NCBI GenBank assembly: GCA_001824825.1
Contig: MHTK01000006.1
Span: forward strand, 57,051 to 121,050
Source of the DNA: Candidatus Vogelbacteria bacterium RIFOXYD1_FULL_46_19
GTDB lineage: Bacteria; Patescibacteriota; Minisyncoccia; Phycocordibacterales; XYD1-FULL-46-19
Reading direction: 5' to 3'
DNA length: 64,000 bases
In this document: piece after piece, positions 1-64,000 of the stretch
Position numbering within the stretch: position 1 is the stretch's first letter
Layout of the letters: every line of letters begins with the position of its first letter
Position numbers and translations under genes: made by a program
Notes under the pieces: generated by a model
Database searches by the model: none
Seen by the model: the letters and a program-made list of their open reading frames with translations, nothing else
What the model was told of the DNA's origin: nothing

Positions 1-3
1 AAA

Positions 4-384
4 ATGCGCGGTATTCGAGATTATGCTTATTTGGTCTTGCGTCAGCATGGTTCGCCGATGCACTTTGAAGAGGTGGCGAAGGGAATTGAAAAACTGTTTG
101 GCAAAAAAGCTCATCCGGCCACTTGTCACAATGAACTCATTAAAGACGAGCGCTTTGTCTTAGTGGGCCGTGGACTCTACGCTTTGTCGGAATGGGGTTA
201 TACTCGCGGCGTTGTGCTGGATGTTATTAAAGAAATATTACGTAAAGAAGGACCCTTGAAACGCGATGACATTATCGCTAAAGTTTTGAAAGAACGACAC
301 GTTAAAGAAAATACTATTTTAGTGAACTTGCAAAGCCCGGCTCACTTTAAAAAAGACCAGAGCGGACGTTATACCTTGGTTTAA
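4..384 (+). CDS. HARE-HTH domain protein (resembles the N-terminal domain of RNA polymerase delta subunit RpoE); the true start may lie upstream of the window
   Basis: The pattern hFeEvaK.I....G...h....hnEL..D.RFvlvGrGLYaL.eWgY matches the HARE-HTH/RpoE-delta N-terminal domain by eye. Confidence 0.45.
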   Translation: MRGIRDYAYLVLRQHGSPMHFEEVAKGIEKLFGKKAHPATCHNELIKDERFVLVGRGLYALSEWGYTRGVVLDVIKEILRKEGPLKRDDIIAKVLKERHVKENTILVNLQSPAHFKKDQSGRYTLV

Positions 385-425
385 ATTTGGCTAAACACAT
401 CTGTTTCGGGTATTATTAAAGGACC

Positions 426-1661
426 ATGAATAATGGACCGGCCCTTCTTTTAGAATTTTGGCAACTGTGGTACGAATCTCTAGTTCGTATTCCTTTTACT
501 TTGTGGTACATCTTGCCGCCTTTTTTGATAGTAGTCGCCTGGCGGGTCTGGCTCAATTTTAGTCAAGCTCGTTATCTTAAAAATTTAGAGTGGGATTTGT
601 TGGAAATAAAAATTCCGCGCGAGCTACTTAAGTCGCCGCAGGCGATGGAAGTGGTGACCAATATTTTTGCTCAAGGCAATGACGGCACCTTTGTTGACCG
701 CTGGTTTAAAGGTTATGTCCGCTTTTGGTTTTCTTTAGAGATAGCTTCTTTTGGGGGTGAAGTTCATTTTTATGTCCGCACACCGAAAAAATTTAGAAAC
801 GCAGTTGAGTCGCAACTTTACTCTCAGTATCCAGACTCGGAAATTTTTGAAGTACCTGATTACACTTTAGCCGTACCGTACGGCACCAAAGATAGCGACT
901 GGACGCTCTGGGCTGGGACTTTTAAACTAGGTAAGGAGGATTTCTATCCGATTAAAACGTATATTGATTACGGTTTAGATAAAGATCCAAAAGAAGAATT
1001 GAAAGTAGATCCGATTACTCCGGTCATTGAACTATTTGGATCCATCGGAGCAGGGGAACAGCTCTGGATGCAAATTTTAGTCATGGACACTAAAAAACGC
1101 GGGATCCAAGGGTCTCTTTTTAGAAGAGAGGAGTGGAAAGATGCCGCTAAAAAAGAATTAGATAAACTACAAAAACGAGATCAGAAATTAAAAGAGGGAG
1201 ATGTGCCTAATCCGGGGCAATTTACACTGACCCCACAGGAAAAATTTGTAGCGGATGCTATTGCCAGGAGCCTAACTAAACAAGGCTTTGACTGTGGTTA
1301 TAGGGTAGTTTACCTTGCCAAAGAAGATCTTTTCAATCCAGGGATGATTATGGGCCTGTTAGGCACCATTAAGCAGTATAATTCGCCACACTTAAACAGT
1401 TTCAAATTGGATCAGAAAGTCGGCTTTGATTACCCTTGGCAGGACCTGACTGGCCGTCGGGTCAAGCGCCAGCGTTTTGAAATGTTGGATGCTTTTAGAA
1501 AGCGAAGTTACTTTTATGCTCCTTACCAGGCGAAACCGTTTGTTTTAACCTCAGAGGAGCTAGCCACGATCTATCACTACCCAGGTCAAGTGGCCACCAC
1601 TCCCAACCTGGTCCGTATTGAATCCAAGCGAGGCGAACCACCAGCCAATTTACCAATTTAG
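426..1661 (+). CDS. hypothetical membrane-anchored protein (N-terminal TM helix, 411 aa)
   Basis: Long ORF with a hydrophobic N-terminus; I recognise no motif. Confidence 0.5.
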   Translation: MNNGPALLLEFWQLWYESLVRIPFTLWYILPPFLIVVAWRVWLNFSQARYLKNLEWDLLEIKIPRELLKSPQAMEVVTNIFAQGNDGTFVDRWFKGYVRFWFSLEIASFGGEVHFYVRTPKKFRNAVESQLYSQYPDSEIFEVPDYTLAVPYGTKDSDWTLWAGTFKLGKEDFYPIKTYIDYGLDKDPKEELKVDPITPVIELFGSIGAGEQLWMQILVMDTKKRGIQGSLFRREEWKDAAKKELDKLQKRDQKLKEGDVPNPGQFTLTPQEKFVADAIARSLTKQGFDCGYRVVYLAKEDLFNPGMIMGLLGTIKQYNSPHLNSFKLDQKVGFDYPWQDLTGRRVKRQRFEMLDAFRKRSYFYAPYQAKPFVLTSEELATIYHYPGQVATTPNLVRIESKRGEPPANLPI

Positions 1662-1677
1662 TGTTAAAATTTAGTTT

Positions 1678-2742
1678 ATGGATAAAGAAGGTTCGGATTT
1701 ACCCCCGTCTAAAATTGATAGTGACCATTTTTTTTGGCACGGCTTGAAAGAACGAGGTCGGCACTTTGCTAAAAGTCACCACCTGAACCGGTGGCGTAAC
1801 CTCGTCATATCGCTGGGAGTTATTATTTTAGTTGTCCTATTTCTACTCTACTTACTATTTTTACAACCACCACCTGATTTTCCGATAAAAGAATTTGTTA
1901 AAGTCGAAAAGGGTTTAACAATAGAACAAGCCGCTGAGACCTTGGCCGGTACTGGGGTTATAAAATCACCACTCGCCATGAAACTCTGGTATAAGCTTGG
2001 CCTAGCTGGGGAAAGTAACCCGTTGGTGGCGGGGGATTATTTCTTTGAGCATCGCTTACCACTTTGGAGTGTCATAGATCGCTTGGCCACCGGCCACCTC
2101 GGTCTAGAACATGTTCGCATCACCATCCCGGAGGGTCTGACCTTGGTCCAAATAGGAAAACTTTTGGAAGGAAAGTTGTCGGAGTTTAATCGTGCTCGCT
2201 TTACTCTAATTACTAAAGGCTTAGAAGGCTATCTATTCCCAGACACTTATTTCTTCGCCCCTAATGCCACCGAAGATGAAGTGGTAGAAGAAATGCGCGA
2301 GAACTTTGAGCTAAAGATTAAAGACCTTAAACCCGACATAGCTATCTCTGGCCGCACTTTGGAAGAAATAATTACTATGGCATCTATTATAGAAAAAGAA
2401 GCCATCACCCCGGAATCACGTCGGATCATCTCTGGTATCTTATGGAAACGGATCGACACTGGGATGAAACTGCAGGTAGACGCTGTTTTCCCTTACTTTT
2501 TAGGTAAGAATACTTTTGAACTAACCAGGGAAGACTTATGGTTTGATTCCCCTTATAATACTTACCGTTATGAAGGCTTGCCGCCGGCCCCGATTGCGAA
2601 TCCCAGCTTCGATTCAATCGAGTCTTCTCTTTATCCGGAGGAAACGTCTTACTGGTTTTATTTGTCGGATATGAGGAGTCAAATGCATTACGCCCGAACC
2701 CATGATGAACATGTAAAATTTAAGAATCAATATTTAAGGTAA
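1678..2742 (+). CDS. mltG: MltG/YceG-family endolytic murein transglycosylase
   Basis: N-terminal TM helix plus a YceG-like domain; motifs EGLTLVQIGKLL, EGYLFPDTYFF and ASIIEKEA. Confidence 0.8.
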   Translation: MDKEGSDLPPSKIDSDHFFWHGLKERGRHFAKSHHLNRWRNLVISLGVIILVVLFLLYLLFLQPPPDFPIKEFVKVEKGLTIEQAAETLAGTGVIKSPLAMKLWYKLGLAGESNPLVAGDYFFEHRLPLWSVIDRLATGHLGLEHVRITIPEGLTLVQIGKLLEGKLSEFNRARFTLITKGLEGYLFPDTYFFAPNATEDEVVEEMRENFELKIKDLKPDIAISGRTLEEIITMASIIEKEAITPESRRIISGILWKRIDTGMKLQVDAVFPYFLGKNTFELTREDLWFDSPYNTYRYEGLPPAPIANPSFDSIESSLYPEETSYWFYLSDMRSQMHYARTHDEHVKFKNQYLR

Positions 2743-2784
2743 GTGGATAAGGGTAAGAAAAAATTTTTAAAAAACTAAACGAGA

Positions 2785-3339
2785 ATGAAAAAACATAACC
2801 TAGCTTTTATTGATGTGGAAACTACCGGTTTTGATCCCGAGCGACACGAAATTATTGAATTAGGCTGTGTGGTAGCCAAGCAAAGTGAGAGTACTGATAA
2901 CCAAGGTGCCAAACTGCAAGTTCTTCATGAATTGGAGTATAAAATTCAACCACAAAATTTAGCCGCCGCCGATCCGCAGGCTCTACGCATCAACGGCTAC
3001 AATGAGGCTGATTGGCTTTTTGGTGTTTCTTTAGAACAAGCTTTGACAGACCTCTCGGCCAAGGTGGAAGGGGCAACTTTTGTGGCCCACAATGTGATCT
3101 TTGACTGGAATTTTGTCAGCCGGGCTTTTAGTAAAACCGGAGTCAAAAATACGATGCATTATGGGAAGCTAGATACCTTATCGATAGCTTTCGCCCTGCT
3201 TTACCGCGAAGATCGAGTGCAAAGTTTCAAGCTGGAAAGCTTAGCTGAATTTTTCGGAGTGAAAAATGAGAAGGCTCATACAGCCCTCGCGGACGCTCGA
3301 GCCACTATGGAGATTTACAAAAAAATGTTATCTATATAA
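2785..3339 (+). CDS. DnaQ-like 3'-5' exonuclease (DEDD family, DNA pol III epsilon-like)
   Basis: Exo I motif FIDVETTGFDP, a later FVAHNVIFDW motif and a C-terminal H..ALADA motif. Confidence 0.7.
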   Translation: MKKHNLAFIDVETTGFDPERHEIIELGCVVAKQSESTDNQGAKLQVLHELEYKIQPQNLAAADPQALRINGYNEADWLFGVSLEQALTDLSAKVEGATFVAHNVIFDWNFVSRAFSKTGVKNTMHYGKLDTLSIAFALLYREDRVQSFKLESLAEFFGVKNEKAHTALADARATMEIYKKMLSI

Positions 3340-3444
3340 ATTAAGTCACGAAAGTTAGATGTGGATAAGCTTAGGTTTTTAGTTTGCTCGAGCTGGCTTT
3401 TACCTTTATGCTTAAGATAATAATAGTTTCAAAATCTTTATTTC

Positions 3445-3744
3445 ATGGATAATTCATCAGCTGGTATACCTATTGAATCAAAAGGAAGGAGAAGCAAATT
3501 TATATTTGGCTTGGTATTTTTACTACTTCTCATTCTAATTGTCATAGTGATTGGAATAGTTAATAGTTACCGAAAAAACTCTGCGACCACAGAAAGTGTT
3601 TCCCAACCCTGGACCTATGAAGAAACTAATGAAGTTTTACAATCAATGCAACAAAAGCCCGAGGGAGATCCGGCTGGATTAAGTGAGAATGAGGTGCAAG
3701 ATATTTTGGAGGCTATGTCTAAAAAGCCAGCTGAGGCTAATTAA
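3445..3744 (+). CDS. small hypothetical membrane protein
   Basis: 99-aa ORF with one TM helix. Confidence 0.35.
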   Translation: MDNSSAGIPIESKGRRSKFIFGLVFLLLLILIVIVIGIVNSYRKNSATTESVSQPWTYEETNEVLQSMQQKPEGDPAGLSENEVQDILEAMSKKPAEAN

Positions 3745-3866
3745 GTGGTTATACACCTATACCGCTGGGCTTTAAACTTGACGATAGTATAATGAAGTAG
3801 CGGAAAATAATATTATCGGATCACGGTCTATATTAAATATAATTAATTACCAAATTTAAATATTTT

Positions 3867-5654
3867 ATGAATTCATTTTCTTATAAACTTTTACTACCGG
3901 TAGCGTTTATTGTGTCAATGTTGGGTGTCACCGCTGCCTTCGCCAACTGGACAGCCCCGCCCACCACTCCACCAGCTTGTCCAGCGAGCGAACCGGCTTG
4001 TAACGTACCTTTAAATGTTAGCGCGATAGCTCAGTCAAAATTGAATGGTTTGGTATTAAATACCGGCAATTACATTACTGGTCTGTTGGTTCCATTTGGT
4101 AATAACTCTTTTGGTAGTAATTCTTCTCCTGATCGTCTATTACATTTAGGTAATACTTTAGCCACCACCCGCTTTCCCGCCGTAGAGTTGGTAATAAGAA
4201 AACATTCAGGACGCACTACTGGTGGAGATGCGACGGGTATTGAATTTCAAACAGCTACCCAAAGTGGCGCTATTGGCTATAGTGATATTGGAGGCTTGGT
4301 CTTAGGTGTGGGCAATACTGGAGGCACTTCATCTAAGAGAGGTTTAGTAGTCAGTAATGCCGGTAATGTTGGGGTTGGATTCTGGCCTTGGGATAATAGC
4401 GTTCCTTCATATCTGTTTGAAGTAAAAGGGAACTCCCAACTAACCGGTAATTTGTATATCAAATCGAGCACCGCTCCAACTCCGATGCGCCTATGGCACA
4501 ATGCCAGCGCTACCGCCAATTACGGCCTACAAATCGCCAACGGAGCGACGGCGGTGGCTCAATTTGGACCCACCGGTGCGATTCAATTCCCTCTACTTAC
4601 CCAAGATACCGGGGTCAACCCCAGAGTCATTACTTCTACAGCTGGCGGCTCTTTAGCTTGGCGCAATATTGCGGACCTAGTTAGCGGGGGCACTACTTAC
4701 ACCCAAGGTACTGGAATTTTTGTTAATAACACTACAAAAGTGATTAGTGCGGATAATACCAAAAACTTATGGAATGCCAACCAACTTCAAACCAGAACAG
4801 TTAGTGCCACCGCCCCAGCCAGTGGCCAGGTTCTTAAATGGAATGGTACCGCCTGGGCTCCGGGAACAGATTTACAGGGTACGACGGGTACGACTTATTC
4901 AGCTAGTACTGGTTTAAGCTTGGCGGGAACTATTTTCTCGGCCAGAGTTGCTGAAGCCTTATGGAATGCTAACAAACTCCAAGGAAATACGGTTAGTTCT
5001 GGACTTCCGGCTACCGGTCAAGTTTTAAAGTGGACCGGTAGTACATGGGCTCCGGGGACGGATAACACTGGCGCCGGAGGAGGAGTGAGTCAAATTGTAG
5101 CCGGGACAGGAGTAACAATTTCACCCACTGCTGGTACAGGGGTGGTAACAATTAGTTCAACCGCAACTGGTGGTGGTGAAATCAACACCGCTAGCAACCT
5201 AGGAGCATTGGGAACAGGAATATTTAAAGAAAAAATAGGGGTTGATCTTAAATTCAAAAAACTACGAGCGGATACAGGAATAAACCTAATTGTTGGTTAT
5301 GACGATATTGGGATTAAAAATACCGGCATAACCTCAGTGACGGCTGGAACAGGAATTACCGTGGCAACTAATAACGGGGTTGCCACAATTTCATCAAGTG
5401 GTTCAAGTGTTACACCTGGGCCAGCTGTTTATGAATGCCCCAAAATAGATGTTACCGCTCCTGTAAATGATACTGGTAATGGACCTCCTACCCCTACTGG
5501 CTCAGCTGGTGAAGTTTGTATTTCTCAGTGTGTAGGTCAATTACAAACTGGATCTACTTGTAAAATTTGGAAATATTACTCCAACCCAGATAACACATGT
5601 CCTTATATCTCCTCTAACCAAAACTGTACTCTTAAGGGTAATCTAGTGCTTTAA
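3867..5654 (+). CDS. secreted/cell-surface tandem-repeat protein with a Cys-rich C-terminal domain
   Basis: Signal peptide, Pro/Thr linker, internal repeats WNAN.LQ..TVS...PA.GQVLKW.G..WAPGTD present twice, and eight Cys in the last 90 aa. Confidence 0.6.
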   Translation: MNSFSYKLLLPVAFIVSMLGVTAAFANWTAPPTTPPACPASEPACNVPLNVSAIAQSKLNGLVLNTGNYITGLLVPFGNNSFGSNSSPDRLLHLGNTLATTRFPAVELVIRKHSGRTTGGDATGIEFQTATQSGAIGYSDIGGLVLGVGNTGGTSSKRGLVVSNAGNVGVGFWPWDNSVPSYLFEVKGNSQLTGNLYIKSSTAPTPMRLWHNASATANYGLQIANGATAVAQFGPTGAIQFPLLTQDTGVNPRVITSTAGGSLAWRNIADLVSGGTTYTQGTGIFVNNTTKVISADNTKNLWNANQLQTRTVSATAPASGQVLKWNGTAWAPGTDLQGTTGTTYSASTGLSLAGTIFSARVAEALWNANKLQGNTVSSGLPATGQVLKWTGSTWAPGTDNTGAGGGVSQIVAGTGVTISPTAGTGVVTISSTATGGGEINTASNLGALGTGIFKEKIGVDLKFKKLRADTGINLIVGYDDIGIKNTGITSVTAGTGITVATNNGVATISSSGSSVTPGPAVYECPKIDVTAPVNDTGNGPPTPTGSAGEVCISQCVGQLQTGSTCKIWKYYSNPDNTCPYISSNQNCTLKGNLVL

Positions 5655-5671
5655 ATAAATTGGACTTATTT

Positions 5672-5710
5672 CCATCTAAAAACCACCCAGATTGGGTGGT
5701 TTTTAGATGG
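5672..5710 (+). terminator. intrinsic terminator hairpin after the repeat-protein gene
   Basis: ccatctaaaaaccaccc-agat-tgggtggtttttagatgg perfect hairpin with an internal U-run. Confidence 0.6.
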
Positions 5711-5833
5711 AAAATTTTTAAATTACCTACCTCTTATTGTACTAAAATTTTATTAGATTCTAAATAACTTTTACCTTGACTCTCAGTTTTATTTGTTGAA
5801 GTAATAAGTGTACAATTAATTTTAAATACATAT

Positions 5834-6898
5834 TTGAAAGATAGAAAACAAAAAGTCTATGTTGGGATGTCGGGCGGAGTAGACTCATCAGTCGCCGCCG
5901 CTTTACTAGTGGAGCAAAACTACGAGGTGACGGGAGTCTTTATCAAAGTCTGGGAGCCGCCCAACTTTTCTTGCACTTGGCGCGACGACCGGCGCGATGC
6001 TATGCGCGTGGCGGCCCAACTAAGTATCCCTTTCATCACTCTGGATTTATCAGCTGAGTATAAACAAGGGGTGGTGGACTATATGATCGCCGAATACCAA
6101 GCCGGGCGTACCCCCAACCCGGATGTCATGTGTAATAAAACCGTTAAATTCGGGGCTTTTTTCAACTGGGCTAGAAATGAAGGGGTCGACTACGTCGCAA
6201 CCGGCCACTACGCCCAAATTATATCAAAGGGCAATCAGTTCGAACTGCACGCCGGCCTCGACCCCACCAAAGATCAAAGCTATTTTTTATGGAGCTTAGC
6301 TCAAACTCATTTGGCTCACACTTTATTTCCCGTCGGCCATTACCCTAAAAAGGAAGTGCGGGCTTTAGCCGAAAAGTTCCAGTTGCCAACCGCGACCAAA
6401 AAAGACAGCCAGGGTTTGTGTTTTATCGGCAAGCTAAATGTGAAAGATTTTTTAAAGAATTTTATTGAAGCCAAGCCGGGTGAAGTGATAACTGAAAGTG
6501 GTGAAGTTGTCGGCCGGCACGATGGGGTTTTCTTTTACACTTTAGGTGAGCGCCATGGCTTTACCGTCACCCAAAAAACGACAGCCGAAAAGCCTTATTA
6601 TATCGTGGCTAAAGATTTGGATCGTAACCGCCTGATTGTGGCCACCGACCCGAAAAGTGAGGAGATGGTCACCAAAACCGCTCGCTTAACCAATACCAAC
6701 TGGAACACTAGCCCTCCGGCGAGCAACAAAACCTATCAAGTTCAATTGCGTTATCACGGCGAGTGCCTACCAGTCACTTTAGCGTCCACGGCCGATGGTT
6801 ATGTAGTCTCGTTTGTAGAACCAGTTCTTGCCACCCCCGGTCAGTCGCTGGTGGTTTACGAGGGTAGCCAGTGCTTAGGTGGGGGAATTATTATTTAA
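5834..6898 (+). CDS. mnmA: tRNA-specific 2-thiouridylase MnmA
   Basis: PP-loop SGGVDSSV, catalytic Cys motifs and the full MnmA architecture. Confidence 0.85.
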   Translation: MKDRKQKVYVGMSGGVDSSVAAALLVEQNYEVTGVFIKVWEPPNFSCTWRDDRRDAMRVAAQLSIPFITLDLSAEYKQGVVDYMIAEYQAGRTPNPDVMCNKTVKFGAFFNWARNEGVDYVATGHYAQIISKGNQFELHAGLDPTKDQSYFLWSLAQTHLAHTLFPVGHYPKKEVRALAEKFQLPTATKKDSQGLCFIGKLNVKDFLKNFIEAKPGEVITESGEVVGRHDGVFFYTLGERHGFTVTQKTTAEKPYYIVAKDLDRNRLIVATDPKSEEMVTKTARLTNTNWNTSPPASNKTYQVQLRYHGECLPVTLASTADGYVVSFVEPVLATPGQSLVVYEGSQCLGGGIII

Positions 6899-6952
6899 GG
6901 GCTACCTTAAGATTTTGCTTAAATCGGCTATTTTGTTTACTATTGGTGGTGT

Positions 6953-8831
6953 ATGGCTAGTACCAAAGACATTAGAAATAAATTTTTAGACTTCTACCGA
7001 GAGCGGGGACACGTAATAATACCTTCCGCCTCCCTAGTACCAGAAAACGATCCGACCACTCTGTTTACCGGTTCCGGGATGCAACCGATGGTCCCATACC
7101 TACTTGGTGAAAGGCACCCGGGGGGGTACCCGCCTGGCTGACTCCCAAAAAGCTTTCCGTTCGGGCGACATTACCGATGTGGGGGACAATCGTCACACTA
7201 CCTTTTTTGAAATGCTCGGCAACTGGTCCTTGGGCGACTATGGCAAAAAAGAGCAGTTACTGTGGATTTTTGATTTTTTAACAGAAGTGGTGGGACTCCC
7301 TCCTGAACGACTGTTTGTGACTGTTTTTGCGGGCGATAAGGTTCATAATTTACCCCAAGATGACGAATCGGCGGCTATTTGGCAAACCTTGTTTAAAACC
7401 AAGAATATCGACGCTGCCACCGCTATTATCGGGAGTGAAGCCGATGGGGCGAAGCGGGGAATCACAAACGAGGAAAGAATTTTCTACTACGACTCCGCCA
7501 AAAACTGGTGGAGTCGGGCCGGTCGGCCGCAAAATATGCCAGTCGGCGAACCCGGTGGACCGGATTCGGAAATTTTCTACCAGTTTCCGGACATTGAACA
7601 CGATTCTAAATTTGGGGAACACTGTCACCCTAATTGTGACTGCGGCCGTTTCTTAGAAATTGGTAACTCCGTTTTTATGGAATATCAAAAAAACGCTGAC
7701 GGTACTTTTCAACCACTGCCCCAAAAGAATGTGGACTTTGGCGGCGGTTTAGAGCGAATTGCCGCCGTGGCTAATTGGCAAGCTGATATTTTCCAGATTG
7801 ATATTTTTGCCGGCTTAATCACTAAACTTGAATCCTTATCGGGTCACCAATATCAAGATCGTAAGCACACGGCCGCTTTTAGAGTGGTAGCTGACCATCT
7901 GCGGGCCGCTACTTTTCTCATTGGAGACGGGGTAGTACCCTCCAATGCCGAGCGGGGCTATTTTGTTCGACGCCTCATCCGCCGAGCGGTTCGCTTTTAT
8001 GACCAGCTAGGTATTACAGCCGGGTCGTTGGCAGACTTGGTGTCCGAACTTCTAGTTTTTTACCACGAAGCTTATCCTGAGATCACAAATCAGACGGAGG
8101 AAATCAAAAAAGTTATAATGGAAGAAGAGCAAAAGTTTCGTCTCACTTTACACCTAGGCTTAAAAGAATTAAAAAAGTCTTTTATCGACGGGCAAATATC
8201 AGGTCTCACCGCTTTTAAATTATTTACCACTTACGGTTTTCCCATTGAGCTCACCACCGAACTGGCAGCGGAAGAGGGTATCACTGTTGATTTGGAACAA
8301 TTTAAAGCGGCCATGACCAAACATCAAGACTTGTCTCGAGCCGGATCCGAACAAAAATTTAAAGGTGGGCTACAAGACACCGGCGCGATGTCGGTCAAGT
8401 ATCATACAGCTACTCACTTGTTGCACCAGGCTTTAGTCAAAGTTCTGGGTAGTGGCGTCAGCCAAAAAGGCTCTAATATCACACCCGAACGGCTACGTTT
8501 TGACTTTACCCATCCCACTAAGCTCACTGACGAGGAGAAGCAAGCAGTGGAAAACTTGGTCAATGAGCAAATAGGGGCGGCCCGACCAGTACAGATGGTC
8601 ACCCTCAGTAAAACCGAGGCGGAAAAAACAGGAGCCCGACACTTTTTTGGCGACAAGTACGGCGAGCAAGTTAACATTTATTATATCGGGAATAGTTTAG
8701 ATAAAGCCTGGTCTAAGGAATTTTGTGGGGGGCCGCACGTTGCTAATACCAGTAATCTAGGCCACTTTAAAATTGTGAAAGAAGAAGCGGTGGCGGCTGG
8801 AGTCAGGCGAATTAAAGCAGTTTTAACTTAA
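6953..8831 (+). CDS. alaS: alanyl-tRNA synthetase, short form ending after the editing domain with no C-Ala domain; interrupted by a +1 frameshift in a G7 run at 7120-7126 (ORF parts 6953..7141 and 7104..8831)
   Basis: The N-terminal part ends ...LFTGSGMQPMVPYLLGERHPGG and the second part resumes ...TRLADSQKAFRSGD..RHTTFFEMLGNWSLGDY; both align to AlaRS catalytic core motifs. The editing-domain H..H and C...H motifs are present. Confidence 0.8.
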
Positions 8832-8920
8832 AGTTGATCATAGAAGAAACATTCTGACTCGTTAATACCCACTTATAGTTGGGTTTTTAGGCTGTCTGTT
8901 GTTATACTTATATGTAAAGT

Positions 8921-10066
8921 ATGTCACCACTCTTTCAGTCAAAAATAAAAAATGGGCCCCTGATTGTTTTAGAAATTGGCGGTGGCAGTGTGTCGGCCTT
9001 AGTCTTGGCCGACGAGGGATTACCCGAGCGCTCTTTAGTTTGGTCACGTCGCGAACCGCTAGCGTTTGGCAGTCACGAAGATTTTTCCCAGTACTTTCGC
9101 GACACGCTAAAAGTGTTAGACTCCTTACTCAACCAAATCAATCATTTCCACCTAGGCGAGATGGCGGCCGTTCATTGCCTCCTGGCGTCGCCTTGGCATG
9201 TGGCCGAGAGCCGTATCTTAACAGCTAATTGGCCACAACCCCTGTCTGTTACCCCTAAAATTATTGCCAATATGACGGCTCAAAACTTGGCCCGTCACCA
9301 AGCTCGCTTTAAATCAGATGACTTCGAGTTGGCTTTAATTGACGACGTGATCGTCAAAACAGAACTAGATGGTCGGGTATCTAGCAATGTCGACGGTCAA
9401 AAGGCTAGCCAACTAGCGATTACTCATTTCACCAGCAGTACTGACCGCCGCATCCTACAGAAACTGCGAGAAAAAATTAGCCCCCGACTCCACTATCAAG
9501 ATCCCCGTTTTCACTCCAACTTGTTATCTAATTTTGCAGTTACCAAAGCTGCTCTACCCAACCGCGAGAGTTTTATTTTACTGGATGTGAGTGGGGAGTT
9601 GACTGATGTCACTGTGGTATATAATGACAGCATCAGGGGGTTAGCCTCATTCCCGATGGGTAAATATACTATAGCAAGGATGCTAGCCGAAAAATTAGGC
9701 AGTAACCCGAGTGAGATTTATTCTTCTTTAAAGCTAAAGGCTGAGAAAATGCTGGATTTAAAGCATGAACGAGTGTTAGACCGAGCCCTGGAGCCCTTGC
9801 GCCTAGAGTGGCAATATTTACTGGCAGAAACTTTAAAACCCCTAGAGCGGCCTGGTGAACATTTGCCGGTAGTGGTAATCGGCGATGATACTATTTCTCT
9901 AACCATTGGAGAGTGGGCTAAGTCAAGTGCTACGGACAGGCTAGTTACTCACCCAACGGTAACCGACCATGACTATTATGCCGATCTCTGTCATAACTGC
10001 CGTCCCCAGACCAAAGATGTACCTATTTTAATCTCTTCTTTGTTTGCTAACAAATTTTTGATATAA
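8921..10066 (+). CDS. hypothetical protein with a possible actin-like ATPase fold (FtsA/PilM-like), divergent
   Basis: Two glycine-rich phosphate-like segments, IVLEIGGGSVSALV and ILLDVSGELTDVTVV, spaced as in actin/Hsp70-superfamily proteins. Confidence 0.4.
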   Translation: MSPLFQSKIKNGPLIVLEIGGGSVSALVLADEGLPERSLVWSRREPLAFGSHEDFSQYFRDTLKVLDSLLNQINHFHLGEMAAVHCLLASPWHVAESRILTANWPQPLSVTPKIIANMTAQNLARHQARFKSDDFELALIDDVIVKTELDGRVSSNVDGQKASQLAITHFTSSTDRRILQKLREKISPRLHYQDPRFHSNLLSNFAVTKAALPNRESFILLDVSGELTDVTVVYNDSIRGLASFPMGKYTIARMLAEKLGSNPSEIYSSLKLKAEKMLDLKHERVLDRALEPLRLEWQYLLAETLKPLERPGEHLPVVVIGDDTISLTIGEWAKSSATDRLVTHPTVTDHDYYADLCHNCRPQTKDVPILISSLFANKFLI

Positions 10067-10122
10067 TCAAATAGACTAAATTTTAACCAAATTGGCGTTT
10101 TACTAATTAATACTTAAATATT

Positions 10123-11451
10123 GTGAACGACGACCCTTCATTTCATAAAAAAAGTTTGAGAGAAATTTTACCAAAAGCCGGCGGTCGAGTAGCCCGACGG
10201 CAACCAACTTCTATGATGACCAGTAATACTAACGAAGAGATAGCTCCAGAAAATTCGTTTCCAGCGGATCGAGATCCGATTTTAGCCAAAAGGCGACGCC
10301 CGCGGATGCCCAAGTTTTTAGTCTGGGGAATTGGGCTAATTATTCTCATTATTGCCATTTTCGGTCTAAGTTCTTTCTTTTCGCAAGTAACTATTTTTGC
10401 TGTACCTAAACAAGCTCAAGTAAATATTAATGAGACCATTACCGCTTCTCTCTCCGCGGCAGAAAATGAGCTAGAATTTGGAACTTTCACCAAAACCCAG
10501 ACTGCCAGTGTAGCTGTGCCGGCTACCGGTAGTGAGCAAGTATCTCGTAAAGCCAGCGGCCAAATAACCATTTTCAATGATTTCAGCGATGAGCCTCAAC
10601 TCTTGATTGCTACCACCCGTTTTGAAACAGCCGACGCTAAAATTTACCGAATTAAGGACGCTGTCACCGTACCGGGACAAAAAATTGAAAATGGGCAAAC
10701 TGTGCCTGGTTCTATTACTACCACCGTGGTGGCCGACCAACCCGGTGAAAGCTATAATATTCCAGCGGCCACCTTTACGATTCCCGGTTTTGAAGGTTCT
10801 GCTCGCTACGACAAGTTTTCAGCCAAGTCCCAATCGGCCATGGCTGGCGGCTTTGTCGGTACTGTCCGCAGTGTGGCCGCCGCTGATCAAACTCGAGCCG
10901 AAACAGAATTGCGAACCAAACTTAATGTGGATAACCCGAATCCCGGCAACCTAGAAATTCCCAGCGGCCACATCTTATTTAACGATGCTTTATTTGCCAG
11001 CTTCGATTCAGTTGTGAAGCCTGAAACGACCGGCGAAGAAGTAGAAGTGGTTGGTACCTTAACATTTACCGGTATCTTGTTTGATAAGAATGAGCTGGCA
11101 GGCTATTTAGCCACCAAACACGTACCAGACTATAGTGGCGAGGCGGTAGAAATCACGAATGTAAAAAACCTAACCTTTACCCTGAAGGATAAAGCCGACA
11201 TCAATCCGGCAACGATTCAATCAATTGATTTTGACCTAGAGGGCTCCGCCCTCATGAGATGGCAAGTTGATGAAGAGGCTCTGAAGAGATCACTAGCCGG
11301 CTTTACTAAAAGCAACTTCCAACTGGCTATTGGAGATTTTCCTTCGATAGAAAGCGTTAAATTGAAGTTTATGCCCCCCTGGAATCGAACCATTCCGGAA
11401 GATACTGATAAGATAAAAGTGACCCTAATTGACAATCAAGTACAAGATTAG
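10123..11451 (+). CDS. hypothetical bitopic membrane protein (basic cytoplasmic N-terminus, one TM helix, about 360-aa extracytoplasmic domain)
   Basis: GTG start; TM segment FLVWGIGLIILIIAIFGL; the N-terminal SLREILPK faintly resembles the PilN INLLP motif. Confidence 0.45.
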   Translation: MNDDPSFHKKSLREILPKAGGRVARRQPTSMMTSNTNEEIAPENSFPADRDPILAKRRRPRMPKFLVWGIGLIILIIAIFGLSSFFSQVTIFAVPKQAQVNINETITASLSAAENELEFGTFTKTQTASVAVPATGSEQVSRKASGQITIFNDFSDEPQLLIATTRFETADAKIYRIKDAVTVPGQKIENGQTVPGSITTTVVADQPGESYNIPAATFTIPGFEGSARYDKFSAKSQSAMAGGFVGTVRSVAAADQTRAETELRTKLNVDNPNPGNLEIPSGHILFNDALFASFDSVVKPETTGEEVEVVGTLTFTGILFDKNELAGYLATKHVPDYSGEAVEITNVKNLTFTLKDKADINPATIQSIDFDLEGSALMRWQVDEEALKRSLAGFTKSNFQLAIGDFPSIESVKLKFMPPWNRTIPEDTDKIKVTLIDNQVQD

Positions 11452-11518
11452 CTTTTTCCCCTGGAAGAACTTGACTTAAAGTCTTATTATCTGCTAATAT
11501 ACATCGGGTACAATTATA

Positions 11519-11755
11519 ATGCATAGAAATAAAGAAAGTACCCCCCAAAACCGAGGGGATGACCAGGTGGTCCCCGGCATTGTCCTTGAAGCTTTACCTA
11601 ATACCCACTTTAAAGTACAGGTGGGGAATGAGGTGTTACTGGCTTATTTATCAGGGAAAATGCGTCTCCACCGTATTAGAGTGTTAGTAGGAGACAAGGT
11701 AGAAGTACTACTAGATTCTTATGGTGGTAAGGGACGAATCATCAAAAGAACCTAA
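11519..11755 (+). CDS. infA: translation initiation factor IF-1
   Basis: The S1-like motif GIVLEALPNTHFKV...GKMR..RIRVLVGDKV is typical of IF-1. Confidence 0.85.
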   Translation: MHRNKESTPQNRGDDQVVPGIVLEALPNTHFKVQVGNEVLLAYLSGKMRLHRIRVLVGDKVEVLLDSYGGKGRIIKRT

Positions 11756-11863
11756 GTCACCTACGATAGCAGTGGCCAGACTTAAGCTAAAATTTAAGTC
11801 GTAGAGTCCCGTTAATTTTTATTAAAGAATTTTTTCTAAGTCCTTAATCCAGCCGACAAAGCT

Positions 11864-11980
11864 ATGAAAGTGCGGTCCACAATCAAACCCCGCTGTCCTC
11901 AGTGTAAAATGGTTAAGCGCCGCGGTCACTTGTACATTATTTGCAAGAACAAGCCGAGACATAAACAAAAGCAGGCTTAA
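11864..11980 (+). CDS. rpmJ: 50S ribosomal protein L36
   Basis: 38-aa ORF not in the supplied track: MKVRSTIKPRCPQCKMVKRRGHLYIICKNKPRHKQKQA with the C..C....H zinc ribbon. Confidence 0.8.
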   Translation: MKVRSTIKPRCPQCKMVKRRGHLYIICKNKPRHKQKQA

Positions 11981-11996
11981 CGACTATATATTTATT

Positions 11997-12377
11997 ATGT
12001 TACGAATCGCGGGTATTAATATTCCAGAAGACAAACGCTTAGAAATCGGCTTAACGGCCATATTTGGAGTGGGACGACCCCAAGCTCACCAAATTTTAAC
12101 CGAATCAAAAGTTGATTTTGGAAAAAAACCCAAGGATTTATCGGCCACCGAGGAAAACGCCATTCGCAAAGCGGTGGAAGAACGAAAAATTGAAGGGGAC
12201 TTAAAGCGCGAGATCAGCCAAAACATCAAACGATTGAAGGACATTAAAAGTTACAGTGGTAGTCGTCATAGTCTAGGTCTACCGGTTAGAGGCCAGCGTA
12301 CCAAGACCAATGCTCGCACCAGAAAAGGCCCAAAGAAAACCATGGGCTCGGGTAAGAAGAAGGTAGACAAGAAGTAA
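11997..12377 (+). CDS. rpsM: 30S ribosomal protein S13
   Basis: MLRIAGINIP...LPVRGQRTKTNARTRKG. Confidence 0.9.
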   Translation: MLRIAGINIPEDKRLEIGLTAIFGVGRPQAHQILTESKVDFGKKPKDLSATEENAIRKAVEERKIEGDLKREISQNIKRLKDIKSYSGSRHSLGLPVRGQRTKTNARTRKGPKKTMGSGKKKVDKK

Positions 12378-12412
12378 TAAATTTTTAAGGAACTATGTGA
12401 TTATAAAAATCT

Positions 12413-12519
12413 CTACCCCGCTCTGCTCCGTTTCTGCCAGTAGGTAGACCCTTTAAAAGGTAAAAGCCAATACTAGTCAGGAGAGCGATAGGCGTCGGCA
12501 ACGGAGCAGAGCGGGGTAG
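12413..12519. repeat. perfect 20-bp inverted repeat (arms 12413-12432 and 12500-12519) around a 67-nt spacer, in the rpsM-rpsK intergenic region
   Basis: ctaccccgctctgctccgtt is the exact reverse complement of aacggagcagagcggggtag. Confidence 0.75.
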
Positions 12520-12554
12520 GGTAAACATTTTCATCGCATACATTATTTTCAATC

Positions 12555-12989
12555 ATGGGAAAAAAACGCATAATTAAGAAATCAGGACACGAAGTGGGAG
12601 CTGGGGCTAAAGCTCGAGCCCTTGGACGTGCTCCGAAGAAAAAAATTGACCGTGGCATTCTTCATGTCCGAGCTACTTACAATAATACCGCCTTACTCCT
12701 AACTGATAGTGCCGGTAATGCTGTTTTGTCATCTTCCAGTGGAGCCTTAGGGTTTAAAGGGTCAAAAAAGGGTACGCCCTATGCCGCTGGTAAAGTGGCC
12801 GAACTTTTAGCAGAAAAAGCTCAGAGTTTTGGCTTAAAAGAAGTGGATGTGATCGTTAAAGGGGTGGGTTCCGGTCGCGAATCATCGGTTCGATCCTTTA
12901 TTACCAAAGGTATTAATATTTCATCAATCAGAGACAAAACCCCGGTTCCCTTTGGTGGTCCAAAACCGAAGAAACCTCGTCGCGTTTAA
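12555..12989 (+). CDS. rpsK: 30S ribosomal protein S11
   Basis: HVRATYNNT.L.LTD..GN......G..GFKGS.K.TPYAA and a C-terminal PKKPRRV. Confidence 0.9.
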   Translation: MGKKRIIKKSGHEVGAGAKARALGRAPKKKIDRGILHVRATYNNTALLLTDSAGNAVLSSSSGALGFKGSKKGTPYAAGKVAELLAEKAQSFGLKEVDVIVKGVGSGRESSVRSFITKGINISSIRDKTPVPFGGPKPKKPRRV

Positions 12990-13011
12990 GCACTTAATTA
13001 ATTTTTTTATT

Positions 13012-13632
13012 ATGGGTATTCGTATTGGTCCAAAATACAAGATCGCTAGACGTCTACAGGAAAAAATCTTTCCGAAGACTCAGACTACCAAATTTGCCAT
13101 TGCCGGCAGCGAAACCAGAAAACCTGGCGGTAATAGACGACGCAATATTAGTGAATACGGTCGACAATTGATGGAGAAGCAAAAGGCAAAATATACCTAC
13201 GGGGTGGCTGAACGACAGTTTCTTGGCTATATCAAAAAAGTACGAGCTATGAAAAACGTCAACGTCTCGGAAGAAATATTTAAGCTTCTAGAAACACGTT
13301 TAGATAATGTAGTTTTTCGATTAGGCTTAGTACACTCGCGAATGTTTGCCAGGCAGGTGGTATCACATGGACACATTTTAGTCAATGGTAAACGAGTGAC
13401 TGTTCCATCCTACACCGTTAGACCGGGGGATAAGATTACTGTCCGACCACAGAGTCAAACCAAAGGAATGTTTACGTCTTTAGCAGAAAGGTTGAAAGGT
13501 TATAGCACCCCGACTTGGTTAGTTTTTGACGAAGACAAAATGACCGGTGAAGTGAAAACCGCTCCGACTTATGGCGAAACCGAATCTAATCTCAATTTTG
13601 CCTTGATTTTAGAATATTATAGTCGAGTCTAA
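13012..13632 (+). CDS. rpsD: 30S ribosomal protein S4 (start taken at the internal ATG, MGIRIGPKYK)
   Basis: The N-terminal GPK.K..RR motif and the S4 domain LE.RLDNVVFRLG. Confidence 0.9.
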   Translation: MGIRIGPKYKIARRLQEKIFPKTQTTKFAIAGSETRKPGGNRRRNISEYGRQLMEKQKAKYTYGVAERQFLGYIKKVRAMKNVNVSEEIFKLLETRLDNVVFRLGLVHSRMFARQVVSHGHILVNGKRVTVPSYTVRPGDKITVRPQSQTKGMFTSLAERLKGYSTPTWLVFDEDKMTGEVKTAPTYGETESNLNFALILEYYSRV

Positions 13633-13661
13633 TAATTAATTATTAACCCTAGCCGCTTCAT

Positions 13662-14654
13662 ATGCCTGATTTTAATATAATTTTACCTTCGAAACCGATG
13701 GTGGTCCGTGAGGAGGACAATACCGGAGTTTACGAGATCGAGGGGCTGTACCCTGGGTATGGTCACACTCTAGGCAATTCGCTACGACGAATAATTTTGT
13801 CGTCTCTTCCCGGTTACGCCATTACCGCCGTTAAAATTGACGGAGTCAACCATGAGTTCTCCACTATTAGTGGAGTTAAAGAAGATGTCATTAACATTAT
13901 CTTAAACCTAAAAAAGATTCGTTTTAAGGTGGTAAGCGATGAAGCGAAAACTGTGAACTTAAATATCACCGGCGTTAAAGACATCACCGCCGGCGATATT
14001 GATACCGGTGGCGATATTGAAGTAGTAACCCCAAATCAACCTATTGCCTCCATTACTAACAAGGGTACGACCCTTAAAATGGAGATCACCCTGGAAAAAG
14101 GCCTGGGTTACGTACCAAAAGAAGTTCTTCAAAAAGATAAGGTAGACGTAGGCGTAATTGCCCTCGATGCTATATTTACCCCGATTCGGCGCGTAAGCTA
14201 TGAGGTGGATCAAATGCGCGTAGGTAATCGCACTGACTACAACCGACTACGTATCACCATCGAAACTAATGGTGATATCACGCCTCGAGAAGCGATCGAG
14301 CAATCCATAGCTATTATGATCAATCAGCTAAAAGCCATTGTGGGCTTTAAGGAAGAAGCTGAAAATTTTACGTCTTCAGCCACCACCGACCAAGAAGATA
14401 GAGCCCAAGCGGAAAAGGAAATGGCTGGAGTTGGTACTGAAGAACCGGAGGAGGAAGATATTTTAAAAACTCGGGTAGAGGACCTAAACCTATCCGCTCG
14501 GACCCAAAAGTCCCTGGCCGGAGCCGGTATCCGAACTGTCGGAGGCTTGATCCGCAAGAAAGAAAATGATTTACTTAGCGTCGATGGTCTGGGTGAGAAG
14601 GGGTTACAAGAGATCAAGCGAGCCTTAAGTAATTTTGGTATTATTCTTAAATAA
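13662..14654 (+). CDS. rpoA: DNA-directed RNA polymerase subunit alpha
   Basis: The N-terminal dimerisation domain GHTLGNSLRRILLSSL and a C-terminal helix-hairpin-helix domain. Confidence 0.9.
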   Translation: MPDFNIILPSKPMVVREEDNTGVYEIEGLYPGYGHTLGNSLRRIILSSLPGYAITAVKIDGVNHEFSTISGVKEDVINIILNLKKIRFKVVSDEAKTVNLNITGVKDITAGDIDTGGDIEVVTPNQPIASITNKGTTLKMEITLEKGLGYVPKEVLQKDKVDVGVIALDAIFTPIRRVSYEVDQMRVGNRTDYNRLRITIETNGDITPREAIEQSIAIMINQLKAIVGFKEEAENFTSSATTDQEDRAQAEKEMAGVGTEEPEEEDILKTRVEDLNLSARTQKSLAGAGIRTVGGLIRKKENDLLSVDGLGEKGLQEIKRALSNFGIILK

Positions 14655-14657
14655 ATA

Positions 14658-15008
14658 ATGAAACATCACGGTCAAACAAGTAAACTGGGACGAGAGACAG
14701 GCGTACGCCTAGCTCTTTTGCGGTCCCTGGCTAACAATTTGATCACTTACGGCCGGATTGAAACTACCGAAGCTAAGGCTAAGGCTTTGCGACCGTTTAT
14801 CGAGCGAGTAGTTACTATAGCTAAAACCGATAGCCTAGCTGCCAAGCGACTGGTCTTTAAGCGGCTGGGTAGTGGAGCCAAAGCTAATAAGTTGTTTAAA
14901 GAAATCGCTCCCCGCTATACCGATCGACCAGGTGGCTACACTAGAATTATTAAAAAAGCCCCTCGTTTGGGCGACGGTAGTCGCCAGGCCTTTATTGAAT
15001 TTGTTTAA
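14658..15008 (+). CDS. rplQ: 50S ribosomal protein L17
   Basis: MKHHGQTSKLGRETGVRLALLRSLA..L...RIETT.AKAK.LRP. Confidence 0.9.
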   Translation: MKHHGQTSKLGRETGVRLALLRSLANNLITYGRIETTEAKAKALRPFIERVVTIAKTDSLAAKRLVFKRLGSGAKANKLFKEIAPRYTDRPGGYTRIIKKAPRLGDGSRQAFIEFV

Positions 15009-15027
15009 TCAGCCAGACTACTTTTTT

Positions 15028-15372
15028 ATGGAACACATTATTGACGCCAGTGGACAATCTTTAGGACGATTAGCTAGCCAAGTGGCTGTTTTGTTGCGTG
15101 GCAAGGATCAAGCTGTTTTCTTGAACCACACCCGCCCAACAGCTAAAGTTAAGGTCACTAATGTGAGCCAAATTTTAATCACCGGCAACAAACGAGATGG
15201 CAAAGTCTACACCAGACACAGTGGTCAGCCGGGCGGTTTAAAAACAGAAACTTTAAGCGAAGTTATCAACAAAAAGGGGATGGCCGAAGCTTTAAAACGA
15301 GCTATTTATGGAATGTTGCCAGCCAACAAGCTTCGATCCGTAATGATGAATAATTTGACTATTTCCGAATAA
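15028..15372 (+). CDS. rplM: 50S ribosomal protein L13 (start taken at the internal ATG, MEHIIDASGQ)
   Basis: IDA.GQ.LGRLAS.VA..LRGK... Confidence 0.85.
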   Translation: MEHIIDASGQSLGRLASQVAVLLRGKDQAVFLNHTRPTAKVKVTNVSQILITGNKRDGKVYTRHSGQPGGLKTETLSEVINKKGMAEALKRAIYGMLPANKLRSVMMNNLTISE

Positions 15373-15376
15373 ACAT

Positions 15377-15787
15377 ATGACAGCTGAAACTAAAAACAAA
15401 AATCCATACACCGAAGCGGTCGGACGTCGTAAAACCTCCGTCGCTCGAGTGAGAGTAACTCCAGCTACTAAAACTTCTTTCACTATTAACAAACGATCTC
15501 TGGAAGATTATTTCCCAGTTAAAGAACTACGTGATATTGTAAAAAAGCCATTAGAAAACGCGGCCGCGGATCATTTTGAAATTAGCGTAGTAGCGAAAGG
15601 TGGCGGTATCCACTCCCAGGCAGAAAGCGTAGCTTTAGGTCTGGCACGGGTGCTGATTGCTATCAATCCGGAGCACCGTTTACCACTTAAGCGAGCCGGT
15701 AGCCTGACGCGTGACCCTCGAGCTAAGGAACGTCGTAAATTTGGTTTGAAAAAAGCCCGCAAAGCTCCTCAGTGGTCTAAGCGCTAG
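15377..15787 (+). CDS. rpsI: 30S ribosomal protein S9
   Basis: GRRKTSVARV and a C-terminal ...RDPRAKERRKFGLKKARKAPQWSKR. Confidence 0.9.
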   Translation: MTAETKNKNPYTEAVGRRKTSVARVRVTPATKTSFTINKRSLEDYFPVKELRDIVKKPLENAAADHFEISVVAKGGGIHSQAESVALGLARVLIAINPEHRLPLKRAGSLTRDPRAKERRKFGLKKARKAPQWSKR

Positions 15788-15927
15788 GGCCACCAAATCT
15801 CTTCTTTCTGTCTGATACCTCAAAGATCCTTGATTCTTGATATGGATTTTGGTGGACTAAACGGTTTAAATTTACAACCAAAAGGACTTCTTGACGCTCA
15901 TTACAAATAAACGTAAGATAGTAAAAT

Positions 15928-16590
15928 ATGAATAATCACAACAACTATCCCTCTCGCCCCTCGGAGGTAAATCAGGGCCAAAACCGAAGTATTAATAATA
16001 ACGAAAGTAACAATAAAGACTGGACAACTATAGTCACCACGGCTGTCATTGGTATTATTATCGGCTTTGCCCTTGGCTATTTTGTGTTTGCCAACCAAAC
16101 TCTGGCCCCGATTAGTGAACTGGTAAATACTGAAGTCACTGACAGTGAAGAAACAAGCCCTGAGGAGACGGTAGACCTCGAGGCAGGTAGCTCGGCCACC
16201 CTGCCTAAAATTCCAACTCCAACTGGAACCATGTCTGTGAAGGTAGAAAATCAACTACCCGGCCAACGAGTAGTCCTAGAGACACTGAGCCTGTCCGAAC
16301 CAGCTTGGGTGGTAACCTTTACTAGTACGGAAGATAACAGTCGTCCTTTGCGTATTATTGGAGCTCAATATTTTGAGGCTGGAACCTACACCGGCGTGAG
16401 TGCTTATATTGGCGAAGGTATTACAGCTGGCGACACCTATTTCGTCGCTTTGTATAAAGACGACGGAGTCACTTCCGGCAGTACCCCTGGTGGCCATGTC
16501 TTTAACCATGTGACCGATCGACCTTATGTTGTCGATGGCAACTGGATTATGGATTCCTTTACCGCTCTATCCGCTGGCGCTCGCGGTTAG
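15928..16590 (+). CDS. hypothetical membrane-anchored protein (Asn-rich N-terminus, one TM helix, extracytoplasmic domain)
   Basis: ORF with a TM helix; a sigma70-like promoter lies upstream (TTGACG-17-TAAGAT). Confidence 0.5.
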   Translation: MNNHNNYPSRPSEVNQGQNRSINNNESNNKDWTTIVTTAVIGIIIGFALGYFVFANQTLAPISELVNTEVTDSEETSPEETVDLEAGSSATLPKIPTPTGTMSVKVENQLPGQRVVLETLSLSEPAWVVTFTSTEDNSRPLRIIGAQYFEAGTYTGVSAYIGEGITAGDTYFVALYKDDGVTSGSTPGGHVFNHVTDRPYVVDGNWIMDSFTALSAGARG

Positions 16591-16665
16591 AAAACTCTAA
16601 ATTATCGCTTGGAATTGTAGCTATAGTTTAAAACTATAATTGTAAGCTTTACAATTTTTTTGCCT

Positions 16666-17259
16666 ATGAAAAAACCAGACCACCAGCCTAAAAACGAAGA
16701 CATCGAAGTGGATGAAGATTTTGTCTTTGAAGCTGATCTGGATGTCGGCTCTAACAAGGGAACCGATAGCGAAACAAAAGTCCAAGAGCTTAAACAGAAA
16801 TTGAAAGATTGCCAAGCTGTCAAACAAGAATACTTGGATGGCTGGCAAAGATCCCAGGCTGATTACATCAACTTAAAACAAGAAGGCGACCGACAAAGGG
16901 TTAAACAAAGAGAGTTAGGTAAGGCTAGTTTACTAGAAGATCTAATACCGCTCGCCGATAGTTTTGAGCTCGCGATGGGCAACGAAGCTGCCTGGCAAGC
17001 CGTATCAACCAACTGGCGCCTCGGCGTTGAATACATTTACCGGGAATTACAGTCAATCTTGAGTAAAAACGGAGTGAGTGAGATATTCCCCTTAAATCAG
17101 CGTTTCAACCCCGAGGAGCACGAATCAATAGCTACTGTGGAAGTCGACGAGTGCACGGCCGATGGTTTAGTCATAGCCGTAGTCAAGAAAGGCTATAAGT
17201 TAGGCTCTACCATCCTCCGACCGGCCCAGGTGAAAGTTGGAGTCTATCGACAAAAATAA
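16666..17259 (+). CDS. grpE: nucleotide exchange factor GrpE (ATG at 16666; the track's TTG at 16660 is less likely)
   Basis: Coiled-coil N-terminus, the GrpE core LLEDLIPLADSFELA and a C-terminal beta domain. Confidence 0.85.
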   Translation: MKKPDHQPKNEDIEVDEDFVFEADLDVGSNKGTDSETKVQELKQKLKDCQAVKQEYLDGWQRSQADYINLKQEGDRQRVKQRELGKASLLEDLIPLADSFELAMGNEAAWQAVSTNWRLGVEYIYRELQSILSKNGVSEIFPLNQRFNPEEHESIATVEVDECTADGLVIAVVKKGYKLGSTILRPAQVKVGVYRQK

Positions 17260-17317
17260 GTGTCTAGGTGTATCATCAACACATCATTAAACATTTTAAA
17301 ATTTTATAATAAACGCT

Positions 17318-19234
17318 ATGGCAAAAATACTTGGAATTGACTTGGGTACCACCAACTCCGCAATGGCGTATGTGGAAGGTGGGCAACCAAAAATTATTGA
17401 AAACAGTGAAGGAGGCCGCACCACCGCCTCTATTATTGCCGTTTCTAAAGCTGGCGAACGCCTAGTGGGCCTCCTGGCCAAACGCCAAGCTATTACCAAC
17501 CCTCAAAACACTATTTATGGGGTTAAGCGCTTGATGGGACATAAGTTTGAGGACCCCCATGTTCAAAAAGACAAGGACTTAGTGTCTTACAAAATCGAAA
17601 AATCTGATGCTGACGGGGTGTTGGTCACCATGGGTGATAAAAAGTATCGCCCGGAAGAGATTTCGGCGATGATTTTGTCAAAGTTAAAACGTGATGCCGA
17701 AGCTCAACTAGGTGAAAAAATTGAAGAAGCCGTCATTACCGTCCCGGCTTACTTCGACGACTCCCAACGCAAGGCCACTAAAGACGCCGGTGAAATTGCC
17801 GGCTTTAAAGTTCGTCGCATTATTAATGAACCAACCGCAGCCGCCCTGGCTTACGGCTTGAACAAAAAGAAAAATGAACAAGTGGTCGTTTACGACTTCG
17901 GTGGTGGTACCTTTGACGTTTCCGTTTTAGATATTTCCGGTGAAGACGGTGAACAAAGTATTGAAGTAAAATCAACCGATGGGGACTCACATATGGGCGG
18001 GGAGGATATTGACCAGGAAATTATCCAGTGGCTCTTAGCTGAATTTAAAAAAGAGACCGGCTTAGATATTTCCAAAGACCAACTAGCCCTGCAGCGCCTT
18101 AAAGAAGCCGCTGAAAAGGCGAAGCATGAATTATCAGTAGCAGTAGAATCGGAAATTAATATTCCATTTATTACTTCAGACTCCAGTGGCCCTCAGCATA
18201 TGGTCAAGAAAATGACCAGAGCTAAACTGGAAGAATTGGCCGACTCTTATGTGTCTCGCTCGATTGATATTACGAGGCGCGCCGTCGAAGCTTCCGGCCA
18301 CCAGCTCGCTGACATTGATGAAATTATTTTGGTTGGCGGTCAAACCAGGATGCCCGGCATTCAAGAAGCAGTTAAGAAACTATTTGGCAAAGAACCCAAC
18401 CGGTCTATTAACCCAGATGAAGTAGTGGCTATTGGAGCGGCCGTTCAGGCGGGAATTTTCCAAGGCGATGTTAAAGATATTCTACTCTTAGACGTTACCC
18501 CTTTGTCTTTAGGAATCGAAACCTTGGGTGGGGTGGCGACCAAACTGATTGAAAGAAATACCACTATCCCGACATCTAAAAGCCAAGTCTTTTCCACCGC
18601 GGCTGATAATCAAACCTCGGTGGAAGTCCATGTGGTGCAAGGCGAGCGAGAAATGGCAACTGACAATAAAAGCTTGGGACGCTTTATCTTAGACGGCATT
18701 CCACCGTCACCGCGCGGACTACCGCAAGTGGAAGTGTCTTTCGACATCGACGCTAACGGCATTTTGTCAGTTAAGGCTAAAGATAAAACTTCCGGCAAAG
18801 AACAGTCTATTCGCATTGAAGCCCAGTCCTCGTTATCCAAAGAAGACATTGAAAAAATGAAAGCTGAAGCGGAAGCTCACGCGGAAGAGGATAAGAAAAA
18901 ACGAGAACTAGTAGATGTCCGTAACACGGCCGACCAGCTGGTTTACACCACCGGTAAAGCTTTAACTGATGCTGGTGACAAAGTTCCGGCTGAGGTTAAG
19001 ACCACCGTGGAAGAAAAAATCAAGGCTTTACAAGGGGTAAAAGACCAGGACGATCTAGAGGCCATCAAAACCGCCACCAGCGCCTTATCCACCGAAATGA
19101 CTAAAATCGGCGAAGCTATGAGTAAAGCCACACCTGAATCACAAGCTGAAGTTAAACCGGAAAACGGCACCCCAGAGGGAAACGTGCGTGAGGCGGAGGA
19201 GGAAAAAGGGGAAGGTAGTAAGGAAGACAAGTAA
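17318..19234 (+). CDS. dnaK: molecular chaperone DnaK (Hsp70)
   Basis: [18 protein letters not shown] and the full Hsp70 architecture. Confidence 0.95.
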
Positions 19235-19322
19235 TTGTATGACCCCACCCTTTGTTTCAATTAGAAACCAAGGACGGGGTGTAATAAATTATAGTCGCCC
19301 GCTGTCTCCTTAATTTAAAAAT

Positions 19323-20396
19323 ATGTCCAAAGACTACTACAACATTCTAGGGGTTGATAAAAAAGCTTCGACAGAAGATATCAAGCGGCAGTTTCGTAAA
19401 CTAGCCCACAAATATCACCCCGACAAATCCGGGGGGGACGAAGCCAAATTCAAAGAAATTAACGAAGCCTACCAAGTGTTATCCGACGACAAAAAACGCT
19501 CGGAATACGATATGTACGGCAATGTCTTTTCCGGCGGCCAACGTCCCGGGGGTGGCTTTGGTGGTTTCGGCAACGAGGGTTTTGACTTTTCCGGCGCCGG
19601 TGGGGGGCAGGGCTTTGAGTTTGACCTAGGTGATATTTTTGGTGACATTTTCGGTAGTGGCGGACGCACTAAACGGGGTCGCGATATTTCAGTGGATATT
19701 GAAATCAGTTTTGAAGAATCTATTTTTGGCACCGATCGCAAACTCCTGATCAATAAAGTTGGGGCTTGCGATACTTGCCAGGGCAAAGGCGCCGAGCCGG
19801 GTTCTAAACTTAAAACTTGTACCGTTTGTAACGGCAAGGGGAAAATTAGAGAAACCCGTCGCTCTTTCATCGGCTCAGTGGTGGTAAATTCCGTCTGCCA
19901 TACCTGCCACGGCAAGGGTGAGATCCCCGAAAAAGCCTGTACCACTTGTAGTGGCTTGGGTGTACTGAAGAAAAACGAAGAAATCAAAATTAAAGTTCCA
20001 CCCGGTATTGAGTCGGGCGAAATGATTCGTTTTTCTGGTAAGGGTGAAGCTATTCCAGATGGCCAGGCCGGTGACCTTTATGTGAAAATCCGCGTGGAGC
20101 CTCATAAGTTTTGGAAACGAGACGGTAGCGACCTGAAGATGGATCTAAATATTAAATTAACTGATGCTCTACTTGGTTCCAGCTACACGATTAAGACTTT
20201 AGAGGGGGATGATCTCAAGCTAAAAATCCCGGCGGGAATTTCTTTTGGGGAGGTCTTGCGGGTTAAAGACAAAGGGGTACCGATTGATAGTAAACGCCGG
20301 GGCCATCTCCTGATTCGCATCATCATCAACACCCCGCAAAAACTCAATAAAAAAGCCCAAAAACTGGTGGAAGAACTACGCGAAGAGGGGGTTTAG
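19323..20396 (+). CDS. dnaJ: molecular chaperone DnaJ
   Basis: J-domain with HPD, a Gly/Phe-rich region and four CxxCxGxG zinc-finger repeats. Confidence 0.95.
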
Positions 20397-20477
20397 AGGT
20401 ACCCTTTACAATTCTTCTACTTTATGCTATTATATTAGATAGTTGCCCCAGTTTTAGGAAAACGAAAGGAGGTCTTT

Positions 20478-21002
20478 GTGTTGAATAAAAATATACGTTT
20501 TATGTTGATGGCGCTTGGCTTGGTGGTAGTATTTTTCGTGATAGTTATAGCAAGCATTGCCATCTTAAAAGGCAGTGCTTCGCTCATCTTCCGCGATGAA
20601 AAGGGGACGGCTCTACCTTCTCAACCTTCCTCCCCAGGTACCGTTGAGGTCGTCGCGATCGACGAATGCTTCCCAAAGTATCAGGTAGGGGATGTTATCA
20701 ATTTCCACCTACAAGTGCCCGAGGAAGCGTCCCCTGTGACCATTGTCGTCCAGTCACCAGATGCATCGAGGATTGAGTTTACCCTCGAGCAAAATGGCAA
20801 CGTCAATGTCCAGAAAGAACTTTCCGGCGCATCAGGCGAAAGTTGGCGCGTGTTTCCTCGGACACCCGACCGGCAAACCACCCTCCTGCAAAAGGAGATG
20901 CCCAGCCGGATCGGAAAGGACGATAACCCGGTACGTTTTCTCATCACCGATGCTAACGGCGCCTCCTATGAGCCGCCACCCATCGCGGTAACAGTAGATT
21001 AG
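20478..21002 (+). CDS. hypothetical secreted/membrane-anchored protein with GC-rich coding sequence
   Basis: GTG start 5 nt after an AAGGAGG Shine-Dalgarno, an N-terminal TM/signal segment, and visibly higher GC than its neighbours. Confidence 0.5.
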   Translation: MLNKNIRFMLMALGLVVVFFVIVIASIAILKGSASLIFRDEKGTALPSQPSSPGTVEVVAIDECFPKYQVGDVINFHLQVPEEASPVTIVVQSPDASRIEFTLEQNGNVNVQKELSGASGESWRVFPRTPDRQTTLLQKEMPSRIGKDDNPVRFLITDANGASYEPPPIAVTVD

Positions 21003-21015
21003 TATCGTTTGAGTT

Positions 21016-21056
21016 CCCGGCCCGGAAGCACTTTGCTTCCGGGCCGCTTTTTTTCT
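21016..21056 (+). terminator. intrinsic terminator
   Basis: ggcccggaagc-acttt-gcttccgggcc hairpin followed by a 7-nt T-run. Confidence 0.75.
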
Positions 21057-21310
21057 CTATCAATTATAATTAGTTGACACTTTCAGCTCATGTGCTATGA
21101 ATTAAATATGATTCAGTGTTACCACAAATCAATTAAAGCCTCTATGACCGTCCTTACTGACGGCCGTTTTAGACTTTTTTCTGACTGTGGTAGTTCTAAT
21201 AACTAAATAGTTATAGCAACAACCTAGAAACACCTCAGTCGGACGAAAGTACCACTGTGGTGTTTTTGTTTAGACGATAACCTAGGTCTTTGATAATGAA
21301 AGGAAAATTT

Positions 21311-21868
21311 ATGAGTACAGTAAAGAGGGTATTGTACATGGTGGGTGATAAAGTATCGCTCGGAATATTGGTTCCCGAGGACGCCGAGCGCCTCGCCCAC
21401 TGGGTCAACCAAGCGGAGCTGCGGCAATTCCTTAGTATCTACTTGCCGATGTCCCCGGGTCAGGAACGAGAGTGGATCGAGAACTTGCCCAAACGTCAGC
21501 CGAATGACTTTGTGTTTGCCATTGTGAAAAACGACGATCATCATACTCACATTGGAAACATTGGTTTACATCGCATCAACTATAAAGACCGTCGCTGTAG
21601 CGCGGGGATCTTTATCGGTGATCAAGCTGAGCGGGAAAACGGCCAAGGACGTGAAGTCGCCAAACTCCTAAAAATCTTTGCCTTCGATACGTTGAATCTC
21701 CGCAAGATCCAGCACGAAGCTATCGCCGCTAACCAGCGCAGTATTGCGCTCGCGAAATCGTTGGGAGGGATTGAAGAAGGTGTCTTCAAGGATCACTTTT
21801 ACATTGACGGCAAGTATCACGATGTCGTTTCTTATGCGATCTTCAAGTCCGGGTTAAAACCTCGGTAA
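21311..21868 (+). CDS. GNAT-family N-acetyltransferase (RimJ/RimL-like)
   Basis: AAAGGA RBS; motifs IGNIGLHRI and the acetyl-CoA loop Q.ERENGQGRE. Confidence 0.7.
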   Translation: MSTVKRVLYMVGDKVSLGILVPEDAERLAHWVNQAELRQFLSIYLPMSPGQEREWIENLPKRQPNDFVFAIVKNDDHHTHIGNIGLHRINYKDRRCSAGIFIGDQAERENGQGREVAKLLKIFAFDTLNLRKIQHEAIAANQRSIALAKSLGGIEEGVFKDHFYIDGKYHDVVSYAIFKSGLKPR

Positions 21869-21881
21869 CACCCTCGAAGCT

Positions 21882-21922
21882 AGCCCCTCTCACAGACATA
21901 TGCCTGTGAGAGGGGCTTTTAT
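21882..21922 (+). terminator. intrinsic terminator
   Basis: agcccctctcacag...ctgtgagaggggct followed by tttt. Confidence 0.7.
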
Positions 21923-21945
21923 AATCTTTAAGGCTAAGGTATAAT

Positions 21946-22920
21946 TTGAAAATCATGCCTAAAAAAATCCTTCTCTCGGGCATCAAGCCTACGGGCCGAC
22001 CTCATATTGGCAACTTCTTTGGAGCGATGAAGCAATTTGTCGACTTTCAAGACGAGTATGAATCTTATATTTTCATCCCAGACTACCACGCCCTAACCTC
22101 GGTCCAAGACCGGGAGAAAATGGCTAGCTATACCTTAGACCTAGCTATTGGCCTCCTAGCTATTGGCCTAGACCCCGCTAAAATCACTTTATTTAAACAA
22201 TCAGATGTTCCAGAAGTGACCGAACTCACTTGGATTTTCAATTGTCTCACTACTATGCCTTACCTTATGCGCGCCCACGCTTTCAAGGATGCCGAGGCCA
22301 AAAACAAAGAAATTAATGTCGGAGTGTTTGATTACCCAATGCTAATGGCCGCCGACATTTTAATTCAAGATGCCGACATCGTACCCGTGGGCCAAGACCA
22401 AAAACAACACGTGGAAATTGCCCGCGATACGGCTGAAAAGTTTAATCGCACTTTTGGCGAAACTTTTAAACTACCCTCAAGTTTCATTCAACCAGAGGTA
22501 TCAGTGGTACCCGGTATCGACGGTCGCAAGATGAGCAAAAGCTACAATAACCATATTCCGCTCTTTGCGGGTGACGACGAGGTTAAATCCCTAGTAGCCA
22601 AAATAGTCACCGACTCCAAAACTCCAGACGAACCGAAAGACCCGGCTACCGACAATGTCTTTGCCCTACACCGCTTGTTTAGTGAGGACCAAATTGAAGA
22701 CCTAACCAGTCGTTATCAAGCTGGCACGATCGGCTACAAAGAATCTAAAGATATTTTAGCCGCTAATATTATTAAATTTATTACCCCTCTACGTACCAAG
22801 CGTGAGGCCATTGCCGGCGACACTGCTCACGTTCAAGCCATCCTCACCGAAGGTGGTAAGCGCGCCCGCGAGCACGCCAGCTGCAAGATGGCCGACGTCC
22901 GCCAAAAACTCGGCCTCTAA
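21946..22920 (+). CDS. trpS: tryptophanyl-tRNA synthetase
   Basis: Class I HIGH-like motif TGRPHIGN and KMSKS. Confidence 0.9.
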   Translation: MKIMPKKILLSGIKPTGRPHIGNFFGAMKQFVDFQDEYESYIFIPDYHALTSVQDREKMASYTLDLAIGLLAIGLDPAKITLFKQSDVPEVTELTWIFNCLTTMPYLMRAHAFKDAEAKNKEINVGVFDYPMLMAADILIQDADIVPVGQDQKQHVEIARDTAEKFNRTFGETFKLPSSFIQPEVSVVPGIDGRKMSKSYNNHIPLFAGDDEVKSLVAKIVTDSKTPDEPKDPATDNVFALHRLFSEDQIEDLTSRYQAGTIGYKESKDILAANIIKFITPLRTKREAIAGDTAHVQAILTEGGKRAREHASCKMADVRQKLGL

Positions 22921-22928
22921 TCTTTTTC

Positions 22929-24716
22929 ATGGCTTCCAAATTAAAAAGTCACCATTTTAAAATTGGACTGGTTGTTATTCTAAATTTTCTCAAAGACAAG
23001 CGAAAAGAATCGTTGTTTATTTTAGGGTTGGGTCTCTTGTCGGCCATAGGTAATGGTGTAGTACCTTATATTACCGGTCGGCTGTTTGATAAAATCTTAG
23101 CCCCGGACGAAACACTACTCCTGGCTGGTTATCAATTTCCGCTCTACCTGGTCTTACTGGTCACCCTAGCTCTCATCCAACTAGTCTTGATTGTGGTGGA
23201 ACATCGTAAATACCTTCTGCAATCAGCTTTTGGCTTCGACGGCCGATTTAGCTACCAAAGCGCCGCCTATGCCAAATTGCTAGAGCTCCCGGTTTCCTTT
23301 CACAAGAAGCGCAAAATAGGGGATATTACGACCAAAATTAATAGTGCCGGTATGGGAGTAGAGGTAATCACCGAACGCCTCTTAGGGGGCTTGGGACCTG
23401 AATTTTTGTCGGTCATCGTTGCTATTTTCTTTCTCCTTACCATTAACCCCGTCGTCGCTTTAGTGTCTTTTCTCGCTGTGGGGTTATACGTCATCATTGC
23501 TTACTTTTTTATTAAAGATAGTGCTAGTTTTCAAACCAAACTAATTAGAGGGTGGGGCCGAGCTTACGGCGATGTCCACGATGTGGTCAATAACATCCAT
23601 ACAGTAAAACAATCTGTGACCGAAACCTATGAACAGAAACGCCTCGGTCAGATTTTCAAGAAATTTATTTTACCTCACTGGCTAGGTATGGATATAATTT
23701 GGCAGACCTTAAACACTATTAAGGGTTTACTGGTTATTACTTTACAAATTATTGTCTTTATCTGGTCCATTAGGTTAGTGCTCGCCGGCACGATTACGAT
23801 TGGGGAGCTGATCGCCTTCAATAGCTACTTGGCCATGTTATTTGCTCCTTTCACCACCCTGATGAATATGTGGCGTATAATTCAAAATGGTTTGCTGGAT
23901 ATTGCCGCTGTTGAAAAGATCCTGGCTCTACTACCGGAAAACTACCACCCAGCCAACCAGGTGCCCTTAGAGGCTATTCGCGGACAAATTGCCTTTCAAG
24001 ATGTCAGCTACTACTATGAGAAAGACAAACCGGTGTTAAAGAAAATTAGTTTTGAAGTGCCGGCCGGGCAAGTGGTGGCGCTGGTAGGGGAATCAGGGGT
24101 GGGTAAAAGTACGCTGATCGATTTATTATCTGCTTACGACTTTCCACGCCAAGGTAAAATCCTAATCGACGGCCATAATATTAAATCATTAGATATAAAA
24201 TTTCTGCGTTCAAAAATTGCCGTGGTGCCTCAAGAAGTGGTACTGTTTAATGATACAGTAAAAAAGAACATTGCTTACGGGAATTTTAAAGCCACGGAAG
24301 AGGAAATTGCCACCGCCGCTAAAAATGCTCATGCTTATGACTTCATTCAAAAATTCCCAAAGAAGTGGAAACAAATTGTCGGAGAGCGGGGTGTCAAACT
24401 ATCAGTGGGCCAAAAACAGCGTATTGCTATAGCTAGAGCGATTTTACGCAATCCCTCTATTTTAATCCTAGACGAACCCACTTCCGCCCTCGATGCCAAG
24501 TCGGAACGAATCATTCAGGAGTCATTAAATAAGCTAATGTCTGGTCGCACTACCTTTATTGTAGCTCATCGTTTATCGACTGTCCGCCAAGCTAATTTAA
24601 TTCTGGTCTTCGATGAAGGCCAGATTGTTGAACGCGGTACCCATGATGAACTAATCAACCTAACTGGTGGCCGCTACCGCGAGCTGTACGAACTCCAAAT
24701 CGGCTTGCATCAGTAA
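22929..24716 (+). CDS. ABC transporter, fused permease/ATP-binding subunit (MsbA-like exporter)
   Basis: Six TM helices, Walker A GESGVGKST, the LSVGQKQR signature and Walker B ILILDE. Confidence 0.9.
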   Translation: MASKLKSHHFKIGLVVILNFLKDKRKESLFILGLGLLSAIGNGVVPYITGRLFDKILAPDETLLLAGYQFPLYLVLLVTLALIQLVLIVVEHRKYLLQSAFGFDGRFSYQSAAYAKLLELPVSFHKKRKIGDITTKINSAGMGVEVITERLLGGLGPEFLSVIVAIFFLLTINPVVALVSFLAVGLYVIIAYFFIKDSASFQTKLIRGWGRAYGDVHDVVNNIHTVKQSVTETYEQKRLGQIFKKFILPHWLGMDIIWQTLNTIKGLLVITLQIIVFIWSIRLVLAGTITIGELIAFNSYLAMLFAPFTTLMNMWRIIQNGLLDIAAVEKILALLPENYHPANQVPLEAIRGQIAFQDVSYYYEKDKPVLKKISFEVPAGQVVALVGESGVGKSTLIDLLSAYDFPRQGKILIDGHNIKSLDIKFLRSKIAVVPQEVVLFNDTVKKNIAYGNFKATEEEIATAAKNAHAYDFIQKFPKKWKQIVGERGVKLSVGQKQRIAIARAILRNPSILILDEPTSALDAKSERIIQESLNKLMSGRTTFIVAHRLSTVRQANLILVFDEGQIVERGTHDELINLTGGRYRELYELQIGLHQ

Positions 24717-24785
24717 GTATCAAGAGAAATTGCTTCTACATAAACTAAGCTTATGTGAGGTAGTAGTTGTGGTATAATATAGTGG

Positions 24786-25034
24786 GCTTGTGGCTTTAAA
24801 GAAAAGTGTTATAGTGAGTAAGTAAGCCTGTGATCCGGCCGACACCGGGGAGGCGAGGGAAGAACCGGTTAGGGAAGCTTTAAGGCGGACTGCGGGTCGC
24901 CTACGAAATAAGCTTCGGCGGACCACAGTAGAACCCTCAAGGAGTAATCAAGATATAAACCAGGGTGGCACCGCGGCCTCGAAACCGCCCCTGCGAATTT
25001 ATTATTTACTAAATAAATTCGGAGGGGCGTTTTT
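24786..25034 (+). promoter_or_regulatory. T-box riboswitch leader, Asp specifier GAC, controlling aspS
   Basis: Extended -10 TGgTATAAT at 24770-24778; AGUGA box at 24813-24817; GAC-A at 24841-24844 in a loop; T-box sequence aaaccagggtggcaccgcgg at 24957-24976; 15-bp terminator stem at 24987-25028 followed by a T-run. Confidence 0.7.
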
Positions 25035-25055
25035 GTATCCCTTCGACAAAATATT

Positions 25056-26384
25056 ATGGAACGAACTTATATTAAAGATCTTAAAAAAAAAGTCGGGGCA
25101 GAGGTTTTACTAAAAGGCTGGGTCGACATCAGACGTGACCACGGTAAACTAATTTTTATTGATCTGCGGGACGTCTCCGGACAAGTGCAGATGGTAGTCT
25201 TGCCCAACCACACCGAGGCTCACACGGCAGCGGAAGCCATCCGGCCCGAGTGGGTGGTAGAGGTGACTGGCACTGTTAACCAAAGGCCAGAAAAAATGGT
25301 GAAAGCCGGTGTCTTAAATGGAGATTTGGAATTGGAAGTCACCGGAATTACGGTTGTAGGTACAGCTAAAGAATTACCATTTGAAAAAGAAGCCGATCTA
25401 AACTTTGACACTTATTTAGATCACTTACCCTTAACTCTAAGAACTGAAAGGTCTAAAAGTATTTTTCGCATTCAAGCTTCAATTATTCAGGCTTTTAGGG
25501 AATATTTAGTGGCTCAAAATTTTACAGAGATTCAAGCTCCTAAACTCATTGGTGATGACGCGGAAGGGGGAGCCAACTCCTTCAATATTGAATATTTTGG
25601 CCACACTGCTCACTTAGCTCAAAGTCCTCAGTTTTATAAACAAATTATGGTTGGTATCTTTGAAAAAGTTTTTACCACCGGAAACGTTTATCGAGCAGAA
25701 AAACACAGCACAACCCGCCACTTAAATGAATACACCAGCTTGGACCTGGAAATGGGGTTCATAGACTCCTTCAGGGATATTTGCTCTACAGAGAATAAAC
25801 TACTAGCTCATATTATGAAGAAACTCTCGGAGACCCGAAGTGAAGACTTTAAAGCCCTCGGCTCAACAATCCCCACAGTTCCAGACTCCATTCCAACTCT
25901 TAAACTCAGGGAGGCCCAAGCCATAATAAAGAAGGAATTCGGTGAAGATTGTTCTAATGAACCCGACCTTGAACCACAACACGAAAGGTGGATTTGTGAG
26001 TATGCTAAAAAAACTTGGGACTCCGATTTCATTTTTATCACTCACTTTCCACTATCCAAACGTCCGATGTATACCTACGAAGACCCAGCTGACCCAGGTT
26101 ATGCAGCCGGATTTGACCTTCTGTTTAGAGGAATTGAAATTACGACCGGCGGCCAACGTATTCACGACTATGATAATCTGGTGACCGCTATTAAAGGAAA
26201 GGGCTTGGAACCAGAAAAGTTCTCTTATTACCTCCAAGCCTTTAAATTTGGAATGCCTCCTCATGGTGGACTAGGTTTAGGGCTAGAGCGTCTAACAGCC
26301 AAGCTGATTGGATTAGACAATGTTAAAGAAGCAACCTTATTTCCCCGAGATCTAAATCGAATAGATAATCTATTATCTAAATAG
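25056..26384 (+). CDS. aspS: aspartyl-tRNA synthetase, archaeal/eukaryotic type (442 aa)
   Basis: Class II motifs FRAE-like, LAQSPQFYKQ, and motif 3 GGLGLGLERL; no bacterial GAD insertion. Confidence 0.85.
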   Translation: MERTYIKDLKKKVGAEVLLKGWVDIRRDHGKLIFIDLRDVSGQVQMVVLPNHTEAHTAAEAIRPEWVVEVTGTVNQRPEKMVKAGVLNGDLELEVTGITVVGTAKELPFEKEADLNFDTYLDHLPLTLRTERSKSIFRIQASIIQAFREYLVAQNFTEIQAPKLIGDDAEGGANSFNIEYFGHTAHLAQSPQFYKQIMVGIFEKVFTTGNVYRAEKHSTTRHLNEYTSLDLEMGFIDSFRDICSTENKLLAHIMKKLSETRSEDFKALGSTIPTVPDSIPTLKLREAQAIIKKEFGEDCSNEPDLEPQHERWICEYAKKTWDSDFIFITHFPLSKRPMYTYEDPADPGYAAGFDLLFRGIEITTGGQRIHDYDNLVTAIKGKGLEPEKFSYYLQAFKFGMPPHGGLGLGLERLTAKLIGLDNVKEATLFPRDLNRIDNLLSK

Positions 26385-26564
26385 GTTTAATTAATTGGCA
26401 ACAATTCGTCGGTTTAGTAATAATAGCTTTCCCGAAAACCGGGGGGGGGCTTAATGATGGACTCGCCGGCCCCCGTCAAAGTTGAACAGTTAACGGAACT
26501 TGGGCTAAAAATTGATCGAAAATAAGTCTACTCGGCTCCTGGATTGGATCCTCTAGTTCATCTA

Positions 26565-26592
26565 TTGACAAATTCTACCTGTTTGTTATAAT
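26565..26592 (+). promoter_or_regulatory. sigma70-like promoter (TTGACA-16-TATAAT)
   Basis: TTGACA at 26565-26570 and TATAAT at 26587-26592. Confidence 0.5.
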
Positions 26593-26598
26593 CTAAAT

Positions 26599-26836
26599 AG
26601 ATAGTTATTATTACTGACAAGCGGTCGGACGGGCTCATCCATTCCCATTCATCCTTTTTCGTCTGTTTTTTCCGTCCGACCGCCGTCAGTTTATGGCATT
26701 TAAGCCCTCCTCAGCGACTCAACCAGTCCGTACCCAAGCCAAAGGGTCGAGTCGCTTCACTAAAGGCCCTAGTAGTTGTGGAATGACTCCCTTACCCCGA
26801 GTCAACCCACGCCGTACTCTAGGGCCTTTTCTTTTT
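26599..26836 (+). ncRNA. candidate small RNA or long structured leader, unclassified
   Basis: Bounded by a consensus promoter and a hairpin (ggccctag...ctagggcc) plus ttttcttttt; contains a 17-bp stem at 26614-26689 and a second stem at 26710-26752; no ORF. Confidence 0.4.
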
Positions 26837-26874
26837 GTCTAAAGGCTATAAAAAAGCTATATTACTAAGTAACT

Positions 26875-27603
26875 ATGAGCGAAAAATTTTCTACTAGAAT
26901 TGGAGACTTCGAGGGGCCACTGGATCTCTTACTTCAACTGATTGAAAAAAACCAACTACACATCAGCCAAGTCAGTATTGCCCAAGTGGCGGACGACTAT
27001 ATCGCCTATATCACGAACCTGTCTAATTTGCCCAAACGCGAAGCGGCAGATTTCTTAGTGATTGCTTCCACTTTAATGCTGATAAAATCAGCTTCACTTT
27101 TACCTAGTCTAAACTTGCTACCAGAAGAAGAGAGGGGCGCAGAAGAATTAGAACTCAGGCTCAAACTATACCAACAAATGCAAACAGCCAGTTTGGATAT
27201 TAAACAGTTGTTTGACCATCAACCCGTTTTCTGGCCGCTACCGCGACGGAACTATGAGCCAGTTTTTGCTCCCAGTGCGGAACTCGTAGTTGATAATCTG
27301 ACAAATGTAATTTTAAAATTACTAGCCGCTTTACCTAAGATAAGCAATCTACCCCAAATTGCGGTCAAAAGGGTCATCAGTCTACAGGAAGCGATGGAAA
27401 AATTAATTCAAAGAATTGAAAGAGCTTTATCACTTAAGTTCAACGATTTTGCTCCCCGTAATCGAGCCGAAAAAGTAAACATTATTGTCAGCTTTTTGGG
27501 TATGCTAGAACTGGTAAAACAGGGAATGATCGAGGTTAACCAAAACGCTCATTTTGAAGACATTGATATGCAGAGTCTAAACCCCACTTTGCCTCGATAC
27601 TAA
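26875..27603 (+). CDS. scpA: segregation and condensation protein A
   Basis: N-terminal F.GPLDLLL.LI....L motif and position directly upstream of scpB. Confidence 0.8.
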   Translation: MSEKFSTRIGDFEGPLDLLLQLIEKNQLHISQVSIAQVADDYIAYITNLSNLPKREAADFLVIASTLMLIKSASLLPSLNLLPEEERGAEELELRLKLYQQMQTASLDIKQLFDHQPVFWPLPRRNYEPVFAPSAELVVDNLTNVILKLLAALPKISNLPQIAVKRVISLQEAMEKLIQRIERALSLKFNDFAPRNRAEKVNIIVSFLGMLELVKQGMIEVNQNAHFEDIDMQSLNPTLPRY

Positions 27604-27660
27604 ACTTTTAGTCCAATTTGTCAAAAGAGTCTTAAAAACGTATAATTTACCCACCTCGAC

Positions 27661-28203
27661 ATGGAGCTCGCCCCCAAAATTGAAGCTATTCTTTTTTACA
27701 AAGCCGAGCCGGTTAGCTTGTCTTGGTTAACCAAGATCCTGGAGGTTAAGCTCGAGGAAATAGAGGTGGCTTTGATTAGTTTAGAATCAGATCTTACTGC
27801 CCGTGGTCTACAACTAGTTCGACATAATGAGAACGTGGCTTTAGGAACAGCTTCCGCCACTAGCGACCTGATAAGTAAAATTACGCAAGAGGAGCTATCG
27901 AAAGATTTGGGTCGAGCCGGTTTGGAAACTCTGACCATTGTGCTTTATCGTGCTCCAATAGCCCGCAGTGAAATCGATTATATTCGAGGAGTCAACTCCA
28001 GTTTCATTTTACGGAATCTAATGATTCGCGGTTTGGTGGAAAGAAAACCCAATCCAAACGACAGTCGCAGTTTCGTCTACCAGCCCACTTTAGACTTACT
28101 CGCTCACCTAGGACTTACTCGGATCGAGGAGTTACCTAATTTTGATAAAGTCCAAGCCGAAATTAAACAATTTTTTACTGACAAAGAAAAAAATGATGAC
28201 TAA
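27661..28203 (+). CDS. scpB: segregation and condensation protein B
   Basis: Two winged-helix repeats (EAILF...P...L / TIVLYRAP..R.EI..IRGV). Confidence 0.85.
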   Translation: MELAPKIEAILFYKAEPVSLSWLTKILEVKLEEIEVALISLESDLTARGLQLVRHNENVALGTASATSDLISKITQEELSKDLGRAGLETLTIVLYRAPIARSEIDYIRGVNSSFILRNLMIRGLVERKPNPNDSRSFVYQPTLDLLAHLGLTRIEELPNFDKVQAEIKQFFTDKEKNDD

Positions 28204-29113
28204 CCCAAAAATCTACCTCCGACTAATTGCCCTCGGAACCAGCACGCTGATTGTAGTTTTTACCTTCTTGTGGTTACCTTCCTGGCCAGCCGTTTCCCCA
28301 CCAGTAGTGGCCGCTGAAACTGCTCCGGTAAAAACTGATCCGGCCGCCTTTTTTGCTAATCTTAATTTAGAAGCGAAAGCGGTCATGGTTTGGGATGTCG
28401 AAAATCGGCAAGTTTTATATGAGAGTAACGCTGACCAGCAGTTACCCCTAGCTTCAATTACTAAAATTATGACGGCCTTAGTAGCGGCCGATATTTTTGC
28501 TGACAGTGATTTAATTACCATTAGTCCGAGTGCTTTGGCTGGGGGTAGTAACGCTGGCTTACTAGAAGGGGATACTTGGACTTTCAAAGATCTAATAGAC
28601 TATAAATTAACTACGTCCTCCAACGGAGCCTCCAGTGCCATCGCCGAAGCAGCTAATCAAAAAACAAATAACGACTTTATAACCCGCATGAATAGTACTG
28701 CCTCCACCTTAGGTTTAGACAAAACCTATTTTATTAACGCCACCGGCCTAGACGTGGGCGAGCTTTACGGTGGATCTTATGGTAGTGCCCGAGACATAGC
28801 CATCCTCTTGTCTCACATCATTACCAGAAAACCGGACTTGATGACGGCCACTACCAAAAGCTCAATCAACCGAACTTCCCAAAGTGGACGAACTTATACC
28901 GGGAAAAACACCAATGATATCCTCAACCAAATACCAGGCTTACTGGCCTCTAAAACCGGTTATACTCTAGCGGCTGGCGGCAATTTGGCTATCGCCTTCG
29001 ATGCCGGCTTACGCCAACCGGTCGTCATTGTAGTTTTAGGCTCCAGCTTAGATGGGCGCTTTAGAGATGTGTTGAAACTAACTGGAGCCACTTTTAATTA
29101 TTTTTCTAATTAG
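28193..29113 (+). CDS. D-alanyl-D-alanine carboxypeptidase, serine type (PBP5/DacA-like, S11)
   Basis: Signal/TM segment, SxxK (ASITK), SxN (SSN) and KTG (KTGYT). Confidence 0.8.
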   Translation: MMTNPKIYLRLIALGTSTLIVVFTFLWLPSWPAVSPPVVAAETAPVKTDPAAFFANLNLEAKAVMVWDVENRQVLYESNADQQLPLASITKIMTALVAADIFADSDLITISPSALAGGSNAGLLEGDTWTFKDLIDYKLTTSSNGASSAIAEAANQKTNNDFITRMNSTASTLGLDKTYFINATGLDVGELYGGSYGSARDIAILLSHIITRKPDLMTATTKSSINRTSQSGRTYTGKNTNDILNQIPGLLASKTGYTLAAGGNLAIAFDAGLRQPVVIVVLGSSLDGRFRDVLKLTGATFNYFSN

Positions 29114-29124
29114 AAATTAAAACC

Positions 29125-30183
29125 ATGATGTTAAGTATAGTCAAAGTGTTTGCCCCAACAGCTATCGCCTTCTTTTTAGGTATTGCTATGACACCGGTTT
29201 TGACTCATTACTTATACAAACATCGCTTGTGGAAAAAGAAGTCGGGGAAAGTTGCTCCCGACGGCCGCGACACGCCCATCTTCAACAAACTCCACGCTCA
29301 TAAAGAAACAGGCACCCCACGAATGGGCGGCATTATTATTTGGGCCAGTGCTCTTTTAACCATTGCTGTCATCTGGATTATCTCTCAAATTTTTCCAACC
29401 GACATTACCACTAAACTGGACTTCTTAAGTCGTAATCAAACGTGGCTACCACTGTTTACCTTACTGGTTGCCTCCGGTCTCGGCTTGGTGGATGATTGGC
29501 TGCAAATCCGAGAACCCAAAGACGGTCAGAACGGGGGGCTGTCTTTCAGTCGCCGTTTGGTAGTAGTAACCGCCCTAGGTTTGGGTGCCGGTTGGTGGTT
29601 TTACTATAAATTAGGCGTCAGCACTATTCACATCCCTTTTGGCGCTGATTTAGAGGTTGGTGTCTGGCTCATTCCCATTTTTATCGGAATTATGCTAGCC
29701 CTTTTTTCTAGCGGAGTCATAGACGGAATCGATGGCTTGTCGGGGGGTATTATGTCGATTATTTTTGGGGCTTACGCCGGAATTGCTTTTTTTCAAAATC
29801 AAATCGACTTGGCCGCTTTTTGCGCGGTAATTATGGGGGGCACACTGGCTTTTTTGTGGTTTAATATCCCGCCGGCCCGATTTTATATGTCAGAAACAGG
29901 CATTCTCGGACTAACTACCACTTTAACAGTAGTAGCTTTTTTAACCGACTCCGCCTTGTGGCTACCGATTATTGCTTTTCCTTTATTTATTACTTCACTA
30001 TCGGTGGTAATTCAATTGGTTTCCAAAAAACTTCGCCACGGTCGCAAGATTTTCTTGGTCGCTCCTGTTCATCATCACTTTGAAGCCATTGGCTGGCCAG
30101 CAGCCAAAGTGGTGATGCGCTACTGGGTAGTAGGAATCATTACCGCTATTATTGGTATGATTTTGATTCTCCTAGATAAATAA
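29125..30183 (+). CDS. mraY: phospho-N-acetylmuramoyl-pentapeptide transferase
   Basis: Ten TM helices, GTPRMGG, LGLVDDW and position in the dcw order. Confidence 0.9.
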   Translation: MMLSIVKVFAPTAIAFFLGIAMTPVLTHYLYKHRLWKKKSGKVAPDGRDTPIFNKLHAHKETGTPRMGGIIIWASALLTIAVIWIISQIFPTDITTKLDFLSRNQTWLPLFTLLVASGLGLVDDWLQIREPKDGQNGGLSFSRRLVVVTALGLGAGWWFYYKLGVSTIHIPFGADLEVGVWLIPIFIGIMLALFSSGVIDGIDGLSGGIMSIIFGAYAGIAFFQNQIDLAAFCAVIMGGTLAFLWFNIPPARFYMSETGILGLTTTLTVVAFLTDSALWLPIIAFPLFITSLSVVIQLVSKKLRHGRKIFLVAPVHHHFEAIGWPAAKVVMRYWVVGIITAIIGMILILLDK

Positions 30184-30184
30184 A

Positions 30185-31300
30185 ATGACCACTCGCCTCA
30201 CTGCTAAAAATCAAAGTCGAACTTTTTTAATTTTGATTCTGACAATCTCAGTGGTTGGTTTTTTTATTTTTCTGTCAGCTTCACTGGGAATGGTAGGCAG
30301 TGAAATTAGTGGCTTCATTAAGGTTGGTCTAAAACAGTTAATGGTGCTTCTAGGGGGCTTGGTCCTGATGGTTTTACTCTCAAACTTAAATTATAAACAT
30401 TGGCGGCAATGGTCTTTACCACTGTTGGTGGTCGCTCTGGGGGCCACTGCTTTGGTTTTTATTCCCGGTTTAGGAGTAGATTCCGGCGGGGCTACTCGCT
30501 GGATCGGCCTCGCCGGTTTTACGGTTCAACCAGGGGAGTTACTTAAGCTAGGCGTTATAATTTACTATGCCGCTTGGCTTTCCTCCGCCAAAGCTAGGGC
30601 TGGCACTTTTACTAAAGGCGTAATGCCTTTACTTATCCTGCTTGCCCTAGCCGGGTTACTACTACTTAGCCAGCCCGACACTGGTACTTTTCTCGTAATT
30701 GCTTTAGCAATGGTCTGCCAGTTTATAGTGGCCGGCGGTAAGTGGCGACACTTAGTACTCCTGGCTCTAATCGGTGCTATAGCCCTAGGGTCACTGGTGG
30801 CCACTAGGCCTTACCTACGCAGTCGGTTGGCTACCTTCTTAGATCCAGCCGCCGATCAGCTTGGTTCTTCATACCAAATAAATCAATCCCTAATTGCCAT
30901 TGGTTCTGGGGGAGTTTTTGGTCGAGGGTTTGGTCAAAGTTTACAAAAGTTTAGCTTCTTGCCTCAACCGATCGGGGACTCCATTTTTGCGGTCGCGGCT
31001 GAGGAATTTGGTTTTGTTGGCTCCCTGGTCATCATACTTTTATTTTTACTTTTTATGATTACCGGACTTAAAATTGCGGCTCGAGCGCCCGATACTTTTG
31101 GTAGACTTATCGTACTAGGGCTTGTTATACTCATAGTGTCACAATCCTTTATAAACATTGGAGCAATGTTGGGACTTTTGCCCTTAACTGGTGAGCCTTT
31201 AATTTTTGTGTCGCAAGGAGGTAGTGCTCTCTTGTTTGGCCTGGTGGCCGCCGGAATTATATTAAACGTCTCACGCCACGAAACCAAAGCCATTAAATAA
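30185..31300 (+). CDS. ftsW: SEDS-family peptidoglycan glycosyltransferase (FtsW/RodA)
   Basis: Polytopic protein; PGELLKLG and position between mraY and murG. Confidence 0.85.
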   Translation: MTTRLTAKNQSRTFLILILTISVVGFFIFLSASLGMVGSEISGFIKVGLKQLMVLLGGLVLMVLLSNLNYKHWRQWSLPLLVVALGATALVFIPGLGVDSGGATRWIGLAGFTVQPGELLKLGVIIYYAAWLSSAKARAGTFTKGVMPLLILLALAGLLLLSQPDTGTFLVIALAMVCQFIVAGGKWRHLVLLALIGAIALGSLVATRPYLRSRLATFLDPAADQLGSSYQINQSLIAIGSGGVFGRGFGQSLQKFSFLPQPIGDSIFAVAAEEFGFVGSLVIILLFLLFMITGLKIAARAPDTFGRLIVLGLVILIVSQSFINIGAMLGLLPLTGEPLIFVSQGGSALLFGLVAAGIILNVSRHETKAIK

Positions 31301-31390
31301 TACTCTCGAGATGAGAACGAATTCCATTATTAACCAACTGCCACCGCTAAATTTAAAATTATTAATAGTGGTGACTAATTTTTCATAAAG

Positions 31391-32518
31391 ATGCGAATTT
31401 TATTTACCGGTGGGGGCACGGGGGGACATTTTTACCCCATCATTGCGGTGGCCGAGGAACTACGAGCCGTCGTTTATGAAGAAAAGCTGGTCGGATCCAA
31501 GCTCTACTTCATGTCGGACAAGCCCTATAATGAAAAGTTGTTATTAGAAAACGATATTCGCTTCGTAGTGGCCGCCGCCGGCAAGTGGCGTCGCTACTTT
31601 TCCATTTTAAATTTTACCGATTTATTTAAAATTGGTTTTGGTATTGGGCAAGCCATTTGGAAAATGTTTTGGATTTACCCCGATGTAATTTTTAGCAAAG
31701 GCGGTTATGCGAGTGTACCGGCCGTCTGCGCTGGCCGAATCTTAGGGATTCCTATTTTTATTCACGAGTCTGACTCCCAACCTGGTCGAGCTAATTTATG
31801 GGCCGGAAAATTTGCCCAGCGTATCGCTTTGTCATACGAGGAAGCAGCCAGCTATTTCGAGACCAAGAAAACGGCGGTCGTCGGCAATCCACTGCGCCGA
31901 GAAATTTTAAATCCCATTCCTCAAGGAGCCAAAAAATTTCTTAAACTGGAAGAGGATTTACCCATTATCTTGGTTTTAGGTGGTTCACTTGGATCGCAGT
32001 GCATTAATAATGTTCTGCTAGAATCTCTACCGGAACTACTGGAGTCTTACCAAATAATTCACCAAACCGGTAAACAAAATTTTGCTGATGTAAAAGCCCG
32101 CACTCAAGTTATATTGAAAGATAACCCCAACTCCAAGCGTTACCAAACGTTTGAATATTTAAATGACCTAGCGATGCGAATGGCCGCCGGAGTGGCCGAC
32201 TTGGTTGTTTCCCGGGCCGGATCCGCCATCTTTGAAATTGCACATTGGGAAATTCCGGCTATTATTATTCCCATTCCAGAGACCATTAGTCACGACCAAC
32301 GGAGCAACGCTTTTACTTATGCCCGCTCCGGTGGAGCGGTAGTAATCGAAGAAAATAATTTGTCACCTTCGGTCTTAACCTTAGAGATAAAACGTATTTT
32401 GACAGATCCACGACTGGCGGCCGAAATGCAGATCGGGGCCAAGAATTTTGCCCGGCCGGAAGCCGCTCGCCTGATTGCTAAAGAAATTTTAGACATTGCC
32501 ATCCAACATGAAATCTAA
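31391..32518 (+). CDS. murG: UDP-GlcNAc:undecaprenyl-PP-MurNAc-pentapeptide GlcNAc transferase
   Basis: TGGGTGGH N-terminus and GT-B fold motifs. Confidence 0.9.
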   Translation: MRILFTGGGTGGHFYPIIAVAEELRAVVYEEKLVGSKLYFMSDKPYNEKLLLENDIRFVVAAAGKWRRYFSILNFTDLFKIGFGIGQAIWKMFWIYPDVIFSKGGYASVPAVCAGRILGIPIFIHESDSQPGRANLWAGKFAQRIALSYEEAASYFETKKTAVVGNPLRREILNPIPQGAKKFLKLEEDLPIILVLGGSLGSQCINNVLLESLPELLESYQIIHQTGKQNFADVKARTQVILKDNPNSKRYQTFEYLNDLAMRMAAGVADLVVSRAGSAIFEIAHWEIPAIIIPIPETISHDQRSNAFTYARSGGAVVIEENNLSPSVLTLEIKRILTDPRLAAEMQIGAKNFARPEAARLIAKEILDIAIQHEI

Positions 32519-33827
32519 CCAGTCTATAGTTACACGCTTTGCCCCCAGTCCCACCGGACTTTTACACGCCGGTAATTATCGAACGGCCGTTTTTGCCTAC
32601 CTATTTGCCCGCCAACATAAAGGTAAATTCATTTTACGCCTTGAAGACACTGACCGTGAGCGCAGCCGGCCGGAATACGAGGCTAATATTTTAGACAGTC
32701 TAAGTTGGCTAGGGCTAGAGTATGATGAGTTACACCACCAATCTAAGCGAAGTGAACATCACCGGGCTTATTTAGAAAAAATGATCGCCGGTGGCCAAGC
32801 TTATATCTCCAAGGAAACTCCGGTTAAAGAAGGGGGACGCAGTGAAGTCATTCGTTTCAAAAATCCCAATCGGACAGTGACTTTTACTGACCTCATCCGC
32901 GGTGAAATAATTTTTGACACCACCGAGCTGGGAGATTTTGTGATTGCCAAATCTTTAGATGAACCCCTCTTTCACTTGGCCGTGGTAGCCGATGATGCCG
33001 ACTTAGGTATCACTCACATCATCCGAGGTGAAGATCACATTTCCAACACTCCACGTCAGATATTAATCCAAGAAGCTATCAACGCTCCCACCCCTTTGTA
33101 TGCTCACTTGCCACTAGTCTTGGCTCCAGACCGCTCTAAACTCTCCAAGCGCAAAGGGGCCCTAGCCTTAACCGAGTACCGCAAGCAAGGCTATTTACCG
33201 GAAGCCCTCCTTAACTTTATGACCATGCTCGGCTGGAACCCTGGTACCGACGAAGAAGTTTTGTCTAAGGCCGAGCTAATGGAAAAATTCAACTTGTCTA
33301 AAGTCCAAAAGGCTGGTGCCATTTTCAATGAAGAAAAACTGCGGTGGTTCAACCGAGAGCATTTGCGCCGCCGCCCGGCCGGTGAGCTAAAACAGCTGGT
33401 TTTAGCTAAAATTCCCAACTTAAGCTCTTTGCCTGAAATAAGTCTAGAACGCCTGTTACCGGTTATTTTAGAGCGAGTAGAGACTATAGCAGACCTTGAC
33501 CGGATGAAAGAAGAGGGGGAGTGGGATTACTTCATTGAAACCCCCACGATCTTACCTGAACTTTTAAAAACCCCAAAACACCTACCAGCTTTAGTCAATA
33601 TTTTAGAGCAAGTCCCAGTTGAAAAATTTACTGCCGAAGTCATCAAGGAGACGGTGTGGGATTTTGCTACTAAAGAGGGGAGGAGTGAGGTGCTGTGGCC
33701 GATGCGAGTGGCCTTAACCGGCCGAGCCAAATCACCAGATCCCTTTATCGTAGCGTCTATTTTAGGTAAAGAAAAAACGATCAATCGGTTAAACCAAGGA
33801 ATAGTACTTATCGGAGACGTTAATTAG
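32496..33827 (+). CDS. gltX: glutamyl-tRNA synthetase (start may be the ATG at 32508)
   Basis: RFAPSPTG..H.G and KLSKRKG. Confidence 0.9.
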   Translation: MPSNMKSNQSIVTRFAPSPTGLLHAGNYRTAVFAYLFARQHKGKFILRLEDTDRERSRPEYEANILDSLSWLGLEYDELHHQSKRSEHHRAYLEKMIAGGQAYISKETPVKEGGRSEVIRFKNPNRTVTFTDLIRGEIIFDTTELGDFVIAKSLDEPLFHLAVVADDADLGITHIIRGEDHISNTPRQILIQEAINAPTPLYAHLPLVLAPDRSKLSKRKGALALTEYRKQGYLPEALLNFMTMLGWNPGTDEEVLSKAELMEKFNLSKVQKAGAIFNEEKLRWFNREHLRRRPAGELKQLVLAKIPNLSSLPEISLERLLPVILERVETIADLDRMKEEGEWDYFIETPTILPELLKTPKHLPALVNILEQVPVEKFTAEVIKETVWDFATKEGRSEVLWPMRVALTGRAKSPDPFIVASILGKEKTINRLNQGIVLIGDVN

Positions 33828-33884
33828 ACGAACGAATAGATCTAAGACTTTGCCCTTGGGTTTAATACCCTTTATAATAGGGCT

Positions 33885-35168
33885 ATGAATGCTCGATATT
33901 TTAAATATACTGCTTGGTGTCTGTTTTTTTTGATAATTCTCGTCCTTACACCGCAAACCAACGCTCAATCAGTGGATGAGCTGAAAAACCAAATCACTTC
34001 CAAAAATAGTGAAATCGCTCAACTGGAAAAAGAAATTGCCGAGTATCAGAAAAAAATTGCCGCCACCAAAGGCCAGTCTAGTACTCTAAACGCCGAGTTG
34101 GCGCGCCTAGAGAGCTCGAAGAAAAAATTGGAAACCGACGTGGCTTTAACTCGTAAAAAAATCAGTGCTACCGAACTAACCATTAAAAAGCTAGGTAGTG
34201 AAATAGCCACTAGCGCTAGTAAAATTGAAACCAACCACCTAGCCGTGGCAGCGGCTTTACGAGAAATGAAAGACGCTGATACTTTCAACTTCACGGTCGC
34301 CTTTTTAAGTAATGACACTTTGTCCGATTTTTTAAACGACTACGCCACCCTGGAATCTTTTCGCGGTAAACTCGAGGCCCAGATTTTAGAGCTTAAAAAG
34401 ACTAAAACTACCTACGAAAAACAAAAGAGTGAATCGGAAGAAGAAAAACTAGCTTTGACTTCACTCCAATCAAAATTAGCCGACCAACGACAGATTGTCA
34501 CTCAGAACCAGTCAGAGAAAAGCGTTTTACTGTCCCAAACTAAAGCCCAAGAGGCTAGCTACCAGCAACTCCTGGCCGACCGCATCGCCAAGAAAAATGC
34601 AGTGGAGGCGGAAATTAGGAAAGCTGAAGATGCTTTAAACCTCATTGTTAACCCGGGATCCCTGCCGGCCACCGGGCGGGGAGTAATTAAGTGGCCTTTT
34701 GATAAAGTAGTAGTGACTCAATACTTTGGCAACACTCCTTTTGCCACCGCTAACGCCCAGATTTATAAGGGAGCTGGTCATAATGGTATAGACCTGGCGG
34801 CGGCCGTGGGAACCCCGGTCAAAGCGGTTCTAGACGGAACAGTGATTGGGGTAGGAGATACCGACTTAACCTGTCCGCGAGCCTCTTATGGTCGCTGGGT
34901 GATGGTGAGGCATAATAATGGCCTCTCGAGCGTTTACGGTCATCTTTCCCTACCGAAAGTAGTTGAGGGTCAGACAGTAAAAACCGGTGACATCGTAGCT
35001 TATAGTGGCAACACCGGCTACACTACCGGGCCACACTTGCACTTCACTCTCCTCGCGACCCAAGGCTCCCAAATCGGTTCCTTGCAGTCTAAGGTGCCCG
35101 GTTGCGGGGTTTACCGAATTCCCTTGGCCACTAAAGAAGCAGTTCTTAACCCTTTATCTTATCTATAA
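33885..35168 (+). CDS. M23-family peptidase with an N-terminal coiled coil (EnvC-like)
   Basis: Signal peptide, long coiled coil, HNGID and HLHF zinc motifs. Confidence 0.8.
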   Translation: MNARYFKYTAWCLFFLIILVLTPQTNAQSVDELKNQITSKNSEIAQLEKEIAEYQKKIAATKGQSSTLNAELARLESSKKKLETDVALTRKKISATELTIKKLGSEIATSASKIETNHLAVAAALREMKDADTFNFTVAFLSNDTLSDFLNDYATLESFRGKLEAQILELKKTKTTYEKQKSESEEEKLALTSLQSKLADQRQIVTQNQSEKSVLLSQTKAQEASYQQLLADRIAKKNAVEAEIRKAEDALNLIVNPGSLPATGRGVIKWPFDKVVVTQYFGNTPFATANAQIYKGAGHNGIDLAAAVGTPVKAVLDGTVIGVGDTDLTCPRASYGRWVMVRHNNGLSSVYGHLSLPKVVEGQTVKTGDIVAYSGNTGYTTGPHLHFTLLATQGSQIGSLQSKVPGCGVYRIPLATKEAVLNPLSYL

Positions 35169-35211
35169 AATAGAGTAAATAATTATTAATCACTTTTTGA
35201 AACATTAATCT

Positions 35212-35493
35212 ATGGCTTCCAAGCAAAACTCAGGCGGTTTTATCAAAATTATCCTAATCATTATTGTTCTGGTGATTGTGCTGGGAATTTTTAAAATTGA
35301 CCTAAGAGCCATAACGGATTCAGAAGTTACCCAGCGAAATATGGACGTCATAAAAGAAGCGGGGGATAAAGTCTGGGTTTTTGGCCTCCATGTGTGGGAA
35401 AATTACATTAAAGAGCCGGCTTTATGGGTCTGGAATCAGGTCGTTTTGGAACAAATTTGGCCGATCATATCAGATTGGTGGACCAGTCATTAG
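35212..35493 (+). CDS. small hypothetical membrane protein
   Basis: 93 aa with one TM helix. Confidence 0.35.
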   Translation: MASKQNSGGFIKIILIIIVLVIVLGIFKIDLRAITDSEVTQRNMDVIKEAGDKVWVFGLHVWENYIKEPALWVWNQVVLEQIWPIISDWWTSH

Positions 35494-35539
35494 CTAAAAA
35501 ACCCTTTAAATATAACGTTTTTTTGCCATCTAAAAACGC

Positions 35540-35568
35540 TTGACAATGGTCGAGCCCCTTGCTATAAT
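35540..35568 (+). promoter_or_regulatory. sigma70-like promoter (TTGACA-17-TATAAT)
   Basis: TTGACA at 35540-35545 and TATAAT at 35563-35568. Confidence 0.5.
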
Positions 35569-35627
35569 ATTGACAGTTACTTACATTGTGTGTGATAGTA
35601 TGTAACTCTTAAATTCACCATCACGCA

Positions 35628-35649
35628 AAACACTGCAAAGTGTTTTTTT
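35628..35649 (+). terminator. terminator/attenuator hairpin within the leader
   Basis: aaacactgc-aaa-gtgttt followed by ttttt, about 60 nt after the promoter. Confidence 0.45.
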
Positions 35650-35737
35650 CTTTGGAATCCGCTTCCCACTACAAGTGGCGGACTCTGAAGTTTAAAATTT
35701 AGCCCTACGGCTTATTTTACGAACTTTACAAATAGGC

Positions 35738-36205
35738 TTGGCAAGCCTTATAGCTGTCACAAATATTACTCCTACCACTGCCGGTGTTCCGGTTTCGACC
35801 GCGACCGCCGACCAGGTAGAAGTTGCGCAACTTGTCACTGAGTCCGAAGTAGCCCCAACCCAAAGTAATTCAGATTTATCGATTCCTGAGCTAATTGCAA
35901 TACATAGTAAGGAACAAGGGGTTGATGTGAAACTGGCTCAAGCAATTGCATTTTGTGAAAGCACCAATCGTCAATTTATTGACGATAATATGACTCCGTT
36001 ACGCGGTCTTCATAATCCACTAGACGTCGGTATCTTTCAAATTAATGAGAAGTACCACCTCGAGAAAAGTCAGGAGCTTGGCTTTGATATTTACACCATC
36101 ACGGGTAATATCGACTATGCTCTCTGGCTCTTAAAAAACGGGGGTTCCCGTCACTGGAATTGGAGCCGACCGTGCTGGTCTCAGAAAATAAACCCTGTCG
36201 CTTAA
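35738..36205 (+). CDS. secreted transglycosylase-like (Rpf/IsaA/SLT-like) domain protein; start uncertain
   Basis: AIAFCES.N.Q....DVGIFQIN..H resembles the lysozyme-like transglycosylase domain; the annotated ATG sits inside a perfect palindrome. Confidence 0.5.
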   Translation: MASLIAVTNITPTTAGVPVSTATADQVEVAQLVTESEVAPTQSNSDLSIPELIAIHSKEQGVDVKLAQAIAFCESTNRQFIDDNMTPLRGLHNPLDVGIFQINEKYHLEKSQELGFDIYTITGNIDYALWLLKNGGSRHWNWSRPCWSQKINPVA

Positions 36206-36225
36206 ACCCGACAGGGTTTATTGGT
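36190..36225 (+). terminator. terminator hairpin overlapping the stop codon
   Basis: aaaccctgtcg-cttaaacc-cgacagggttt followed by att. Confidence 0.5.
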
Positions 36226-37007
36226 TGCCGAGAATACCCGGTCGGCTGCTTGTCTGCCTTTGGCTGAGGTGGCAGGCTTGGTTAAATATTAAGTACCAAA
36301 TTGCCAATTTAATAAAATTATCGTTATAATAGACAGCTGATGGAACGAGCTAGTTAACTCAACTTCCATCCTAGGAGCGGCCAATTACCTTCATCATCTG
36401 TTGTGCGGCCGCTTTTTACATTTAGACTAATTCCGGTCATTCTTTATGTTTTATTTAGACGTCGAACAGTGGAAAGAGGATTTACTAAACCTATTTAAAC
36501 ATCTGCCCAGCATCATCGCCTGGGTCTTTTACTTGATTTACAAAAAAATTGAGAACAAATTCCACCCAAAAACTTAATTTCATCCGTCTCAATTTTATTA
36601 TTTAAATGTCTTACGTCGCAAAATCTATATTGTGCGACGTTATATTAAAAACTCAGGAGCTGAACCTCTCCCTCTAATTATCTGATACCCAACCCCCTAC
36701 CCCGATCTACCTATCCAGTACGATCGTCTAAGATAAGGGGGTTCCCCGATTTAATATTATTTATATTAACCCTTGTTTGGTACCAGTTGTCTCCCCCGCC
36801 GACCGGTAGGGAAGTGAGTGGTAATTTTTTACAGATTAAGATTTCGGCTTTATCACCAACCACTCCCCTTGCATTTTGGAGAAAAAAATGGACAATTAAA
36901 TTTGGTGCACTTGGGTCTCTCAATAAAAAAGGATGGGATCTATATGGTAGCTAAGTCGCGCGGGAAGAATACTGGTCCTAAAACCAATTGCTTTCATCGT
37001 CGTCGGA

Positions 37008-37033
37008 CCCACCAAGGTCCACTTCCCAACCCC
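37008..37033. repeat. copy 1 of an exact 26-bp repeat, cccaccaaggtccacttcccaacccc (copy 2 at 57311-57336)
   Basis: Identical 26-mer at two loci 20 kb apart; the flanks are unrelated. Confidence 0.9.
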
Positions 37034-37132
37034 AGCGCGGAGGTCGCGGACTTCCGCTACAAGGTGACGGAGGTTTACCCTCCGCCTGGAACGAACCGGG
37101 GTCCGAATAAGAAGTAGGCCCCCTTTCGTCTG

Positions 37133-37168
37133 AAGCCTCGCCCAACGTGCACCGGCGAGGCTTTTTTC
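37133..37168 (+). terminator. intrinsic terminator ending a short plus-strand transcript of unknown content
   Basis: aagcctcgcc...ggcgaggctt followed by tttttt. Confidence 0.6.
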
Positions 37169-37213
37169 TTACCCTTAATTAAACCTAATAAAATAAGTAG
37201 CACCCTTAGAAAA

Positions 37214-37672
37214 CTATAACCCCGGGCAATTTTTGGCCGGGCTATAACCGGCTAATTCAGCTTCTTCTTTAGTAGCAAACCAGACCTTATTCCCCTCCTT
37301 GATAGTGACGGCCGACGGGCACCACGGGAAATGGTATTTAGTCCCACCTTTAGAACCCACATATTTTCCGGTAGCCAGCCCTGGGGCTTCACTGGTATTA
37401 GTCGTATTGTTAGACTCGGTTATCGGCAAGGTAGCCGGTTCAATGACTCTAACTGGCACTCGATTTTCCTCTAATTTTGTTAAGCGCCCCAAACCAAAAG
37501 CCAGGGCGGCGGTCAAAATAATCAGTAAAATAATAAAAATATCTTTTTCCCATTCCCCCAGCCAAGCCCTAAGGGAGGCTACCTGGTTAGGGCTCGGGCC
37601 CTTGATTTTTTCGACTATATCTCTTATACTCATTTGGTACTTATTATAGATTATAGAACTACCAACCAGCAA
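37214..37672 (-). CDS. membrane-anchored protein with a C-terminal Ada-like zinc-binding domain
   Basis: One TM helix; the C-terminus KYHFPWCPSAVTIKEGNKVWFATKEEAELAGYSPAKNCP matches the Ada metal-binding-domain pattern YH...C.....I...N...F.S..EA...G..PC..C. Confidence 0.5.
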   Translation of the reverse strand: MLVGSSIIYNKYQMSIRDIVEKIKGPSPNQVASLRAWLGEWEKDIFIILLIILTAALAFGLGRLTKLEENRVPVRVIEPATLPITESNNTTNTSEAPGLATGKYVGSKGGTKYHFPWCPSAVTIKEGNKVWFATKEEAELAGYSPAKNCPGL

Positions 37673-37691
37673 ATCCTAACCATTAATCCTC

Positions 37692-37970
37692 ATGGCCCAT
37701 AGAAAAGCCGGCGGTTCGGCTAAAAACCTTAGAGATTCCAATCCAAAATATTTAGGCACCAAGCTCTACGATGGTGAGGATGCCAAACCGGGAGCCATCT
37801 TGGTGCGTCAGCGCGGTACCAAGGTCCTACCTGGCACCAATGTTAAAGTGGGCAAAGACCACACTATTTTTGCCGTAGCCCAAGGTAAAGTCAAATTCAC
37901 CGAGAAAAGAAAGCTGTCTTTCAATGGCCGAACCAAAGTCCACAAGGTAGCCAACGTGGTAACTAAATAA
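37692..37970 (+). CDS. rpmA: 50S ribosomal protein L27
   Basis: [17 protein letters not shown]...G. Confidence 0.9.
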
Positions 37971-37988
37971 TTTAAATTTTTTCCCATC

Positions 37989-38018
37989 AAAAAAACTGCT
38001 CTTTCGAGCAGTTTTTTT
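37989..38018. terminator. bidirectional terminator between rpmA (+) and rplI (-)
   Basis: aaaaaactgctc-tttc-gagcagttttttt. Confidence 0.7.
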
Positions 38019-38042
38019 GATGGGGTTATTAATTTAAATATT

Positions 38043-38480
38043 CTAACTCTCTGCTTCAATAATCACTTCCACTTTACTACCCTCCCCTATTTCAACTTCG
38101 TGGATACCAGTAGTTTTCAAAGCTTTACCTAAGTGAATCAATTCGAGATCAACGTCCAAATTATACTGAGCTTTCAGAGCCTCCGCTATATCCCCCTTGC
38201 CCACTCCGGCAAATAAGTGCCCCTCTTCATTAGCTTTGGCCATAAGGCTAATACTCTTAGTGGGCAGGGCTTCTATCGCGAGCTTGAGGGCTTCTTTTTG
38301 CTTCGAGAAACCAGCTAAATGTTTTTCCCTTAAATTGGTTAATTTGGCCTCAGGCATAATCCCCGGCATAACTGCCTTGCCGCGAGGTAATAAAAAGTTC
38401 CGAGCGTAACCGGCGGCTACCTCTTTCTCTTCATATTTTTTGCCCAATTTTGCTACATCCTGCATCAGTACTACCTTCAT
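38043..38480 (-). CDS. rplI: 50S ribosomal protein L9
   Basis: MKVVLMQDV..LGK.GE.KEVA.GYARNFL.P.G.A. Confidence 0.85.
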   Translation of the reverse strand: MKVVLMQDVAKLGKKYEEKEVAAGYARNFLLPRGKAVMPGIMPEAKLTNLREKHLAGFSKQKEALKLAIEALPTKSISLMAKANEEGHLFAGVGKGDIAEALKAQYNLDVDLELIHLGKALKTTGIHEVEIGEGSKVEVIIEAES

Positions 38481-38548
38481 ATATGTGCTTGATTTAAAAG
38501 TAAAAAGTAGCTAGATCATAGCTTATTTAAACCCCCTTGTCCATAGGT

Positions 38549-39784
38549 CTATTGTCCCAACAGCAACTGCACCGCCTTGTCTAATTGGTGGTCACGGCCA
38601 GCCTCGTAATCCTCGGCTGAGAGCTCTACTACCACCGCCGGAGTTAGACCTTCTTTAGAGATTGATACGCCTTTGGGGGTCAGCCAACGGGCAATGGTTA
38701 CCTTTAAGGCCGTTTCCCTAGTGACCGGCACCAGCTCTTGAACCGAACCTTTACCAAAAGTTTGTTCCCCCACCAAAGTGGCTATGTCATATTCCGAGAG
38801 GGCCCCAGCCAAAATTTCTGACGCCGAGGCACTACCCCGATCTACCAGCACTATCATTTTAAGATCATCGGTGAAAGCATTATAACCCTTACTGCGATAA
38901 GCCACGTCCTTGGCTCCCTCGCCTCGATGTTCCCAGACCACTACCTTGCCCTCCGGCAAAAACCAACTCGCCATATCGACTGCCGCATCTAAGTAACCCC
39001 CAGGGTTGCCCCGTAAGTCTAAAACCAAGCGGTCGGTCCCGGTCGCTTGGAATTTAAGCAAGGCTTGGCGGAATAAATCAGGCGAGTTAGCGCTGAAATT
39101 ATAGAGTCGGATCACAAATACTTGCTCCGGCAAAAGCTCGGTCTCGATCGTGGGGATTTCAATAATATCGCGCTTGACTTGAATGTCTTGCGGTTCCGAT
39201 CCGGCCGCTACCCGCAAAATAGTTAACTTAACCACCGTCCCCCGCTCCCCTCTAATATTACTAACCGCTTCATCTACCGACATTTCCGACGTCAACTCGC
39301 CATCAATACTTAAAATTTTATCCCCAGCTTGAATCCCGGCTCGCTTGGCCGGAGTGTTAGGTAGAGGGGCCACCACTGTCAAGATACCATCCTTAACCCC
39401 AATCTCCATCCCCACCCCACTAAAGTTACCCGAAATATCTTCTTCAAATTGCCGTTTTTCGGTCGGAGGTAAGAAAACAGTGTACGGATCCCCAAGGGCC
39501 GCGGTCATCCCGGAAATAGCCCCCCACAAGCGATCCTCGGTCTTGGTTTCGATAGTGCTAGTGCCGTTGCTATTAACATATTTTTCATCCAAGAGGGTCC
39601 AAGCTTCCCAAAATGGTGAGAAATCAACCGTATCCGGTTTCAGGGTTTCTAAGTCACTTAAACCACTCACCCGTTCAATAGCGGGCCCCCGCCGCTCCCC
39701 CAACTGCCAGCCACTCCAAAAGGTGGCCCCTAAAATAACCAGCACGAGTAGTAAGGTAAAAGTTGTACCAAGATAACGCTTCAT
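38549..39784 (-). CDS. ctpA: carboxy-terminal processing protease (S41, CtpA-like); start taken at the ATG of MKRYLG
   Basis: TM helix, PDZ domain, LRGNPGGYL and the S/K dyad region ...DRGSASASEILAGAL. Confidence 0.8.
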   Translation of the reverse strand: MKRYLGTTFTLLLVLVILGATFWSGWQLGERRGPAIERVSGLSDLETLKPDTVDFSPFWEAWTLLDEKYVNSNGTSTIETKTEDRLWGAISGMTAALGDPYTVFLPPTEKRQFEEDISGNFSGVGMEIGVKDGILTVVAPLPNTPAKRAGIQAGDKILSIDGELTSEMSVDEAVSNIRGERGTVVKLTILRVAAGSEPQDIQVKRDIIEIPTIETELLPEQVFVIRLYNFSANSPDLFRQALLKFQATGTDRLVLDLRGNPGGYLDAAVDMASWFLPEGKVVVWEHRGEGAKDVAYRSKGYNAFTDDLKMIVLVDRGSASASEILAGALSEYDIATLVGEQTFGKGSVQELVPVTRETALKVTIARWLTPKGVSISKEGLTPAVVVELSAEDYEAGRDHQLDKAVQLLLGQ

Positions 39785-39873
39785 AAATTTAAGTCTATCT
39801 AGTTTAACACATTCCTGCCCCAAGCCCCAAAACTGCTTGTCGAGAACTTTGGTTAAGACTATAATTACTTCAT

Positions 39874-40806
39874 ATGATACGACAATTTAAACACCAGGAC
39901 ATTACCTGGATCGATGTTTCAGTCCCAACGGCTGAAGAGCTTAATCAGCTGTCTCGCGATTATGAGCTTCATTCTCTAGTCGAAAACGAGCTATCCTCCC
40001 CTAGTCCACGGTCGCGTTTAGACAGTTATGAAAAGTATCTTTATCTGATTCTCCATTTCCCCGCCACCAATGCTTTGGATCAAACTTTGCCGGCTCCGCA
40101 CAAAGTTGATACTAATGAGATTGATTTCATTATCGGTCAAAAATTTCTCATCACTATTCATTATCAACCAATTCAATCTCTCGATGAGTTTAGTGAGATT
40201 TTTGAAACGACATTAACACCGGATTACGCGGCCAAAAAAGCCCACGCCGGCTATCTTTTTTTTCACATTCTGATCAAACTTTACCAATCGCTGGATAAAA
40301 ATTTGGAAATTTTAAATTCAGAATTAAAAAAAATTGAGAAGAATATTTTTGCCGGTCAAGAAAAAGCCATGGTCCGCGTCCTGGCCGACCTACATCACGA
40401 GCTCCTAGACTTCCGCTGGGCCCTAAAATCGCACACTGACATCTTGTCGCAACTTGAAGATGATACCACCGAATTTTTCGGGGCTGACTTTAGGTTTCAT
40501 CCAAAACTAATTCGCTTGGCCTACAATCGCGTCAACACTGCTTTGAGTAATTTACAGGAAATGTACAATGACCTACGAACCACCAATGATTCCCTCCTCA
40601 CAATTAAAACCAACGAAATAATGAAAGTTTTAACCATCATGGCTTTCATTACCTTCCCCTTGTCAGTTTTAACTTCTACTTTCGGCATGAACACTGTTAG
40701 CACCCCAATCCTGGGGGCTCGCCACGATTTCTGGATCATTGTTGTCATTATGCTAACAGCCGTAGCCACTATGTTTGGCTTTTTCCGCTATAAAAGATGG
40801 ATTTAG
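39874..40806 (+). CDS. corA: CorA-family magnesium/cobalt transporter
   Basis: Cytoplasmic domain, two C-terminal TM helices and the GMN motif (FGMNT). Confidence 0.75.
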   Translation: MIRQFKHQDITWIDVSVPTAEELNQLSRDYELHSLVENELSSPSPRSRLDSYEKYLYLILHFPATNALDQTLPAPHKVDTNEIDFIIGQKFLITIHYQPIQSLDEFSEIFETTLTPDYAAKKAHAGYLFFHILIKLYQSLDKNLEILNSELKKIEKNIFAGQEKAMVRVLADLHHELLDFRWALKSHTDILSQLEDDTTEFFGADFRFHPKLIRLAYNRVNTALSNLQEMYNDLRTTNDSLLTIKTNEIMKVLTIMAFITFPLSVLTSTFGMNTVSTPILGARHDFWIIVVIMLTAVATMFGFFRYKRWI

Positions 40807-42206
40807 CTATGCCCCGCTCCCCTCTTTTTTTCTACAATACTTTAAGTCGAAGTAAAGAAGAGTTTACCCCGCTTAACCAGGGCGAAGTTGGTTTGTATTC
40901 TTGCGGCCCCACAGTGTATGACTATGCTCATATTGGTAACTTACGGTCTTATATCTTATCCGATATTCTCCGCCGCACCTTAGAGTGGTCTGGTTACTCG
41001 ATTCGCCAAGTGATCAACATTACTGACGTGGGTCACCTAGCTGGCGATACCACCGACACTGGCGAAGATAAAATTGAGCAAGCGGCGAGAGCCGCCTCTA
41101 AACAAGTGACGGAAATTACGACTCTGTACACCGCCGCTTTTTTTGACGACTTAGTTAAGTTAAACATTAAAACTACCGACACCATTTTTCCTCGCGCCAC
41201 GGCCCATATCCCCGAACAAATTGAGCTGATTAAAACTCTGGAAACCAAGGGTTTAGTTTATGAGGCTGCTGATGGCTTATACTTTGACACCAGTTTATAC
41301 CCGGCCTATACCGAACTAGGCCGGCTAAATTTAAGTGGGCAAGTGGCCGGGGCTCGGGTGGAGGTCACCAAGGGCAAGCGCCAACCGGCCGACTTTGCTT
41401 TGTGGAAATTTTCCCCGCCGGGGGCCGATCGGCTACAGGAGTGGGACTCTCCGTGGGGCCGAGGTTGGCCGGGCTGGCACTTGGAATGCTCCGCGATGAG
41501 CATGAAATATTTAGGCAAACATTTCGACTTACACACCGGGGGCGAAGACCATATCCCTGTTCACCATACGAACGAACGCGCCCAATCAGAGTGTGCGACC
41601 GGCGAACCCTTCGTTAACTATTGGCTACATAATGCCTTCATTACGGTAGACGGCCGAAAAATGTCCAAGTCACTAGGAAATTTTTATACTTTAAGTGACT
41701 TGGCTGGACAAGGATTCCCCGCTTTAGCTTATCGTTACTTTTTACTGGGGGCCCACTATCGTAGCCCCATCAACTTTACCTTCGAAGCCCTCGGGGCAGC
41801 CACCAAGGCTTGGCGAAAAGTAAACACTGAAGTGGCTAGCTTACCCACCGCCAGCAAAACTGATGATCACTTCATGGCTGAGTTTGAAGCTGCGATAGCC
41901 GACGACTTAAACACCGCCAAAGGCCTAGCTCTCTTGCACGAAGTTTTACACTCAAGCCTAGACCCAAGTGTAAAGCGCGCCACTATCCAAAAATTTGATG
42001 AGATTTTGGGTATCTTGGATCTAAATGGGAAACCGCTTGCCAACACTGTCATCCCCGAAACGATCAAGTCCTTAGTTCAAGACCGAGAAATTGCTCGTGG
42101 TCGTGGTGACTGGGCTCAGGCCGACTTACTCCGAGCTGAAATAGATAAACAAGGCTACACTCTAAAAGACACCTCGGCCGGGCCCGAACTGACACCCAAG
42201 ACTTAG
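40797..42206 (+). CDS. cysS: cysteinyl-tRNA synthetase
   Basis: CGPTVYDYAHIGN HIGH-like motif and KMSKSLGN. Confidence 0.9.
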   Translation: MDLAMPRSPLFFYNTLSRSKEEFTPLNQGEVGLYSCGPTVYDYAHIGNLRSYILSDILRRTLEWSGYSIRQVINITDVGHLAGDTTDTGEDKIEQAARAASKQVTEITTLYTAAFFDDLVKLNIKTTDTIFPRATAHIPEQIELIKTLETKGLVYEAADGLYFDTSLYPAYTELGRLNLSGQVAGARVEVTKGKRQPADFALWKFSPPGADRLQEWDSPWGRGWPGWHLECSAMSMKYLGKHFDLHTGGEDHIPVHHTNERAQSECATGEPFVNYWLHNAFITVDGRKMSKSLGNFYTLSDLAGQGFPALAYRYFLLGAHYRSPINFTFEALGAATKAWRKVNTEVASLPTASKTDDHFMAEFEAAIADDLNTAKGLALLHEVLHSSLDPSVKRATIQKFDEILGILDLNGKPLANTVIPETIKSLVQDREIARGRGDWAQADLLRAEIDKQGYTLKDTSAGPELTPKT

Positions 42207-42320
42207 GTGTCTCCTGACTGAGGTATCCACAGCTTCTCCACCAAAAGCCGATAAAAAGGCCTATTTGGGGACCGTGGCCCACTCGGGCTCTAAGTGGCTT
42301 GTGCTACAATAGATTTACTT

Positions 42321-43682
42321 ATGGCCGAAGCCACTAAAAATTTCGTTAAATCACCACTAAAGATCCCGCCACAGGATATTTCGTCCGAGCAGGCTCTCTT
42401 GGGCTCAGTGATGATCAAACCTGACTCGCTACACGAAATTCTTGATACTATTTATGCGGACACTTTTTATGCCAACAAACATCGGATCATTTTCAAAGGC
42501 ATGGTGGAGTTACATGATAAGAATGAGCCGATTGATGTCGTCACCCTAACCTCTCACTTAAAAAACAAAAAACTGTTGGAGCAAATTGGTGGTAGTAGCT
42601 ACTTAGCCGAACTAATCAGTCTTGTCCCGTCGGCCGCCAATATTGCTCATTACGCTGAAACAGTGGCTAAAAAATTTGCTCTGCGCAATCTAATCGATTC
42701 AGCCGATCGGATTTTAGAACTAGGTTACAACGAAAGCGAAGATATTGACACCGTATTCGACAAAGCCGAACAGTTAATTTTTAATCTTGGTACTTTTTCC
42801 AAAAAAACTTACATTGCCCTTAAAGATACCTTAACCGATGCTTGGGAACGTTTTGACAAATTACATAAATCTAAAGACGGCCACCGTGGGGTTCCGTCCG
42901 GCTTTCGCGATTTAGACAATCTGTTGTCTGGCTTTCAAAAATCTGACCTGATTATTTTAGCGGCTCGGCCCTCGGTCGGTAAAACTTCTCTCGCCTTAGA
43001 CATTGTGCGTAATGTGGCTTGCCGGCAAAATTTGCCAGTGGCTATTTTTTCCCTGGAAATGAGCACCCAACAACTAGTCGACCGTATCATTGCGGCTGAA
43101 AGCCGCGTCGATTCCTGGAAATTGCGCACCGGTCGCGTATCGGCTCAAGAAGATTTTGACCGCATTCGCGATGCCCTAGACCAGCTATCTAAAGCGCCTA
43201 TTTTCATCGACGATGAACCGTCCAACAATATTACCAAAATGAAAACGGTGGCCCGACGTCTCAAGTCGGAACATGGTTTAGCATTAATCGTGGTCGACTA
43301 CCTCCAGTTGATGGTCCCCCGCCGGGAGTCGGACTCGATGGTGCAAATGGTGACGGAAATTTCTCGCTCCCTTAAAGGCTTGGCCCGCGAACTGGAAGTT
43401 CCGGTGATTGCTCTATCCCAGCTCTCACGAGCGGTTGAGCAGCGCGGGGGTAAACCACGGTTGTCGGACTTACGCGACTCCGGTTCGATCGAACAAGACG
43501 CCGATGTCGTAATGTTTATCCACCGAGAAGACCGTTTTGACGAAAGTTCCGAGCGAAAAAACATTGCGGAAATCCTAGTAGAGAAGCATCGTAATGGTCC
43601 GGTTGGTAAGATTGATTTGTACTTTGATGAACATCGCGTCAGCTTCAATACGGTGGAAAAAGGCGACTTTGGCTCGTTTTAA
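42321..43682 (+). CDS. dnaB: replicative DNA helicase DnaB (start at MAEATKNF)
   Basis: N-terminal domain, Walker A ARPSVGKTS, and the Walker B/arginine-finger region. Confidence 0.9.
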   Translation: MAEATKNFVKSPLKIPPQDISSEQALLGSVMIKPDSLHEILDTIYADTFYANKHRIIFKGMVELHDKNEPIDVVTLTSHLKNKKLLEQIGGSSYLAELISLVPSAANIAHYAETVAKKFALRNLIDSADRILELGYNESEDIDTVFDKAEQLIFNLGTFSKKTYIALKDTLTDAWERFDKLHKSKDGHRGVPSGFRDLDNLLSGFQKSDLIILAARPSVGKTSLALDIVRNVACRQNLPVAIFSLEMSTQQLVDRIIAAESRVDSWKLRTGRVSAQEDFDRIRDALDQLSKAPIFIDDEPSNNITKMKTVARRLKSEHGLALIVVDYLQLMVPRRESDSMVQMVTEISRSLKGLARELEVPVIALSQLSRAVEQRGGKPRLSDLRDSGSIEQDADVVMFIHREDRFDESSERKNIAEILVEKHRNGPVGKIDLYFDEHRVSFNTVEKGDFGSF

Positions 43683-43790
43683 GTCGACCAATTTTATTCG
43701 TATTATTCGCCCGCCCAACATTACCCGAGGCTTCAGGCGACGGCGGACAGGTATGTAATTTGTAAATTCGTATCGCATTATACTTCGTTA

Positions 43791-44435
43791 TTGGTATCGC
43801 CTTATATGAGCTCAAGCATCTTCGATCAACTAGTAGCTATGTTTATCAAGTTCCCCGGGATTGGGCCACGCCAAGCCCGGCGCTTTGTGTACTTTCTCCT
43901 CGCTTTAGATGAACAAAGTTTAAATCGTTTTACAGAAAGCATTTCGCTGTTAAAACAAAAAGCTAGACAGTGTGATCGCTGTGGCTATCATTTCTTTAAA
44001 GATGACCAAGGGGGCCAACTATGCCGCTTGTGTAGCGACCCTAACCGAGACCACTCTTTACTAATGGTGGTGGAAAAAGATTTAGATGTCGATACTATCA
44101 AGCGGTCAGACTCTTACCCAGGCCTATTTTTTATTTTAGGTGGCCTAGTACCAATTTTAGACAAAGAACCAGCTAAAAGGATTCGTTTGGCTAAACTCTT
44201 AAATTTAATTAAAACCGAACTTAAAAGTGGAGTATTAACGGAAATAATTTTAGCGCTCAGTGTTAACTCCGAGGGCGACTATACCATCGATTATTTAAAG
44301 CAACATCTCCAGCTGATTTTAGTAGATTATCCCAACACTAAAATTTCCGTCCTCGGCCGAGGTTTATCCACTGGTACCGAGCTAGAGTATTCTGATAGCG
44401 AGACCTTGAGAAATGCTTTAAAAAATCGAGGCTAA
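43791..44435 (+). CDS. recR: recombination protein RecR
   Basis: HhH FPGIGPRQARR, C4 zinc finger CDRCGYHF...CRLCSD, and a Toprim domain. Confidence 0.85.
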   Translation: MVSPYMSSSIFDQLVAMFIKFPGIGPRQARRFVYFLLALDEQSLNRFTESISLLKQKARQCDRCGYHFFKDDQGGQLCRLCSDPNRDHSLLMVVEKDLDVDTIKRSDSYPGLFFILGGLVPILDKEPAKRIRLAKLLNLIKTELKSGVLTEIILALSVNSEGDYTIDYLKQHLQLILVDYPNTKISVLGRGLSTGTELEYSDSETLRNALKNRG

Positions 44436-44451
44436 GGGTATCAACAAATAT

Positions 44452-44488
44452 AAAAAACCGCTGGCTAAAATTAGGCCAGCGGCTACCA
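44452..44488 (-). terminator. terminator hairpin mainly for the minus-strand gene
   Basis: ccgctggc-taaaatta-ggccagcgg flanked by an A-run. Confidence 0.55.
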
Positions 44489-44531
44489 TAGGCTCCGCCA
44501 GTTATAAACGCAGAACCACTGACAAACTAGG

Positions 44532-45350
44532 CTAGAGAATCCGCACCATCACCCCGTTACGTTGAGGACTATCCCCGTAAGTGTGGGAAAAGAAGGTTCT
44601 CGACCCACTCGCGTCTTGCTTGCAAGCACTGCAACCTGAATCCAGCTGGAGTTGGTCAAACCCACCCAACTTGACGTTGATATCTAATATCAAAGCCCCG
44701 AGATCTACCGCGACGAAAGCTGGTTGGACTGCGGCCCGAGGCCCTTTAGAAACCCGCCGGTCAAGCAGTAAGGCGCCCGGATATTGACGCCGTACTAACT
44801 CAAGCATTTCGCTGCCTGGCGGATAGCCATAGCAACAGGCTCCGATTCCCAGCCCAGCCCAAAAAGCTAAACGACTAGCTCGCTCGCCCATCAGCTCGAT
44901 CGCCCGCTCAATGATGTTAGGTGAGCCATTAAGCTCAAGTAGACAACGTAAGCCCAAGTGAAGCAAGCATCCTCGCCCGGTCTGGGGACTAAATAGTATC
45001 CCCACTGGGCAATCGGCATTACAAATACCAGCACCCAAACCGCCGGCTACCAGTAGGCAGCCATCGGCGGGCCGAATCGGCTGAAGCAATAAATAATGGT
45101 TCTCCAATTCGCGAGGGCCAATTGAAGCGTGATTAAAGTGATCACTATTGGGGTTAACGATCTGGTGCGTAAACAGGGGTTCGGGCACCACACAGTTGAC
45201 CTTCAGGCGGTTAATGAGGGCCAAGACCCGCCCTAAGTTATGAGCCGGGCGCCGTTGAGGAGTCAGATGGCCTTTAAGGGCGTGATCTCCTTCCGTCTGG
45301 CCCCCAATCACCATTTGCACTCGGCCATCAAAAATTTCTCTTAGCACCAT
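44532..45350 (-). CDS. pgeF: YfiH/PgeF-family (DUF152) purine-nucleoside phosphorylase/laccase-domain protein
   Basis: NADCPVGILF..QTGRGCLLH resembles the ADC.PV....AHAGWRG core. Confidence 0.65.
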   Translation of the reverse strand: MVLREIFDGRVQMVIGGQTEGDHALKGHLTPQRRPAHNLGRVLALINRLKVNCVVPEPLFTHQIVNPNSDHFNHASIGPRELENHYLLLQPIRPADGCLLVAGGLGAGICNADCPVGILFSPQTGRGCLLHLGLRCLLELNGSPNIIERAIELMGERASRLAFWAGLGIGACCYGYPPGSEMLELVRRQYPGALLLDRRVSKGPRAAVQPAFVAVDLGALILDINVKLGGFDQLQLDSGCSACKQDASGSRTFFSHTYGDSPQRNGVMVRIL

Positions 45351-45421
45351 AGATCTATCCTCCAGGGTTTATCAAGTTCAGTTAGTCCGCTTTTAGTTTT
45401 ACCTCAATCCTTAAACTTTTG

Positions 45422-45450
45422 CAAACAAAAAAGCCCCACTTGGGGCTCTT
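45422..45450 (-). terminator. terminator for rplU
   Basis: aagccccacttggggct with a T-run on the minus strand. Confidence 0.6.
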
Positions 45451-45454
45451 TCGT

Positions 45455-45772
45455 TTAAACGTTAATTTTAGAAATTTTTACTTTTGAGTAAGGCTGGCGA
45501 TGGCCTTTTAGTTTACGGTAGTTAATTTTGTTCTTATAGCGCAGAACAATCAATTTTTTATGGCGTCCTTCTTCTACAAATTCACCATCTACTGTTACCC
45601 CTTTCAAATTTGGCTCCCCGATTTTGGCCACGCCCTCACGGGAAACTAAGAGGACTTCATCAAAAACCACCTTACCGCCGGTTTCATAGTCAGGCAACTT
45701 TTCAATCGTCAAAATATCGCCTTCGGCGACTTTATACTGCTTTCCCCCCGTTTTTATGACCGCAAAATTCAT
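45455..45772 (-). CDS. rplU: 50S ribosomal protein L21
   Basis: M.FAVIKTGGKQYKV.EGD...EKL. Confidence 0.9.
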   Translation of the reverse strand: MNFAVIKTGGKQYKVAEGDILTIEKLPDYETGGKVVFDEVLLVSREGVAKIGEPNLKGVTVDGEFVEEGRHKKLIVLRYKNKINYRKLKGHRQPYSKVKISKINV

Positions 45773-45883
45773 ACCTCAGTATTGTACTAAAATAGCTTAA
45801 AAATGCAAGGTCCAGGCTATTAGAGGTGATGTTTTTCAGCTCAGTTGAGCTATAATTGGAGTAGTTGGTCTAGGGAGGGTCAA

Positions 45884-46090
45884 ATGATGAGAAAAGCCCT
45901 GATTTATAGTGCGCTCACCTTGGTTCTAGTTACCTTTGGGACGGCGGTCATAAATTGGTACTATTTTGCCATCCGTACCCTAGAGTGGGAGGAAGACCTG
46001 GTCATAATTTTTGTGCCCGTGTTGGCCATTGTCCTCTTGTGGTGCCTCGTCATTCTGCCCCTGGTCGCCCGGCTCACCCCGAAGTCATAG
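45884..46090 (+). CDS. small hypothetical membrane protein (two TM helices)
   Basis: ORF with an internal ATG start, MMRKALIYSALTLVLV. Confidence 0.35.
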   Translation: MMRKALIYSALTLVLVTFGTAVINWYYFAIRTLEWEEDLVIIFVPVLAIVLLWCLVILPLVARLTPKS

Positions 46091-46132
46091 TCCCCTCTTG
46101 CCACGGGCCAGAGGGGACATTTTTCCACTCAC

Positions 46133-47215
46133 CTACTCTTCTAAATCCGGTTTATCCAAGCGGAGCACTTCTATCCCACCGCCTTCGCCGGTAATACGCA
46201 CCACGTCTTTATCGATTTTCTTAAACTCCTTATAGGCATTATTGTAGTGGCTAACCGTCGTCCCCAAAGACCCGCCAATTTTTTGCATAAACGAGTCATA
46301 GACACTGAGGTGTTTACCCAACTCCCCTACCCGCTGCCGTATTTCCTTGGCCGATTCTTCTATTTGTAAGGCCTTCAAACCTTGCAGGACGGTTTGTAAA
46401 TAAGCTAAAAAGGAGGTCGGTGACACAATAATGACGTGATACTTCGCCGCCGCTCGCTGAATCAAATTTTCGGTTTCGCCGTGAATCGCCCCCACTTTAT
46501 TGACCAGCAAATCGTAATAAATCGCCTCGTGAGGAATAAACATAAAAGCAAAGTCCAGTGTACCTTCGTTCGGCCGAATATACTTACCCGTCTCCTGGAT
46601 GCGCATTTTCAAATCACTTAAGAATATCTTTTCCAGTTTTTCCCGCTCGGCCGGATTTTTTTCTTCATTGATACGGTTGTAATTTTCCAAACTGAATTTT
46701 GAATCAACCGGAATAACTTTATCTTTAATGAAAACGGCCGCATCCACAATCTCTCCGTCGGCAAACTTATACTGCATTTCGAAACTACCCGGGGGCAACA
46801 CATTTTTCAACAAGGTTTCCAAGTAATACTCCCCCAGAATTCCTCGCTGTTTGGGATTTTTTAAAATGTCTTGTAAATCCCGTAATTGGTCGGTAAAGTT
46901 CATCACCTGCTTATTGGTCTCATCGAGCTTGGTTAGGCGCTCTGTCACATCCTGGATAATTTTAACCGACTCGGCAAACTGCCCTCGCATCGATTCTTGC
47001 ATAAACTTTGACGACTCTTTAAGCTCAGTACGCACGTGACCCATCCGATCGTCAAGAAGACGTGTCAGTTCATTCATTTGGTTTTGTAGCATCATAAACG
47101 ACTGGCCACTGGCCTCGGTCGTAGCACCCAATTTTGACTTCGCTAAGAAGCGCCAGCCAATAAAGACGACTAGTAAGCCGCCAACTACCCCTATCATCAG
47201 ATAAGTTATTTCCAT
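46133..47215 (-). CDS. rmuC: DNA recombination protein RmuC
   Basis: N-terminal TM helix, coiled coil and the RmuC C-terminal domain pattern. Confidence 0.8.
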   Translation of the reverse strand: MEITYLMIGVVGGLLVVFIGWRFLAKSKLGATTEASGQSFMMLQNQMNELTRLLDDRMGHVRTELKESSKFMQESMRGQFAESVKIIQDVTERLTKLDETNKQVMNFTDQLRDLQDILKNPKQRGILGEYYLETLLKNVLPPGSFEMQYKFADGEIVDAAVFIKDKVIPVDSKFSLENYNRINEEKNPAEREKLEKIFLSDLKMRIQETGKYIRPNEGTLDFAFMFIPHEAIYYDLLVNKVGAIHGETENLIQRAAAKYHVIIVSPTSFLAYLQTVLQGLKALQIEESAKEIRQRVGELGKHLSVYDSFMQKIGGSLGTTVSHYNNAYKEFKKIDKDVVRITGEGGGIEVLRLDKPDLEE

Positions 47216-47447
47216 ACCGCTTTATTATATCAATGAGTCAGCAAAAAAAATAGAGCTCGACCGAGACTTGTTTTCGCTAAATTCTTATCAAATGAAACAA
47301 TTGACACCATAAACTTCATCCGTTAAAGTAAAATAATGTTAAAGCTTGGAACTAATCAGGGTAACTATTTTGGTTTTTGGTTTACCCCTACCCCAACGAG
47401 GGGGGCCCTTTTTAGTTACTGAGAGTGAGAATCAGTTTCAGAAATTA

Positions 47448-47475
47448 AAAAGAGCTCCCCTCCCGGGGAGTTTTT
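47448..47475. terminator. bidirectional hairpin
   Basis: A-run, then ctcccc-tccc-ggggag, then a T-run. Confidence 0.5.
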
Positions 47476-47516
47476 ATTTGATTAGGTCTTTGGATAACCA
47501 ATAGGAGAACTAGATT

Positions 47517-47804
47517 ATGGTGCAAAGCACGGGTGAATTACTGAAAAGCCATACGACCGCCTTGGAGGAAGCTTTTCGGCAAGTCGGTACCGATACCAGT
47601 CAGGACATCACTTACAAAGTCCTCGCTTGGCTCGCTGCCGAGCTACCGCCCGGATCGGATTTACAAGCAGAAAAGGTCGAGCAACTGGTCCAGCGGGTGA
47701 CTCGTCATATGGGTAGTGGAGAAGGCAAGGCCGCCACTTTGATTTACCAAATCAATCACCTGTTTAGTCGCACCCCCGAAGCCACCACTCGTCGAGCGGT
47801 TTAG
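47517..47804 (+). CDS. hypothetical protein (95 aa)
   Basis: ORF closed by a strong terminator at 47819-47848. Confidence 0.4.
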   Translation: MVQSTGELLKSHTTALEEAFRQVGTDTSQDITYKVLAWLAAELPPGSDLQAEKVEQLVQRVTRHMGSGEGKAATLIYQINHLFSRTPEATTRRAV

Positions 47805-47818
47805 GCTGTCTCCCCCAC

Positions 47819-47848
47819 CCCCCGGTCGCAAGGCGATCGGGGGTTTTA
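47819..47848. terminator. bidirectional terminator between convergent genes
   Basis: 11-bp G/C stem (cccccggtcgc-aag-gcgatcggggg) followed by tttt. Confidence 0.7.
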
Positions 47849-47850
47849 TT

Positions 47851-48201
47851 TTACATTTCATGAGATTCTGACCGCTCTAAATTATCCAACAGGTCCATAA
47901 TTTTCTGGTACAAATCAGAGCAACCTTCTTGATCAGCCTGACAGCGGGCATCCTCTAAACACTCTAGAGCCCCCTCTCGATCACCAGCCGCTAGATATAG
48001 CTCGACTCTAGCCATCGTAAATCTAATTTCCGGCTCTGGGCGGGGTAAACTTAAAACCACTTGTTCTTGAATTACTGTCCACCCATTGATAGCTGTCAGC
48101 ACTTCAGCATCTCCTAAGCCTTTTTCTTGGATCAGCTTTATTAAAGTGGCTGGAACTTCGATTGGTGAACTTTTTGACTCCCGGTTGGGAAAATTTTCCA
48201 T
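47851..48201 (-). CDS. hypothetical protein (116 aa, GC-rich)
   Basis: ORF with its own TATAAT upstream on the minus strand. Confidence 0.4.
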   Translation of the reverse strand: MENFPNRESKSSPIEVPATLIKLIQEKGLGDAEVLTAINGWTVIQEQVVLSLPRPEPEIRFTMARVELYLAAGDREGALECLEDARCQADQEGCSDLYQKIMDLLDNLERSESHEM

Positions 48202-48333
48202 AAATTAATTATAAATTAAAATATCTCATAATTATTCAAGCGACTTTTGACCCCTTTCACTGCTTCCCTTTGTACATGTTTTAGTATAACAGAAGTTGCC
48301 AGAATAAGTTGAGGGTAAGAAATTAAGAAAAAG

Positions 48334-48362
48334 AGGCCCCGGCGCGATAAGCGTCGGGGCCT
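48334..48362 (-). terminator. terminator for the 425-aa gene
   Basis: aggccccg...cggggcct with a T-run on the minus strand. Confidence 0.6.
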
Positions 48363-48380
48363 GAATCAGCAAACATTGCA

Positions 48381-49658
48381 TCAAAGAGCAAACGGTCGGC
48401 AGACCTTCTTCTTTAGCTCTTGGAAGCGCAGACGGAAGGTACGTCGACTGACCGGGAGCTCTGAAACAATGACGGGTAGTTGCCGGTCCCCAGGACAAAC
48501 GAGTTCCTGGAGGGAGACCGTAAAATACTCGTCCTCTCGACGTTTCCGCGCCGCTTCCCGCTCTTCCTTCAATTTTTCCGCTCTCTGGAGCTGTCTGTGG
48601 TGATAGTCGGGATCGTAGAGATATTTTGCCAGCTTGTAGGCCGCGATGATCCCCACGACTACCAGGACCAGCAAGTAAAGCCAGGCTTCTACAACAAGCC
48701 AAGAGACTGCCATACCCAGCCAGGCACCGATAGCCGACACGAAGCCCCAATAAGCCCAAACACTAGCTGCGACTCCCGCGACCGCGAGCCAAAGACAAGG
48801 ATGCAGGAACAGAAACAAGGAGTTTCTTTTATTTCCCTCCTTGTCTCTAAGTACAAGATTGTTCCTTGGATGCCAATACATCGTGGTGGGCGGGTCCCAT
48901 ACATCTTCAAACCGGTATGTCCAGATTCGAAAGACCGGCGCAAACTTCCAGTAGCGCCGTGCCGTCAGAATGGTGAACAGAAGAGCGGTCAAACGTATTG
49001 GACATTTGACGGCAAAGATGAGCGGAACCAGGACGAACTGCAAGGTGTAGGCGAAGATCCGCCGACGTCGATAGGCACACTGGTCAACCGGCTTACGGGA
49101 GAAGAGCAGATTGACCCACTTCTTTTCCCACTCGGGCGGTTCAGGCGCGAAGAATTCGGCCCCGACTTCGACGTTGACACTTGCGACATCTAACAGATAT
49201 TTAAGACGACAATCTATCTGAGGGATGTTCAAGAGGGACAACTCGTCGTTCCCGTCGTAAAGATTGTACGTTGGTACACCATTTGCTTCCTTAGAAGCGA
49301 AGGCCTGCCGTAGACGTTGTTTACCCGATTTTGAGCGGTCCTCTCGAGGATGACCCCAATCATCCTCACACCAAACGACGAATGCGTTCAACGTGTGGGT
49401 GCCGGCTCGACGCAGGCGGATATACTCCATGGCCCGATCAATCGGGAACATGTGTCTGTCCACCTCTCTGTCTCCATAGACCACCGAGATGACGACGTGG
49501 ATGTTTTGCGCGTTTCTCTTCCTCAACTCCTCCCAGTCTCCTGGGCACAGGCACCACCGGACCGGAAAAACCGGATCAACCAATGACTTCGTATTGTCGA
49601 CGAACAAGCGTAACATACTGCCTCCTTCTGCAATTTTCTGCCATGTCAAACAACACAC
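48381..49658 (-). CDS. hypothetical membrane protein (about 190-aa N-terminal soluble domain, then at least three TM helices, then a charged coiled-coil C-terminus); GC-rich
   Basis: Long ORF with an own terminator and own upstream region; I recognise no family. Confidence 0.5.
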   Translation of the reverse strand: MCCLTWQKIAEGGSMLRLFVDNTKSLVDPVFPVRWCLCPGDWEELRKRNAQNIHVVISVVYGDREVDRHMFPIDRAMEYIRLRRAGTHTLNAFVVWCEDDWGHPREDRSKSGKQRLRQAFASKEANGVPTYNLYDGNDELSLLNIPQIDCRLKYLLDVASVNVEVGAEFFAPEPPEWEKKWVNLLFSRKPVDQCAYRRRRIFAYTLQFVLVPLIFAVKCPIRLTALLFTILTARRYWKFAPVFRIWTYRFEDVWDPPTTMYWHPRNNLVLRDKEGNKRNSLFLFLHPCLWLAVAGVAASVWAYWGFVSAIGAWLGMAVSWLVVEAWLYLLVLVVVGIIAAYKLAKYLYDPDYHHRQLQRAEKLKEEREAARKRREDEYFTVSLQELVCPGDRQLPVIVSELPVSRRTFRLRFQELKKKVCRPFAL

Positions 49659-49806
49659 TACTAGCAGTATATCACAGTCGTAGTAAAAGTCAAGCTGTGC
49701 AATTGATAGAGAAAAAGAGCTCAGTTGGGCAGTTTTTTAAGAACGTTGAGTGTGGATACTTAGTTGCACAACGACGCCTTACGATCGAAGGTGGACAACA
49801 CCGTCC

Positions 49807-50343
49807 TTATACGAATGACGTATGATGGACCTGTGAGAAATCTTGTGAACCAGATTCAGGTGAATCACTAATTTTAATATATTTTTTGCTCGCAAAGTAA
49901 AATACAACGACTGTTAATATTAAACCGGCCAATTCTGCACCGTAAACTGCGAGTTCTAAATTTACTATTTCTCCTTCCATATCTCCTACAGCTGTTAAGA
50001 TTGATTCAACATACACTAAGATACTTAACGCAGTTAGAGTAGTGGCTATATTTATAACTTTTCGTATATCTTTAAGTATAAAATATTTATTTACACGACG
50101 AGATGATAATTTTACTCCAAGCCATATGGCCAAAACCGGAACAATAATATATCCAATCATTGTTAAGCTTGGGGTTAGCCAGGTACAAATTGATTGGCTT
50201 ATTAAACCGCCAAATCCACAATCTAAATATAAATACCCTGTTAAAGCTGTATAAATAAGCTGAAAAATAACAGCAATAATTCCCGCTACAAACCAATGAG
50301 ATGCTGCGATTCGCCAAGCTGAATATTCTTTCTTTGTTTTCAT
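49807..50343 (-). CDS. hypothetical polytopic membrane protein; AT-rich coding sequence
   Basis: Five or six hydrophobic helices; composition differs sharply from the flanking genes. Confidence 0.45.
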   Translation of the reverse strand: MKTKKEYSAWRIAASHWFVAGIIAVIFQLIYTALTGYLYLDCGFGGLISQSICTWLTPSLTMIGYIIVPVLAIWLGVKLSSRRVNKYFILKDIRKVINIATTLTALSILVYVESILTAVGDMEGEIVNLELAVYGAELAGLILTVVVFYFASKKYIKISDSPESGSQDFSQVHHTSFV

Positions 50344-50523
50344 CTACTTTATTTAATGAATAAATAATATCTTTACTAGCCACTTCGTCTAAGGCTAGTA
50401 TATACCTTATATTTAAAAAAATATAGTAGGGCTAAACACCTCAAGGAAGTGCTTCGCACTCAAAATTTATGTGGTCGACAATAATTTGTTTTTCGTCAAA
50501 ACTAGAAATCTAATATAAATAAC

Positions 50524-50871
50524 CTACTTATAGATTATGGACTTATGGTATTTTTCTTGAAAATGCGTTAATTCTTTAATCTCATCGATAGTGTAGTCCT
50601 CCCCTGCCGACACAATTAATTTTATTTCCCCATCACCTTCCCTCTTAATTCCAGCAATCACTACTCCTTCAAACTCAGCAAGGGCTATCTTGGGTCCAAA
50701 AACATAAGCATCGATTTCCTCTTGATCAGCCTCAGATATAGTTCCTGGAATATAGCCATAGTTGATCGGATAAATAGTGGTAAAGCGCGGGTCCGGATGC
50801 TTTGAGCCTAATGGCCTGTCCATTACTACTTTCACTTTTTTACCAAGCCAAATTTTAATTTCAGGTAGCAT
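50524..50871 (-). CDS. short, divergent inorganic-pyrophosphatase-like protein (115 aa)
   Basis: YPINYGYIPGT..EADQEEIDAYV aligns to the family I PPase core YPxNYGfIp.T...DGDPlDvlV; the N-terminal active-site region is absent. Confidence 0.45.
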   Translation of the reverse strand: MLPEIKIWLGKKVKVVMDRPLGSKHPDPRFTTIYPINYGYIPGTISEADQEEIDAYVFGPKIALAEFEGVVIAGIKREGDGEIKLIVSAGEDYTIDEIKELTHFQEKYHKSIIYK

Positions 50872-50955
50872 ATGATTGAAAGTTTATTGGTGCGCTTCGC
50901 GCGCAATTTGTTGTGGTCCACAATAATTTACTCGTCGCCACTCGTAAAATTTTGC

Positions 50956-50972
50956 CGACCCCTACCGGGAAT
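50956..50972 (-). repeat. 17-nt copy (one indel) of the 3' end of tRNA-Glu, about 170 bp downstream of the tRNA
   Basis: gacccctaccgggaatc here versus gaccctaccgggaatc at 51141-51156. Confidence 0.6.
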
Positions 50973-51139
50973 CTCCCCCTACGGGGGCGGGTACTTTTCG
51001 GCCAAGACACCTTTACCAGGTGCTTGGCAGCGAAAAGTCTTTCCATTTCCGGACGCAAGACAAGTAGTTGTCTTGCTTAGGGTCACAGCTAGATTTGTAA
51101 AACAAAACCACTCCTTCGGAGTTGTTTTGTTACCAAAAT

Positions 51140-51211
51140 CTACGCTGTGACCCTACCGGGAATCGAACCCGGATTGCCGCCTTGAGAAGGCGATGTCCTA
51201 ACCGTTAGACG
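51140..51211 (-). tRNA. tRNA-Glu (anticodon CUC), 72 nt, CCA not encoded
   Basis: Manual fold: 7-bp acceptor stem with one G-U, D-arm, anticodon loop ttCTCaa, T-arm ccggg-ttcgatt-cccgg, discriminator A. Confidence 0.85.
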
Positions 51212-51376
51212 ATAGGGCCAGAAGGAAGCAATATAGTGTATGAAGTATACTGTATTTAGTATATGAGACTTCCTATACAAAATACCATATACGACATACT
51301 CCATACTATCTCAGTCATCAATTATACGGAAAAATGGCCTAAAATCAAGACAAAAAAACAGTTAAATTTCCTTAAC

Positions 51377-51406
51377 TTGACAAATTGAGCTTATATAGTG
51401 TATAAT
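51377..51406 (+). promoter_or_regulatory. sigma70-like promoter (TTGACA-18-TATAAT)
   Basis: TTGACA at 51377-51382 and TATAAT at 51401-51406. Confidence 0.5.
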
Positions 51407-51515
51407 AAAAAAGGTTTGAACTTCGACAAGATCTGCTGGGGTCCGCCCCTGTATTGCCTGGTCCGCCCAGGGTCAAGCAGATCACCAAGGCGTCTCCGGA
51501 CGCAAGGAGAGAAAG

Positions 51516-52148
51516 ATGAGCCAGGAACCCACCATCGAGACCATGTTTTTTGTCTTTGTATGCGCAGCCCTTGGGCTACTACTGGTGACTATACTCACTG
51601 TTAGGATTCTTTACAGTATTAAAAGATTCCGCCAGCAACGGAAAAACGGCAAATGGTTGATGATTCTATACAACCACAACCAAGAAAGTTTCCTTGCAGC
51701 CCTGGAAAGCCGAGAGATTGCGGTATATAGTCAATTCAATCTCCCTTTATGCCTTGACGAGTTCGGACTTGAGCCATCGGCCAAAGCTTACGGCTCTTGG
51801 CTAAGGTGTCAAGCCAACGACCAGGAGAAATATCACCTGGAATACGGTCCGGAAAATGAGTTTGGTAGTAAAGATTGGGACTTGGACAAAAGATGGGAGT
51901 GGCTACTGAACCACCTGCGTAGGGTTGTCTATGCTTTCAACGGCAACCAGGGCAAGGTCATCAATTTTTGCAACCAAACCTTTAAACGGCACGAGAAGTA
52001 CTGGAATAAACTCTTTGACCTTACTCCTTGGCATAACGAAAATTGGTTGGACAAGGCATTAGACCTTGTGATGTCTAAATATCGAGAGGAAGAAGAGAAA
52101 CGAAGAGTGGCCAGGTTGGTCAACAGAGCCAACCAAGCTCTCAAGTAA
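51516..52148 (+). CDS. hypothetical membrane-anchored protein (210 aa)
   Basis: N-terminal TM helix, a Trp-rich soluble domain and its own terminator. Confidence 0.5.
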   Translation: MSQEPTIETMFFVFVCAALGLLLVTILTVRILYSIKRFRQQRKNGKWLMILYNHNQESFLAALESREIAVYSQFNLPLCLDEFGLEPSAKAYGSWLRCQANDQEKYHLEYGPENEFGSKDWDLDKRWEWLLNHLRRVVYAFNGNQGKVINFCNQTFKRHEKYWNKLFDLTPWHNENWLDKALDLVMSKYREEEEKRRVARLVNRANQALK

Positions 52149-52155
52149 AATAATA

Positions 52156-52193
52156 AGCCCCGGCTTGCACCAAGCAAGCCGGGGCTAAATTTT
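52156..52193 (+). terminator. intrinsic terminator
   Basis: 13-bp stem agccccggcttgc-accaa-gcaagccggggct followed by aaatttt. Confidence 0.7.
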
Positions 52194-52264
52194 CCTCAAG
52201 TTTACAGACGATTGGTTTTATGCTAAAATATAAACAGTAAGATAACCCAAGGAGGGATTCCCTG

Positions 52265-52417
52265 ATGGATATCTCCGGAGCGACAGTCGGGGTGATTGTA
52301 GCTGTCCTAGTGGTAATAGCGCTCTACCTGATCTGGCACATTTGGCAGTGGTGGCGCGACGCACCCAACCCCGAAGCGGAACGAAAGAAGGAAGAGTTTT
52401 GGAAAAGTATTCGCTAG
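52265..52417 (+). CDS. small hypothetical TM protein (50 aa), not in the supplied track
   Basis: AGGAGG RBS 7 nt upstream of the ATG; MDISGATVGVIVAVLVVIALYLIW...; followed by a terminator. Confidence 0.45.
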   Translation: MDISGATVGVIVAVLVVIALYLIWHIWQWWRDAPNPEAERKKEEFWKSIR

Positions 52418-52428
52418 TATTAAACAAC

Positions 52429-52467
52429 CGACCGTCTTTGCCTCAAGCAAAGACGGTCGTATTTTTT
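52429..52467 (+). terminator. intrinsic terminator
   Basis: cgaccgtctttg-cctcaag-caaagacggtcg followed by a 6-nt T-run. Confidence 0.7.
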
Positions 52468-52486
52468 AAAAAGTTTTGTGATAATG

Positions 52487-53803
52487 TTACCGGGCTTTCC
52501 ACTCTGGTTCCTGCCGACACAAAAGTTCCCCCGCCCGTAAGGGTTCAGCCATAACTTCCTCCACCACCCGCTCCAGACGCATCCCCTGAGAACCCTTAAT
52601 TAAAACCAAGTCACCGGATTCAATAAAAGAATCTAAAAATTTCCCAGCCTCCAGTGCTGTGTGGAAACTTTTAATTTGCTCTACCTTCATCCCCCCCTCC
52701 AGAGCCCCCTCCACGATAAACTTGGCTCGCAAGCCCACTGCCACCAAATAGTCTAAAGTCTCCGCGGCCAAGCGACCGGCTTGCCGATGCGCCTCGATGG
52801 TATACTCGCCCAACTCCAACATATCTCCGAGAACGGCCACTTTCCGACCAGCCCCCTCTAACTTGTTTAAAGTCATCAGAGCCGCTTCCAAAGCCGCTGG
52901 CGAAGAATTATAAGTATCATCTAAAAGCATAGCACCTTTAATGCCAAGGATAAGCTTCAAGCGACCAGGCGGCGTCACGAGAGCGGTCTGGATTTCCTCA
53001 GCTACACTTACAATATTCAGCTCGGTGGCTACCCCCACCGCAATCGCCGCCAGGACACAATAAACCTGATGATCTCCCACCACCTCTTTGATCCGAATGG
53101 GAATAATCTGACCATTAGTATTTAACTTAAAAGAAATACCGGCGGGTCGAGTGCGTCCACCGGCTTCTTCATACAAGGTTTGAATATTTGAAGCGTAAAT
53201 ATCAGCCTCTGGACTAAAGCCATAGCTTAAAGTGCGAACTGTTAGTTTCTGGGCCCGCTCCCGCAAAGTTTCATCATCAAAATTATAGATTACAATCCCG
53301 TCTTTTTTTACTCCGTGAACTAGGGCCATTTTTTCCTTCACTACCCCTTCACGATCGGGGAAAAATTCAATATGCACCGGTACTTCCGGGAGACGTGTTA
53401 AAACCCCTATATCCGGCTTAAGCCATTTCATCATTTTACTGATGTCCCCCGGTCGGTCCGCCCCCACCTCAAGCACCAACCACTCCGGATACTTAGTGGG
53501 AAAAAGTAAATCAGAAGCACCAGCTAAAATCACCTTAGTCCAGCCCCAAGGCGACAACCAAGCCGACTTACGGCCCAAGATAGTAAGAGGTAACCCAGTT
53601 TCGCTGTTATAGCTTTTTTCACTTTTACGGACCCGATAAGCTGACGCTAAAATGGTGTAAATTGCATCTTTGGTCGAGGTTTTGCCGACACTGCCCGTCA
53701 CCGCCACAATTTTGGGCCGGTGCTTCCGTAGAAGCCACCTGGCTTCATAGGCTAAAATATTGGAAATAACCTGCTTACACCAACTCTTTAAATTTTGAGT
53801 CAT
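52487..53803 (-). CDS. murF: Mur ligase, MurF-like (UDP-MurNAc-tripeptide:D-Ala-D-Ala ligase)
   Basis: TGSVGKTSTKD P-loop, SYNSETGLPLTIL and the dcw context. Confidence 0.8.
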   Translation of the reverse strand: MTQNLKSWCKQVISNILAYEARWLLRKHRPKIVAVTGSVGKTSTKDAIYTILASAYRVRKSEKSYNSETGLPLTILGRKSAWLSPWGWTKVILAGASDLLFPTKYPEWLVLEVGADRPGDISKMMKWLKPDIGVLTRLPEVPVHIEFFPDREGVVKEKMALVHGVKKDGIVIYNFDDETLRERAQKLTVRTLSYGFSPEADIYASNIQTLYEEAGGRTRPAGISFKLNTNGQIIPIRIKEVVGDHQVYCVLAAIAVGVATELNIVSVAEEIQTALVTPPGRLKLILGIKGAMLLDDTYNSSPAALEAALMTLNKLEGAGRKVAVLGDMLELGEYTIEAHRQAGRLAAETLDYLVAVGLRAKFIVEGALEGGMKVEQIKSFHTALEAGKFLDSFIESGDLVLIKGSQGMRLERVVEEVMAEPLRAGELLCRQEPEWKAR

Positions 53804-53823
53804 AATCAGATGAAATTTATTCT

Positions 53824-55533
53824 CTAACGGTCTGGCGGAACTTCATAATAGTTTAGCAAAAATTTGGCCGTCTCCATAAAGGGCCCAGTGAGGGTCTCTG
53901 AAGAGTAACGTATATTACGCGGGTTGACCAGATACATAAAAACTACAAACCGAGGCTGGTAAGCTGGATAGTAGCCGAAAAACGAGTGCAAATAACGATC
54001 TTCATCATACCCACCACCGGCGGCCGCAATTTCGGCGGTACCGGTTTTAGCGGCAATACTGTAGTTTGGCAAACTGGCGGTACCACCCACCAAAGCCTCA
54101 TCCACCGCCTTGATAAGCATTTGAGTGATATCTTCCAAGGCGCCCCGATTTAAGAGTCCCTCCTTCAGTATCACCGGTTCTAAATTTTTAGTGGGCCCCA
54201 AATCATACTTGATAGATTTCACCACCCGCGGCTGAACCAACTTGCCACCATTCGCGAGCACGGCAAAGGCCCGCGTAATCCCAATCGGAGTTAGAGCAAT
54301 ACCCTGCCCAAAAGAGGCGGTGGCGTACTCCACCTCGCGCGGGCTATTTAAGTTTTTAACCAAGCCGGCCACTTCACCCGGTAAATCTATCCCTGTCTTG
54401 TCCCCCAAGCCGTAGGCCAGCATATAATCGCGAAAGCTCTCTTTACCCATTTTCTGCATCACAAAGACCGCGCCGGTATTTAAAGAGTTGTCAATAACCT
54501 CCTGCATATCCACCAAACCACGCGCCTTTTTGTCGTGATTCATAATCCGACGATTGTTTAAAATCACCTCGCCAGTATCAAAGTAAGTGCTCCCTGGTTT
54601 AATGACCCCTTGGTCTAGCCCGGCCGCTAGGGTTAAAGGCTTGACCACCGAACCCATTTCAAAAACCCGCTCCACTAAAGGGTTTGGTAAATTATCTAAG
54701 CTCGCTTGCCGGCCACCCGGGTCAAAGTCGGGAAAGGCCGACATGGCTAAAATGTCGCCCGTATGAGGGTCCATAATAATCGCCCCGCCCGCTTCGGCCC
54801 CCCAGCGCTCGACAGCTTCACCTAATATCTTTTCCAGCCGAGCTTGGACCACCGGCTCGATAGTGAGAACGATATCGCCCTCAGACTCAACCGCTTCGGC
54901 CGTCACCACCCCTTTAACCCCTAAAAATATCTCCGCAAAAAAACTCGCAAAGGAACCAGTCTCACGACTGGTTAAAATATTATTATAATAATGCTCTAAG
55001 CCGTAGATTCCCGTGTACTTTTCATTTTGATTAGCCATAAAACCTAGAACGTGAGCCGCGGTTCGACCGGCTGGGTAAAAGCGCCGTTTTTCCTTGTGCA
55101 CATACAGACCGCGAACGTCTAAAGCTTTAATTTTCTCGGCTACATCAGTCGTCACCCCGCCAGCTATCTCCTCGTACAAACTTTTAGTTTTTTTTGTTTG
55201 AGCCAAAAAATCCGACCGTTTCAAATCCGGTAGAATGGGGGCCAATAAATCATAAACCTGGTCAGCTTCCGTCACCAGCTGAGGATTCATAGTAATTAAA
55301 AACTCCTGCCGCAAGGTAGCCGCCGGTACTAAAGTTTGATTTTTATCCGAAAAATAAATCGAACCGCGATCAAAAAAAGTTCGGGCCGAACGCAAATATT
55401 GTTTATCGGCTTGTTCGCCGTAACTATCACCATGTACCACCTGCAGAAAAAAAAGTCGAGTCGCAAAAATTACCGCCACCAAGGCTAGACCCAGACCGAT
55501 AAGTTTTAGACGAAAAATGGCATTAACTTTCAT
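53824..55533 (-). CDS. ftsI: penicillin-binding protein, transpeptidase (FtsI-like, dcw cluster)
   Basis: TM anchor, SxxK (SVVKP), SxN (SLN) and KTG (KTGTAE). Confidence 0.85.
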   Translation of the reverse strand: MKVNAIFRLKLIGLGLALVAVIFATRLFFLQVVHGDSYGEQADKQYLRSARTFFDRGSIYFSDKNQTLVPAATLRQEFLITMNPQLVTEADQVYDLLAPILPDLKRSDFLAQTKKTKSLYEEIAGGVTTDVAEKIKALDVRGLYVHKEKRRFYPAGRTAAHVLGFMANQNEKYTGIYGLEHYYNNILTSRETGSFASFFAEIFLGVKGVVTAEAVESEGDIVLTIEPVVQARLEKILGEAVERWGAEAGGAIIMDPHTGDILAMSAFPDFDPGGRQASLDNLPNPLVERVFEMGSVVKPLTLAAGLDQGVIKPGSTYFDTGEVILNNRRIMNHDKKARGLVDMQEVIDNSLNTGAVFVMQKMGKESFRDYMLAYGLGDKTGIDLPGEVAGLVKNLNSPREVEYATASFGQGIALTPIGITRAFAVLANGGKLVQPRVVKSIKYDLGPTKNLEPVILKEGLLNRGALEDITQMLIKAVDEALVGGTASLPNYSIAAKTGTAEIAAAGGGYDEDRYLHSFFGYYPAYQPRFVVFMYLVNPRNIRYSSETLTGPFMETAKFLLNYYEVPPDR

Positions 55534-55849
55534 TATCTAAGAGCGAGAGAGTGAGAGTATTGGGTACAACTTTGGCAAAGACCCCTTTGGCTGGAGCATC
55601 GACAAAGCCGCGCTCATAAGCTAACTCTAAAGTAATTTTTTCCGATAAAGCCATATACTCGGACACCAAGCCGGTAATTTCGGTTTCGGTTAAAGAAATC
55701 ATTTCCTCCTGCTCCTTTCTGGCCACCACATTGAAAATTGAGCTATTCACTAAATAGACATACAACAGGGCCTGACTGACCAAGATTAAAATAAGCAGTC
55801 CAATTATTTTCTGCTCGATATTTGGAATCAGTAAGGCTTTAGTGGTCAT
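55523..55849 (-). CDS. ftsL: FtsL-like cell division protein
   Basis: Small single-TM coiled-coil protein lying between rsmH and ftsI. Confidence 0.55.
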   Translation of the reverse strand: MTTKALLIPNIEQKIIGLLILILVSQALLYVYLVNSSIFNVVARKEQEEMISLTETEITGLVSEYMALSEKITLELAYERGFVDAPAKGVFAKVVPNTLTLSLLDNES

Positions 55850-55889
55850 TTTGAGTCTAAGTGAATTAATAATTAAAAGTAAATTGAAG

Positions 55890-56783
55890 TTATATTTTTT
55901 GCCAAACTCTAAGCTGGGCGCTCCGACTACGAGGATTAGCTAAAACTTCAGCTCGGGTCGGCTTGATGGCCCGCTTAGTAATAGCTTGTCCAACCCCGGA
56001 GGCCCGAAGCTCGGCCCCAAACACTTTAGCAATCCTAGCCTCTAGACTATGAAAAGAAATGACTCCCAGTCGCCCTCCAGGGACTAGTACCTGCCAAGCG
56101 CCCGCGAGACCTTCTTTAATAGCCTCAAGCTCATCACCCACGGCGATCCGTAAAGCCTGAAAGGTCTTGGTCGCCGGATGGATCTTGCGCCGTCGATACC
56201 ATAGTGGTACCGCCCTTTCAATGGCGCCCACCAGATCAAAAGTAGATGCTAGTGGTCGGGCCCGTCTAGTTTCAATGATCTCCCGGGCAATCCGGCGGGC
56301 AAATTTTTCTTCACCATAGGCATAAATAATGTCCGCGAGGGCTGTTTCATCTAGAGTGTTAAGTAAATCAGCGGCCGTTAGACGATCGCCGGGACTGGCA
56401 CTTAAGGTCATCTTAAGCGACTCATCTCGCTTGAAAGACAAGCCTCGTCCAGGCTCATCCAACTGCGCTGAGTTGAGGCCGAGGTCAAACAGGGCAATAT
56501 CAACCTTAGCTATCCCCTCTGCCTCTAATCTTTTCTTTAACTCGCGAAAGTTAGCGTTAAGAAAGATAAGCTCACACGAGGCTTGAGCTAAACGCTCTTT
56601 AGCTATGGCGAGGGCGGCTGGGTCCTCATCAAAAGCAATCAGCGTCCCCATAGGACCAATCGCCGAGGCCAATTGTAGCGAGTGACCACCAAAGCCAACC
56701 GTCGCGTCGACCACCGTCTCACCGGAAACCGGAGCCAGATTGGTTATAACTTCATTTAAAAGAACTGGGGTATGAGAACTCAT
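55890..56783 (-). CDS. rsmH: 16S rRNA m4C1402 methyltransferase RsmH (MraW)
   Basis: HTPVLL.E, VDATVGFGGHS and the SAM-binding motifs. Confidence 0.9.
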   Translation of the reverse strand: MSSHTPVLLNEVITNLAPVSGETVVDATVGFGGHSLQLASAIGPMGTLIAFDEDPAALAIAKERLAQASCELIFLNANFRELKKRLEAEGIAKVDIALFDLGLNSAQLDEPGRGLSFKRDESLKMTLSASPGDRLTAADLLNTLDETALADIIYAYGEEKFARRIAREIIETRRARPLASTFDLVGAIERAVPLWYRRRKIHPATKTFQALRIAVGDELEAIKEGLAGAWQVLVPGGRLGVISFHSLEARIAKVFGAELRASGVGQAITKRAIKPTRAEVLANPRSRSAQLRVWQKI

Positions 56784-56785
56784 AC

Positions 56786-57220
56786 TTAAAGGGCGCCGAT
56801 TTCGCCTAATTTTTCCGCCAACATATCAGCCTGTTTTTTGACCCGACCGGTATAATCTTTCCAACGGTTTTCGTCCCATATTTCTAGCCGGCTATGCAAA
56901 CCCGCGATTACCACCTTGGTCGAGAGTCCGGCAAACTCTCGTTGGAAGTCTGGTAAGAGAATACGCCCCATGGCATCAACATCAGTCTCCACCGCTCCTC
57001 CGAGCATAAAACGGTTAAAATCGCGGGTGCTCGCCTGGCCGAGGGAAAGGTTAGCCAACCCTTGGGCTGCTTTTTCCCACTCCTTCAAGGGATAAACAAA
57101 AAGACAGTTATCTAAGCCGTAAGTGACCACTACCTTTTTGCCAATCTCCTTTCTAAACTTGGCGGGTAAAGCCAAACGCTTTTTGACGTCAATTGTGTGC
57201 CGGTATTCTCCTATCAACAT
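56786..57220 (-). CDS. mraZ: transcriptional regulator MraZ
   Basis: Two DXXXR-containing repeats (IDVKKRLALP / DAMGRILLP) and the first position in the dcw cluster. Confidence 0.9.
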   Translation of the reverse strand: MLIGEYRHTIDVKKRLALPAKFRKEIGKKVVVTYGLDNCLFVYPLKEWEKAAQGLANLSLGQASTRDFNRFMLGGAVETDVDAMGRILLPDFQREFAGLSTKVVIAGLHSRLEIWDENRWKDYTGRVKKQADMLAEKLGEIGAL

Positions 57221-57250
57221 AAGCGTTTTTGGTTAATTACCCTTTCTTTG

Positions 57251-57336
57251 GAAATAGTATTTTTGGCAAAATACTATTTCCCACTTCTTCCCACTACACT
57301 GATAGTATAACCCACCAAGGTCCACTTCCCAACCCC
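57251..57336 (-). promoter_or_regulatory. mraZ promoter/operator region
   Basis: On the minus strand: TTGGGA-17-TATACT, then GTGGGAA-gaa-GTGGGAA direct repeats 10 bp apart, then a perfect 13-4-13 palindrome (plus-strand 57251-57280); the 26-bp repeat copy 2 at 57311-57336 spans the -35 box. Confidence 0.5.
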
Positions 57337-57348
57337 GGTTATCCACAT

Positions 57349-57386
57349 AAAACTCAACCGCCGGCGGTCGCCGGCGGTTGAGTTTT
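57349..57386 (-). terminator. strong hairpin ending the lysS-side transcript just upstream of the mraZ promoter
   Basis: aaaactcaaccgccggcg-gtc-gccggcggttgagtttt. Confidence 0.6.
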
Positions 57387-57675
57387 ACCCCCTCCCTAAT
57401 CACCAATTACAGCACATCTGTCCCTATCCAAGGTTTAACCTTGGACTCCATTATTACACCACACCAACCACCATCCTGAAGTTTAACTTCGGGATGGGAG
57501 GGAGGGTGGTGTAATATTGCTTATTGGCGTGCCAGAATACCCCGAGGCTTTGCCTCGGGGATAGGAGGCACTAACGACAGGAACGGCGGAGCCGTTTCTT
57601 CTACCAAAAAACCAGCCCTGGTGCCTTCGCCTAATATCCCGCCCCTTTGCCTCGGGGATAGGACGAAGAACTGGT

Positions 57676-59139
57676 TTATTGGTTATCTTTAGGACGAACC
57701 AGTGGAAAAATTTGAGTTTCGCGAATGGACTTACCGGCCAAATAAGAAAATAGACGCTCACCGAAACCAAAACCGAAGGCCGGGGGCATCCCATGTTCAA
57801 GCATTTCGACGAAATCCGAATCCGGCATCATCGCTTCCTTATCCCCGCCCGCCAAGAGTTCCTGCTGGACTCTAAATCGTTCCGCTTGATCCGCGGGGTC
57901 ATTAAGTTCAGCGTGAGCTCGGCCAAGTTCACTACCAGCCAGTATCACCTGACAGGTTAAAGTCAACCGCGAATCCTCTGGATGTTCTTTTGACAAAGGT
58001 GCCACCAGCTTCGGATGATTCACTAAGAAAGCCGGCCCACTTATTTGCTTGCGGCAAAATTTCCACAAGCTATCCGCGAGCCGTTCCCGATTCTCACCCT
58101 CGTAAGTTACCCCCAGTTCGGTTAACTTGGCTTTTAAAGCACTTTCACTAGCTTCTAAAACATTTATCCCGAGCATTTTTTCAATCGTCTTAACATAGTC
58201 GAGTTCTTCCCAGTCGGCCGCTAGATCGAAGTTATGACCCTTTACTTCAAAACTAGTTCGTCCAAAAACGTTCTGAGCCAAAGTTCGATACAGCTCTTGA
58301 ATTAATTTTTTACCATTAGCAAAAGACAAATACGCGGCGTAGAATTCAATGTTAGTAAATTCTTGCAAGTGTTCAGGGCTACTACCTTCGTTCCGATACA
58401 CCCGCCCGATTTCAAAAGTTTTTGGAAAGCCGGCGGCGAGTAATCGTTTCTGCCACAATTCACCCACCGAGATCCGCAAAAAAACATCCAGATCAAAATC
58501 GTCATGATGAGTTTTAAACGGATTAGCTTCTGCCCCACCAGTGGAAAGTTCTAAGGTTGGAGTTTCCACTTCCAAGAATCCACGCTGTTTTAAGAAAGAA
58601 CGCACTTCGTCCCAAAAGCGGGCTTTCAATACAAAAAGGTCACGCGTCTCCTCATTCATTAAAATGTCTAGATAGCGCTTCCGAAACCGAGCATCATCAT
58701 CAGTCAAGCCGTGCCACTTATCTGGTAGCGGCAGTAGAGTTTTGACGAGCATCCGCCAGTCAGCCACCGCCAAAGTTTTTTCTCCACGCTCAGTAATAAA
58801 CAAGCTCCCACCCAGTTCAATAAAGTCGCCCAAATCCACCGTATCTTTAAACAAATTAAAGGCCTCCCCATCTAAGGCATCACTTTTTAATAAGCCCTGC
58901 AGACGAGCCGACCCATCATCTAAATCAATAAACACCACCGCTCCCTGACCACGAATAGCCCGTACTCGCCCCGCCAGTCGCACCTCCGCCCCTATTTCTA
59001 CCAAGTGATCCCAGTCAGCCACAATGGAGGCTAAATCCCCTGTTCGCTCGACAGTAGCCGGATAAACTTCCTGACCAGCGGCTTTCAACAAACCGAGTTT
59101 TCTCTCGCGTTCGACTCTTATTTCGTCTAAGGAAGCCAT
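57676..59139 (-). CDS. lysS: lysyl-tRNA synthetase, class II
   Basis: N-terminal OB anticodon-binding domain and class II motifs 1-3. Confidence 0.9.
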   Translation of the reverse strand: MASLDEIRVERERKLGLLKAAGQEVYPATVERTGDLASIVADWDHLVEIGAEVRLAGRVRAIRGQGAVVFIDLDDGSARLQGLLKSDALDGEAFNLFKDTVDLGDFIELGGSLFITERGEKTLAVADWRMLVKTLLPLPDKWHGLTDDDARFRKRYLDILMNEETRDLFVLKARFWDEVRSFLKQRGFLEVETPTLELSTGGAEANPFKTHHDDFDLDVFLRISVGELWQKRLLAAGFPKTFEIGRVYRNEGSSPEHLQEFTNIEFYAAYLSFANGKKLIQELYRTLAQNVFGRTSFEVKGHNFDLAADWEELDYVKTIEKMLGINVLEASESALKAKLTELGVTYEGENRERLADSLWKFCRKQISGPAFLVNHPKLVAPLSKEHPEDSRLTLTCQVILAGSELGRAHAELNDPADQAERFRVQQELLAGGDKEAMMPDSDFVEMLEHGMPPAFGFGFGERLFSYLAGKSIRETQIFPLVRPKDNQ

Positions 59140-59156
59140 AGGACTAAAATTTAAAA

Positions 59157-59624
59157 CTATTTGATATCGATAATAGAGTACTTAACCTTGCCCCGAGGAG
59201 TTGTCACTTCTACCTCCTCCCCTTTTTTCTTATCTAAAAGAGCCAAGCCGAGAGGTGAATGATGAGACACCTTACCCTCTAGGGTATTAGCTTCTTCCGA
59301 ACCGACAATTATGTATTTTGACTCCGCCCCGCCATCTTTTTTAACCACCACTGTCGAACCAATCGACACCTTACCTTTGGGAGTGACGCCGGAAATGATA
59401 ATGGCCGACTTAAGAATTTGTTCAATTTCGCTAATCCGACTTTCAATATCCGCCTGTTTATCACGAGCTTCGTGATACTCGGCATTTTCGGATAGGTCAC
59501 CCAAGGACTTGGCATACTCCAACTGCTCAGCAATGTGCTTACGCTCGACCATTTTTAAGTGATTTAACTCATCATTTAACTCATCATGTTTTTCTTGACT
59601 TAAATAGGCAGCGGTATTGTTCAT
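59157..59624 (-). CDS. greA: transcription elongation factor GreA
   Basis: Coiled-coil N-terminus with the acidic tip and an FKBP-like C-terminal domain. Confidence 0.9.
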   Translation of the reverse strand: MNNTAAYLSQEKHDELNDELNHLKMVERKHIAEQLEYAKSLGDLSENAEYHEARDKQADIESRISEIEQILKSAIIISGVTPKGKVSIGSTVVVKKDGGAESKYIIVGSEEANTLEGKVSHHSPLGLALLDKKKGEEVEVTTPRGKVKYSIIDIK

Positions 59625-59698
59625 AAACGAATATTAGCTCGATTAAAAGTACGGCTAGTATAACTTAAGCGGCAGCTAAAAGGCAAGATAACTTATCT

Positions 59699-61378
59699 TC
59701 AGTTCAAATACTCCGGGGTGTAAATAGCCATCCAGTCTATAAGCCGCCGCATCACTACCCCGCCCCCAGCGGAAACACCCCGGGGGCCCTGCTCCATCAC
59801 AACCACAAAAGCGTAACGGGGGCGCCCGTAGGGAAAGTAGCCACTGATCCAGGCATTCACATAGCGTTTACTGGCATCCACTTCGGCCGTACCCGACTTG
59901 GCCGCCACTTCCACGGCCGGAGAATTTAAAACCAAAGCGGTACCGTTTGTCACCGTTTGTCTCATCGCTTCTTGAATGACTTTAAAATGAGTAGCTGAAA
60001 AATTGGATTGATTAATCACTTTAGGTTCTGCTCGCGCTACCAAAGTCGGTTGTAATAAACGACCGTTATTGGCTAGATAAGAGACCGCTCGCGCTACTTG
60101 AAGCGGGGTAACTAAATACCCGTACTGACCAATCGAGGTATGGTAAGTATCACCCAGGCGCCACGGCTCACCATTAAAAGTTTTAGCCTTCCACTCGGGA
60201 TTAGGAATCACCCCCGCTGCCTCCACATTCAGTTCGATACCGGTCGGGGCTCCAAAACCGGCCAACCGGGAATACTTTTCAATTCTACTAATACCCAAAC
60301 CAGGCTGGCCACCGGCGCCACCACCAATGGTATAAAAATAAACGTTAGATGACACCGCGAGAGCCCGGCGCAAGTCAACTGCGCCATGAGCCTTATTATC
60401 ATTAAAAATACTCGGTTGATCAGGGAAATATGGATTGGGTACCACCAAGCGGCCACTGCTATAAATAGTTTTAGTCGGGCTAATGATATTTTCCACCAAA
60501 GCCGCTAAACCTAAATAAGGCTTAATGGTCGAACCTGGACTATATAACCCCGACACCACCCGGTTTAGGAATGGGTTGTCTGGATTGGTGACATACTCGT
60601 TAATTAAAACTCGGTTTTTACCAGCGGCCATCACATTCATATCAAACTCCGGAAAACTAACTAAACTTAAAACCTCACCGGTTTCAACATCCATCAACAC
60701 GGCTGCCCCACCCTTAAAGCCATTATTAGTCGCCACTTCACTAATAATCTCATAAAGTTTAGCTTGAACGCGGGCGTCGATAGATAAAGTGATACTTTCC
60801 CCCGGTGTGGGTACCTTCGATACATGATCCGATTCCACTCGGCCGCTAGCATCCACCTCTTCAATTCGCACCCCTCGCTCACCCATCAATATAGAATTAA
60901 AAGTATTTTCCACGCCATTCTTGCCAATATACTCTTTGGGATTAAAATCCCCGTCTTTAAGTTCCAACTCATTCGGATAGCCGATATAACCTAAAACATG
61001 AGCAAAGCCACCGCTCTCTATATACTCGCGTTTGGGATTATTCCAAGCCAAGGCTTCCCCGGTGCGATCATAAATAATGCCACGGTCAGCAAAAACTAAA
61101 GTGTGTCGCAAACGATTCTGATTACTTCTAGTGGCATAGTCTTTACCTTCTACCACTTGAATAAAGCCAATCCGGCCGGCAAAAACTAAGCAAATAATCA
61201 AAAAAGTACCAATAGTGCCCCAAATAGCCTGTTTGGAAATGGGCTTTTCTATTCGGCCCTCAAATTGCTGGTTATCAAAGGAAGGTAGGTTGCGCGAGTC
61301 TAAAAAAATCTCATCAAGATCCAAAGTGATCCGACTAGATTGTCGTCGCCAATTGAGATAGTCAAATATTTTTCCCAT
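59699..61378 (-). CDS. mrdA: penicillin-binding protein 2, elongation-type transpeptidase
   Basis: SxxK (STIKP), SxN (SSN), KSG (KSGTAE) and adjacency to mreDCB. Confidence 0.85.
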   Translation of the reverse strand: MGKIFDYLNWRRQSSRITLDLDEIFLDSRNLPSFDNQQFEGRIEKPISKQAIWGTIGTFLIICLVFAGRIGFIQVVEGKDYATRSNQNRLRHTLVFADRGIIYDRTGEALAWNNPKREYIESGGFAHVLGYIGYPNELELKDGDFNPKEYIGKNGVENTFNSILMGERGVRIEEVDASGRVESDHVSKVPTPGESITLSIDARVQAKLYEIISEVATNNGFKGGAAVLMDVETGEVLSLVSFPEFDMNVMAAGKNRVLINEYVTNPDNPFLNRVVSGLYSPGSTIKPYLGLAALVENIISPTKTIYSSGRLVVPNPYFPDQPSIFNDNKAHGAVDLRRALAVSSNVYFYTIGGGAGGQPGLGISRIEKYSRLAGFGAPTGIELNVEAAGVIPNPEWKAKTFNGEPWRLGDTYHTSIGQYGYLVTPLQVARAVSYLANNGRLLQPTLVARAEPKVINQSNFSATHFKVIQEAMRQTVTNGTALVLNSPAVEVAAKSGTAEVDASKRYVNAWISGYFPYGRPRYAFVVVMEQGPRGVSAGGGVVMRRLIDWMAIYTPEYLN

Positions 61379-61380
61379 GC

Positions 61381-61647
61381 CTAATCATTATAAATGATTA
61401 GGCGCTCTCTGACTAAATCACCGATTAAAAAGCTACCCGCCACCGCCACCGTTCCAAACAAGGCTGGCAGCTCCCAGCCCCCCACTGTCATAGTTCCTAA
61501 AAACAACTCTAGAAAAAGGACGGCCACTAAACCTTCAAAATACCAAGCAAAAAAAAGGGCTCCCACTATGGCTAAAATCACCACCCAAAGTCCCGGTAGC
61601 CAAAACCAAGCCGCCAAAAAAATGAGATTAAAAATTATTCGACTCAT
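61381..61647 (-). CDS. mreD: rod shape-determining protein MreD-like
   Basis: Small polytopic membrane protein following mreC. Confidence 0.5.
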   Translation of the reverse strand: MSRIIFNLIFLAAWFWLPGLWVVILAIVGALFFAWYFEGLVAVLFLELFLGTMTVGGWELPALFGTVAVAGSFLIGDLVRERLIIYND

Positions 61648-62482
61648 TATAAATAGACACGAAGCGTAAAGTATAAATGTTTAGCGGGGGCTTGATATAA
61701 ATTTGCTGGAACGGGGTTTGTTCATTACTCTCAACTCCACCCACCACTCCTAAAACATACTCGCGGTTACCTACCACAGTGCGGACAATATCATTATGAA
61801 CCACTTTTACTCCAGCCGGTACGGACACTAAGAAATTGCCGCCACCCCGACCAGTTGCTACCGCCGGTACATTATCCGATCCGATCATCACTCTGGTCTG
61901 ACGTCCAGCCGATGAATAGAGGCGCGCCAAGGACGATCGGCTGCCGATTTGTACAATTTCACCTAACAACACTCCACCCTCGACTAAAACCGGATCGCCC
62001 AAATCAAGCGATAAGCCTGCGCCCAAATTCTCTCGCCCCAGATCTAACATAAAAGTGTCGTAACCAAGGTAACCAGCATGAGCCAATACTTTAGCGACCA
62101 ACATCCTCTCTACCCCCTCCGATTGGCCGCGACCTAGACTTTGCTCTAAAGCCAACAGTTCCTCTTGTTTAGCTGACAGTAGAGTTAGAGCCGCTGCCGC
62201 TTGACCCAACTCCTTCCGCAAAGCTTCATTTTCCGCCAGTAGCTTGGCCCGGTTGGATAAAAAGCCAAAATTATCAGCCAAGCCAAAAAAGACCGAAGCG
62301 GAACCACTCCTTACGGGACCAACGACTGCTAGTGTCGGTCCAGAGAGAAATCTGACCAACAAACCTCCCCCCAGTAAAAGTACGATAATCACTAAAGACC
62401 ATAAAGCCTTACTAAGACCCGACAGTGGACGACGATGATTGGAATAAACAGTTTTTTTATCGAGGAGGTAATTCATCTTCAT
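61628..62482 (-). CDS. mreC: rod shape-determining protein MreC
   Basis: TM helix, coiled coil and a C-terminal beta domain; sits between mreB and mreD. Confidence 0.7.
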   Translation of the reverse strand: MKMNYLLDKKTVYSNHRRPLSGLSKALWSLVIIVLLLGGGLLVRFLSGPTLAVVGPVRSGSASVFFGLADNFGFLSNRAKLLAENEALRKELGQAAAALTLLSAKQEELLALEQSLGRGQSEGVERMLVAKVLAHAGYLGYDTFMLDLGRENLGAGLSLDLGDPVLVEGGVLLGEIVQIGSRSSLARLYSSAGRQTRVMIGSDNVPAVATGRGGGNFLVSVPAGVKVVHNDIVRTVVGNREYVLGVVGGVESNEQTPFQQIYIKPPLNIYTLRFVSIYNESNNF

Positions 62483-63515
62483 TGTCTATTAAAATATCTC
62501 GGTAACGCTCAATATCTTCTAATACGATTCCCGCCCCACGCACCACTGAAGTATGAGGCTCATCAACTAAGTGAATCGGGATGCGAATTTCTCTTTCCAA
62601 CAAGTCTTTAAGGCCTAAAATTTTAGCTCCCCCTCCGACCAAGACAATACCCCGATGCATAATATCGGACACAATCTCTGGCGGGGTTGACTCCAAAACC
62701 TCCTTAATCGCTTCCAGTAAGTAAGCTACCGAGCCACTAATAGCTTCCATCACATCCGTATCAGTAATAATTACCTCCCGCGGCAAACCAGTCACCAGGT
62801 CACGGCCACGGATGGCATACTCCATTGGTTCCGGCTGCTTAAGCACCGAACCAATAGCCAGTTTGGCTTCTTCGGCCGTCCGTTCACCTAATAATATTTT
62901 AAACTCGTCACGAACATAGCTAATAATATCCTGATTAAGTTTTTCCCCAGCTATGTGTAAATTTTTAGCATTTACTATTCCGCCTAAAGAAATTACCGCA
63001 ATATCGGTAGTACCCCCGCCCACATCGATAACCATATTACCCACCGGATCATAAACTGGTAACCTAATACCAATCGCCGCCGCCATCGGTTCTTCTATAA
63101 TATGTACCTCCCCGGCCCCGGCATTTTTCACGGCGTCACGCACAGCTCGTCTTTCCACATTAGTAATTCCAGACGGCACCCCAATCACTACCCGCGGTCG
63201 AAAAAATTTCTTGGTCACCCCCTGAGCCGCTTTTTTAATAAAATAAGAAATCATTTCTTCAGCGACTTCGAAATTGGAAATCACCCCATTCTCTAGCGGT
63301 TTGACCGCCGTAATGTGAGTCGGAGTCCGACCAATCATCTTACTAGCATCAGTACCCACTGCCACCACCCGCCCGGTTTTTTGATTTAAAGCGACAATCG
63401 ATGGCTCAATAATAACAATGCCACCCCCTCTGACGTAAATCAAAGTACTAGCCGTACCCAAATCAATACCAATGTCATTGGAGACCACATCTTTAAACCG
63501 ATCAAATAGAGCCAT
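62457..63515 (-). CDS. mreB: rod shape-determining protein MreB
   Basis: IGIDLGTA.T.I, DIGGGTTD and an actin fold throughout. Confidence 0.9.
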   Translation of the reverse strand: MALFDRFKDVVSNDIGIDLGTASTLIYVRGGGIVIIEPSIVALNQKTGRVVAVGTDASKMIGRTPTHITAVKPLENGVISNFEVAEEMISYFIKKAAQGVTKKFFRPRVVIGVPSGITNVERRAVRDAVKNAGAGEVHIIEEPMAAAIGIRLPVYDPVGNMVIDVGGGTTDIAVISLGGIVNAKNLHIAGEKLNQDIISYVRDEFKILLGERTAEEAKLAIGSVLKQPEPMEYAIRGRDLVTGLPREVIITDTDVMEAISGSVAYLLEAIKEVLESTPPEIVSDIMHRGIVLVGGGAKILGLKDLLEREIRIPIHLVDEPHTSVVRGAGIVLEDIERYRDILIDNEDELPPR

Positions 63516-63516
63516 T

Positions 63517-64000
63517 TTATTTAAATTCGGTTATCAACTCGGCAAAAGTTAAGTGTCTGATTTCCGCGGTCTGGCGATTCTTCACTTCCAATTTTCCGGC
63601 CGCCAAGGTTTTTTCACTGACAATCACTCGCAGGGGCATACCCAACAAATCAGCATCACCTAATTTTTCGCCAGCCGGTAAATCCCGATCATCAAATAGG
63701 GCTTCGACTCCAGCCTGACTTAAATCGGCGTAGATCTGGTCGGCCGCTTGTCGCACTGGCTCACTACTGCCCAAAGCAACCAGATGCACCGCAAAAGGAG
63801 CCACTGACGCCGGCCAAACTATTCCGCCATCATCAGCCAACACCTCGACAATCGTACCTAAAAGTCGACTAAGCCCAATACCATAACTGCCCATATAAAT
63901 TGGTTGATCCAAACCGCTTTCATCGCGATATTTCAAACCTAAGGCGTCGGAATACCTATGACCCAAGGGAAAAATATTACCCACCTCAATGGATTTAGCT
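63517..64000 (-). CDS. proS: prolyl-tRNA synthetase, C-terminal part only; the gene continues beyond the window
   Basis: MGSYGIGLSRLLG and a class II anticodon-binding domain resembling E. coli ProRS ...MGCYGIGVTRVV.... Confidence 0.7.
   Translation of the reverse strand, partial: AKSIEVGNIFPLGHRYSDALGLKYRDESGLDQPIYMGSYGIGLSRLLGTIVEVLADDGGIVWPASVAPFAVHLVALGSSEPVRQAADQIYADLSQAGVEALFDDRDLPAGEKLGDADLLGMPLRVIVSEKTLAAGKLEVKNRQTAEIRHLTFAELITEFK

What the first reader, a model, noticed from the sequence alone, without database searches (positions are those of the whole stretch)
12413..12519. Perfect 20-bp inverted repeat with a 67-nt spacer inserted between rpsM and rpsK
ctaccccgctctgctccgtt and aacggagcagagcggggtag are exact reverse complements, giving a 20-bp stem with a 67-nt loop inside the highly conserved alpha-operon gene order. 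Such a long perfect stem is unusual inside an r-protein operon. The candidate explanations are a MITE-like insertion with terminal inverted repeats (no clear target duplication seen), an RNA processing or attenuation structure, or an r-protein autoregulatory site; in E. coli S4 regulates this operon.
Basis: seen in the sequence. Interest (0 to 1): 0.5.

Follow-up and report, generated by a model that had tools for sequence, protein, structure and literature searches.

The report
Dispersed hairpin repeat inside ribosomal operon
The perfect hairpin between rpsM and rpsK is real and is one copy of an undescribed family of about 110-225-nt self-folding spacer elements that sit between different genes in related ultra-small (CPR) bacteria; they resemble known miniature palindromic repeats but keep their stems paired through matched changes on both arms.

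Summary
Window 12413-12432 and 12500-12519 form a perfect 20-bp inverted repeat, 22 bp with one U.G pair. It is unique in the window, far beyond chance, and fills an rpsM-rpsK spacer of 177 nt, against a median of 27 nt in relatives.

It is not a private feature of this operon. The whole spacer (12378-12554) is homologous to spacers at five different intercistronic sites in related Paceibacteria (CPR): rpmJ-rpsM, rpsM-rpsK, rpsK-rpsD, rpoA-next gene and dnaK-dnaJ. One genome has three copies in one operon and another has two. Close relatives with 76-91% S11 identity carry it at different sites or not at all.

No Rfam family matches, no ORF is conserved, and I found no target-site duplication or partner transposase.

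Each copy keeps a near-perfect stem although the stem sequences differ:
- window vs L096: 5 double changes, 0 single;
- L096 vs L102: 3 double changes, 0 single;
- non-Watson-Crick positions: 9 G.U against 2 A.C.

Copies lie in the sense orientation and leave an unpaired A/U-rich tail before the next AUG.

Best reading: a new family of MITE/ERIC/bcr1/Correia-like palindromic repeats that is co-transcribed and constrained as RNA. It is probably an RNase III substrate or an mRNA-end stabiliser, but that function is inferred. An r-protein autoregulatory site is not supported.

The parts
12378..12554 (+). Whole rpsM-rpsK spacer; this is the full element as defined by homology to copies at other sites
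   Evidence: Covariance model R1 matches 12378-12557 with 142 bits on the + strand and 73.5 bits on the - strand. The spacer aligns end to end with the L096, L102, L013, L107 and L104 spacers. Element-free relatives have a median spacer of 27 nt.
12394..12401 (+). 5' strand of the outer helix (TATGTGAT); a decayed version of the family's GAGCGAAGCGA...TATAA left flank
   Evidence: MFE structure. Pairs counted on alignment A2, where G23-C182 and A24-U181 are invariant. Left-flank HMM hit at 12384-12423.
12411..12432 (+). 5' arm of the inner helix (22 nt; the perfect 20-mer is 12413-12432); the base ACCCCGC is conserved across the family
12433..12499 (+). 67-nt apical region, predicted to form three small hairpins; moderately similar to L096 and L102, and replaced outright in other copies
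   Evidence: Fold; alignments.
12500..12521 (+). 3' arm of the inner helix; the base GCGGGGT followed by purines is conserved across the family
12533..12540 (+). 3' strand of the outer helix (ATCGCATA)
12541..12554 (+). Unpaired A/U-rich tail (CATTATTTTCAATC) that abuts the rpsK ATG; it has no Shine-Dalgarno motif
   Evidence: The last 14 nt are unpaired in the MFE structure. The tail is conserved in L096, L102 and L104 right up to the ATG. None of 28 window genes has an SD-like motif.
11997..12377 (+). rpsM (S13), the upstream cistron; tandem stop codons TAA TAA at 12375-12380
   Evidence: Pfam PF00416; sequence.
12555..12989 (+). rpsK (S11), the downstream cistron
   Evidence: Pfam PF00411.
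19235..19322 (+). Possible short or degenerate relative in the window's dnaK-dnaJ spacer: hairpin GACCCCACCC..GGACGGGGTG, followed by a flank that is the reverse complement of L102's left flank
   Evidence: Weak R1 hit at 19211-19325, 21 bits, E = 0.04. Sequence comparison. DnaK and DnaJ confirmed by Pfam. Membership is uncertain.

Best explanation
The hairpin is one copy of a previously undescribed family of non-coding palindromic intergenic repeats in Paceibacteria (Patescibacteria/CPR; Vogelbacteria- and Yonathbacteria-like lineages). In kind it is closest to bacterial MITE-like elements such as ERIC, bcr1 and Correia/CREE.

A unit has five parts: a short head after the upstream stop codon; a GC-clamped outer helix (ancestrally AACGAGCGAAGCGA..TATAA / TTATA..TCGCTTCGCTCGTT); a long, almost perfect inner helix with a conserved base (ACCC.G / C.GGGT); a freely replaceable apical module; and a 14-18-nt unpaired A/U-rich tail that ends at the next start codon.

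Copies have been gained, lost or moved among intercistronic spacers of the alpha r-protein operon and the dnaK operon on a short evolutionary timescale (shown). Because they lie inside operons in the sense orientation, they are transcribed as part of the polycistronic mRNA (inferred from position). There they fold into a hairpin of about -45 to -75 kcal/mol.

Selection, or arm-to-arm correction, keeps the helix paired (shown by compensated changes). The G.U over A.C excess and the stronger + strand folding point to the RNA as the constrained molecule (suggestive).

Likely consequences, all inferred. (i) The fold takes the insert out of the way, so the upstream stop and the downstream start stay about as far apart as in an element-free spacer, and the SD-less A/U-rich start region stays single-stranded; this would explain why such an insert is tolerated in an essential operon. 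(ii) A 20-28-bp perfect duplex stacked on a second helix is a canonical RNase III substrate or a 3'-exonuclease block, so the element probably creates a processing or stability boundary between rpsM and rpsK-rpsD-rpoA.
For: Family and multi-site distribution. nhmmer and covariance-model hits were found at five sites:
- rpsM-rpsK: window 142 bits, L096 153 bits, L013 128 bits;
- rpsK-rpsD: L107 104 bits, L013 43 bits, and L074b, which was recognised by eye;
- rpoA-next gene: L013 42.5 bits;
- rpmJ-rpsM: L074 40 bits;
- dnaK-dnaJ: L102 163 bits, L104 67 bits.
L096 (rpsM-rpsK) and L102 (dnaK-dnaJ) are 68% identical over the whole spacer, including the apical part and the tail.

Patchy occupancy. 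L096 is 85-91% identical in S11 to L099, L100 and L107, and 88% in S13 to L102. Yet the element is at rpsM-rpsK in L096, dnaK-dnaJ in L102, rpsK-rpsD in L107, and absent in L099, L100 and L106. Among 80 species-level relatives the rpsM-rpsK spacer has a median of 27 nt, and only L013 and L074 carry family copies. Relatives of L013 (L230, L232) have none.

Non-coding and unannotated. No ORF is shared among copies. There is no Rfam family at gathering score in the window or the loci, and only sub-threshold miRNA-hairpin noise in a sensitive scan.

Structural constraint:
- 82% of cells are paired on alignment A2 against 40-49% when partners are slid; 14 pairs have changes on both sides, a value reached by 4 of 500 shuffles; 10 of 16 pairs of the inner helix are compensatory.
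- Window vs L096: 13 identical pairs, 5 double changes, 0 single changes.
- L096 vs L102: 3 double changes, 0 single (sequences).
- Stems are 159 Watson-Crick, 9 G.U, 2 A.C and 3 other.
- The + strand folds better than the - strand in 8 of 11 spacers.
- Spacer identity between window and L096 is 65%, while four-fold synonymous sites in the flanking genes are 36% identical.
- A strain variant (L003) turns the U.G pair at the stem base into C-G.

Geometry. In 6 of 10 copies the unpaired tails sum to 22-33 nt, against a median element-free spacer of 27 nt. The last 14 or more nt before the AUG are unpaired. None of 28 window genes has an SD-like motif.

The L013 genome encodes RNase III and RNase R next to the operon.

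Precedents. MITEs fold into long stem-loops as RNA and many are co-transcribed; bcr1 keeps its structure through compensatory changes (PMC3184786). Correia elements bind RNase III and are cleaved or protected by it (PMC2649163).
Against: No target-site duplication could be defined, because the flanks are conserved between copies at different sites. No transposase or IS with matching ends was seen, and no transposition event was caught.

Copy number per genome is low in what could be sampled: 1 clear copy in the 64-kb window, and 3 in 16.6 kb of L013. All copies lie in two operon types and in one orientation. Copies in one genome have quite different stems. None of this is typical of a recently active MITE; it fits a functional module equally well.

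Sampling is biased, because most loci were fetched around rpsK. Whole genomes could not be scanned.

The orientation signal is modest, because the element is nearly palindromic and the models were trained on + strand copies.

Perfect arms could be maintained by DNA-level hairpin correction rather than by selection on RNA. The G.U vs A.C excess (9:2) is only suggestive.

RNase III cleavage, co-transcription and any effect on expression are untested. No rnc gene lies within the window.
Confidence: 0.55

Rival explanations
1. A dedicated, lineage-specific cis-acting RNA module rather than a selfish repeat. In this reading the element is an intercistronic processing, stability or coupling element, possibly bound by a specific protein at its conserved base and flanks. 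It would have been recruited repeatedly, or duplicated by recombination, into highly expressed operons (alpha operon, dnaK operon) of SD-less Paceibacteria. Its job would be to set mRNA boundaries or to keep stop and start codons adjacent.
For: All 10-11 copies lie between co-directional genes of two highly expressed operon types, in the sense orientation, and span stop codon to start codon. No copy lies elsewhere in about 180 kb of wider sampling: the 64-kb window and the 14-21-kb loci L096, L100, L102, L104, L106 and L108.

The base and flanks are strongly conserved between distant species. L013b and L074b share 11 of 12 basal pairs and the left flank at only 62% S11 identity, while their apical parts are unrelated. 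The spacer is conserved well above synonymous sites. Stems show compensated changes and a G.U bias. The unpaired tails restore the native spacer length.
Against: Occupancy among very close relatives is patchy, including complete absence (L099, L100, L106). A needed regulator would not be expected to move between rpsM-rpsK, rpsK-rpsD and dnaK-dnaJ within one clade. The apical region is not conserved. The sampling bias toward the alpha operon inflates the apparent site specificity. No partner protein was identified.
Confidence: 0.25
2. An independent small-RNA gene, or an internal promoter plus a 5'-terminal protective hairpin. A -10-like box in the left flank would start transcription at the first base of the stem.
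For: A TATAAT-like hexamer (TATAAT, TATAAA, TATATT, TATGTT, TAGATT...) lies 4-8 nt upstream of the first stem base in every copy. Correia elements are known to create promoters at their ends (PMC2649163).
Against: The consensus scan finds no promoter inside the window element, and no -35 is present. The box is simply the A/U-rich half of the outer helix, whose partner GATTTTTATA lies on the 3' side. No terminator follows the hairpin. Covariation in the outer helix implies that the flank is itself transcribed and paired.
Confidence: 0.06
3. A ribosomal-protein autoregulatory site (S4, S11 or S13 binding an rRNA mimic), as in the E. coli alpha operon.
For: The element lies inside the alpha operon, upstream of rpsK-rpsD. 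It is also upstream of rpsD in L107, L013 and L074.
Against: The same element lies between dnaK and dnaJ in L102 and L104 and after rpoA in L013. It is absent in most relatives. The interior is replaceable. No Rfam r-protein leader matches, including Alpha_RBS and the S4 leaders. Three copies occur in one operon.
Confidence: 0.03
4. An intrinsic terminator or attenuator that separates rpsM from rpsK.
For: The stem is very stable and GC-rich at its base.
Against: No U-run follows the stem on the + strand (GGGTAAACATTTTC), and the terminator scan does not call it. The 67-nt structured interior is unlike the window's real terminator-like hairpins, which have 0-8-nt loops. It sits between genes whose products are needed in equal amounts.
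Confidence: 0.03

Closest known systems
bcr1 repeats of the Bacillus cereus group (about 155-bp MITE-like elements)
   Same: Similar size. Non-coding and transcribed. Distribution is not conserved between related strains. The cruciform or hairpin RNA structure is maintained by compensatory base-pair changes (PMC3184786).
   Different: bcr1 has 5-bp direct-repeat target duplications and many copies per genome. Here no duplication could be defined and only 1-3 copies per sampled region were seen. There is no sequence similarity. The host is a CPR bacterium with a tiny genome.
Correia / CREE (NEMIS) elements of Neisseria
   Same: Palindromic units of 100-160 bp with inverted-repeat ends and a core. 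They are co-transcribed with neighbouring genes, and their hairpin RNA binds RNase III and is cleaved or protected by it. They can carry promoter-like boxes at their ends. Occupancy differs between close strains (PMC2649163; PMC3184786).
   Different: CREE have a TA target duplication, an IHF site and hundreds of near-identical copies. Here the copies are few and strongly diverged, each with its own perfect stem. RNase III action is only inferred.
ERIC (enterobacterial repetitive intergenic consensus, about 127 bp)
   Same: Imperfect palindromes located in transcribed intergenic regions, including within operons. They affect the stability of the upstream mRNA (PMC3184786).
   Different: ERIC copies share one consensus sequence and carry TA flanks. 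Here only the base and flanks are conserved, and the distal stem and apical region vary.
REP / REPIN elements mobilised by RAYT transposases
   Same: Extragenic palindromes that form hairpins. REP doublets (REPINs) form hairpins of about 100 nt, and their classical role is stabilising the 3' end of mRNA (PMC3116915; PMC3733652).
   Different: REPs are 20-40 bp, carry a conserved GTAG or CGTC tag and occur in tens to hundreds of copies. Here GTAG is present only in the window copy; the others read GGGTGGAG or GGGGTGAAG. No RAYT was seen.
Intervening sequences (IVS) of 23S/16S rRNA genes, excised by RNase III (own knowledge, not tested here)
   Same: Sporadically distributed inserts of about 100-200 nt inside essential, highly expressed transcripts. 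They form a long basal helix with a variable apical part and are tolerated because the helix is processed or folded away.
   Different: IVS lie inside rRNA helices, not between protein cistrons. No sequence relation was tested.

Membership tests
MITE (miniature inverted-repeat transposable element) | Terminal inverted repeats enclosing a short non-coding core, generally under 200-400 bp (PMC3184786) | tested here: met
   Units are 117-225 nt. The left flank is approximately the reverse complement of the right flank (GAGCGAAGCGA..TATAA / TTATA..TCGCTTCGCTC), and there is an additional inner inverted repeat. No ORF is conserved.
MITE (miniature inverted-repeat transposable element) | Target-site duplication (direct repeats) flanking each copy | tested here: inconclusive
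   A candidate ATAAGA(T/A)AA flanks L013a. However, the flanks are conserved between copies at different sites, and the DNA is AT-rich. No filled/empty pair was close enough to define the ends.
MITE (miniature inverted-repeat transposable element) | Multiple dispersed copies and variable occupancy of orthologous sites (evidence of past mobility) | tested here: met
   10-11 copies at 5 sites in 7 genomes; 3 copies in L013 and 2 in L074. Sites differ among relatives with 85-91% r-protein identity. Genome-wide copy number was not measurable.
MITE (miniature inverted-repeat transposable element) | Ends matching an autonomous IS or transposase that could mobilise it | not testable with these tools
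   No transposase lies in the window or the loci near copies.
MITE (miniature inverted-repeat transposable element) | Folds into a long stem-loop at the RNA level | tested here: met
   MFE of -45 to -76 kcal/mol for 8 of the 11 spacers folded; the shortest two are weaker (L104 -28.8, window dnaK-dnaJ -22.0). z = -8.1 for the window copy.
REP / REPIN | 20-40-bp palindromic unit with a conserved GTAG or CGTC tag at one end, high copy number, associated RAYT | tested here: not met
   GTAG is present only in the window copy and the tag is not conserved. The units are much longer. No RAYT was seen (not exhaustively searched).
Ribosomal-protein autoregulatory leader (e.g. S4 alpha-operon site, Rfam Alpha_RBS and S4 leaders) | Match to a curated covariance model, a conserved protein-binding structure, and consistent placement upstream of the regulated r-protein gene across relatives | tested here: not met
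   There is no Rfam hit at gathering score or in the sensitive scan. The element also occurs in dnaK-dnaJ and rpoA-downstream spacers. It is absent in most relatives.
Intrinsic (Rho-independent) terminator | Compact GC-rich hairpin with a short loop, immediately followed by a U-run | tested here: not met
   The interior is 67 nt, there is no U-run, and the scan does not call it.
RNase III processing site | About 20 bp or more of uninterrupted dsRNA in a transcribed region | tested here: met
   The window copy has 22 bp (20 Watson-Crick pairs in a row). The other copies have 14-28 bp, stacked on an outer helix. An RNase III gene is present in the L013 genome.
RNase III processing site | Actual staggered cleavage in the stem, dependent on RNase III | not testable with these tools
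   No transcript-end data are available here.
Conserved structured RNA (cis-regulatory) | Covariation that supports the helices across homologues | tested here: met
   14 of 34 pairs have both-side changes, the covariation score is 0.271 against 0.178 for shuffles (0 of 500 reach it), and slid controls give 0.075-0.147; 8 double and 0 single changes in the two closest comparisons. Caveat: a DNA-level palindrome-correction mechanism could mimic this.

The most novel reading that the evidence does not exclude
The family is not junk. In this reading it is a domesticated, perhaps RNA-guided or protein-recognised, intercistronic 'punctuation' module of SD-less Paceibacteria. The conserved clamp and base (GAGCGAAGCGA...ACCC.G / C.GGGT GGAG...TCGCTTCGCTC) would be a recognition site for a dedicated factor or for RNase III. 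The hairpin would fold the insert out of the ribosome's path, so that termination-reinitiation across 170-225 nt still works, a fold-mediated bypass. Its movement between spacers would retune cistron stoichiometry in minimal genomes that lack most regulators.
Probability: 0.12. Interest if true: 0.7.

Novelty: new member of a known kind. Interest (0 to 1): 0.45.

Why it matters
CPR/Patescibacteria have tiny, streamlined genomes, and essential operons are usually free of repeats. A self-folding element that nevertheless colonises the spacers of the alpha r-protein and dnaK operons is therefore informative. It keeps a perfect stem by matched changes on both arms and leaves the SD-less start region free. 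This shows what kind of insertion such operons tolerate.

It also gives a concrete, testable handle on two open points in organisms that cannot yet be cultured alone: how polycistronic mRNAs are processed, and how internal cistrons are initiated.

Practically, the family is absent from Rfam. It inflates these intergenic spacers from a median of 27 nt to about 120-225 nt (117-225 nt in the clear copies). The covariance model built here can annotate it.

Tried and rejected
Arm searches:
- Arm 20-mer in the JGI metagenome collection: one hit (L084). Only one arm matched, inside a coding region of an unrelated higher-GC organism, so it is chance.
- 16-mer of the arm in IMG/VR: 11 single-arm chance hits.
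- Flank motif GAGCGAAGCGAN{1,8}TATAA in IMG/VR: 120 or more hits, none matching the family HMMs.

Known RNA families:
- Rfam at gathering score on the window and on L108, L074 and L107: only one tRNA.
- Sensitive Rfam scan of 12350-12580: only miRNA-precursor models that match any long hairpin, far below gathering score (33.7 against 100 bits).

Other readings considered and set aside:
- SRP RNA, 6S RNA, Y RNA, tRNA-like, retron msr/msd and integron attC. None has a model hit, the element is multi-copy, no RT or integrase is present, and there are no R-box ends. These comparisons rest on my own knowledge.
- Internal promoter: the scan is negative.
- Small protein on either strand: no ORF is shared between copies.

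Limits of the family:
- The other long rpsM-rpsK spacers (L023, L069, L081, L058) also form whole-spacer hairpins, but neither the covariance model nor the HMMs relate them to this family.
- L029, L056 and L094 regex hits were treated as chance or as unrelated hairpins.
- Extra DNA from the L013 contig (L108) and from its relatives (L230, L232) gave no further copies.

Literature searches for CPR repeats or MITEs found nothing relevant.
Full report
**1. The observation**

Window 12413-12432 (CTACCCCGCTCTGCTCCGTT) and 12500-12519 (AACGGAGCAGAGCGGGGTAG) are exact reverse complements separated by 67 nt. The helix continues for two more pairs, one of them U.G, giving 22 bp (12411-12432 with 12500-12521). 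An 8-bp outer helix (12394-12401 with 12533-12540) closes nearly the whole spacer.

The neighbours are S13 (11997-12377) and S11 (12555-12989). The gene order is infA-rpmJ-rpsM-[177 nt]-rpsK-rpsD-rpoA-rplQ.

The arm occurs nowhere else in the window even with three mismatches, and no shuffle reproduces it. The fold is 8 standard deviations more stable than shuffles. It is the only long inverted repeat in the 64 kb with a large interior; the rest are tight terminator-like hairpins. The same sequence is found in three independent public assemblies, one with 2-3 substitutions.

**2. The organism and the normal state of the spacer**

S11 relatives are all Patescibacteria (CPR) of the Paceibacteria/Parcubacteria group. 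The closest named genome is a Candidatus Vogelbacteria MAG.

In 80 species-representative genomes the rpsM-rpsK spacer is short. The 73 short spacers have a median of 27 nt and quartiles of 10-33.5 nt. The 177 nt here is therefore an insertion-sized excess.

No Rfam family reaches its gathering score in the window. A sensitive scan of the spacer returns only miRNA-precursor models that match any long hairpin.

**3. Homologues at the same site**

L096 is a Hainich groundwater genome with 81% S11 identity to the window. It has a 179-nt rpsM-rpsK spacer that aligns end to end with the window's at 65% identity. Its arms are TTACCCCGCCCTACTTTGATACT / AGTATCAAAGTAGGGCGGGGTGA.

Over the 18 comparable stem pairs, 13 are identical, 5 differ on both sides with pairing kept, and none differs on one side only. 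Four-fold synonymous sites of rpsM, rpsK, rpoA and rplQ are only 36% identical between the two genomes. L013, a more distant genome (65% S11 identity), has a 186-nt spacer with a 26-28-bp stem that shares the base TACCC.GCTC / G.GC.GGGT.

**4. Homologues at other sites: the key result**

An HMM of these spacers, and then a covariance model (R1: 34 pairs in an outer and an inner helix), found the same element in other intercistronic spacers:
- dnaK-dnaJ in L102 (Vogelbacteria), 163 bits, 68% identical to L096's rpsM-rpsK copy including the apical part and the tail;
- a shorter version at dnaK-dnaJ in L104, 67 bits;
- rpsK-rpsD in L107, 104 bits;
- rpsK-rpsD and rpoA-next gene in L013, 43 and 42.5 bits, giving three copies in one operon;
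- rpmJ-rpsM in L074, 40 bits, plus a second L074 copy at rpsK-rpsD recognised by its left flank and stem base.

The window itself has only the one clear copy. Its dnaK-dnaJ spacer (19235-19322) gives a weak 21-bit hit.

Shared anatomy:
- a short head after the upstream stop codon;
- an outer helix, ancestrally AACGAGCGAAGCGA..TATAA paired with TTATA..TCGCTTCGCTCGTT; this has decayed to GC-to-AT variants in the Vogelbacteria-like group while still pairing;
- an inner helix with the conserved base ACCC.G / C.GGGT, followed by purines;
- a variable apical module;
- an A/U-rich tail that runs up to the next ATG.

**5. Mobility or turnover**

Identity matrices show that L096 groups with L099, L100, L102, L106 and L107 at 80-91% in S11 or S13. 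The window lies outside that cluster at 76-82%.

Within that tight cluster the element is at rpsM-rpsK (L096), dnaK-dnaJ (L102) or rpsK-rpsD (L107). It is absent from all sampled spacers of L100 and L106, from the rpsM-rpsK spacer of L099 and L103, and from every alpha-operon spacer of L104, which carries only the short dnaK-dnaJ copy. Relatives of L013 (L230, L232) have short spacers and no copy.

This pattern needs gains, losses or moves on a short timescale. It is the signature of a dispersed repeat.

I could not define a target-site duplication. The flanks are themselves conserved between sites, and the best candidate is ATAAGA(T/A)AA around L013a. I found no transposase.

**6. Constraint on the hairpin**

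On the six-sequence alignment A2, 82% of cells pair, against 40-49% when the partners are slid by 1-3 columns. Fourteen pairs change on both sides, a value reached by 4 of 500 shuffles. The covariation score is 0.271 against 0.178 for shuffles, reached by 0 of 500. Ten of the 16 inner-helix pairs are compensatory.

L096 vs L102 show three double changes and no single change in the stem (sequences). With symmetric scoring, stems across nine copies contain 159 Watson-Crick pairs, 9 G.U, 2 A.C and 3 other mismatches. A G.U on the + strand would be an A.C mismatch on the - strand. The + strand folds more stably than the - strand in 8 of 11 spacers. The strain variant L003 converts the basal U.G pair to C-G.

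L013b and L074b lie at the same site in genomes with only 62% S11 identity. They share the left flank and 11 of 12 basal pairs, but their apical modules are unrelated. No ORF is shared.

Together these results indicate that pairing is maintained, most simply on the sense RNA. The caveat is that hairpin-templated correction of DNA palindromes could also keep the arms complementary.

**7. What it probably does (inferred)**

The copies lie between co-directional cistrons, so they should be transcribed with the operon.

None of 28 window genes has a Shine-Dalgarno-like motif; the start regions are A/U-rich. In every copy the last 14 or more nt before the AUG are unpaired. In 6 of 10 copies the 5' and 3' unpaired tails left outside the whole-spacer hairpin sum to 22-33 nt, which matches the native spacer length. 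Folding would therefore take the insert out of the way and keep the upstream stop and the downstream start close together. This is a plausible reason why the insert is tolerated in an essential operon.

A 20-28-bp perfect duplex stacked on a second helix is the textbook substrate of RNase III and also a block to 3' exonucleases. The L013 genome encodes RNase III and RNase R close by. Correia elements are known to bind RNase III and be cleaved or protected by it, and ERIC/REP-type repeats alter the stability of the upstream mRNA (PMC2649163; PMC3184786).

I therefore commit to this reading: a MITE-like palindromic repeat that acts, at least passively, as an intercistronic processing or stability hairpin. 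Cleavage and any expression effect are untested.

**8. Rivals**

- A dedicated functional module rather than a selfish repeat remains quite possible. Its support is the exclusive sense orientation, the restriction to two operon types across about 180 kb of wider sampling, and the strong conservation of base and flanks. Sampling is biased toward the alpha operon.
- A promoter or sRNA gene is suggested by a TATAAT-like box 4-8 nt before the stem. That box is the A/U half of the outer helix, there is no -35, and the scan is negative.
- An r-protein autoregulatory site is contradicted by the dnaK-dnaJ and post-rpoA copies, the replaceable interior and the absence in most relatives.
- A terminator is contradicted by the lack of a U-run and by the large interior.

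**9. Comparison with known families and novelty**

The closest known systems are bcr1 (compensatory changes, transcribed, about 155 bp), Correia/CREE (RNase III, promoter boxes, variable occupancy), ERIC (intra-operon palindromes) and REPINs.

Of the defining MITE features, inverted-repeat ends, small non-coding size, RNA hairpin, multiple copies and variable occupancy are met. Target duplication is inconclusive, and a partner transposase could not be tested. The REP/REPIN tag is not met.

There is no sequence or model match to any described family, and no literature on such repeats in CPR.

I rate it a new member of a known kind. Its unusual traits are occupancy of the whole spacer, a perfect but copy-specific stem, sense-only orientation, and location in essential operons of a minimal genome.

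**10. Verdict**

The finding is real and more interesting than a lone hairpin, but it is not a new kind of system. Interest 0.45. Confidence in the best explanation 0.55.

Noticed in passing
window 19235-19322: The dnaK-dnaJ spacer (88 nt) holds a small hairpin, GACCCCACCCTTTGTTTC..GAAACCAAGGACGGGGTG. It is followed by AAATTATAGTCGCCCGCTGTCTCCTTAATTTA, which is the reverse complement of the left flank of L102's dnaK-dnaJ element. It may be a shrunken family member (R1 21 bits, E = 0.04).
   Followed up: partly
L096:16608-16723: The dnaK-dnaJ spacer of L096 carries a different, unrelated 16-bp perfect hairpin (ACTCCTGTTTTAGGG...CCCTAAAACAGGAGT) with a structured interior. Several hairpin families therefore seem to colonise the same spacers.
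   Followed up: no
L023:2365-2500, L069:2347-2500, L081:2377-2500, L058:2403-2500: Four other Paceibacteria have long rpsM-rpsK spacers (98-154 nt). Each folds into a hairpin that spans the whole spacer, but their sequences are unrelated to this family by covariance model and HMM. Whole-spacer hairpins may be a recurrent theme.
   Followed up: partly
window, 20 nt upstream of 28 ATG-start genes: No gene has a GGAG/GAGG/AGGA motif upstream, and the leaders are A/U-rich. This genome appears to initiate translation without Shine-Dalgarno pairing.
   Followed up: partly
window 12375-12380 and 12387-12400: rpsM ends in tandem stop codons, TAA TAA. An SD-like AAGGA followed by ATG-TGA (a start-stop mini-ORF) lies in the left flank. 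L096 has ATG-AAG-TGA at the same place, but the other copies do not.
   Followed up: no
L108:11613-11832 and L108:8463-8802: The infA-rpmJ and post-rpsP spacers of the L013 genome hold perfect GC-rich hairpins of 17-23 bp (GACAACGGGGTACCGTTTGCC.., AAAAACCCCAGAC..) next to promoter-like TTGCAT..TAGAAT and TGGTATAAT boxes. This genome is unusually rich in intergenic structure.
   Followed up: no
L108:1059-1309: The spacer after the RNase III gene contains a long hairpin, TGCGAGTACTCGAAGCAATC...GATTGCTTCGAGTCCTCGCA. Its CGAAGC..TATAAG motif faintly resembles the family's outer-helix clamp (R1 9.4 bits only).
   Followed up: no
window 5669-5713, 37983-38024, 57348-57387, 21882-21917: Perfect or near-perfect 18-21-bp hairpins with 0-4-nt loops lie at gene ends. 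They are probably intrinsic terminators and are unusually long.
   Followed up: no
window 8921-11451; L108:8803-11347; L096:6339-8876: Two conserved genes without any Pfam domain (about 380-400 aa and 440-450 aa) always precede infA-rpmJ-rpsM in these Paceibacteria, in place of the spc operon.
   Followed up: no

What the first reader, a model, noticed from the sequence alone, without database searches (positions are those of the whole stretch)
24786..25034. T-box riboswitch with an Asp (GAC) specifier in front of an archaeal-type aspS
The leader contains aaaccAGGGUGGcACCGCGg, matching the T-box consensus AAUUAGGGUGGNACCGCG. It also has an upstream AGUGA box, an F-box-like CCGGUUA, a GAC-A triplet in a G/C-flanked loop where a specifier would lie, and a 15-bp terminator plus U-run that can alternate with the T-box antiterminator. 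The downstream gene is AspRS, so the GAC (Asp) codon fits. T-box regulation is best known from Firmicutes. Finding it in a reduced genome, tied to the 442-aa archaeal/eukaryotic-type AspRS that may be non-discriminating and so also serve Asn-tRNA formation, is worth recording.
Basis: partly seen in the sequence, partly recalled or inferred. Interest (0 to 1): 0.55.

Follow-up and report, generated by a model that had tools for sequence, protein, structure and literature searches.

The report
Ultrashort aspartate T-box riboswitch in CPR
The leader of the aspartyl-tRNA synthetase gene in this tiny-genome (CPR/Patescibacteria) bacterium is a real tRNA-sensing T-box riboswitch, but a stripped-down form that standard annotation misses and that combines two features the field has treated as belonging to separate classes.

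Summary
Window 24826-25034 is a T-box leader with a GAC (Asp) specifier and mutually exclusive antiterminator and terminator, in front of an archaeal-type non-discriminating AspRS (25056-26384). Several anatomical details are wrong. RF00230 scores only 23 bits (gathering score 93). The 'AGUGA box' lies in a candidate -10 box. 'CCGGUUA' lies in Stem II and is not an F-box. Stem I is only 29 nt: a K-turn plus a 5-bp helix whose apical loop CCGACA presents GAC-A. It has no elbow-binding distal domain. Stem II keeps the S-turn, but the window has no IIA/B pseudoknot and no Stem III hairpin. Twelve of 80 related CPR aspS loci and many metagenome contigs carry the same leader. Stem I, Stem II and the terminator all show compensatory changes. 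A covariance model built without the window scores it 81.6 bits (E~8e-17). The loop triplet is GAC or AAC in every member, both being substrates of this enzyme. The literature describes ultrashort Stem I only for translational ileS T-boxes of Actinobacteria. Here it is joined to an intrinsic terminator, on aspS, in Patescibacteria. Function is inferred; no tRNA-Asp gene could be examined.

The parts
24770..24778 (+). Candidate promoter P1, extended -10 (UGGUAUAAU); would start transcription near 24785
   Evidence: Read from the sequence. Its -35 is weak and the consensus scan did not report it. Inferred.
24807..24815 (+).
   Evidence: In relatives a -10-like box lies 6-11 nt upstream of Stem I, which favours P2. 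Inferred.
24826..24854 (+). Ultrashort Stem I (29 nt): C-stem GCC/GGC, 3-nt bulge UGU, tandem G.A/A.G (K-turn), 5-bp helix UCCGG/CCGGG, apical loop CCGACA
   Evidence: Alignment A1 and pair counts: 93.8% of cells paired, 23 compensatory cells against 8.7 in shuffles, GA/GA invariant. R1 alignment.
24841..24844 (+). Specifier GAC (Asp) plus the conserved 3' purine A
   Evidence: A17, C18 invariant; column 16 is G or A only; column 19 is A in 11 of 12. GAC or AAC in all ~43 ultrashort leaders. Downstream genes include AspRS and Peptidase_S51.
24855..24938 (+). Stem II: lower helix GAGGG/CCCUC, S-turn (AAGAA 24860-64 opposite AGUAGAA 24927-33), and a non-conserved 62-nt distal extension
   Evidence: S-turn strands invariant, all 5 flanking pairs covary, 98% paired. 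Fold.
24939..24960 (+). Purine-rich linker AAGGAGUAAUCAAGAUAUAAAC; no IIA/B pseudoknot and no Stem III hairpin
   Evidence: R1 deletes 16 consensus positions here. Relatives L063 and L138 are the same; most others have a pseudoknot with or without Stem III.
24961..24993 (+). Discriminator/antiterminator: A1 CAGGG/CCCUG, 7-nt T-box bulge UGGCACC (24966-72), A2 GCGG/CCGC, loop CCUCGAAA
   Evidence: RF00230 and R1 alignments. It is the MFE structure of the nascent RNA up to 25008, -11.6 kcal/mol.
24986..25029 (+). Terminator hairpin (7 bp, G.G mismatch, 10 bp, 8-nt loop), -27.1 kcal/mol; its 5' strand overlaps the antiterminator 3' strand
   Evidence: Covariation in A3: 7 of 15 pairs compensatory, 25 cells against 4.5.
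25030..25034 (+). U-run of the intrinsic terminator
   Evidence: A U-run follows the equivalent hairpin in the class A leaders parsed.
25038..25046 (+). Post-terminator complement UCCCUUCGA, able to pair with the terminator 3' strand UCGGAGGGG (25019-25027); role unknown
   Evidence: runs of 8-12 pairs in 10 of 13 leaders; summed run 104 against a shuffle mean of 70.6 (0 of 1000).
25056..26384 (+). aspS, archaeal-type non-discriminating aspartate--tRNA(Asn) ligase, 442 aa; no Shine-Dalgarno site
   Evidence: NF003483 505 bits, TIGR00458 371 bits. No SD upstream.

Best explanation
This is a tRNA-sensing T-box transcription attenuator for aspS. Its decoding module is of the 'ultrashort' type and its expression platform is a classical intrinsic terminator. 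Transcription starts at one of two candidate promoters. The first 29 nt of the element fold into a K-turn-based mini Stem I whose apical, anticodon-loop-like loop displays GAC followed by A. Stem II folds next and places its S-turn purines against the specifier. Uncharged tRNA-Asp (anticodon GUC) pairs with GAC, and its free 3' end (G73-CCA) pairs with UGGC of the T-box bulge. That stabilises the weak antiterminator (about -8 to -12 kcal/mol) and prevents CGCCCCU from nucleating the much stronger terminator (-27 kcal/mol), so RNA polymerase reads into aspS. When tRNA-Asp is charged the antiterminator is not stabilised, the terminator forms, and transcription stops at the U-run (25030-25034). 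Shown here: every structural element, its conservation and covariation, the mutual exclusivity of the two helices, and the match between specifier and regulated genes. Inferred: tRNA binding, charge sensing, and actual termination. The element has no elbow-binding distal Stem I. The window version also lacks the IIA/B pseudoknot and a Stem III hairpin.
For: (1) T-box core and antiterminator: exact 14-mer, 7-nt bulge UGGCACC between A1 and A2. (2) The terminator shares CGCCCCU with the antiterminator (-27.1 against -7.7/-11.6 kcal/mol). All class A leaders parsed have the same arrangement plus a U-run. 7 of 15 terminator pairs covary. The G at terminator position 8 is mismatched in 8 of 15 leaders but pairs in A1. 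(3) Stem I: K-turn GA/GA invariant, helix covaries, covariation score 0.66 against 0.19 (0 of 500), slid controls 0.15 or less. (4) Stem II S-turn strands invariant, 5 of 5 flanking pairs compensatory. (5) Leave-one-out model R1: window 24826-24993, 81.6 bits, E~8e-17, the only hit in 64 kb. Canonical T-boxes score only 32-39 bits with R1. (6) Specifier logic: GAC in about 30 and AAC in about 13 distinct leaders, no other triplet. GAC leaders also precede Peptidase_S51 genes twice, independently. UGGC or UGGU in all ultrashort leaders, while pheS, thrS and cysS T-boxes from the same scan carry UGGU or UGGA. (7) A translational mode is implausible here: only 4 of 47 ORFs in the window have an SD and aspS has none. 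(8) Counting from the first base of Stem I, the specifier is 16-18, the purine 19, and the S-turn G37-A38-A39. The review uses the same numbers for the actinobacterial ileS T-box, which suggests the same decoding module.
Against: RF00230 is far below its gathering score (23.3 against 93). The IDTM, IIA/B pseudoknot and Stem III, each reported as important or essential for tRNA binding in model T-boxes (PMC7583486), are absent in the window. No tRNA-Asp or tRNA-Asn gene lies in the window or any held locus, so GUC and G73 rest on general knowledge. The start site is unresolved (two candidate -10 boxes), and the consensus scans did not report the promoter or the terminator. Only 12 of 80 related aspS loci carry the leader, so it is dispensable. 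The sequences in the Stem I alignment were chosen with a parser that required pairing, which inflates the percent paired, though not the compensatory-change statistics. No experimental data exist.
Confidence: 0.8

Rival explanations
1. It is an ordinary, canonical T-box (long Stem I with specifier side-bulge, AG bulge and distal loop, F-box pseudoknot), and Rfam misses it only because of sequence drift.
For: The T-box core and antiterminator are canonical. AGUGA and CCGGUUA strings do occur upstream.
Against: The K-turn C-stem (24826-28 with 24852-54) closes Stem I after 29 nt, leaving no room for a distal domain. RF00230 has to delete about 70 positions of Stem I. AGUGA lies outside the element, in a -10-like box. 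CCGGUUA lies inside Stem II. R1 shows the pseudoknot segment is deleted.
Confidence: 0.03
2. The switch acts on translation (SD or start-site sequestration), like the actinobacterial ultrashort ileS T-boxes, and the hairpin plus U-run is incidental.
For: Known ultrashort T-boxes are translational. A sister class in front of bacterial-type aspS does pair CCCCU with an AAGGGAC element next to the AUG and lacks a terminator. GGAGG occurs in the terminator 3' strand. The post-terminator complement ends 9 nt before the AUG, so a secondary effect on translation is possible.
Against: The hairpin ends 26 nt before the AUG and GGAGG is 31 nt upstream, too far to act as an SD. No SD lies between the U-run and the AUG in any class A member. 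The genome uses an SD in only 4 of 47 ORFs. A GC-rich-based hairpin followed directly by 4-7 U is conserved and covaries.
Confidence: 0.07
3. The leader is a decaying relic that no longer binds tRNA, and the hairpin is only a constitutive attenuator or the upstream gene's terminator.
For: Three modules reported as needed for tRNA binding are missing. Most close relatives of this aspS have no leader.
Against: The specifier loop, K-turn, S-turn strands, T-box bulge and the overlap of the two alternative helices are all kept across AspRS lineages only 52-74% identical, with compensatory changes in three helices. The specifier changes only between GAC and AAC. The same pseudoknot-less, Stem III-less layout recurs in L063 and L138.
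Confidence: 0.05
4. The GAC leader senses both substrates of the non-discriminating enzyme: tRNA-Asp by perfect pairing and tRNA-Asn (GUU) through a G.U wobble at the first codon position. The AAC variants sense tRNA-Asn only.
For: The enzyme family charges both tRNAs. Relatives switch between GAC and AAC in closely related leaders (L026 against L029). Cross-induction of a T-box by a near-cognate tRNA has been reported (title of PMC2916919, seen).
Against: T-boxes generally prefer strict Watson-Crick pairing with the anticodon (TBDB paper). If GAC already served both tRNAs, the recurrent switch to AAC would be less expected. Nothing here tests it.
Confidence: 0.15

Closest known systems
Canonical transcriptional T-box leaders of Firmicutes (Rfam RF00230; e.g. 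B. subtilis tyrS, glyQS)
   Same: The 14-nt T-box sequence; the 7-nt bulge whose UGGN pairs with the tRNA NCCA end; helices A1 and A2; a mutually exclusive, more stable terminator with a U-run; a K-turn at the base of Stem I; a specifier codon followed by a purine; control of an aaRS gene.
   Different: Stem I is 29 nt rather than about 90 nt, and the specifier is in the terminal loop. There is no distal interdigitated T-loop platform for the tRNA elbow. The window has no IIA/B pseudoknot or Stem III hairpin. It scores 23 bits against a gathering score of 93. The host is Patescibacteria.
Ultrashort (US) translational ileS T-boxes of Actinobacteria (M. tuberculosis, M. smegmatis, N. farcinica; Sherwood 2015; Battaglia 2019; Suddala & Zhang 2019, as summarised in PMC7583486 and 10.1101/2023.02.28.530422)
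   Same: A K-turn followed by a very short Stem I with the specifier in the apical loop; Stem II S-turn of the AGUA/GAA type directly after Stem I; identical position numbering (specifier 16-18, purine 19, G37-A38-A39); no elbow contact.
   Different: Those leaders sequester a Shine-Dalgarno site, are all on ileS with an Ile specifier, occur in Actinobacteria, and keep the IIA/B pseudoknot and Stem III. This one ends in an intrinsic terminator, has a GAC (or AAC) specifier on aspS, occurs in CPR, and in the window lacks the pseudoknot and Stem III.
Asn-specific T-box on the ND-AspRS/GatCAB/AsnB operon of Clostridium acetobutylicum (Saad et al. 2012, recalled from my own knowledge; Wels 2008, PMC2494555, notes that one of three C. 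acetobutylicum aspS genes is T-box regulated)
   Same: A T-box controls a non-discriminating AspRS. The AAC-bearing relatives found here follow the same logic of coupling the enzyme to tRNA-Asn charging.
   Different: That leader is a canonical long-Stem-I Firmicute T-box. The present family toggles between Asp and Asn specifiers on a minimal scaffold.
glyQS-type T-boxes (naturally lacking the Stem II domain)
   Same: A precedent that T-box modules can be lost. The most reduced relatives (L065, L084: 25-26 nt between Stem I and the T-box) also lack Stem II.
   Different: glyQS leaders keep the long Stem I with the elbow platform and Stem III. The leaders here lack the platform.

Membership tests
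T-box riboswitch (general) | Conserved T-box sequence AGGGUGGNACCGCG forming a 7-nt bulge (UGGNACC) between antiterminator helices A1 and A2 | tested here: met
   Exact match at 24962-24975. A1 24961-65/24989-93, bulge 24966-72, A2 24973-76/24985-88.
T-box riboswitch (general) | Specifier codon followed by a purine, presented in Stem I and matching the amino acid of the regulated gene | tested here: met
   GAC-A at 24841-44 in the Stem I loop. The gene is AspRS. GAC or AAC only across about 43 leaders, which also control Peptidase_S51 genes.
T-box riboswitch (general) | K-turn (GA motif) at the base of Stem I | tested here: met
   C-stem, 3-nt bulge and tandem GA/GA; G7 A8 and G25 A26 invariant in A1, and the C-stem covaries.
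T-box riboswitch (general) | Binding of uncharged cognate tRNA (anticodon to specifier; NCCA to UGGN, with N complementary to the discriminator base) | not testable with these tools
   No tRNA-Asp or tRNA-Asn gene in the window or loci. UGGC is consistent with G73 of bacterial tRNA-Asp and tRNA-Asn (general knowledge). Other aaRS T-boxes in the same scan carry other N bases.
Transcriptional (class I) T-box, RF00230 | Terminator hairpin plus U-run, mutually exclusive with the antiterminator | tested here: met
   24986-25029 plus U5. Shares CGCCCCU with the antiterminator. -27.1 against -7.7/-11.6 kcal/mol. Conserved and covarying.
Transcriptional (class I) T-box, RF00230 | Long Stem I with distal AG bulge and apical loop forming the interdigitated T-loop platform (IDTM) that stacks on the tRNA elbow | tested here: not met
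   Stem I is closed after 29 nt. RF00230 deletes about 70 Stem I positions.
Transcriptional (class I) T-box, RF00230 | Score at or above Rfam's gathering threshold (93 bits) | tested here: not met
   No hit at gathering. 23.3 bits with permissive filters. None of the 12 sister leaders passes.
Stem II-containing T-boxes | Stem II with S-turn (loop E / bulged-G, AGUA opposite GAA) | tested here: met
   AAGAA 24860-64 opposite AGUAGAA 24927-33, invariant in 12 leaders and flanked by a helix with 5 of 5 compensatory pairs.
Stem II-containing T-boxes | Stem IIA/B pseudoknot containing the F-box after Stem II | tested here: not met
   Only 22 nt lie between Stem II and A1. R1 deletes the pseudoknot positions. 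It is present in L016, L035, L061, L086, L092, L115 and L136.
T-box discriminator domain | Stem III hairpin flanked by the purine string 5'-RRRxG ... AA-3' | tested here: inconclusive
   No hairpin can form in 24939-24960, but purines (AAGGAG ... AAA) are retained. Canonical long-Stem-I hits L082 and L085 from the same scan also lack an obvious Stem III, so its absence is not specific to this class.
Ultrashort (US, class II, translational) ileS T-box of Actinobacteria | Very short Stem I with the specifier in the terminal loop, followed by the Stem II S-turn | tested here: met
   Position numbering is identical to that given in the review.
Ultrashort (US, class II, translational) ileS T-box of Actinobacteria | Sequestrator/antisequestrator controlling a Shine-Dalgarno site | tested here: not met
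   Terminator plus U-run instead. No SD upstream of aspS, and the genome is SD-poor.
Ultrashort (US, class II, translational) ileS T-box of Actinobacteria | [quoted passage not shown] | tested here: not met
   GAC or AAC specifier, aspS or Peptidase_S51 downstream, CPR hosts.

The most novel reading that the evidence does not exclude
The leader represents a third T-box architecture: an elbow-contact-free, ultrashort decoding module (a 29-nt Stem I plus an S-turn) wired to an intrinsic terminator. tRNA charge would then be sensed co-transcriptionally without the IDTM. In this window it would also work without the IIA/B pseudoknot or a Stem III hairpin, and in relatives such as L065 and L084 even without Stem II. 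If it works as read, the accepted argument that transcriptional T-boxes need the elbow platform for fast tRNA capture does not hold in general. These would also be the smallest natural transcriptional T-boxes, and the first riboswitch-type regulators documented in Patescibacteria.
Probability: 0.6. Interest if true: 0.75.

Novelty: new variant of a known kind. Interest (0 to 1): 0.66.

Why it matters
1. Mechanism. Reviews and papers up to 2024 state that transcriptional T-boxes need a long Stem I whose platform grabs the tRNA elbow, and that ultrashort Stem I belongs to translational ileS leaders of Actinobacteria. This leader family breaks that link and offers natural minimal constructs for testing what tRNA capture during transcription really requires.

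2. Annotation. RF00230 and pipelines based on it (TBDB ran its short-Stem-I model only on Actinobacteria and on RF00230 hits) cannot see these leaders. T-box regulation in Patescibacteria, whose gene regulation is described as virtually unknown, has therefore been invisible.

3. Biology. In a genome that imports its amino acids and has very few regulators, the one aaRS with a leader (of five in this window) is the dual-duty AspRS that supplies both Asp-tRNA and the precursor of Asn-tRNA. Relatives retune the same scaffold between Asp and Asn codons and attach it to Asp-releasing peptidases.

4. Engineering. A T-box module of about 100-170 nt with an easily reprogrammed apical codon would be a useful synthetic part.

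Tried and rejected
- RF00230 as the arbiter: it fails at gathering on the window and on all 12 sister leaders. I rejected it as a refutation because it has to delete Stem I, and a class-specific model succeeds.
- Looking for the tRNA partner: no tRNA-Asp or tRNA-Asn in the window, in 60 genome loci or in 59 metagenome loci. The only tRNA in the window is tRNA-Glu(CUC).
- Other readings of the loop: CCG, CGA and ACA are rejected. The first two loop positions vary freely, UGA occurs in that register, and only the R of RAC toggles, between Asp and Asn.
- 'No Stem III' as a novelty claim: dropped, because canonical long-Stem-I T-boxes from the same scan (L082, L085) also lack an obvious Stem III.
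- A hairpin between the post-terminator UUCGUUCC and the first codons GGAACGAA (L047): it does not covary, since L045 has GCAACGAA, so I rejected it as a conserved feature.
- The long distal extension of the window's Stem II as a substitute elbow platform: rejected, because L063 and L138 have only 14-18 nt there.
- An SD-sequestration mechanism for the window: rejected.
- MAFFT seed alignments with 9 and 6 sequences had one-column register errors. I reduced the seed to 5 clean rows.
- Literature searches for T-box with CPR, Patescibacteria, Parcubacteria or Saccharibacteria returned nothing relevant. Sherwood 2015 (PMC4313828) is not held.
- The taxonomy of the metagenome contigs and of the class B lineage could not be determined.

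Full report
**1. What is at the coordinates**

The intergenic region between an ABC-transporter gene (22929-24716) and ORF 25056-26384 contains the exact 14-nt T-box core AGGGUGGCACCGCG at 24962-24975. It is the only exact copy in the 64-kb window. The ORF is a 442-aa archaeal-type aspartate--tRNA(Asn) ligase: NF003483 scores 505 bits against a cutoff of 353, and TIGR00458 also passes. The best relatives of this protein, at 52-74% identity, all come from Patescibacteria/CPR MAGs such as Paceibacteria, Kaiser-, Yonath-, Nomura- and Taylorbacteria. The window therefore comes from a CPR genome.

**2.

Rfam at gathering thresholds finds only a tRNA in the window. With permissive filters RF00230 aligns to 24821-24995 at 23.3 bits (gathering score 93), E=0.003 for a 471-nt search. 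The discriminator half aligns almost perfectly. About 70 consensus positions of Stem I are deleted. None of the 12 sister leaders found later reaches the threshold either. On the window alone the evidence is weak: the whole-leader fold has z=-1.4, and the simple consensus scans report neither the promoter nor the terminator.

**3. Anatomy** (coordinates verified)

- Stem I is only 29 nt (24826-24854): C-stem GCC/GGC, 3-nt bulge UGU, tandem G.A/A.G (a textbook K-turn), and helix UCCGG/CCGGG.
- Its apical loop CCGACA presents GAC (24841-43) followed by A.
- Stem II follows directly: GAGGG/CCCUC flank the S-turn strands AAGAA (24860-64) and AGUAGAA (24927-33), with a 62-nt distal extension.
- A 22-nt purine-rich linker (24939-60) leads to the antiterminator: A1 CAGGG/CCCUG, bulge UGGCACC, A2 GCGG/CCGC.
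- The terminator (24986-25029, 17 bp with one G.G mismatch) reuses CGCCCCU and is followed by U5.
- In the nascent RNA up to 25008 the antiterminator is the MFE fold (-11.6 kcal/mol). Once its 3' strand is made, the terminator (-27.1 kcal/mol) wins.

**4. Comparative evidence**

Twelve of the 80 related genome loci carry a T-box upstream of aspS, or of a short operon ending in aspS. A pattern scan and the covariance model described below found the same twelve. I then ran a gene-agnostic metagenome scan with a 22-nt pattern from the discriminator region. It returned 59 loci. Some were canonical long-Stem-I T-boxes on pheS, thrS and cysS with UGGU or UGGA. Many were ultrashort leaders, all with UGGC or UGGU.

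| Helix (alignment) | Cells paired | Compensatory change | Covariation score / controls |
|---|---|---|---|
| Stem I (A1, 12 leaders) | 93.8% (70.5% in shuffles) | 23 cells (8.7 in shuffles) | 0.66 against 0.19, 0 of 500; slid registers 0.15 or less |
| Stem II lower helix (A2) | 98.3% | all 5 pairs, beside invariant S-turn strands | 0.86 against 0.41, 0 of 500 |
| Terminator (A3, 15 leaders) | 93.8% | 7 of 15 pairs; 25 cells (4.5 in shuffles) | 0.39 against 0.15, 0 of 500 |

One caveat applies to Stem I. I selected those sequences with a parser that required pairing, which inflates the percent paired but not the compensatory-change statistics.

A covariance model (R1) built from five relatives, with the window excluded, finds one hit in the window: 24826-24993, full length, 81.6 bits, E~8e-17. 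Stem II-bearing relatives outside the R1 seed score 52-127 bits with R1. Canonical T-boxes score only 32-39 bits, from the discriminator alone.

**5. The specifier**

In about 43 distinct ultrashort leaders the triplet in the specifier register is GAC (about 30) or AAC (about 13), and never anything else. It is followed by a purine in all but one. The two loop bases before it vary freely. The 7-nt loops read YU-RAC-RA, like an anticodon loop.

The genes controlled are archaeal-type or bacterial-type AspRS, twice a Peptidase_S51 protein (the family of aspartyl dipeptidase and cyanophycinase), and, after some AAC leaders, ORFs of unknown function, including a recurrent HExxH protein. Asp and Asn are exactly the two tRNA substrates of a non-discriminating AspRS. 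The closely related leaders L026 (GAC) and L029 (AAC) show the switch directly.

**6. Expression platform**

All class A leaders parsed (those on archaeal-type aspS, including the window) have a hairpin of -19 to -46 kcal/mol that starts on CGCCCCU and is followed by a U-run. The window's genome almost never uses Shine-Dalgarno sites (4 of 47 ORFs; aspS has none), and many genes have a TATAAT box a few bases before the start codon. SD sequestration is therefore not an available mechanism here, and transcription attenuation is the best-supported mode.

A sister class B sits on bacterial-type aspS of an undetermined lineage. It has no terminator and instead pairs CCCCU with an AAGGGAC element next to the AUG. 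That looks like a translational version of the same decoding module.

**7. Comparison with what is known**

[quoted passage not shown] It also reports that deleting the pseudoknot lowers tRNA binding about 1,200-fold, and that Stem III is indispensable. A 2024 paper repeats the link between short Stem I and translation. A 2023 preprint says that all ultrashort T-boxes regulate ileS and respond to tRNA-Ile. TBDB ran its short-Stem-I model only on Actinobacteria and on sequences RF00230 had already detected. I found no paper describing T-boxes in CPR.

Counting from the first base of Stem I, the specifier (16-18), the purine (19) and the S-turn residues (G37, A38, A39) carry the same numbers the review uses for the actinobacterial ileS structures. 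That suggests the same decoding module. It is an inference from the numbering, because I could not compare the sequences directly.

The element is therefore a T-box by its defining core features. It is neither an RF00230-type nor an actinobacterial US-type member. It joins the decoding module of the latter to the expression platform of the former, on a new gene and amino acid and in a new phylum. I make no novelty claim for the missing Stem III, because canonical hits L082 and L085 lack one too.

**8. Context**

The window encodes five aaRS genes: trpS, aspS, gltX, cysS and lysS. Only aspS has a leader; the others abut the preceding ORF. No asnS, gatA or gatB was seen among the ORFs tested, which says nothing about the rest of the genome.

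**9. Limits**

No tRNA-Asp or tRNA-Asn gene could be examined. The transcription start is unresolved between two candidate -10 boxes. Everything about tRNA binding, charge sensing and termination is inferred from structure and conservation.

**10. Verdict**

The element is a new variant of a known kind and of above-average interest.

Noticed in passing
window 25038-25046 (pairs with 25019-25027); also L136, L138, L047, L045, L049, L061, L079, L128: Right after the terminator U-run there is a conserved segment complementary to the terminator's 3' strand, in effect a second copy of the 5' strand. Runs are 8-12 bp in 10 of 13 leaders, and the summed run of 104 compares with a shuffle mean of 70.6 (0 of 1000). 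In read-through mRNA it could hold the 3' strand in a hairpin whose loop is the U-run and which ends 9 nt before the AUG. Its function is unknown.
   Followed up: partly
L083, L088, L089, L096, L097, L102, L104, L111, L120, L122, L125, L131, L133, L134, L139 (metagenome contigs, some 0.35-0.94 Mb): A sister class of ultrashort GAC/AAC T-boxes lies in front of a bacterial-type AspRS (about 590 aa, MLSLKSKYRTHTCGEL...). Only about 29 nt separate Stem I from the T-box. There is no Stem II and no terminator, and CCCCU pairs with an AAGGGAC element next to the AUG, which looks like translational control. The lineage was not determined.
   Followed up: partly
L029 1383-1597, L063 4840-4950, L138 3234-3348, L114, L009/L100, L098, L112/L130, L123, L124: The same scaffold carries AAC (Asn) instead of GAC in about 13 leaders in front of the same kind of AspRS. 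L026 (GAC) and L029 (AAC) are otherwise closely related leaders. This points to recurrent retuning between the two substrates of the non-discriminating enzyme.
   Followed up: partly
L035 4297-4965; L137 (ORF starting 92 nt after the T-box core at 572): GAC leaders control Peptidase_S51 genes (98.9 and 116 bits), the family of aspartyl dipeptidase and cyanophycinase. In L035 the peptidase gene is followed by aspS. This would be an Asp-supply gene under Asp-tRNA control.
   Followed up: yes
L009 1722-2423 (=L100), L124 (ORF starting 113 nt after the T-box core at 638): AAC (Asn) leaders precede a conserved 226-233-aa ORF (M..EN.EQLPEL.FEYS...) with no Pfam hit but an HExxH motif (HEAIH/HEGIH). 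In L009 it is followed by aspS. It may be a metallopeptidase tied to Asn supply.
   Followed up: partly
L086 (- strand, T-box core at 3325 in reverse-complement coordinates) and L094 (+ strand, 2576): About 2 kb from the aspS leader, the same contigs carry a second terminator-type T-box (UGGA) before a 580-aa ThrRS-like ORF. A short 6-bp hairpin presents ACC (Thr) in an apical 7-nt loop (UCACCAA or CCACCAA) inside a multi-branch fold, with no recognisable long Stem I. Apical specifier loops combined with terminators may not be limited to aspS.
   Followed up: partly
L065 4677-4774, L084 855-936: These are extremely reduced class A members. Only 25-26 nt (containing GAAGUAA) separate the ultrashort Stem I from the T-box, with no Stem II, pseudoknot or Stem III, yet they have a full terminator. 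They are candidates for the smallest natural T-boxes.
   Followed up: no
window, upstream of many ORFs (e.g. 21946, 17318, 33885, 39874, 46133-47215(-), 59699-61378(-)): Only 4 of 47 ORFs have a Shine-Dalgarno-like motif, while many have a TATAAT-like box 5-12 nt before the start codon. This suggests widespread leaderless or very short-leader mRNAs in this genome.
   Followed up: partly
window 21946-22920, 32496-33827, 40797-42206, 57676-59139(-): Four other aaRS genes (trpS, gltX, cysS, lysS) lie in the same 64 kb. None has a leader or a T-box, and all abut or overlap the preceding ORF.
   Followed up: yes
window 24993 and alignment A3 column 8: The G after CCCCU is a G.G mismatch in the terminator in 8 of 15 leaders. 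In the antiterminator it pairs with the C of 'YC-AGGG', extending helix A1. This looks like built-in tuning of the balance between the two helices.
   Followed up: partly
window 24720-24926 (- strand): A 68-aa GTG ORF runs antisense across the promoter, Stem I and Stem II region. It is probably spurious given the conserved RNA structure on the + strand.
   Followed up: no

What the first reader, a model, noticed from the sequence alone, without database searches (positions are those of the whole stretch)
37008..37033. Exact 26-bp repeat shared between a non-coding spacer and the -35 region of the mraZ promoter
cccaccaaggtccacttcccaacccc occurs at 37008-37033 and again at 57311-57336 with unrelated flanks. 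A chance exact 26-mer in 64 kb is about 1e-6. On the minus strand it reads GGGGTTGGGAAGTGGACCTTGGTGGG, rich in TGGG-type half-sites, and at the second locus it supplies the -35 box of the mraZ promoter. This points to a shared transcription-factor binding site, possibly MraZ autoregulating plus a second target, or a shared small element.
Basis: seen in the sequence. Interest (0 to 1): 0.55.

Follow-up and report, generated by a model that had tools for sequence, protein, structure and literature searches.

The report
Stray copy of mraZ promoter-operator fragment
A 27-base stretch that forms the front half of the self-regulated promoter of the cell-division gene mraZ also occurs once more, 20 kb away, as a promoter-less stray copy in a strain-variable spacer of a groundwater Vogelbacteria (CPR) genome. 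It is a real repeat but most likely an evolutionary leftover rather than a second regulatory target.

Summary
The repeat is real. It is exact over 27 nt (37007-37033 and 57310-57336, same strand, 20,303 bp apart) with unrelated flanks. At 57.3 kb, read on the minus strand, it is the upstream half of the mraZ promoter-operator. It holds the -35 hexamer TTGGGA and two MraZ-type boxes (GTGGA-N5-GTGGG), and it abuts the -10 hexamer TATACT. A second box pair lies 31 nt downstream. In 75 of 75 related Paceibacteria species a GTGG-N6-GTG[G/T] pair lies upstream of mraZ, and in 69 of 75 two pairs lie exactly 31 nt apart. Only the boxes, and partly the -35, are conserved among those relatives. At least nine other positions of the 26-mer vary freely, so 27/27 identity at the second site means copying, not convergence on a binding motif. 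The copy at 37.0 kb has no -10. It lies in a 1-kb spacer between convergent genes that differs by three indels among conspecific strains. One strain type has deleted it with 244 nt. Another (97% identity) has rewritten its middle and lost box 1, while all strains keep the promoter copy intact. No further copies were found in any collection. Verdict: a known kind of operator plus a decaying ectopic fragment. A second MraZ target is not supported.

The parts
57310..57336 (-). Promoter copy of the 27-mer (GGGGTTGGGAAGTGGACCTTGGTGGGT on the minus strand): the upstream half of the mraZ promoter-operator.
   Evidence: Identical in all ten conspecific contigs that reach it, including the 96.7%-identity lineage L002.
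57327..57332 (-). -35 hexamer TTGGGA of PmraZ.
   Evidence: TTGGGA-17-TATACT, 9/12. The column is moderately conserved as TTGnnn in relatives.
57321..57325 (-). MraZ box 1 (GTGGA).
   Evidence: Box definition from PMC12957436.
57311..57315 (-). MraZ box 2 (GTGGG), 10 nt after box 1 and abutting the -10.
57304..57309 (-). -10 hexamer TATACT. It lies just outside the repeat and is absent at the other site.
   Evidence: Relatives have ATATAA or TATACT at the same register.
57280..57294 (-). MraZ boxes 3 and 4 (GTGGGaagaaGTGGG), starting exactly 31 nt after box 1.
   Evidence: 31-nt spacing in 69 of 75 relatives.
57339..57347 (-). Perfect DnaA-box 9-mer TGTGGATAA, 22 nt upstream of box 1.
   Evidence: a DnaA-like box lies within 60 nt upstream in 63 of 69 relatives, mostly at 20-22 nt.
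57348..57387 (-). Terminator hairpin of the upstream lysS unit. It insulates PmraZ from read-through.
   Evidence: (I18).
56786..57220 (-). mraZ (144 aa) with D11xxxR15, D82xxxR86 and K13. It is the first gene of mraZ-rsmH-ftsL-PBP.
37007..37033 (-). Ectopic copy of the 27-mer. It keeps the -35-like hexamer and boxes 1'-2' (37018-37022, 37008-37012) but is followed by CCGACG instead of a -10.
36818..37061 (.). 244-nt segment that holds the ectopic copy. It is present in the window type and in L109/L110, and deleted in L015/L017 between AAGTGA/AGGTGA microhomologies.
36944..37117 (+). Orphan 57-codon ORF that reads the repeat as THQGPLPNP. Its coding status is doubtful.
   Evidence: Called as a gene in only 2 assemblies. 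No homologues, no Pfam hit. Codon score 0.0 against 0.31±0.13 for real genes.
37130..37188 (+). 59-nt strain-variable segment with a + strand terminator hairpin (37133-37170) followed by a T-run. It is absent in L015/L017.

Best explanation
The 27-mer belongs to the mraZ promoter. On the minus strand at 57336..57310 it carries the -35 hexamer (TTGGGA) and the first two of four MraZ boxes (GTGGA-N5-GTGGG). The -10 (TATACT) follows 1 nt later, and boxes 3-4 (GTGGG-N5-GTGGG) start exactly 31 nt after box 1. By analogy with characterised MraZ proteins, an MraZ oligomer is inferred to lay one subunit on each GTG(G/T) box at a 10-bp period. Here that would be on both sides of the -10, covering the RNA-polymerase site and repressing mraZ-rsmH-ftsL-PBP. 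The second occurrence (37033..37007) is a paralogous fragment copied from this promoter into a hypervariable spacer between convergent genes. The copying took place before the sampled strains of this species diverged (about 3% divergence). The fragment brought the -35 and two boxes but no -10, so it is not a promoter. With two boxes it can at best be a weak MraZ site. It is now decaying: rewritten in one lineage and deleted in another. Shown: the repeat, the promoter and box layout, its conservation across relatives, and the strain polymorphism. Inferred: MraZ binding, repression, the direction of copying, and the neutrality of the copy.
For: (1) The repeat is exact, 27 nt long, and has unrelated flanks. 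(2) The only promoter-like site upstream of mraZ uses the repeat for its -35 and spacer. (3) In 75 of 75 GTDB relatives with at least 230 nt upstream, a GTGG-N6-GTG[GT] pair lies upstream of mraZ. In 69 of 75 two pairs lie exactly 31 nt apart, as in the window. The density is 11.4 per kb against 0.039 per kb per strand elsewhere in the same loci. (4) The per-column information profile shows only positions 12-16 and 21-26, and partly 3-8, of the 26-mer are conserved. Positions 1-2, 9-11 and 17-20 vary, even in the closest relatives L019-L021 (MraZ 87-90% identical). Identity at all 27 positions therefore reflects common descent. (5) The window MraZ keeps K13, R15 and R86 and both DXXXR motifs. 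These residues contact GTG(G/T) boxes in the cryo-EM structures (PMC12957436). GTGG repeats mediate repression in B. subtilis (bioRxiv 10.1101/2022.02.09.479790). (6) The promoter copy is invariant in every strain contig, including L002 (96.7% identity) and L010. The 37-kb copy is deleted in L015/L017. It reads GGGGTTGGG-TTTGTTGGAT-CCTTGGTGGGT in L109/L110. (7) There is no -10 or promoter-like site on the minus strand at 37.0 kb. (8) The syntenic slot in family-level relatives (L111-L116) has different genes, no box pair and no homology.
Against: No binding or expression data exist for this organism. The L109 variant still shares 9+4+11 nt with the promoter, and both variants are multiples of 3 nt (27 and 30) within ORF57. 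This could reflect selection on a reading frame or on the site. The 138 nt upstream of the variable middle are 100% identical between lineages that differ by about 3-5% elsewhere in this spacer, which hints at some constraint on this stretch. The polarity of the window/L109 difference is unresolved for lack of an outgroup. A short-patch conversion from the promoter is an alternative to simple retention. Only 64 kb plus flanks of the genome could be searched, so further copies elsewhere in this genome are not excluded.
Confidence: 0.7

Rival explanations
1. The 37-kb copy is a functional second MraZ operator or decoy. MraZ would bind its two boxes and modulate the small + strand unit (ORF57 plus terminator), or titrate MraZ.
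For: It is the only GTGG-N6-GTGG pair in the 64-kb window outside PmraZ. Two-box DNA is still bound by M. genitalium MraZ, though more weakly (PMC12957436). The surrounding 138 nt are unusually conserved between the window and L109.
Against: It is not near any promoter-like site. Box 1 is destroyed in L109/L110, and the whole site is deleted in L015/L017, while PmraZ stays intact in the same samples. The syntenic position in relatives has no box pair. Chance two-box pairs occur at about 0.04 per kb per strand, so tens are expected per genome.
Confidence: 0.12
2. Concerted evolution. An older, already diverged paralogous site (L109-like) was re-homogenised in the window lineage by short-patch gene conversion or template switching from PmraZ. 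On this reading the perfect identity is recent.
For: The L109 variant differs from the window only in the middle of the 27-mer. Its 11- and 9-nt ends are identical to the promoter and could have served as microhomology. No template for the L109 middle was found in the window or in L109.
Against: It needs two events (an old duplication and then a conversion) where one would do. The donor is 20 kb away. With about 3% divergence, 27 nt are expected to stay identical by simple retention.
Confidence: 0.12
3. The repeat is the end or core of a small mobile element (MITE-like), or the attL/attR pair of an integrated 20.3-kb element.
For: The two copies are direct repeats 20,303 bp apart. The 37-kb copy sits in an indel-rich spacer.
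Against: There are only two copies in the window. There are none in GTDB species genomes, JGI metagenome contigs (13 unrelated chance hits) or viral contigs. There are no terminal inverted repeats, and the flanks are unrelated. The 20 kb in between encode CysS, DnaB, RecR, RmuC, pyrophosphatase, tRNA-Glu, a Mur ligase and PBPs, with no integrase. Strains that lack the 37-kb copy keep the same gene order.
Confidence: 0.02
4. The repeat is constrained as RNA or peptide: a shared sRNA seed, or the peptide THQGPLPNP of a real small protein, ORF57.
For: ORF57 has an RBS-like AAGGATGGGA and is followed by a terminator. The window/L109 difference is +3 nt, which keeps the frame. The region folds somewhat better than shuffles (z = -2.7 and -3.1).
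Against: There is no Rfam family at either site. There are no protein homologues among 5.8 billion clusters and no Pfam hit. The codon score lies below the 5th percentile of real genes. At 57.3 kb the repeat lies upstream of the transcription start, behind a terminator, so it is not expected in the mraZ mRNA. ORF57 straddles a deletion boundary in L015.
Confidence: 0.05

Closest known systems
MraZ-binding repeats (MraZ boxes) in the mra/dcw promoter: E. coli (Eraso et al. 2014, cited in PMC8475190), B. subtilis (bioRxiv 10.1101/2022.02.09.479790), Mycoplasma (PMC12957436)
   Same: [quoted passage not shown] The cognate MraZ has K13, R15, R86 and two DXXXR motifs. The boxes overlap core promoter elements, as expected for autorepression.
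   Different: Published operators have three contiguous boxes, or four in some Mycoplasma. Here, and in 69 of 75 Paceibacteria, the boxes form two pairs 31 nt apart that bracket the -10 hexamer, with the missing middle register occupied by the -10. A DnaA-like box usually sits 20-22 nt upstream. No binding has been tested for any CPR MraZ.
Extra two-box GTGG-N6-GTGG sites outside Pmra in B. subtilis (13 double repeats reported; bioRxiv 10.1101/2022.02.09.479790)
   Same: An isolated two-box match away from the mraZ promoter, of unknown occupancy.
   Different: The B. subtilis sites are motif matches only. Here the extra site is identical to the promoter at every one of 27 positions, including unconstrained ones, so it is a copy rather than an independent motif occurrence.
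Short ectopic sequence duplications or filler DNA left by templated repair or template switching in bacterial intergenic regions (general knowledge)
   Same: A short exact copy with unrelated flanks in an indel-rich, strain-variable spacer. It has no mobile-element features and decays subsequently.
   Different: The mechanism is not demonstrated here. No junction microhomology between donor and recipient flanks was seen.

Membership tests
MraZ operator (MraZ-binding repeats) | Lies immediately upstream of mraZ at the head of the dcw cluster. | tested here: met
   For 57310-57336: mraZ (Pfam PF02381, E=4e-36), then rsmH, ftsL-like and PBP downstream. The 37-kb copy is not next to mraZ.
MraZ operator (MraZ-binding repeats) | Three or more GTG(G/T) boxes in direct orientation at a 10-bp period (6-nt spacers). 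| tested here: met
   At 57.3 kb there are four boxes at relative positions 0, 10, 31 and 41. The definition comes from PMC12957436. The 2+2 split is a variant of the contiguous array.
MraZ operator (MraZ-binding repeats) | The same feature (three or more boxes) at the 37-kb copy. | tested here: not met
   Only two boxes are present (37022..37008). No further GTGG at helical register occurs in the flanks.
MraZ operator (MraZ-binding repeats) | Boxes conserved in orthologous regions of relatives. | tested here: met
   Promoter site: 75 of 75 relatives have a pair, and 69 of 75 have both pairs at 31 nt. The 37-kb site is not conserved: it is deleted in L015/L017, box 1 is lost in L109/L110, and it is absent from L111-L116.
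MraZ operator (MraZ-binding repeats) | Cognate MraZ with the DNA-contacting residues K13, R15 and R86 (DXXXR motifs). | tested here: met
   D11VKKR15, D82AMGR86 and K13 are present.
MraZ operator (MraZ-binding repeats) | Sequence-specific binding by MraZ and repression of the promoter. | not testable with these tools
   This needs EMSA, DAP-seq or a reporter assay.
Sigma-70-type promoter | -35 and -10 hexamers 16-18 nt apart. | tested here: met
   57332..57304 TTGGGA-17-TATACT. At 37.0 kb the -10 position reads CCGACG and no site is reported, so that copy does not meet this feature.
MITE / small interspersed repeat | Many dispersed copies with terminal inverted repeats and target-site duplications. 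| tested here: not met
   There are two copies only and no terminal inverted repeats. There are 0 hits in GTDB genomes, 0 in JGI contigs and 0 in viral contigs.
attL/attR of an integrated element | Direct repeats flanking cargo that includes an integrase or recombinase and is variably present. | tested here: not met
   The interval holds housekeeping genes and no integrase. Gene order is kept in strains that lack one copy.
Known RNA family (Rfam 15) | Covariance-model match at or near the gathering score. | tested here: not met
   The only match at gathering score is tRNA-Glu at 51148-51219. Low-score matches at both sites are chance-level.

The most novel reading that the evidence does not exclude
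The 37-kb copy is a working satellite operator. MraZ would bind its two boxes, and the site would be kept identical to the promoter by recurrent short-patch conversion. This would tie a strain-variable small-gene cassette near a possible replication terminus, or the free MraZ pool, to the cell-division regulator in a minimal CPR genome.
Probability: 0.08. Interest if true: 0.5.

Novelty: new member of a known kind. Interest (0 to 1): 0.22.

Why it matters
The repeat itself is of little consequence. It shows that a short piece of a promoter-operator can be copied elsewhere and then decay. It also shows that exact short repeats should be checked against strain variation before being read as regulons. 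The useful by-product is comparative. It gives the first sequence-level description, to my knowledge, of the mraZ promoter-operator in Paceibacteria (CPR). The layout is four GTGG boxes in two pairs exactly 31 nt apart around the -10, usually preceded by a DnaA-type box at a fixed distance. That is a testable hint that these minimal bacteria couple the control of division genes to both MraZ and DnaA.

Tried and rejected
- Rfam at gathering score over the whole window, and at E<=10 over both sites: only tRNA-Glu, the rest chance-level.
- ARAGORN: no tRNA or tmRNA at either site.
- Exact 26-mer in GTDB species genomes: 0 hits.
- 22-nt core in JGI metagenome contigs: 0 hits.
- Loose pattern GGGGTTGGG-N5-12-CCTTGGTGGGT in JGI contigs: 13 hits, all unrelated in context and GC content, about the number expected by chance.
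- 22-nt core in viral contigs: 0 hits.
- BLAST of the 1-kb spacer against the window and all fetched loci, looking for patchwork origins: only the 27-mer.
- Search for a template of the L109 variant middle: none found.
- ORF57 as a protein family: no Pfam hit, no homologues, poor codon score.
- RNA folding of 36925-37175 on both strands: z = -2.7 and -3.1, suggestive but not diagnostic.
- Island or att hypothesis: Pfam scan of the interval found housekeeping genes only.
- Outgroup for the 37-kb site: the neighbouring 139-aa protein drops from 95% to 55% identity with nothing in between. The syntenic slot in those relatives is unalignable.
- Look-up of the 152-aa TTG-start version of the neighbouring gene failed. 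The 139-aa ATG-start version is the one on record.
- Literature search for a DnaA box at the mraZ promoter: no relevant paper in the held library. The hits were the author name Mrazek.

Full report
**Observation.** The 26-mer CCCACCAAGGTCCACTTCCCAACCCC is present exactly twice, at 37008-37033 and 57311-57336, both on the + strand. No further match appears even with three mismatches, and none in 100 dinucleotide-preserving shuffles. The identity extends by one base (A at 37007 and 57310) to 27 nt. BLAST of the whole 36206-37213 spacer against the window returns only this 27-mer as significant, so the flanks are unrelated. The copy at 37 kb is found in independent assemblies (L011, L013, L014), so it is not an assembly artefact.

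**Organism and context.** The window (45% G+C) comes from a groundwater member of the Candidate Phyla Radiation. Identical MraZ proteins occur on Rifle-aquifer and other groundwater contigs. The closest GTDB genomes are labelled Candidatus Vogelbacteria, Paceibacterota or Saccharibacteria.
- At 57.3 kb the repeat lies between the terminator of lysS (hairpin 57348-57387) and mraZ (56786-57220, minus strand; Pfam MraZ E=4e-36). mraZ is followed by rsmH, an ftsL-like gene and a PBP.
- At 37.0 kb the repeat lies in a 1-kb spacer between convergent genes. These are an SLT-like 155-aa gene (+ strand) and a 139-aa gene with a weak Ada_Zn_binding hit (- strand).

**What the 57.3-kb copy is.** Read on the minus strand, the region is TGTGGATAA-cc-GGGGTTGGGAAGTGGACCTTGGTGGGT-TATACT-atcagtgta-GTGGGaagaaGTGGG. 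The only sigma-70-like site in 56700-57800 is TTGGGA-17-TATACT at 57332..57304. The repeat therefore supplies the -35 hexamer and the whole spacer, and it ends 1 nt before the -10.

Inside the repeat are GTGGA and GTGGG, 10 nt apart. A second pair, GTGGG/GTGGG, starts 31 nt after the first. The pattern GTGG-N6-GTGG occurs only three times in the 64-kb window: these two pairs and the 37-kb copy.

Published work defines MraZ operators as GTG(G/T) boxes separated by six nucleotides. Most bacteria have three boxes and some Mycoplasma have four. The boxes are contacted by Lys13, Arg15 and Arg86, and DNA with fewer boxes binds more weakly (PMC12957436). In B. subtilis three GTGG[A/T]G repeats are required for repression (bioRxiv 10.1101/2022.02.09.479790). 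The MraZ of this window has D11xxxR15, D82xxxR86 and K13.

**Comparative test.** I fetched mraZ loci from 80 GTDB species with MraZ 60-90% identical to the window protein.
- Of the 75 loci with at least 230 nt upstream, all 75 have a GTGG-N6-GTG[GT] pair on the mraZ strand.
- In 69 of the 75, two pairs lie exactly 31 nt apart.
- The density is 11.4 per kb, against 0.039 per kb per strand in the remaining 421 kb of the same loci.
- The aligned consensus is ...tTGgtgg..gGTGGGa.aaAGTGGTaTATAaTgt....GTGGTGGGAgAtAGTGGta.

The window fits this layout exactly. MraZ binding itself remains an inference.

**Why the identity means copying, not a shared motif.** The information profile shows that only some positions of the 26-mer are conserved among relatives. 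These are positions 12-16 and 21-26 (the boxes) and, partly, 3-8 (the -35). Positions 1-2, 9-11 and 17-20 vary freely. The closest relatives read aTTGTTTGGAAAGTGGAGGCTGGTGGGa (L019) and TTGATTTGGTAAAGTGGCGGGAGGTGGGa (L021). Two independent binding sites would not agree at all 27 positions, so the two sites are copies of one another. The promoter copy sits at the orthologous position of a conserved architecture and is invariant in every strain. It is therefore the likely source.

**What the 37-kb copy is.** On the minus strand the copy is followed by CCGACG where the promoter has TATACT. No promoter-like site is reported there. The spacer that holds it is polymorphic among conspecific strains.
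- Type (i) is the window and L011, L013 and L014.
- Type (ii) is L015 and L017, about 99% identical in the flanks. It lacks 36818-37061 (244 nt, bounded by AAGTGA/AGGTGA) and hence the repeat. It also lacks 37130-37188 (59 nt, a + strand terminator hairpin). It carries 345 extra nt with a small gene in place of 36592-36597.
- Type (iii) is L109 and L110, about 96-97% identical overall (about 95% across this spacer). It has all three segments. The 244-nt segment is therefore older than the split, and type (ii) is a deletion.

In type (iii) the site reads ACCCACCAAGG-ATCCAACAAA-CCCAACCCC, against ACCCACCAAGG-TCCACTT-CCCAACCCC in the window. The ends are identical, but the middle is rewritten. 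This turns box 1 (GTGGA) into TTGGA and shifts the spacing. Contigs from the same samples keep the promoter 26-mer intact: L002 (96.7% identical to the window) and L010. The duplication therefore predates about 3% sequence divergence, and the copy has since been altered once and deleted once.

At the syntenic slot of family-level relatives (L111-L116) the gene content differs even between close genomes. There is no box pair and no homology to the window's spacer.

**Other readings tested.**
- *Mobile element or att site.* No copies were found in GTDB genomes, JGI metagenome contigs or viral contigs. A loose two-arm pattern gave 13 unrelated hits, about the chance expectation. There are no terminal inverted repeats. 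The 20.3 kb between the copies encode CysS, DnaB, RecR, RmuC, pyrophosphatase, tRNA-Glu, a Mur ligase and PBPs, with no integrase.
- *RNA.* No Rfam family matches at either site. Folding z-scores of -2.7 and -3.1 are unremarkable.
- *Peptide.* A 57-codon ORF (36944-37117, + strand) reads the repeat as THQGPLPNP. It has an RBS-like sequence and a downstream terminator, and the L109 variant differs by +3 nt, which keeps the frame. Against that, it has no homologue among 5.8 billion protein clusters and no Pfam hit. Its codon score of 0.0 is below the 5th percentile of real genes (0.31±0.13). It also straddles the type (ii) deletion boundary. I regard its coding status as doubtful.

**Mechanism, with levels of support.**
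- *Shown:* the repeat, the promoter and box layout, its conservation in relatives, and the strain polymorphism.
- *Inferred from established MraZ biology:* MraZ subunits occupy the four boxes on both sides of the -10 and repress transcription of mraZ-rsmH-ftsL-PBP.
- *Inferred from the pattern of variation:* the 37-kb copy arose by a one-off templated copy of 27 bp of the promoter. It lacks promoter function, can at most bind MraZ weakly through two boxes, and is evolving neutrally.
- *Unresolved:* whether the window lineage retained the original copy or was re-homogenised by short-patch conversion from the promoter. No outgroup exists in the accessible data, because the neighbouring protein drops from 95% to 55% identity.

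**Comparison with known systems.** The 57.3-kb site meets the testable defining features of an MraZ operator: position, box sequence and period, conservation, and cognate residues. It differs from described operators in its 2+2 split around the -10. The 37-kb site fails the tests for three or more boxes, for promoter association and for conservation. It resembles the isolated two-box matches reported in B. subtilis, except that it is a literal copy.

**Verdict.** This is a real repeat with an ordinary explanation: a known kind of operator plus a decaying ectopic fragment. The 'second MraZ target' reading is not excluded, but it is not supported (about 0.1). Interest is low for the repeat itself. 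The conserved Paceibacteria promoter layout and the adjacent DnaA-type box (63 of 69 relatives, mostly 20-22 nt upstream of box 1) are the more interesting by-products.

Noticed in passing
window 57339-57347 (minus strand); loci L019-L097 upstream of mraZ: A DnaA-box 9-mer (TGTGGATAA or its complement, at most 1 mismatch) lies within 60 nt upstream of MraZ box 1 in 63 of 69 related Paceibacteria promoters. Thirty are exact, 49 are in the same orientation, and 44 lie at 20-22 nt; the window has 22 nt. The density is about 23 times the background of the same loci. No paper in the held library links a DnaA box to the mraZ promoter. This may couple division genes to DnaA.
   Followed up: partly
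window 57280-57336; L018-L097: The Paceibacteria mraZ operator is split. Two box pairs lie exactly 31 nt apart and bracket the -10 hexamer in 69 of 75 species. Described operators instead have three or four contiguous boxes.
   Followed up: yes
window 57252-57279 (minus strand): A near-perfect palindrome (12 of 13 arm positions pair), AAATAGTATTTT-GCC-AAAAATACTATTT, lies in the mraZ leader immediately after box 4. Many relatives have an analogous hairpin at the same place (for example tatactatgaaaatagtata). Its function is unknown and the pattern was not quantified.
   Followed up: no
window 57390-57675: About 290 nt of apparently structured non-coding sequence lie between lysS and the terminator. 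They include two copies of a 31-nt hairpin unit (57536-57566 and 57633-57663; AATACCCCGAGGCTTTGCCTCGGGGATAGGA, 87% identical). No Rfam family matches.
   Followed up: partly
window 36206-37213; L015, L017, L109, L110: This spacer between convergent genes is hypervariable. Three indels (345, 244 and 59 nt) segregate among strains that are 97-99% identical. A small + strand gene is present in L015 and L109 but absent from the window. There is a strong promoter-like site, TTGCCA-18-TATAAT, at 36301-36330 (+ strand). A 43-codon ORF (36446-36577) has gene-like codon usage (score 0.28).
   Followed up: partly
window ~20000-37000: GC skew is positive before about 20 kb, near zero from 20 to 36 kb, and strongly negative after 36 kb. 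Gene orientation becomes convergent at 36.2-37.2 kb. This may be a replication terminus or simply a switch of gene strand. It could explain why the spacer is an indel hot spot.
   Followed up: no
L111-L116 (syntenic to window 33.9-40.8 kb): The block CorA-CtpA-L9-L27-(139-aa homologue) is conserved across relatives. The slot after the 139-aa homologue holds different genes in each genome (MscL/RNase T, small ORFs, or a 422-aa ORF), even between two close Vogelbacteria assemblies. The 139-aa protein itself evolves fast (95% and then at most 55% identity).
   Followed up: partly
window 3360-3368 and 10926-10934 (+ strand): Two further perfect TGTGGATAA DnaA-box 9-mers. That makes three in the window against 0.45 expected, and no shuffle reached three.
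   Followed up: no
L012 and L016 contig ends: Two metagenome contigs end exactly at polymorphic points of this spacer. L012 ends inside the 27-mer, just before its variable middle. L016 ends at the 244-nt deletion boundary. This fits co-existing strain variants breaking the assemblies.
   Followed up: no
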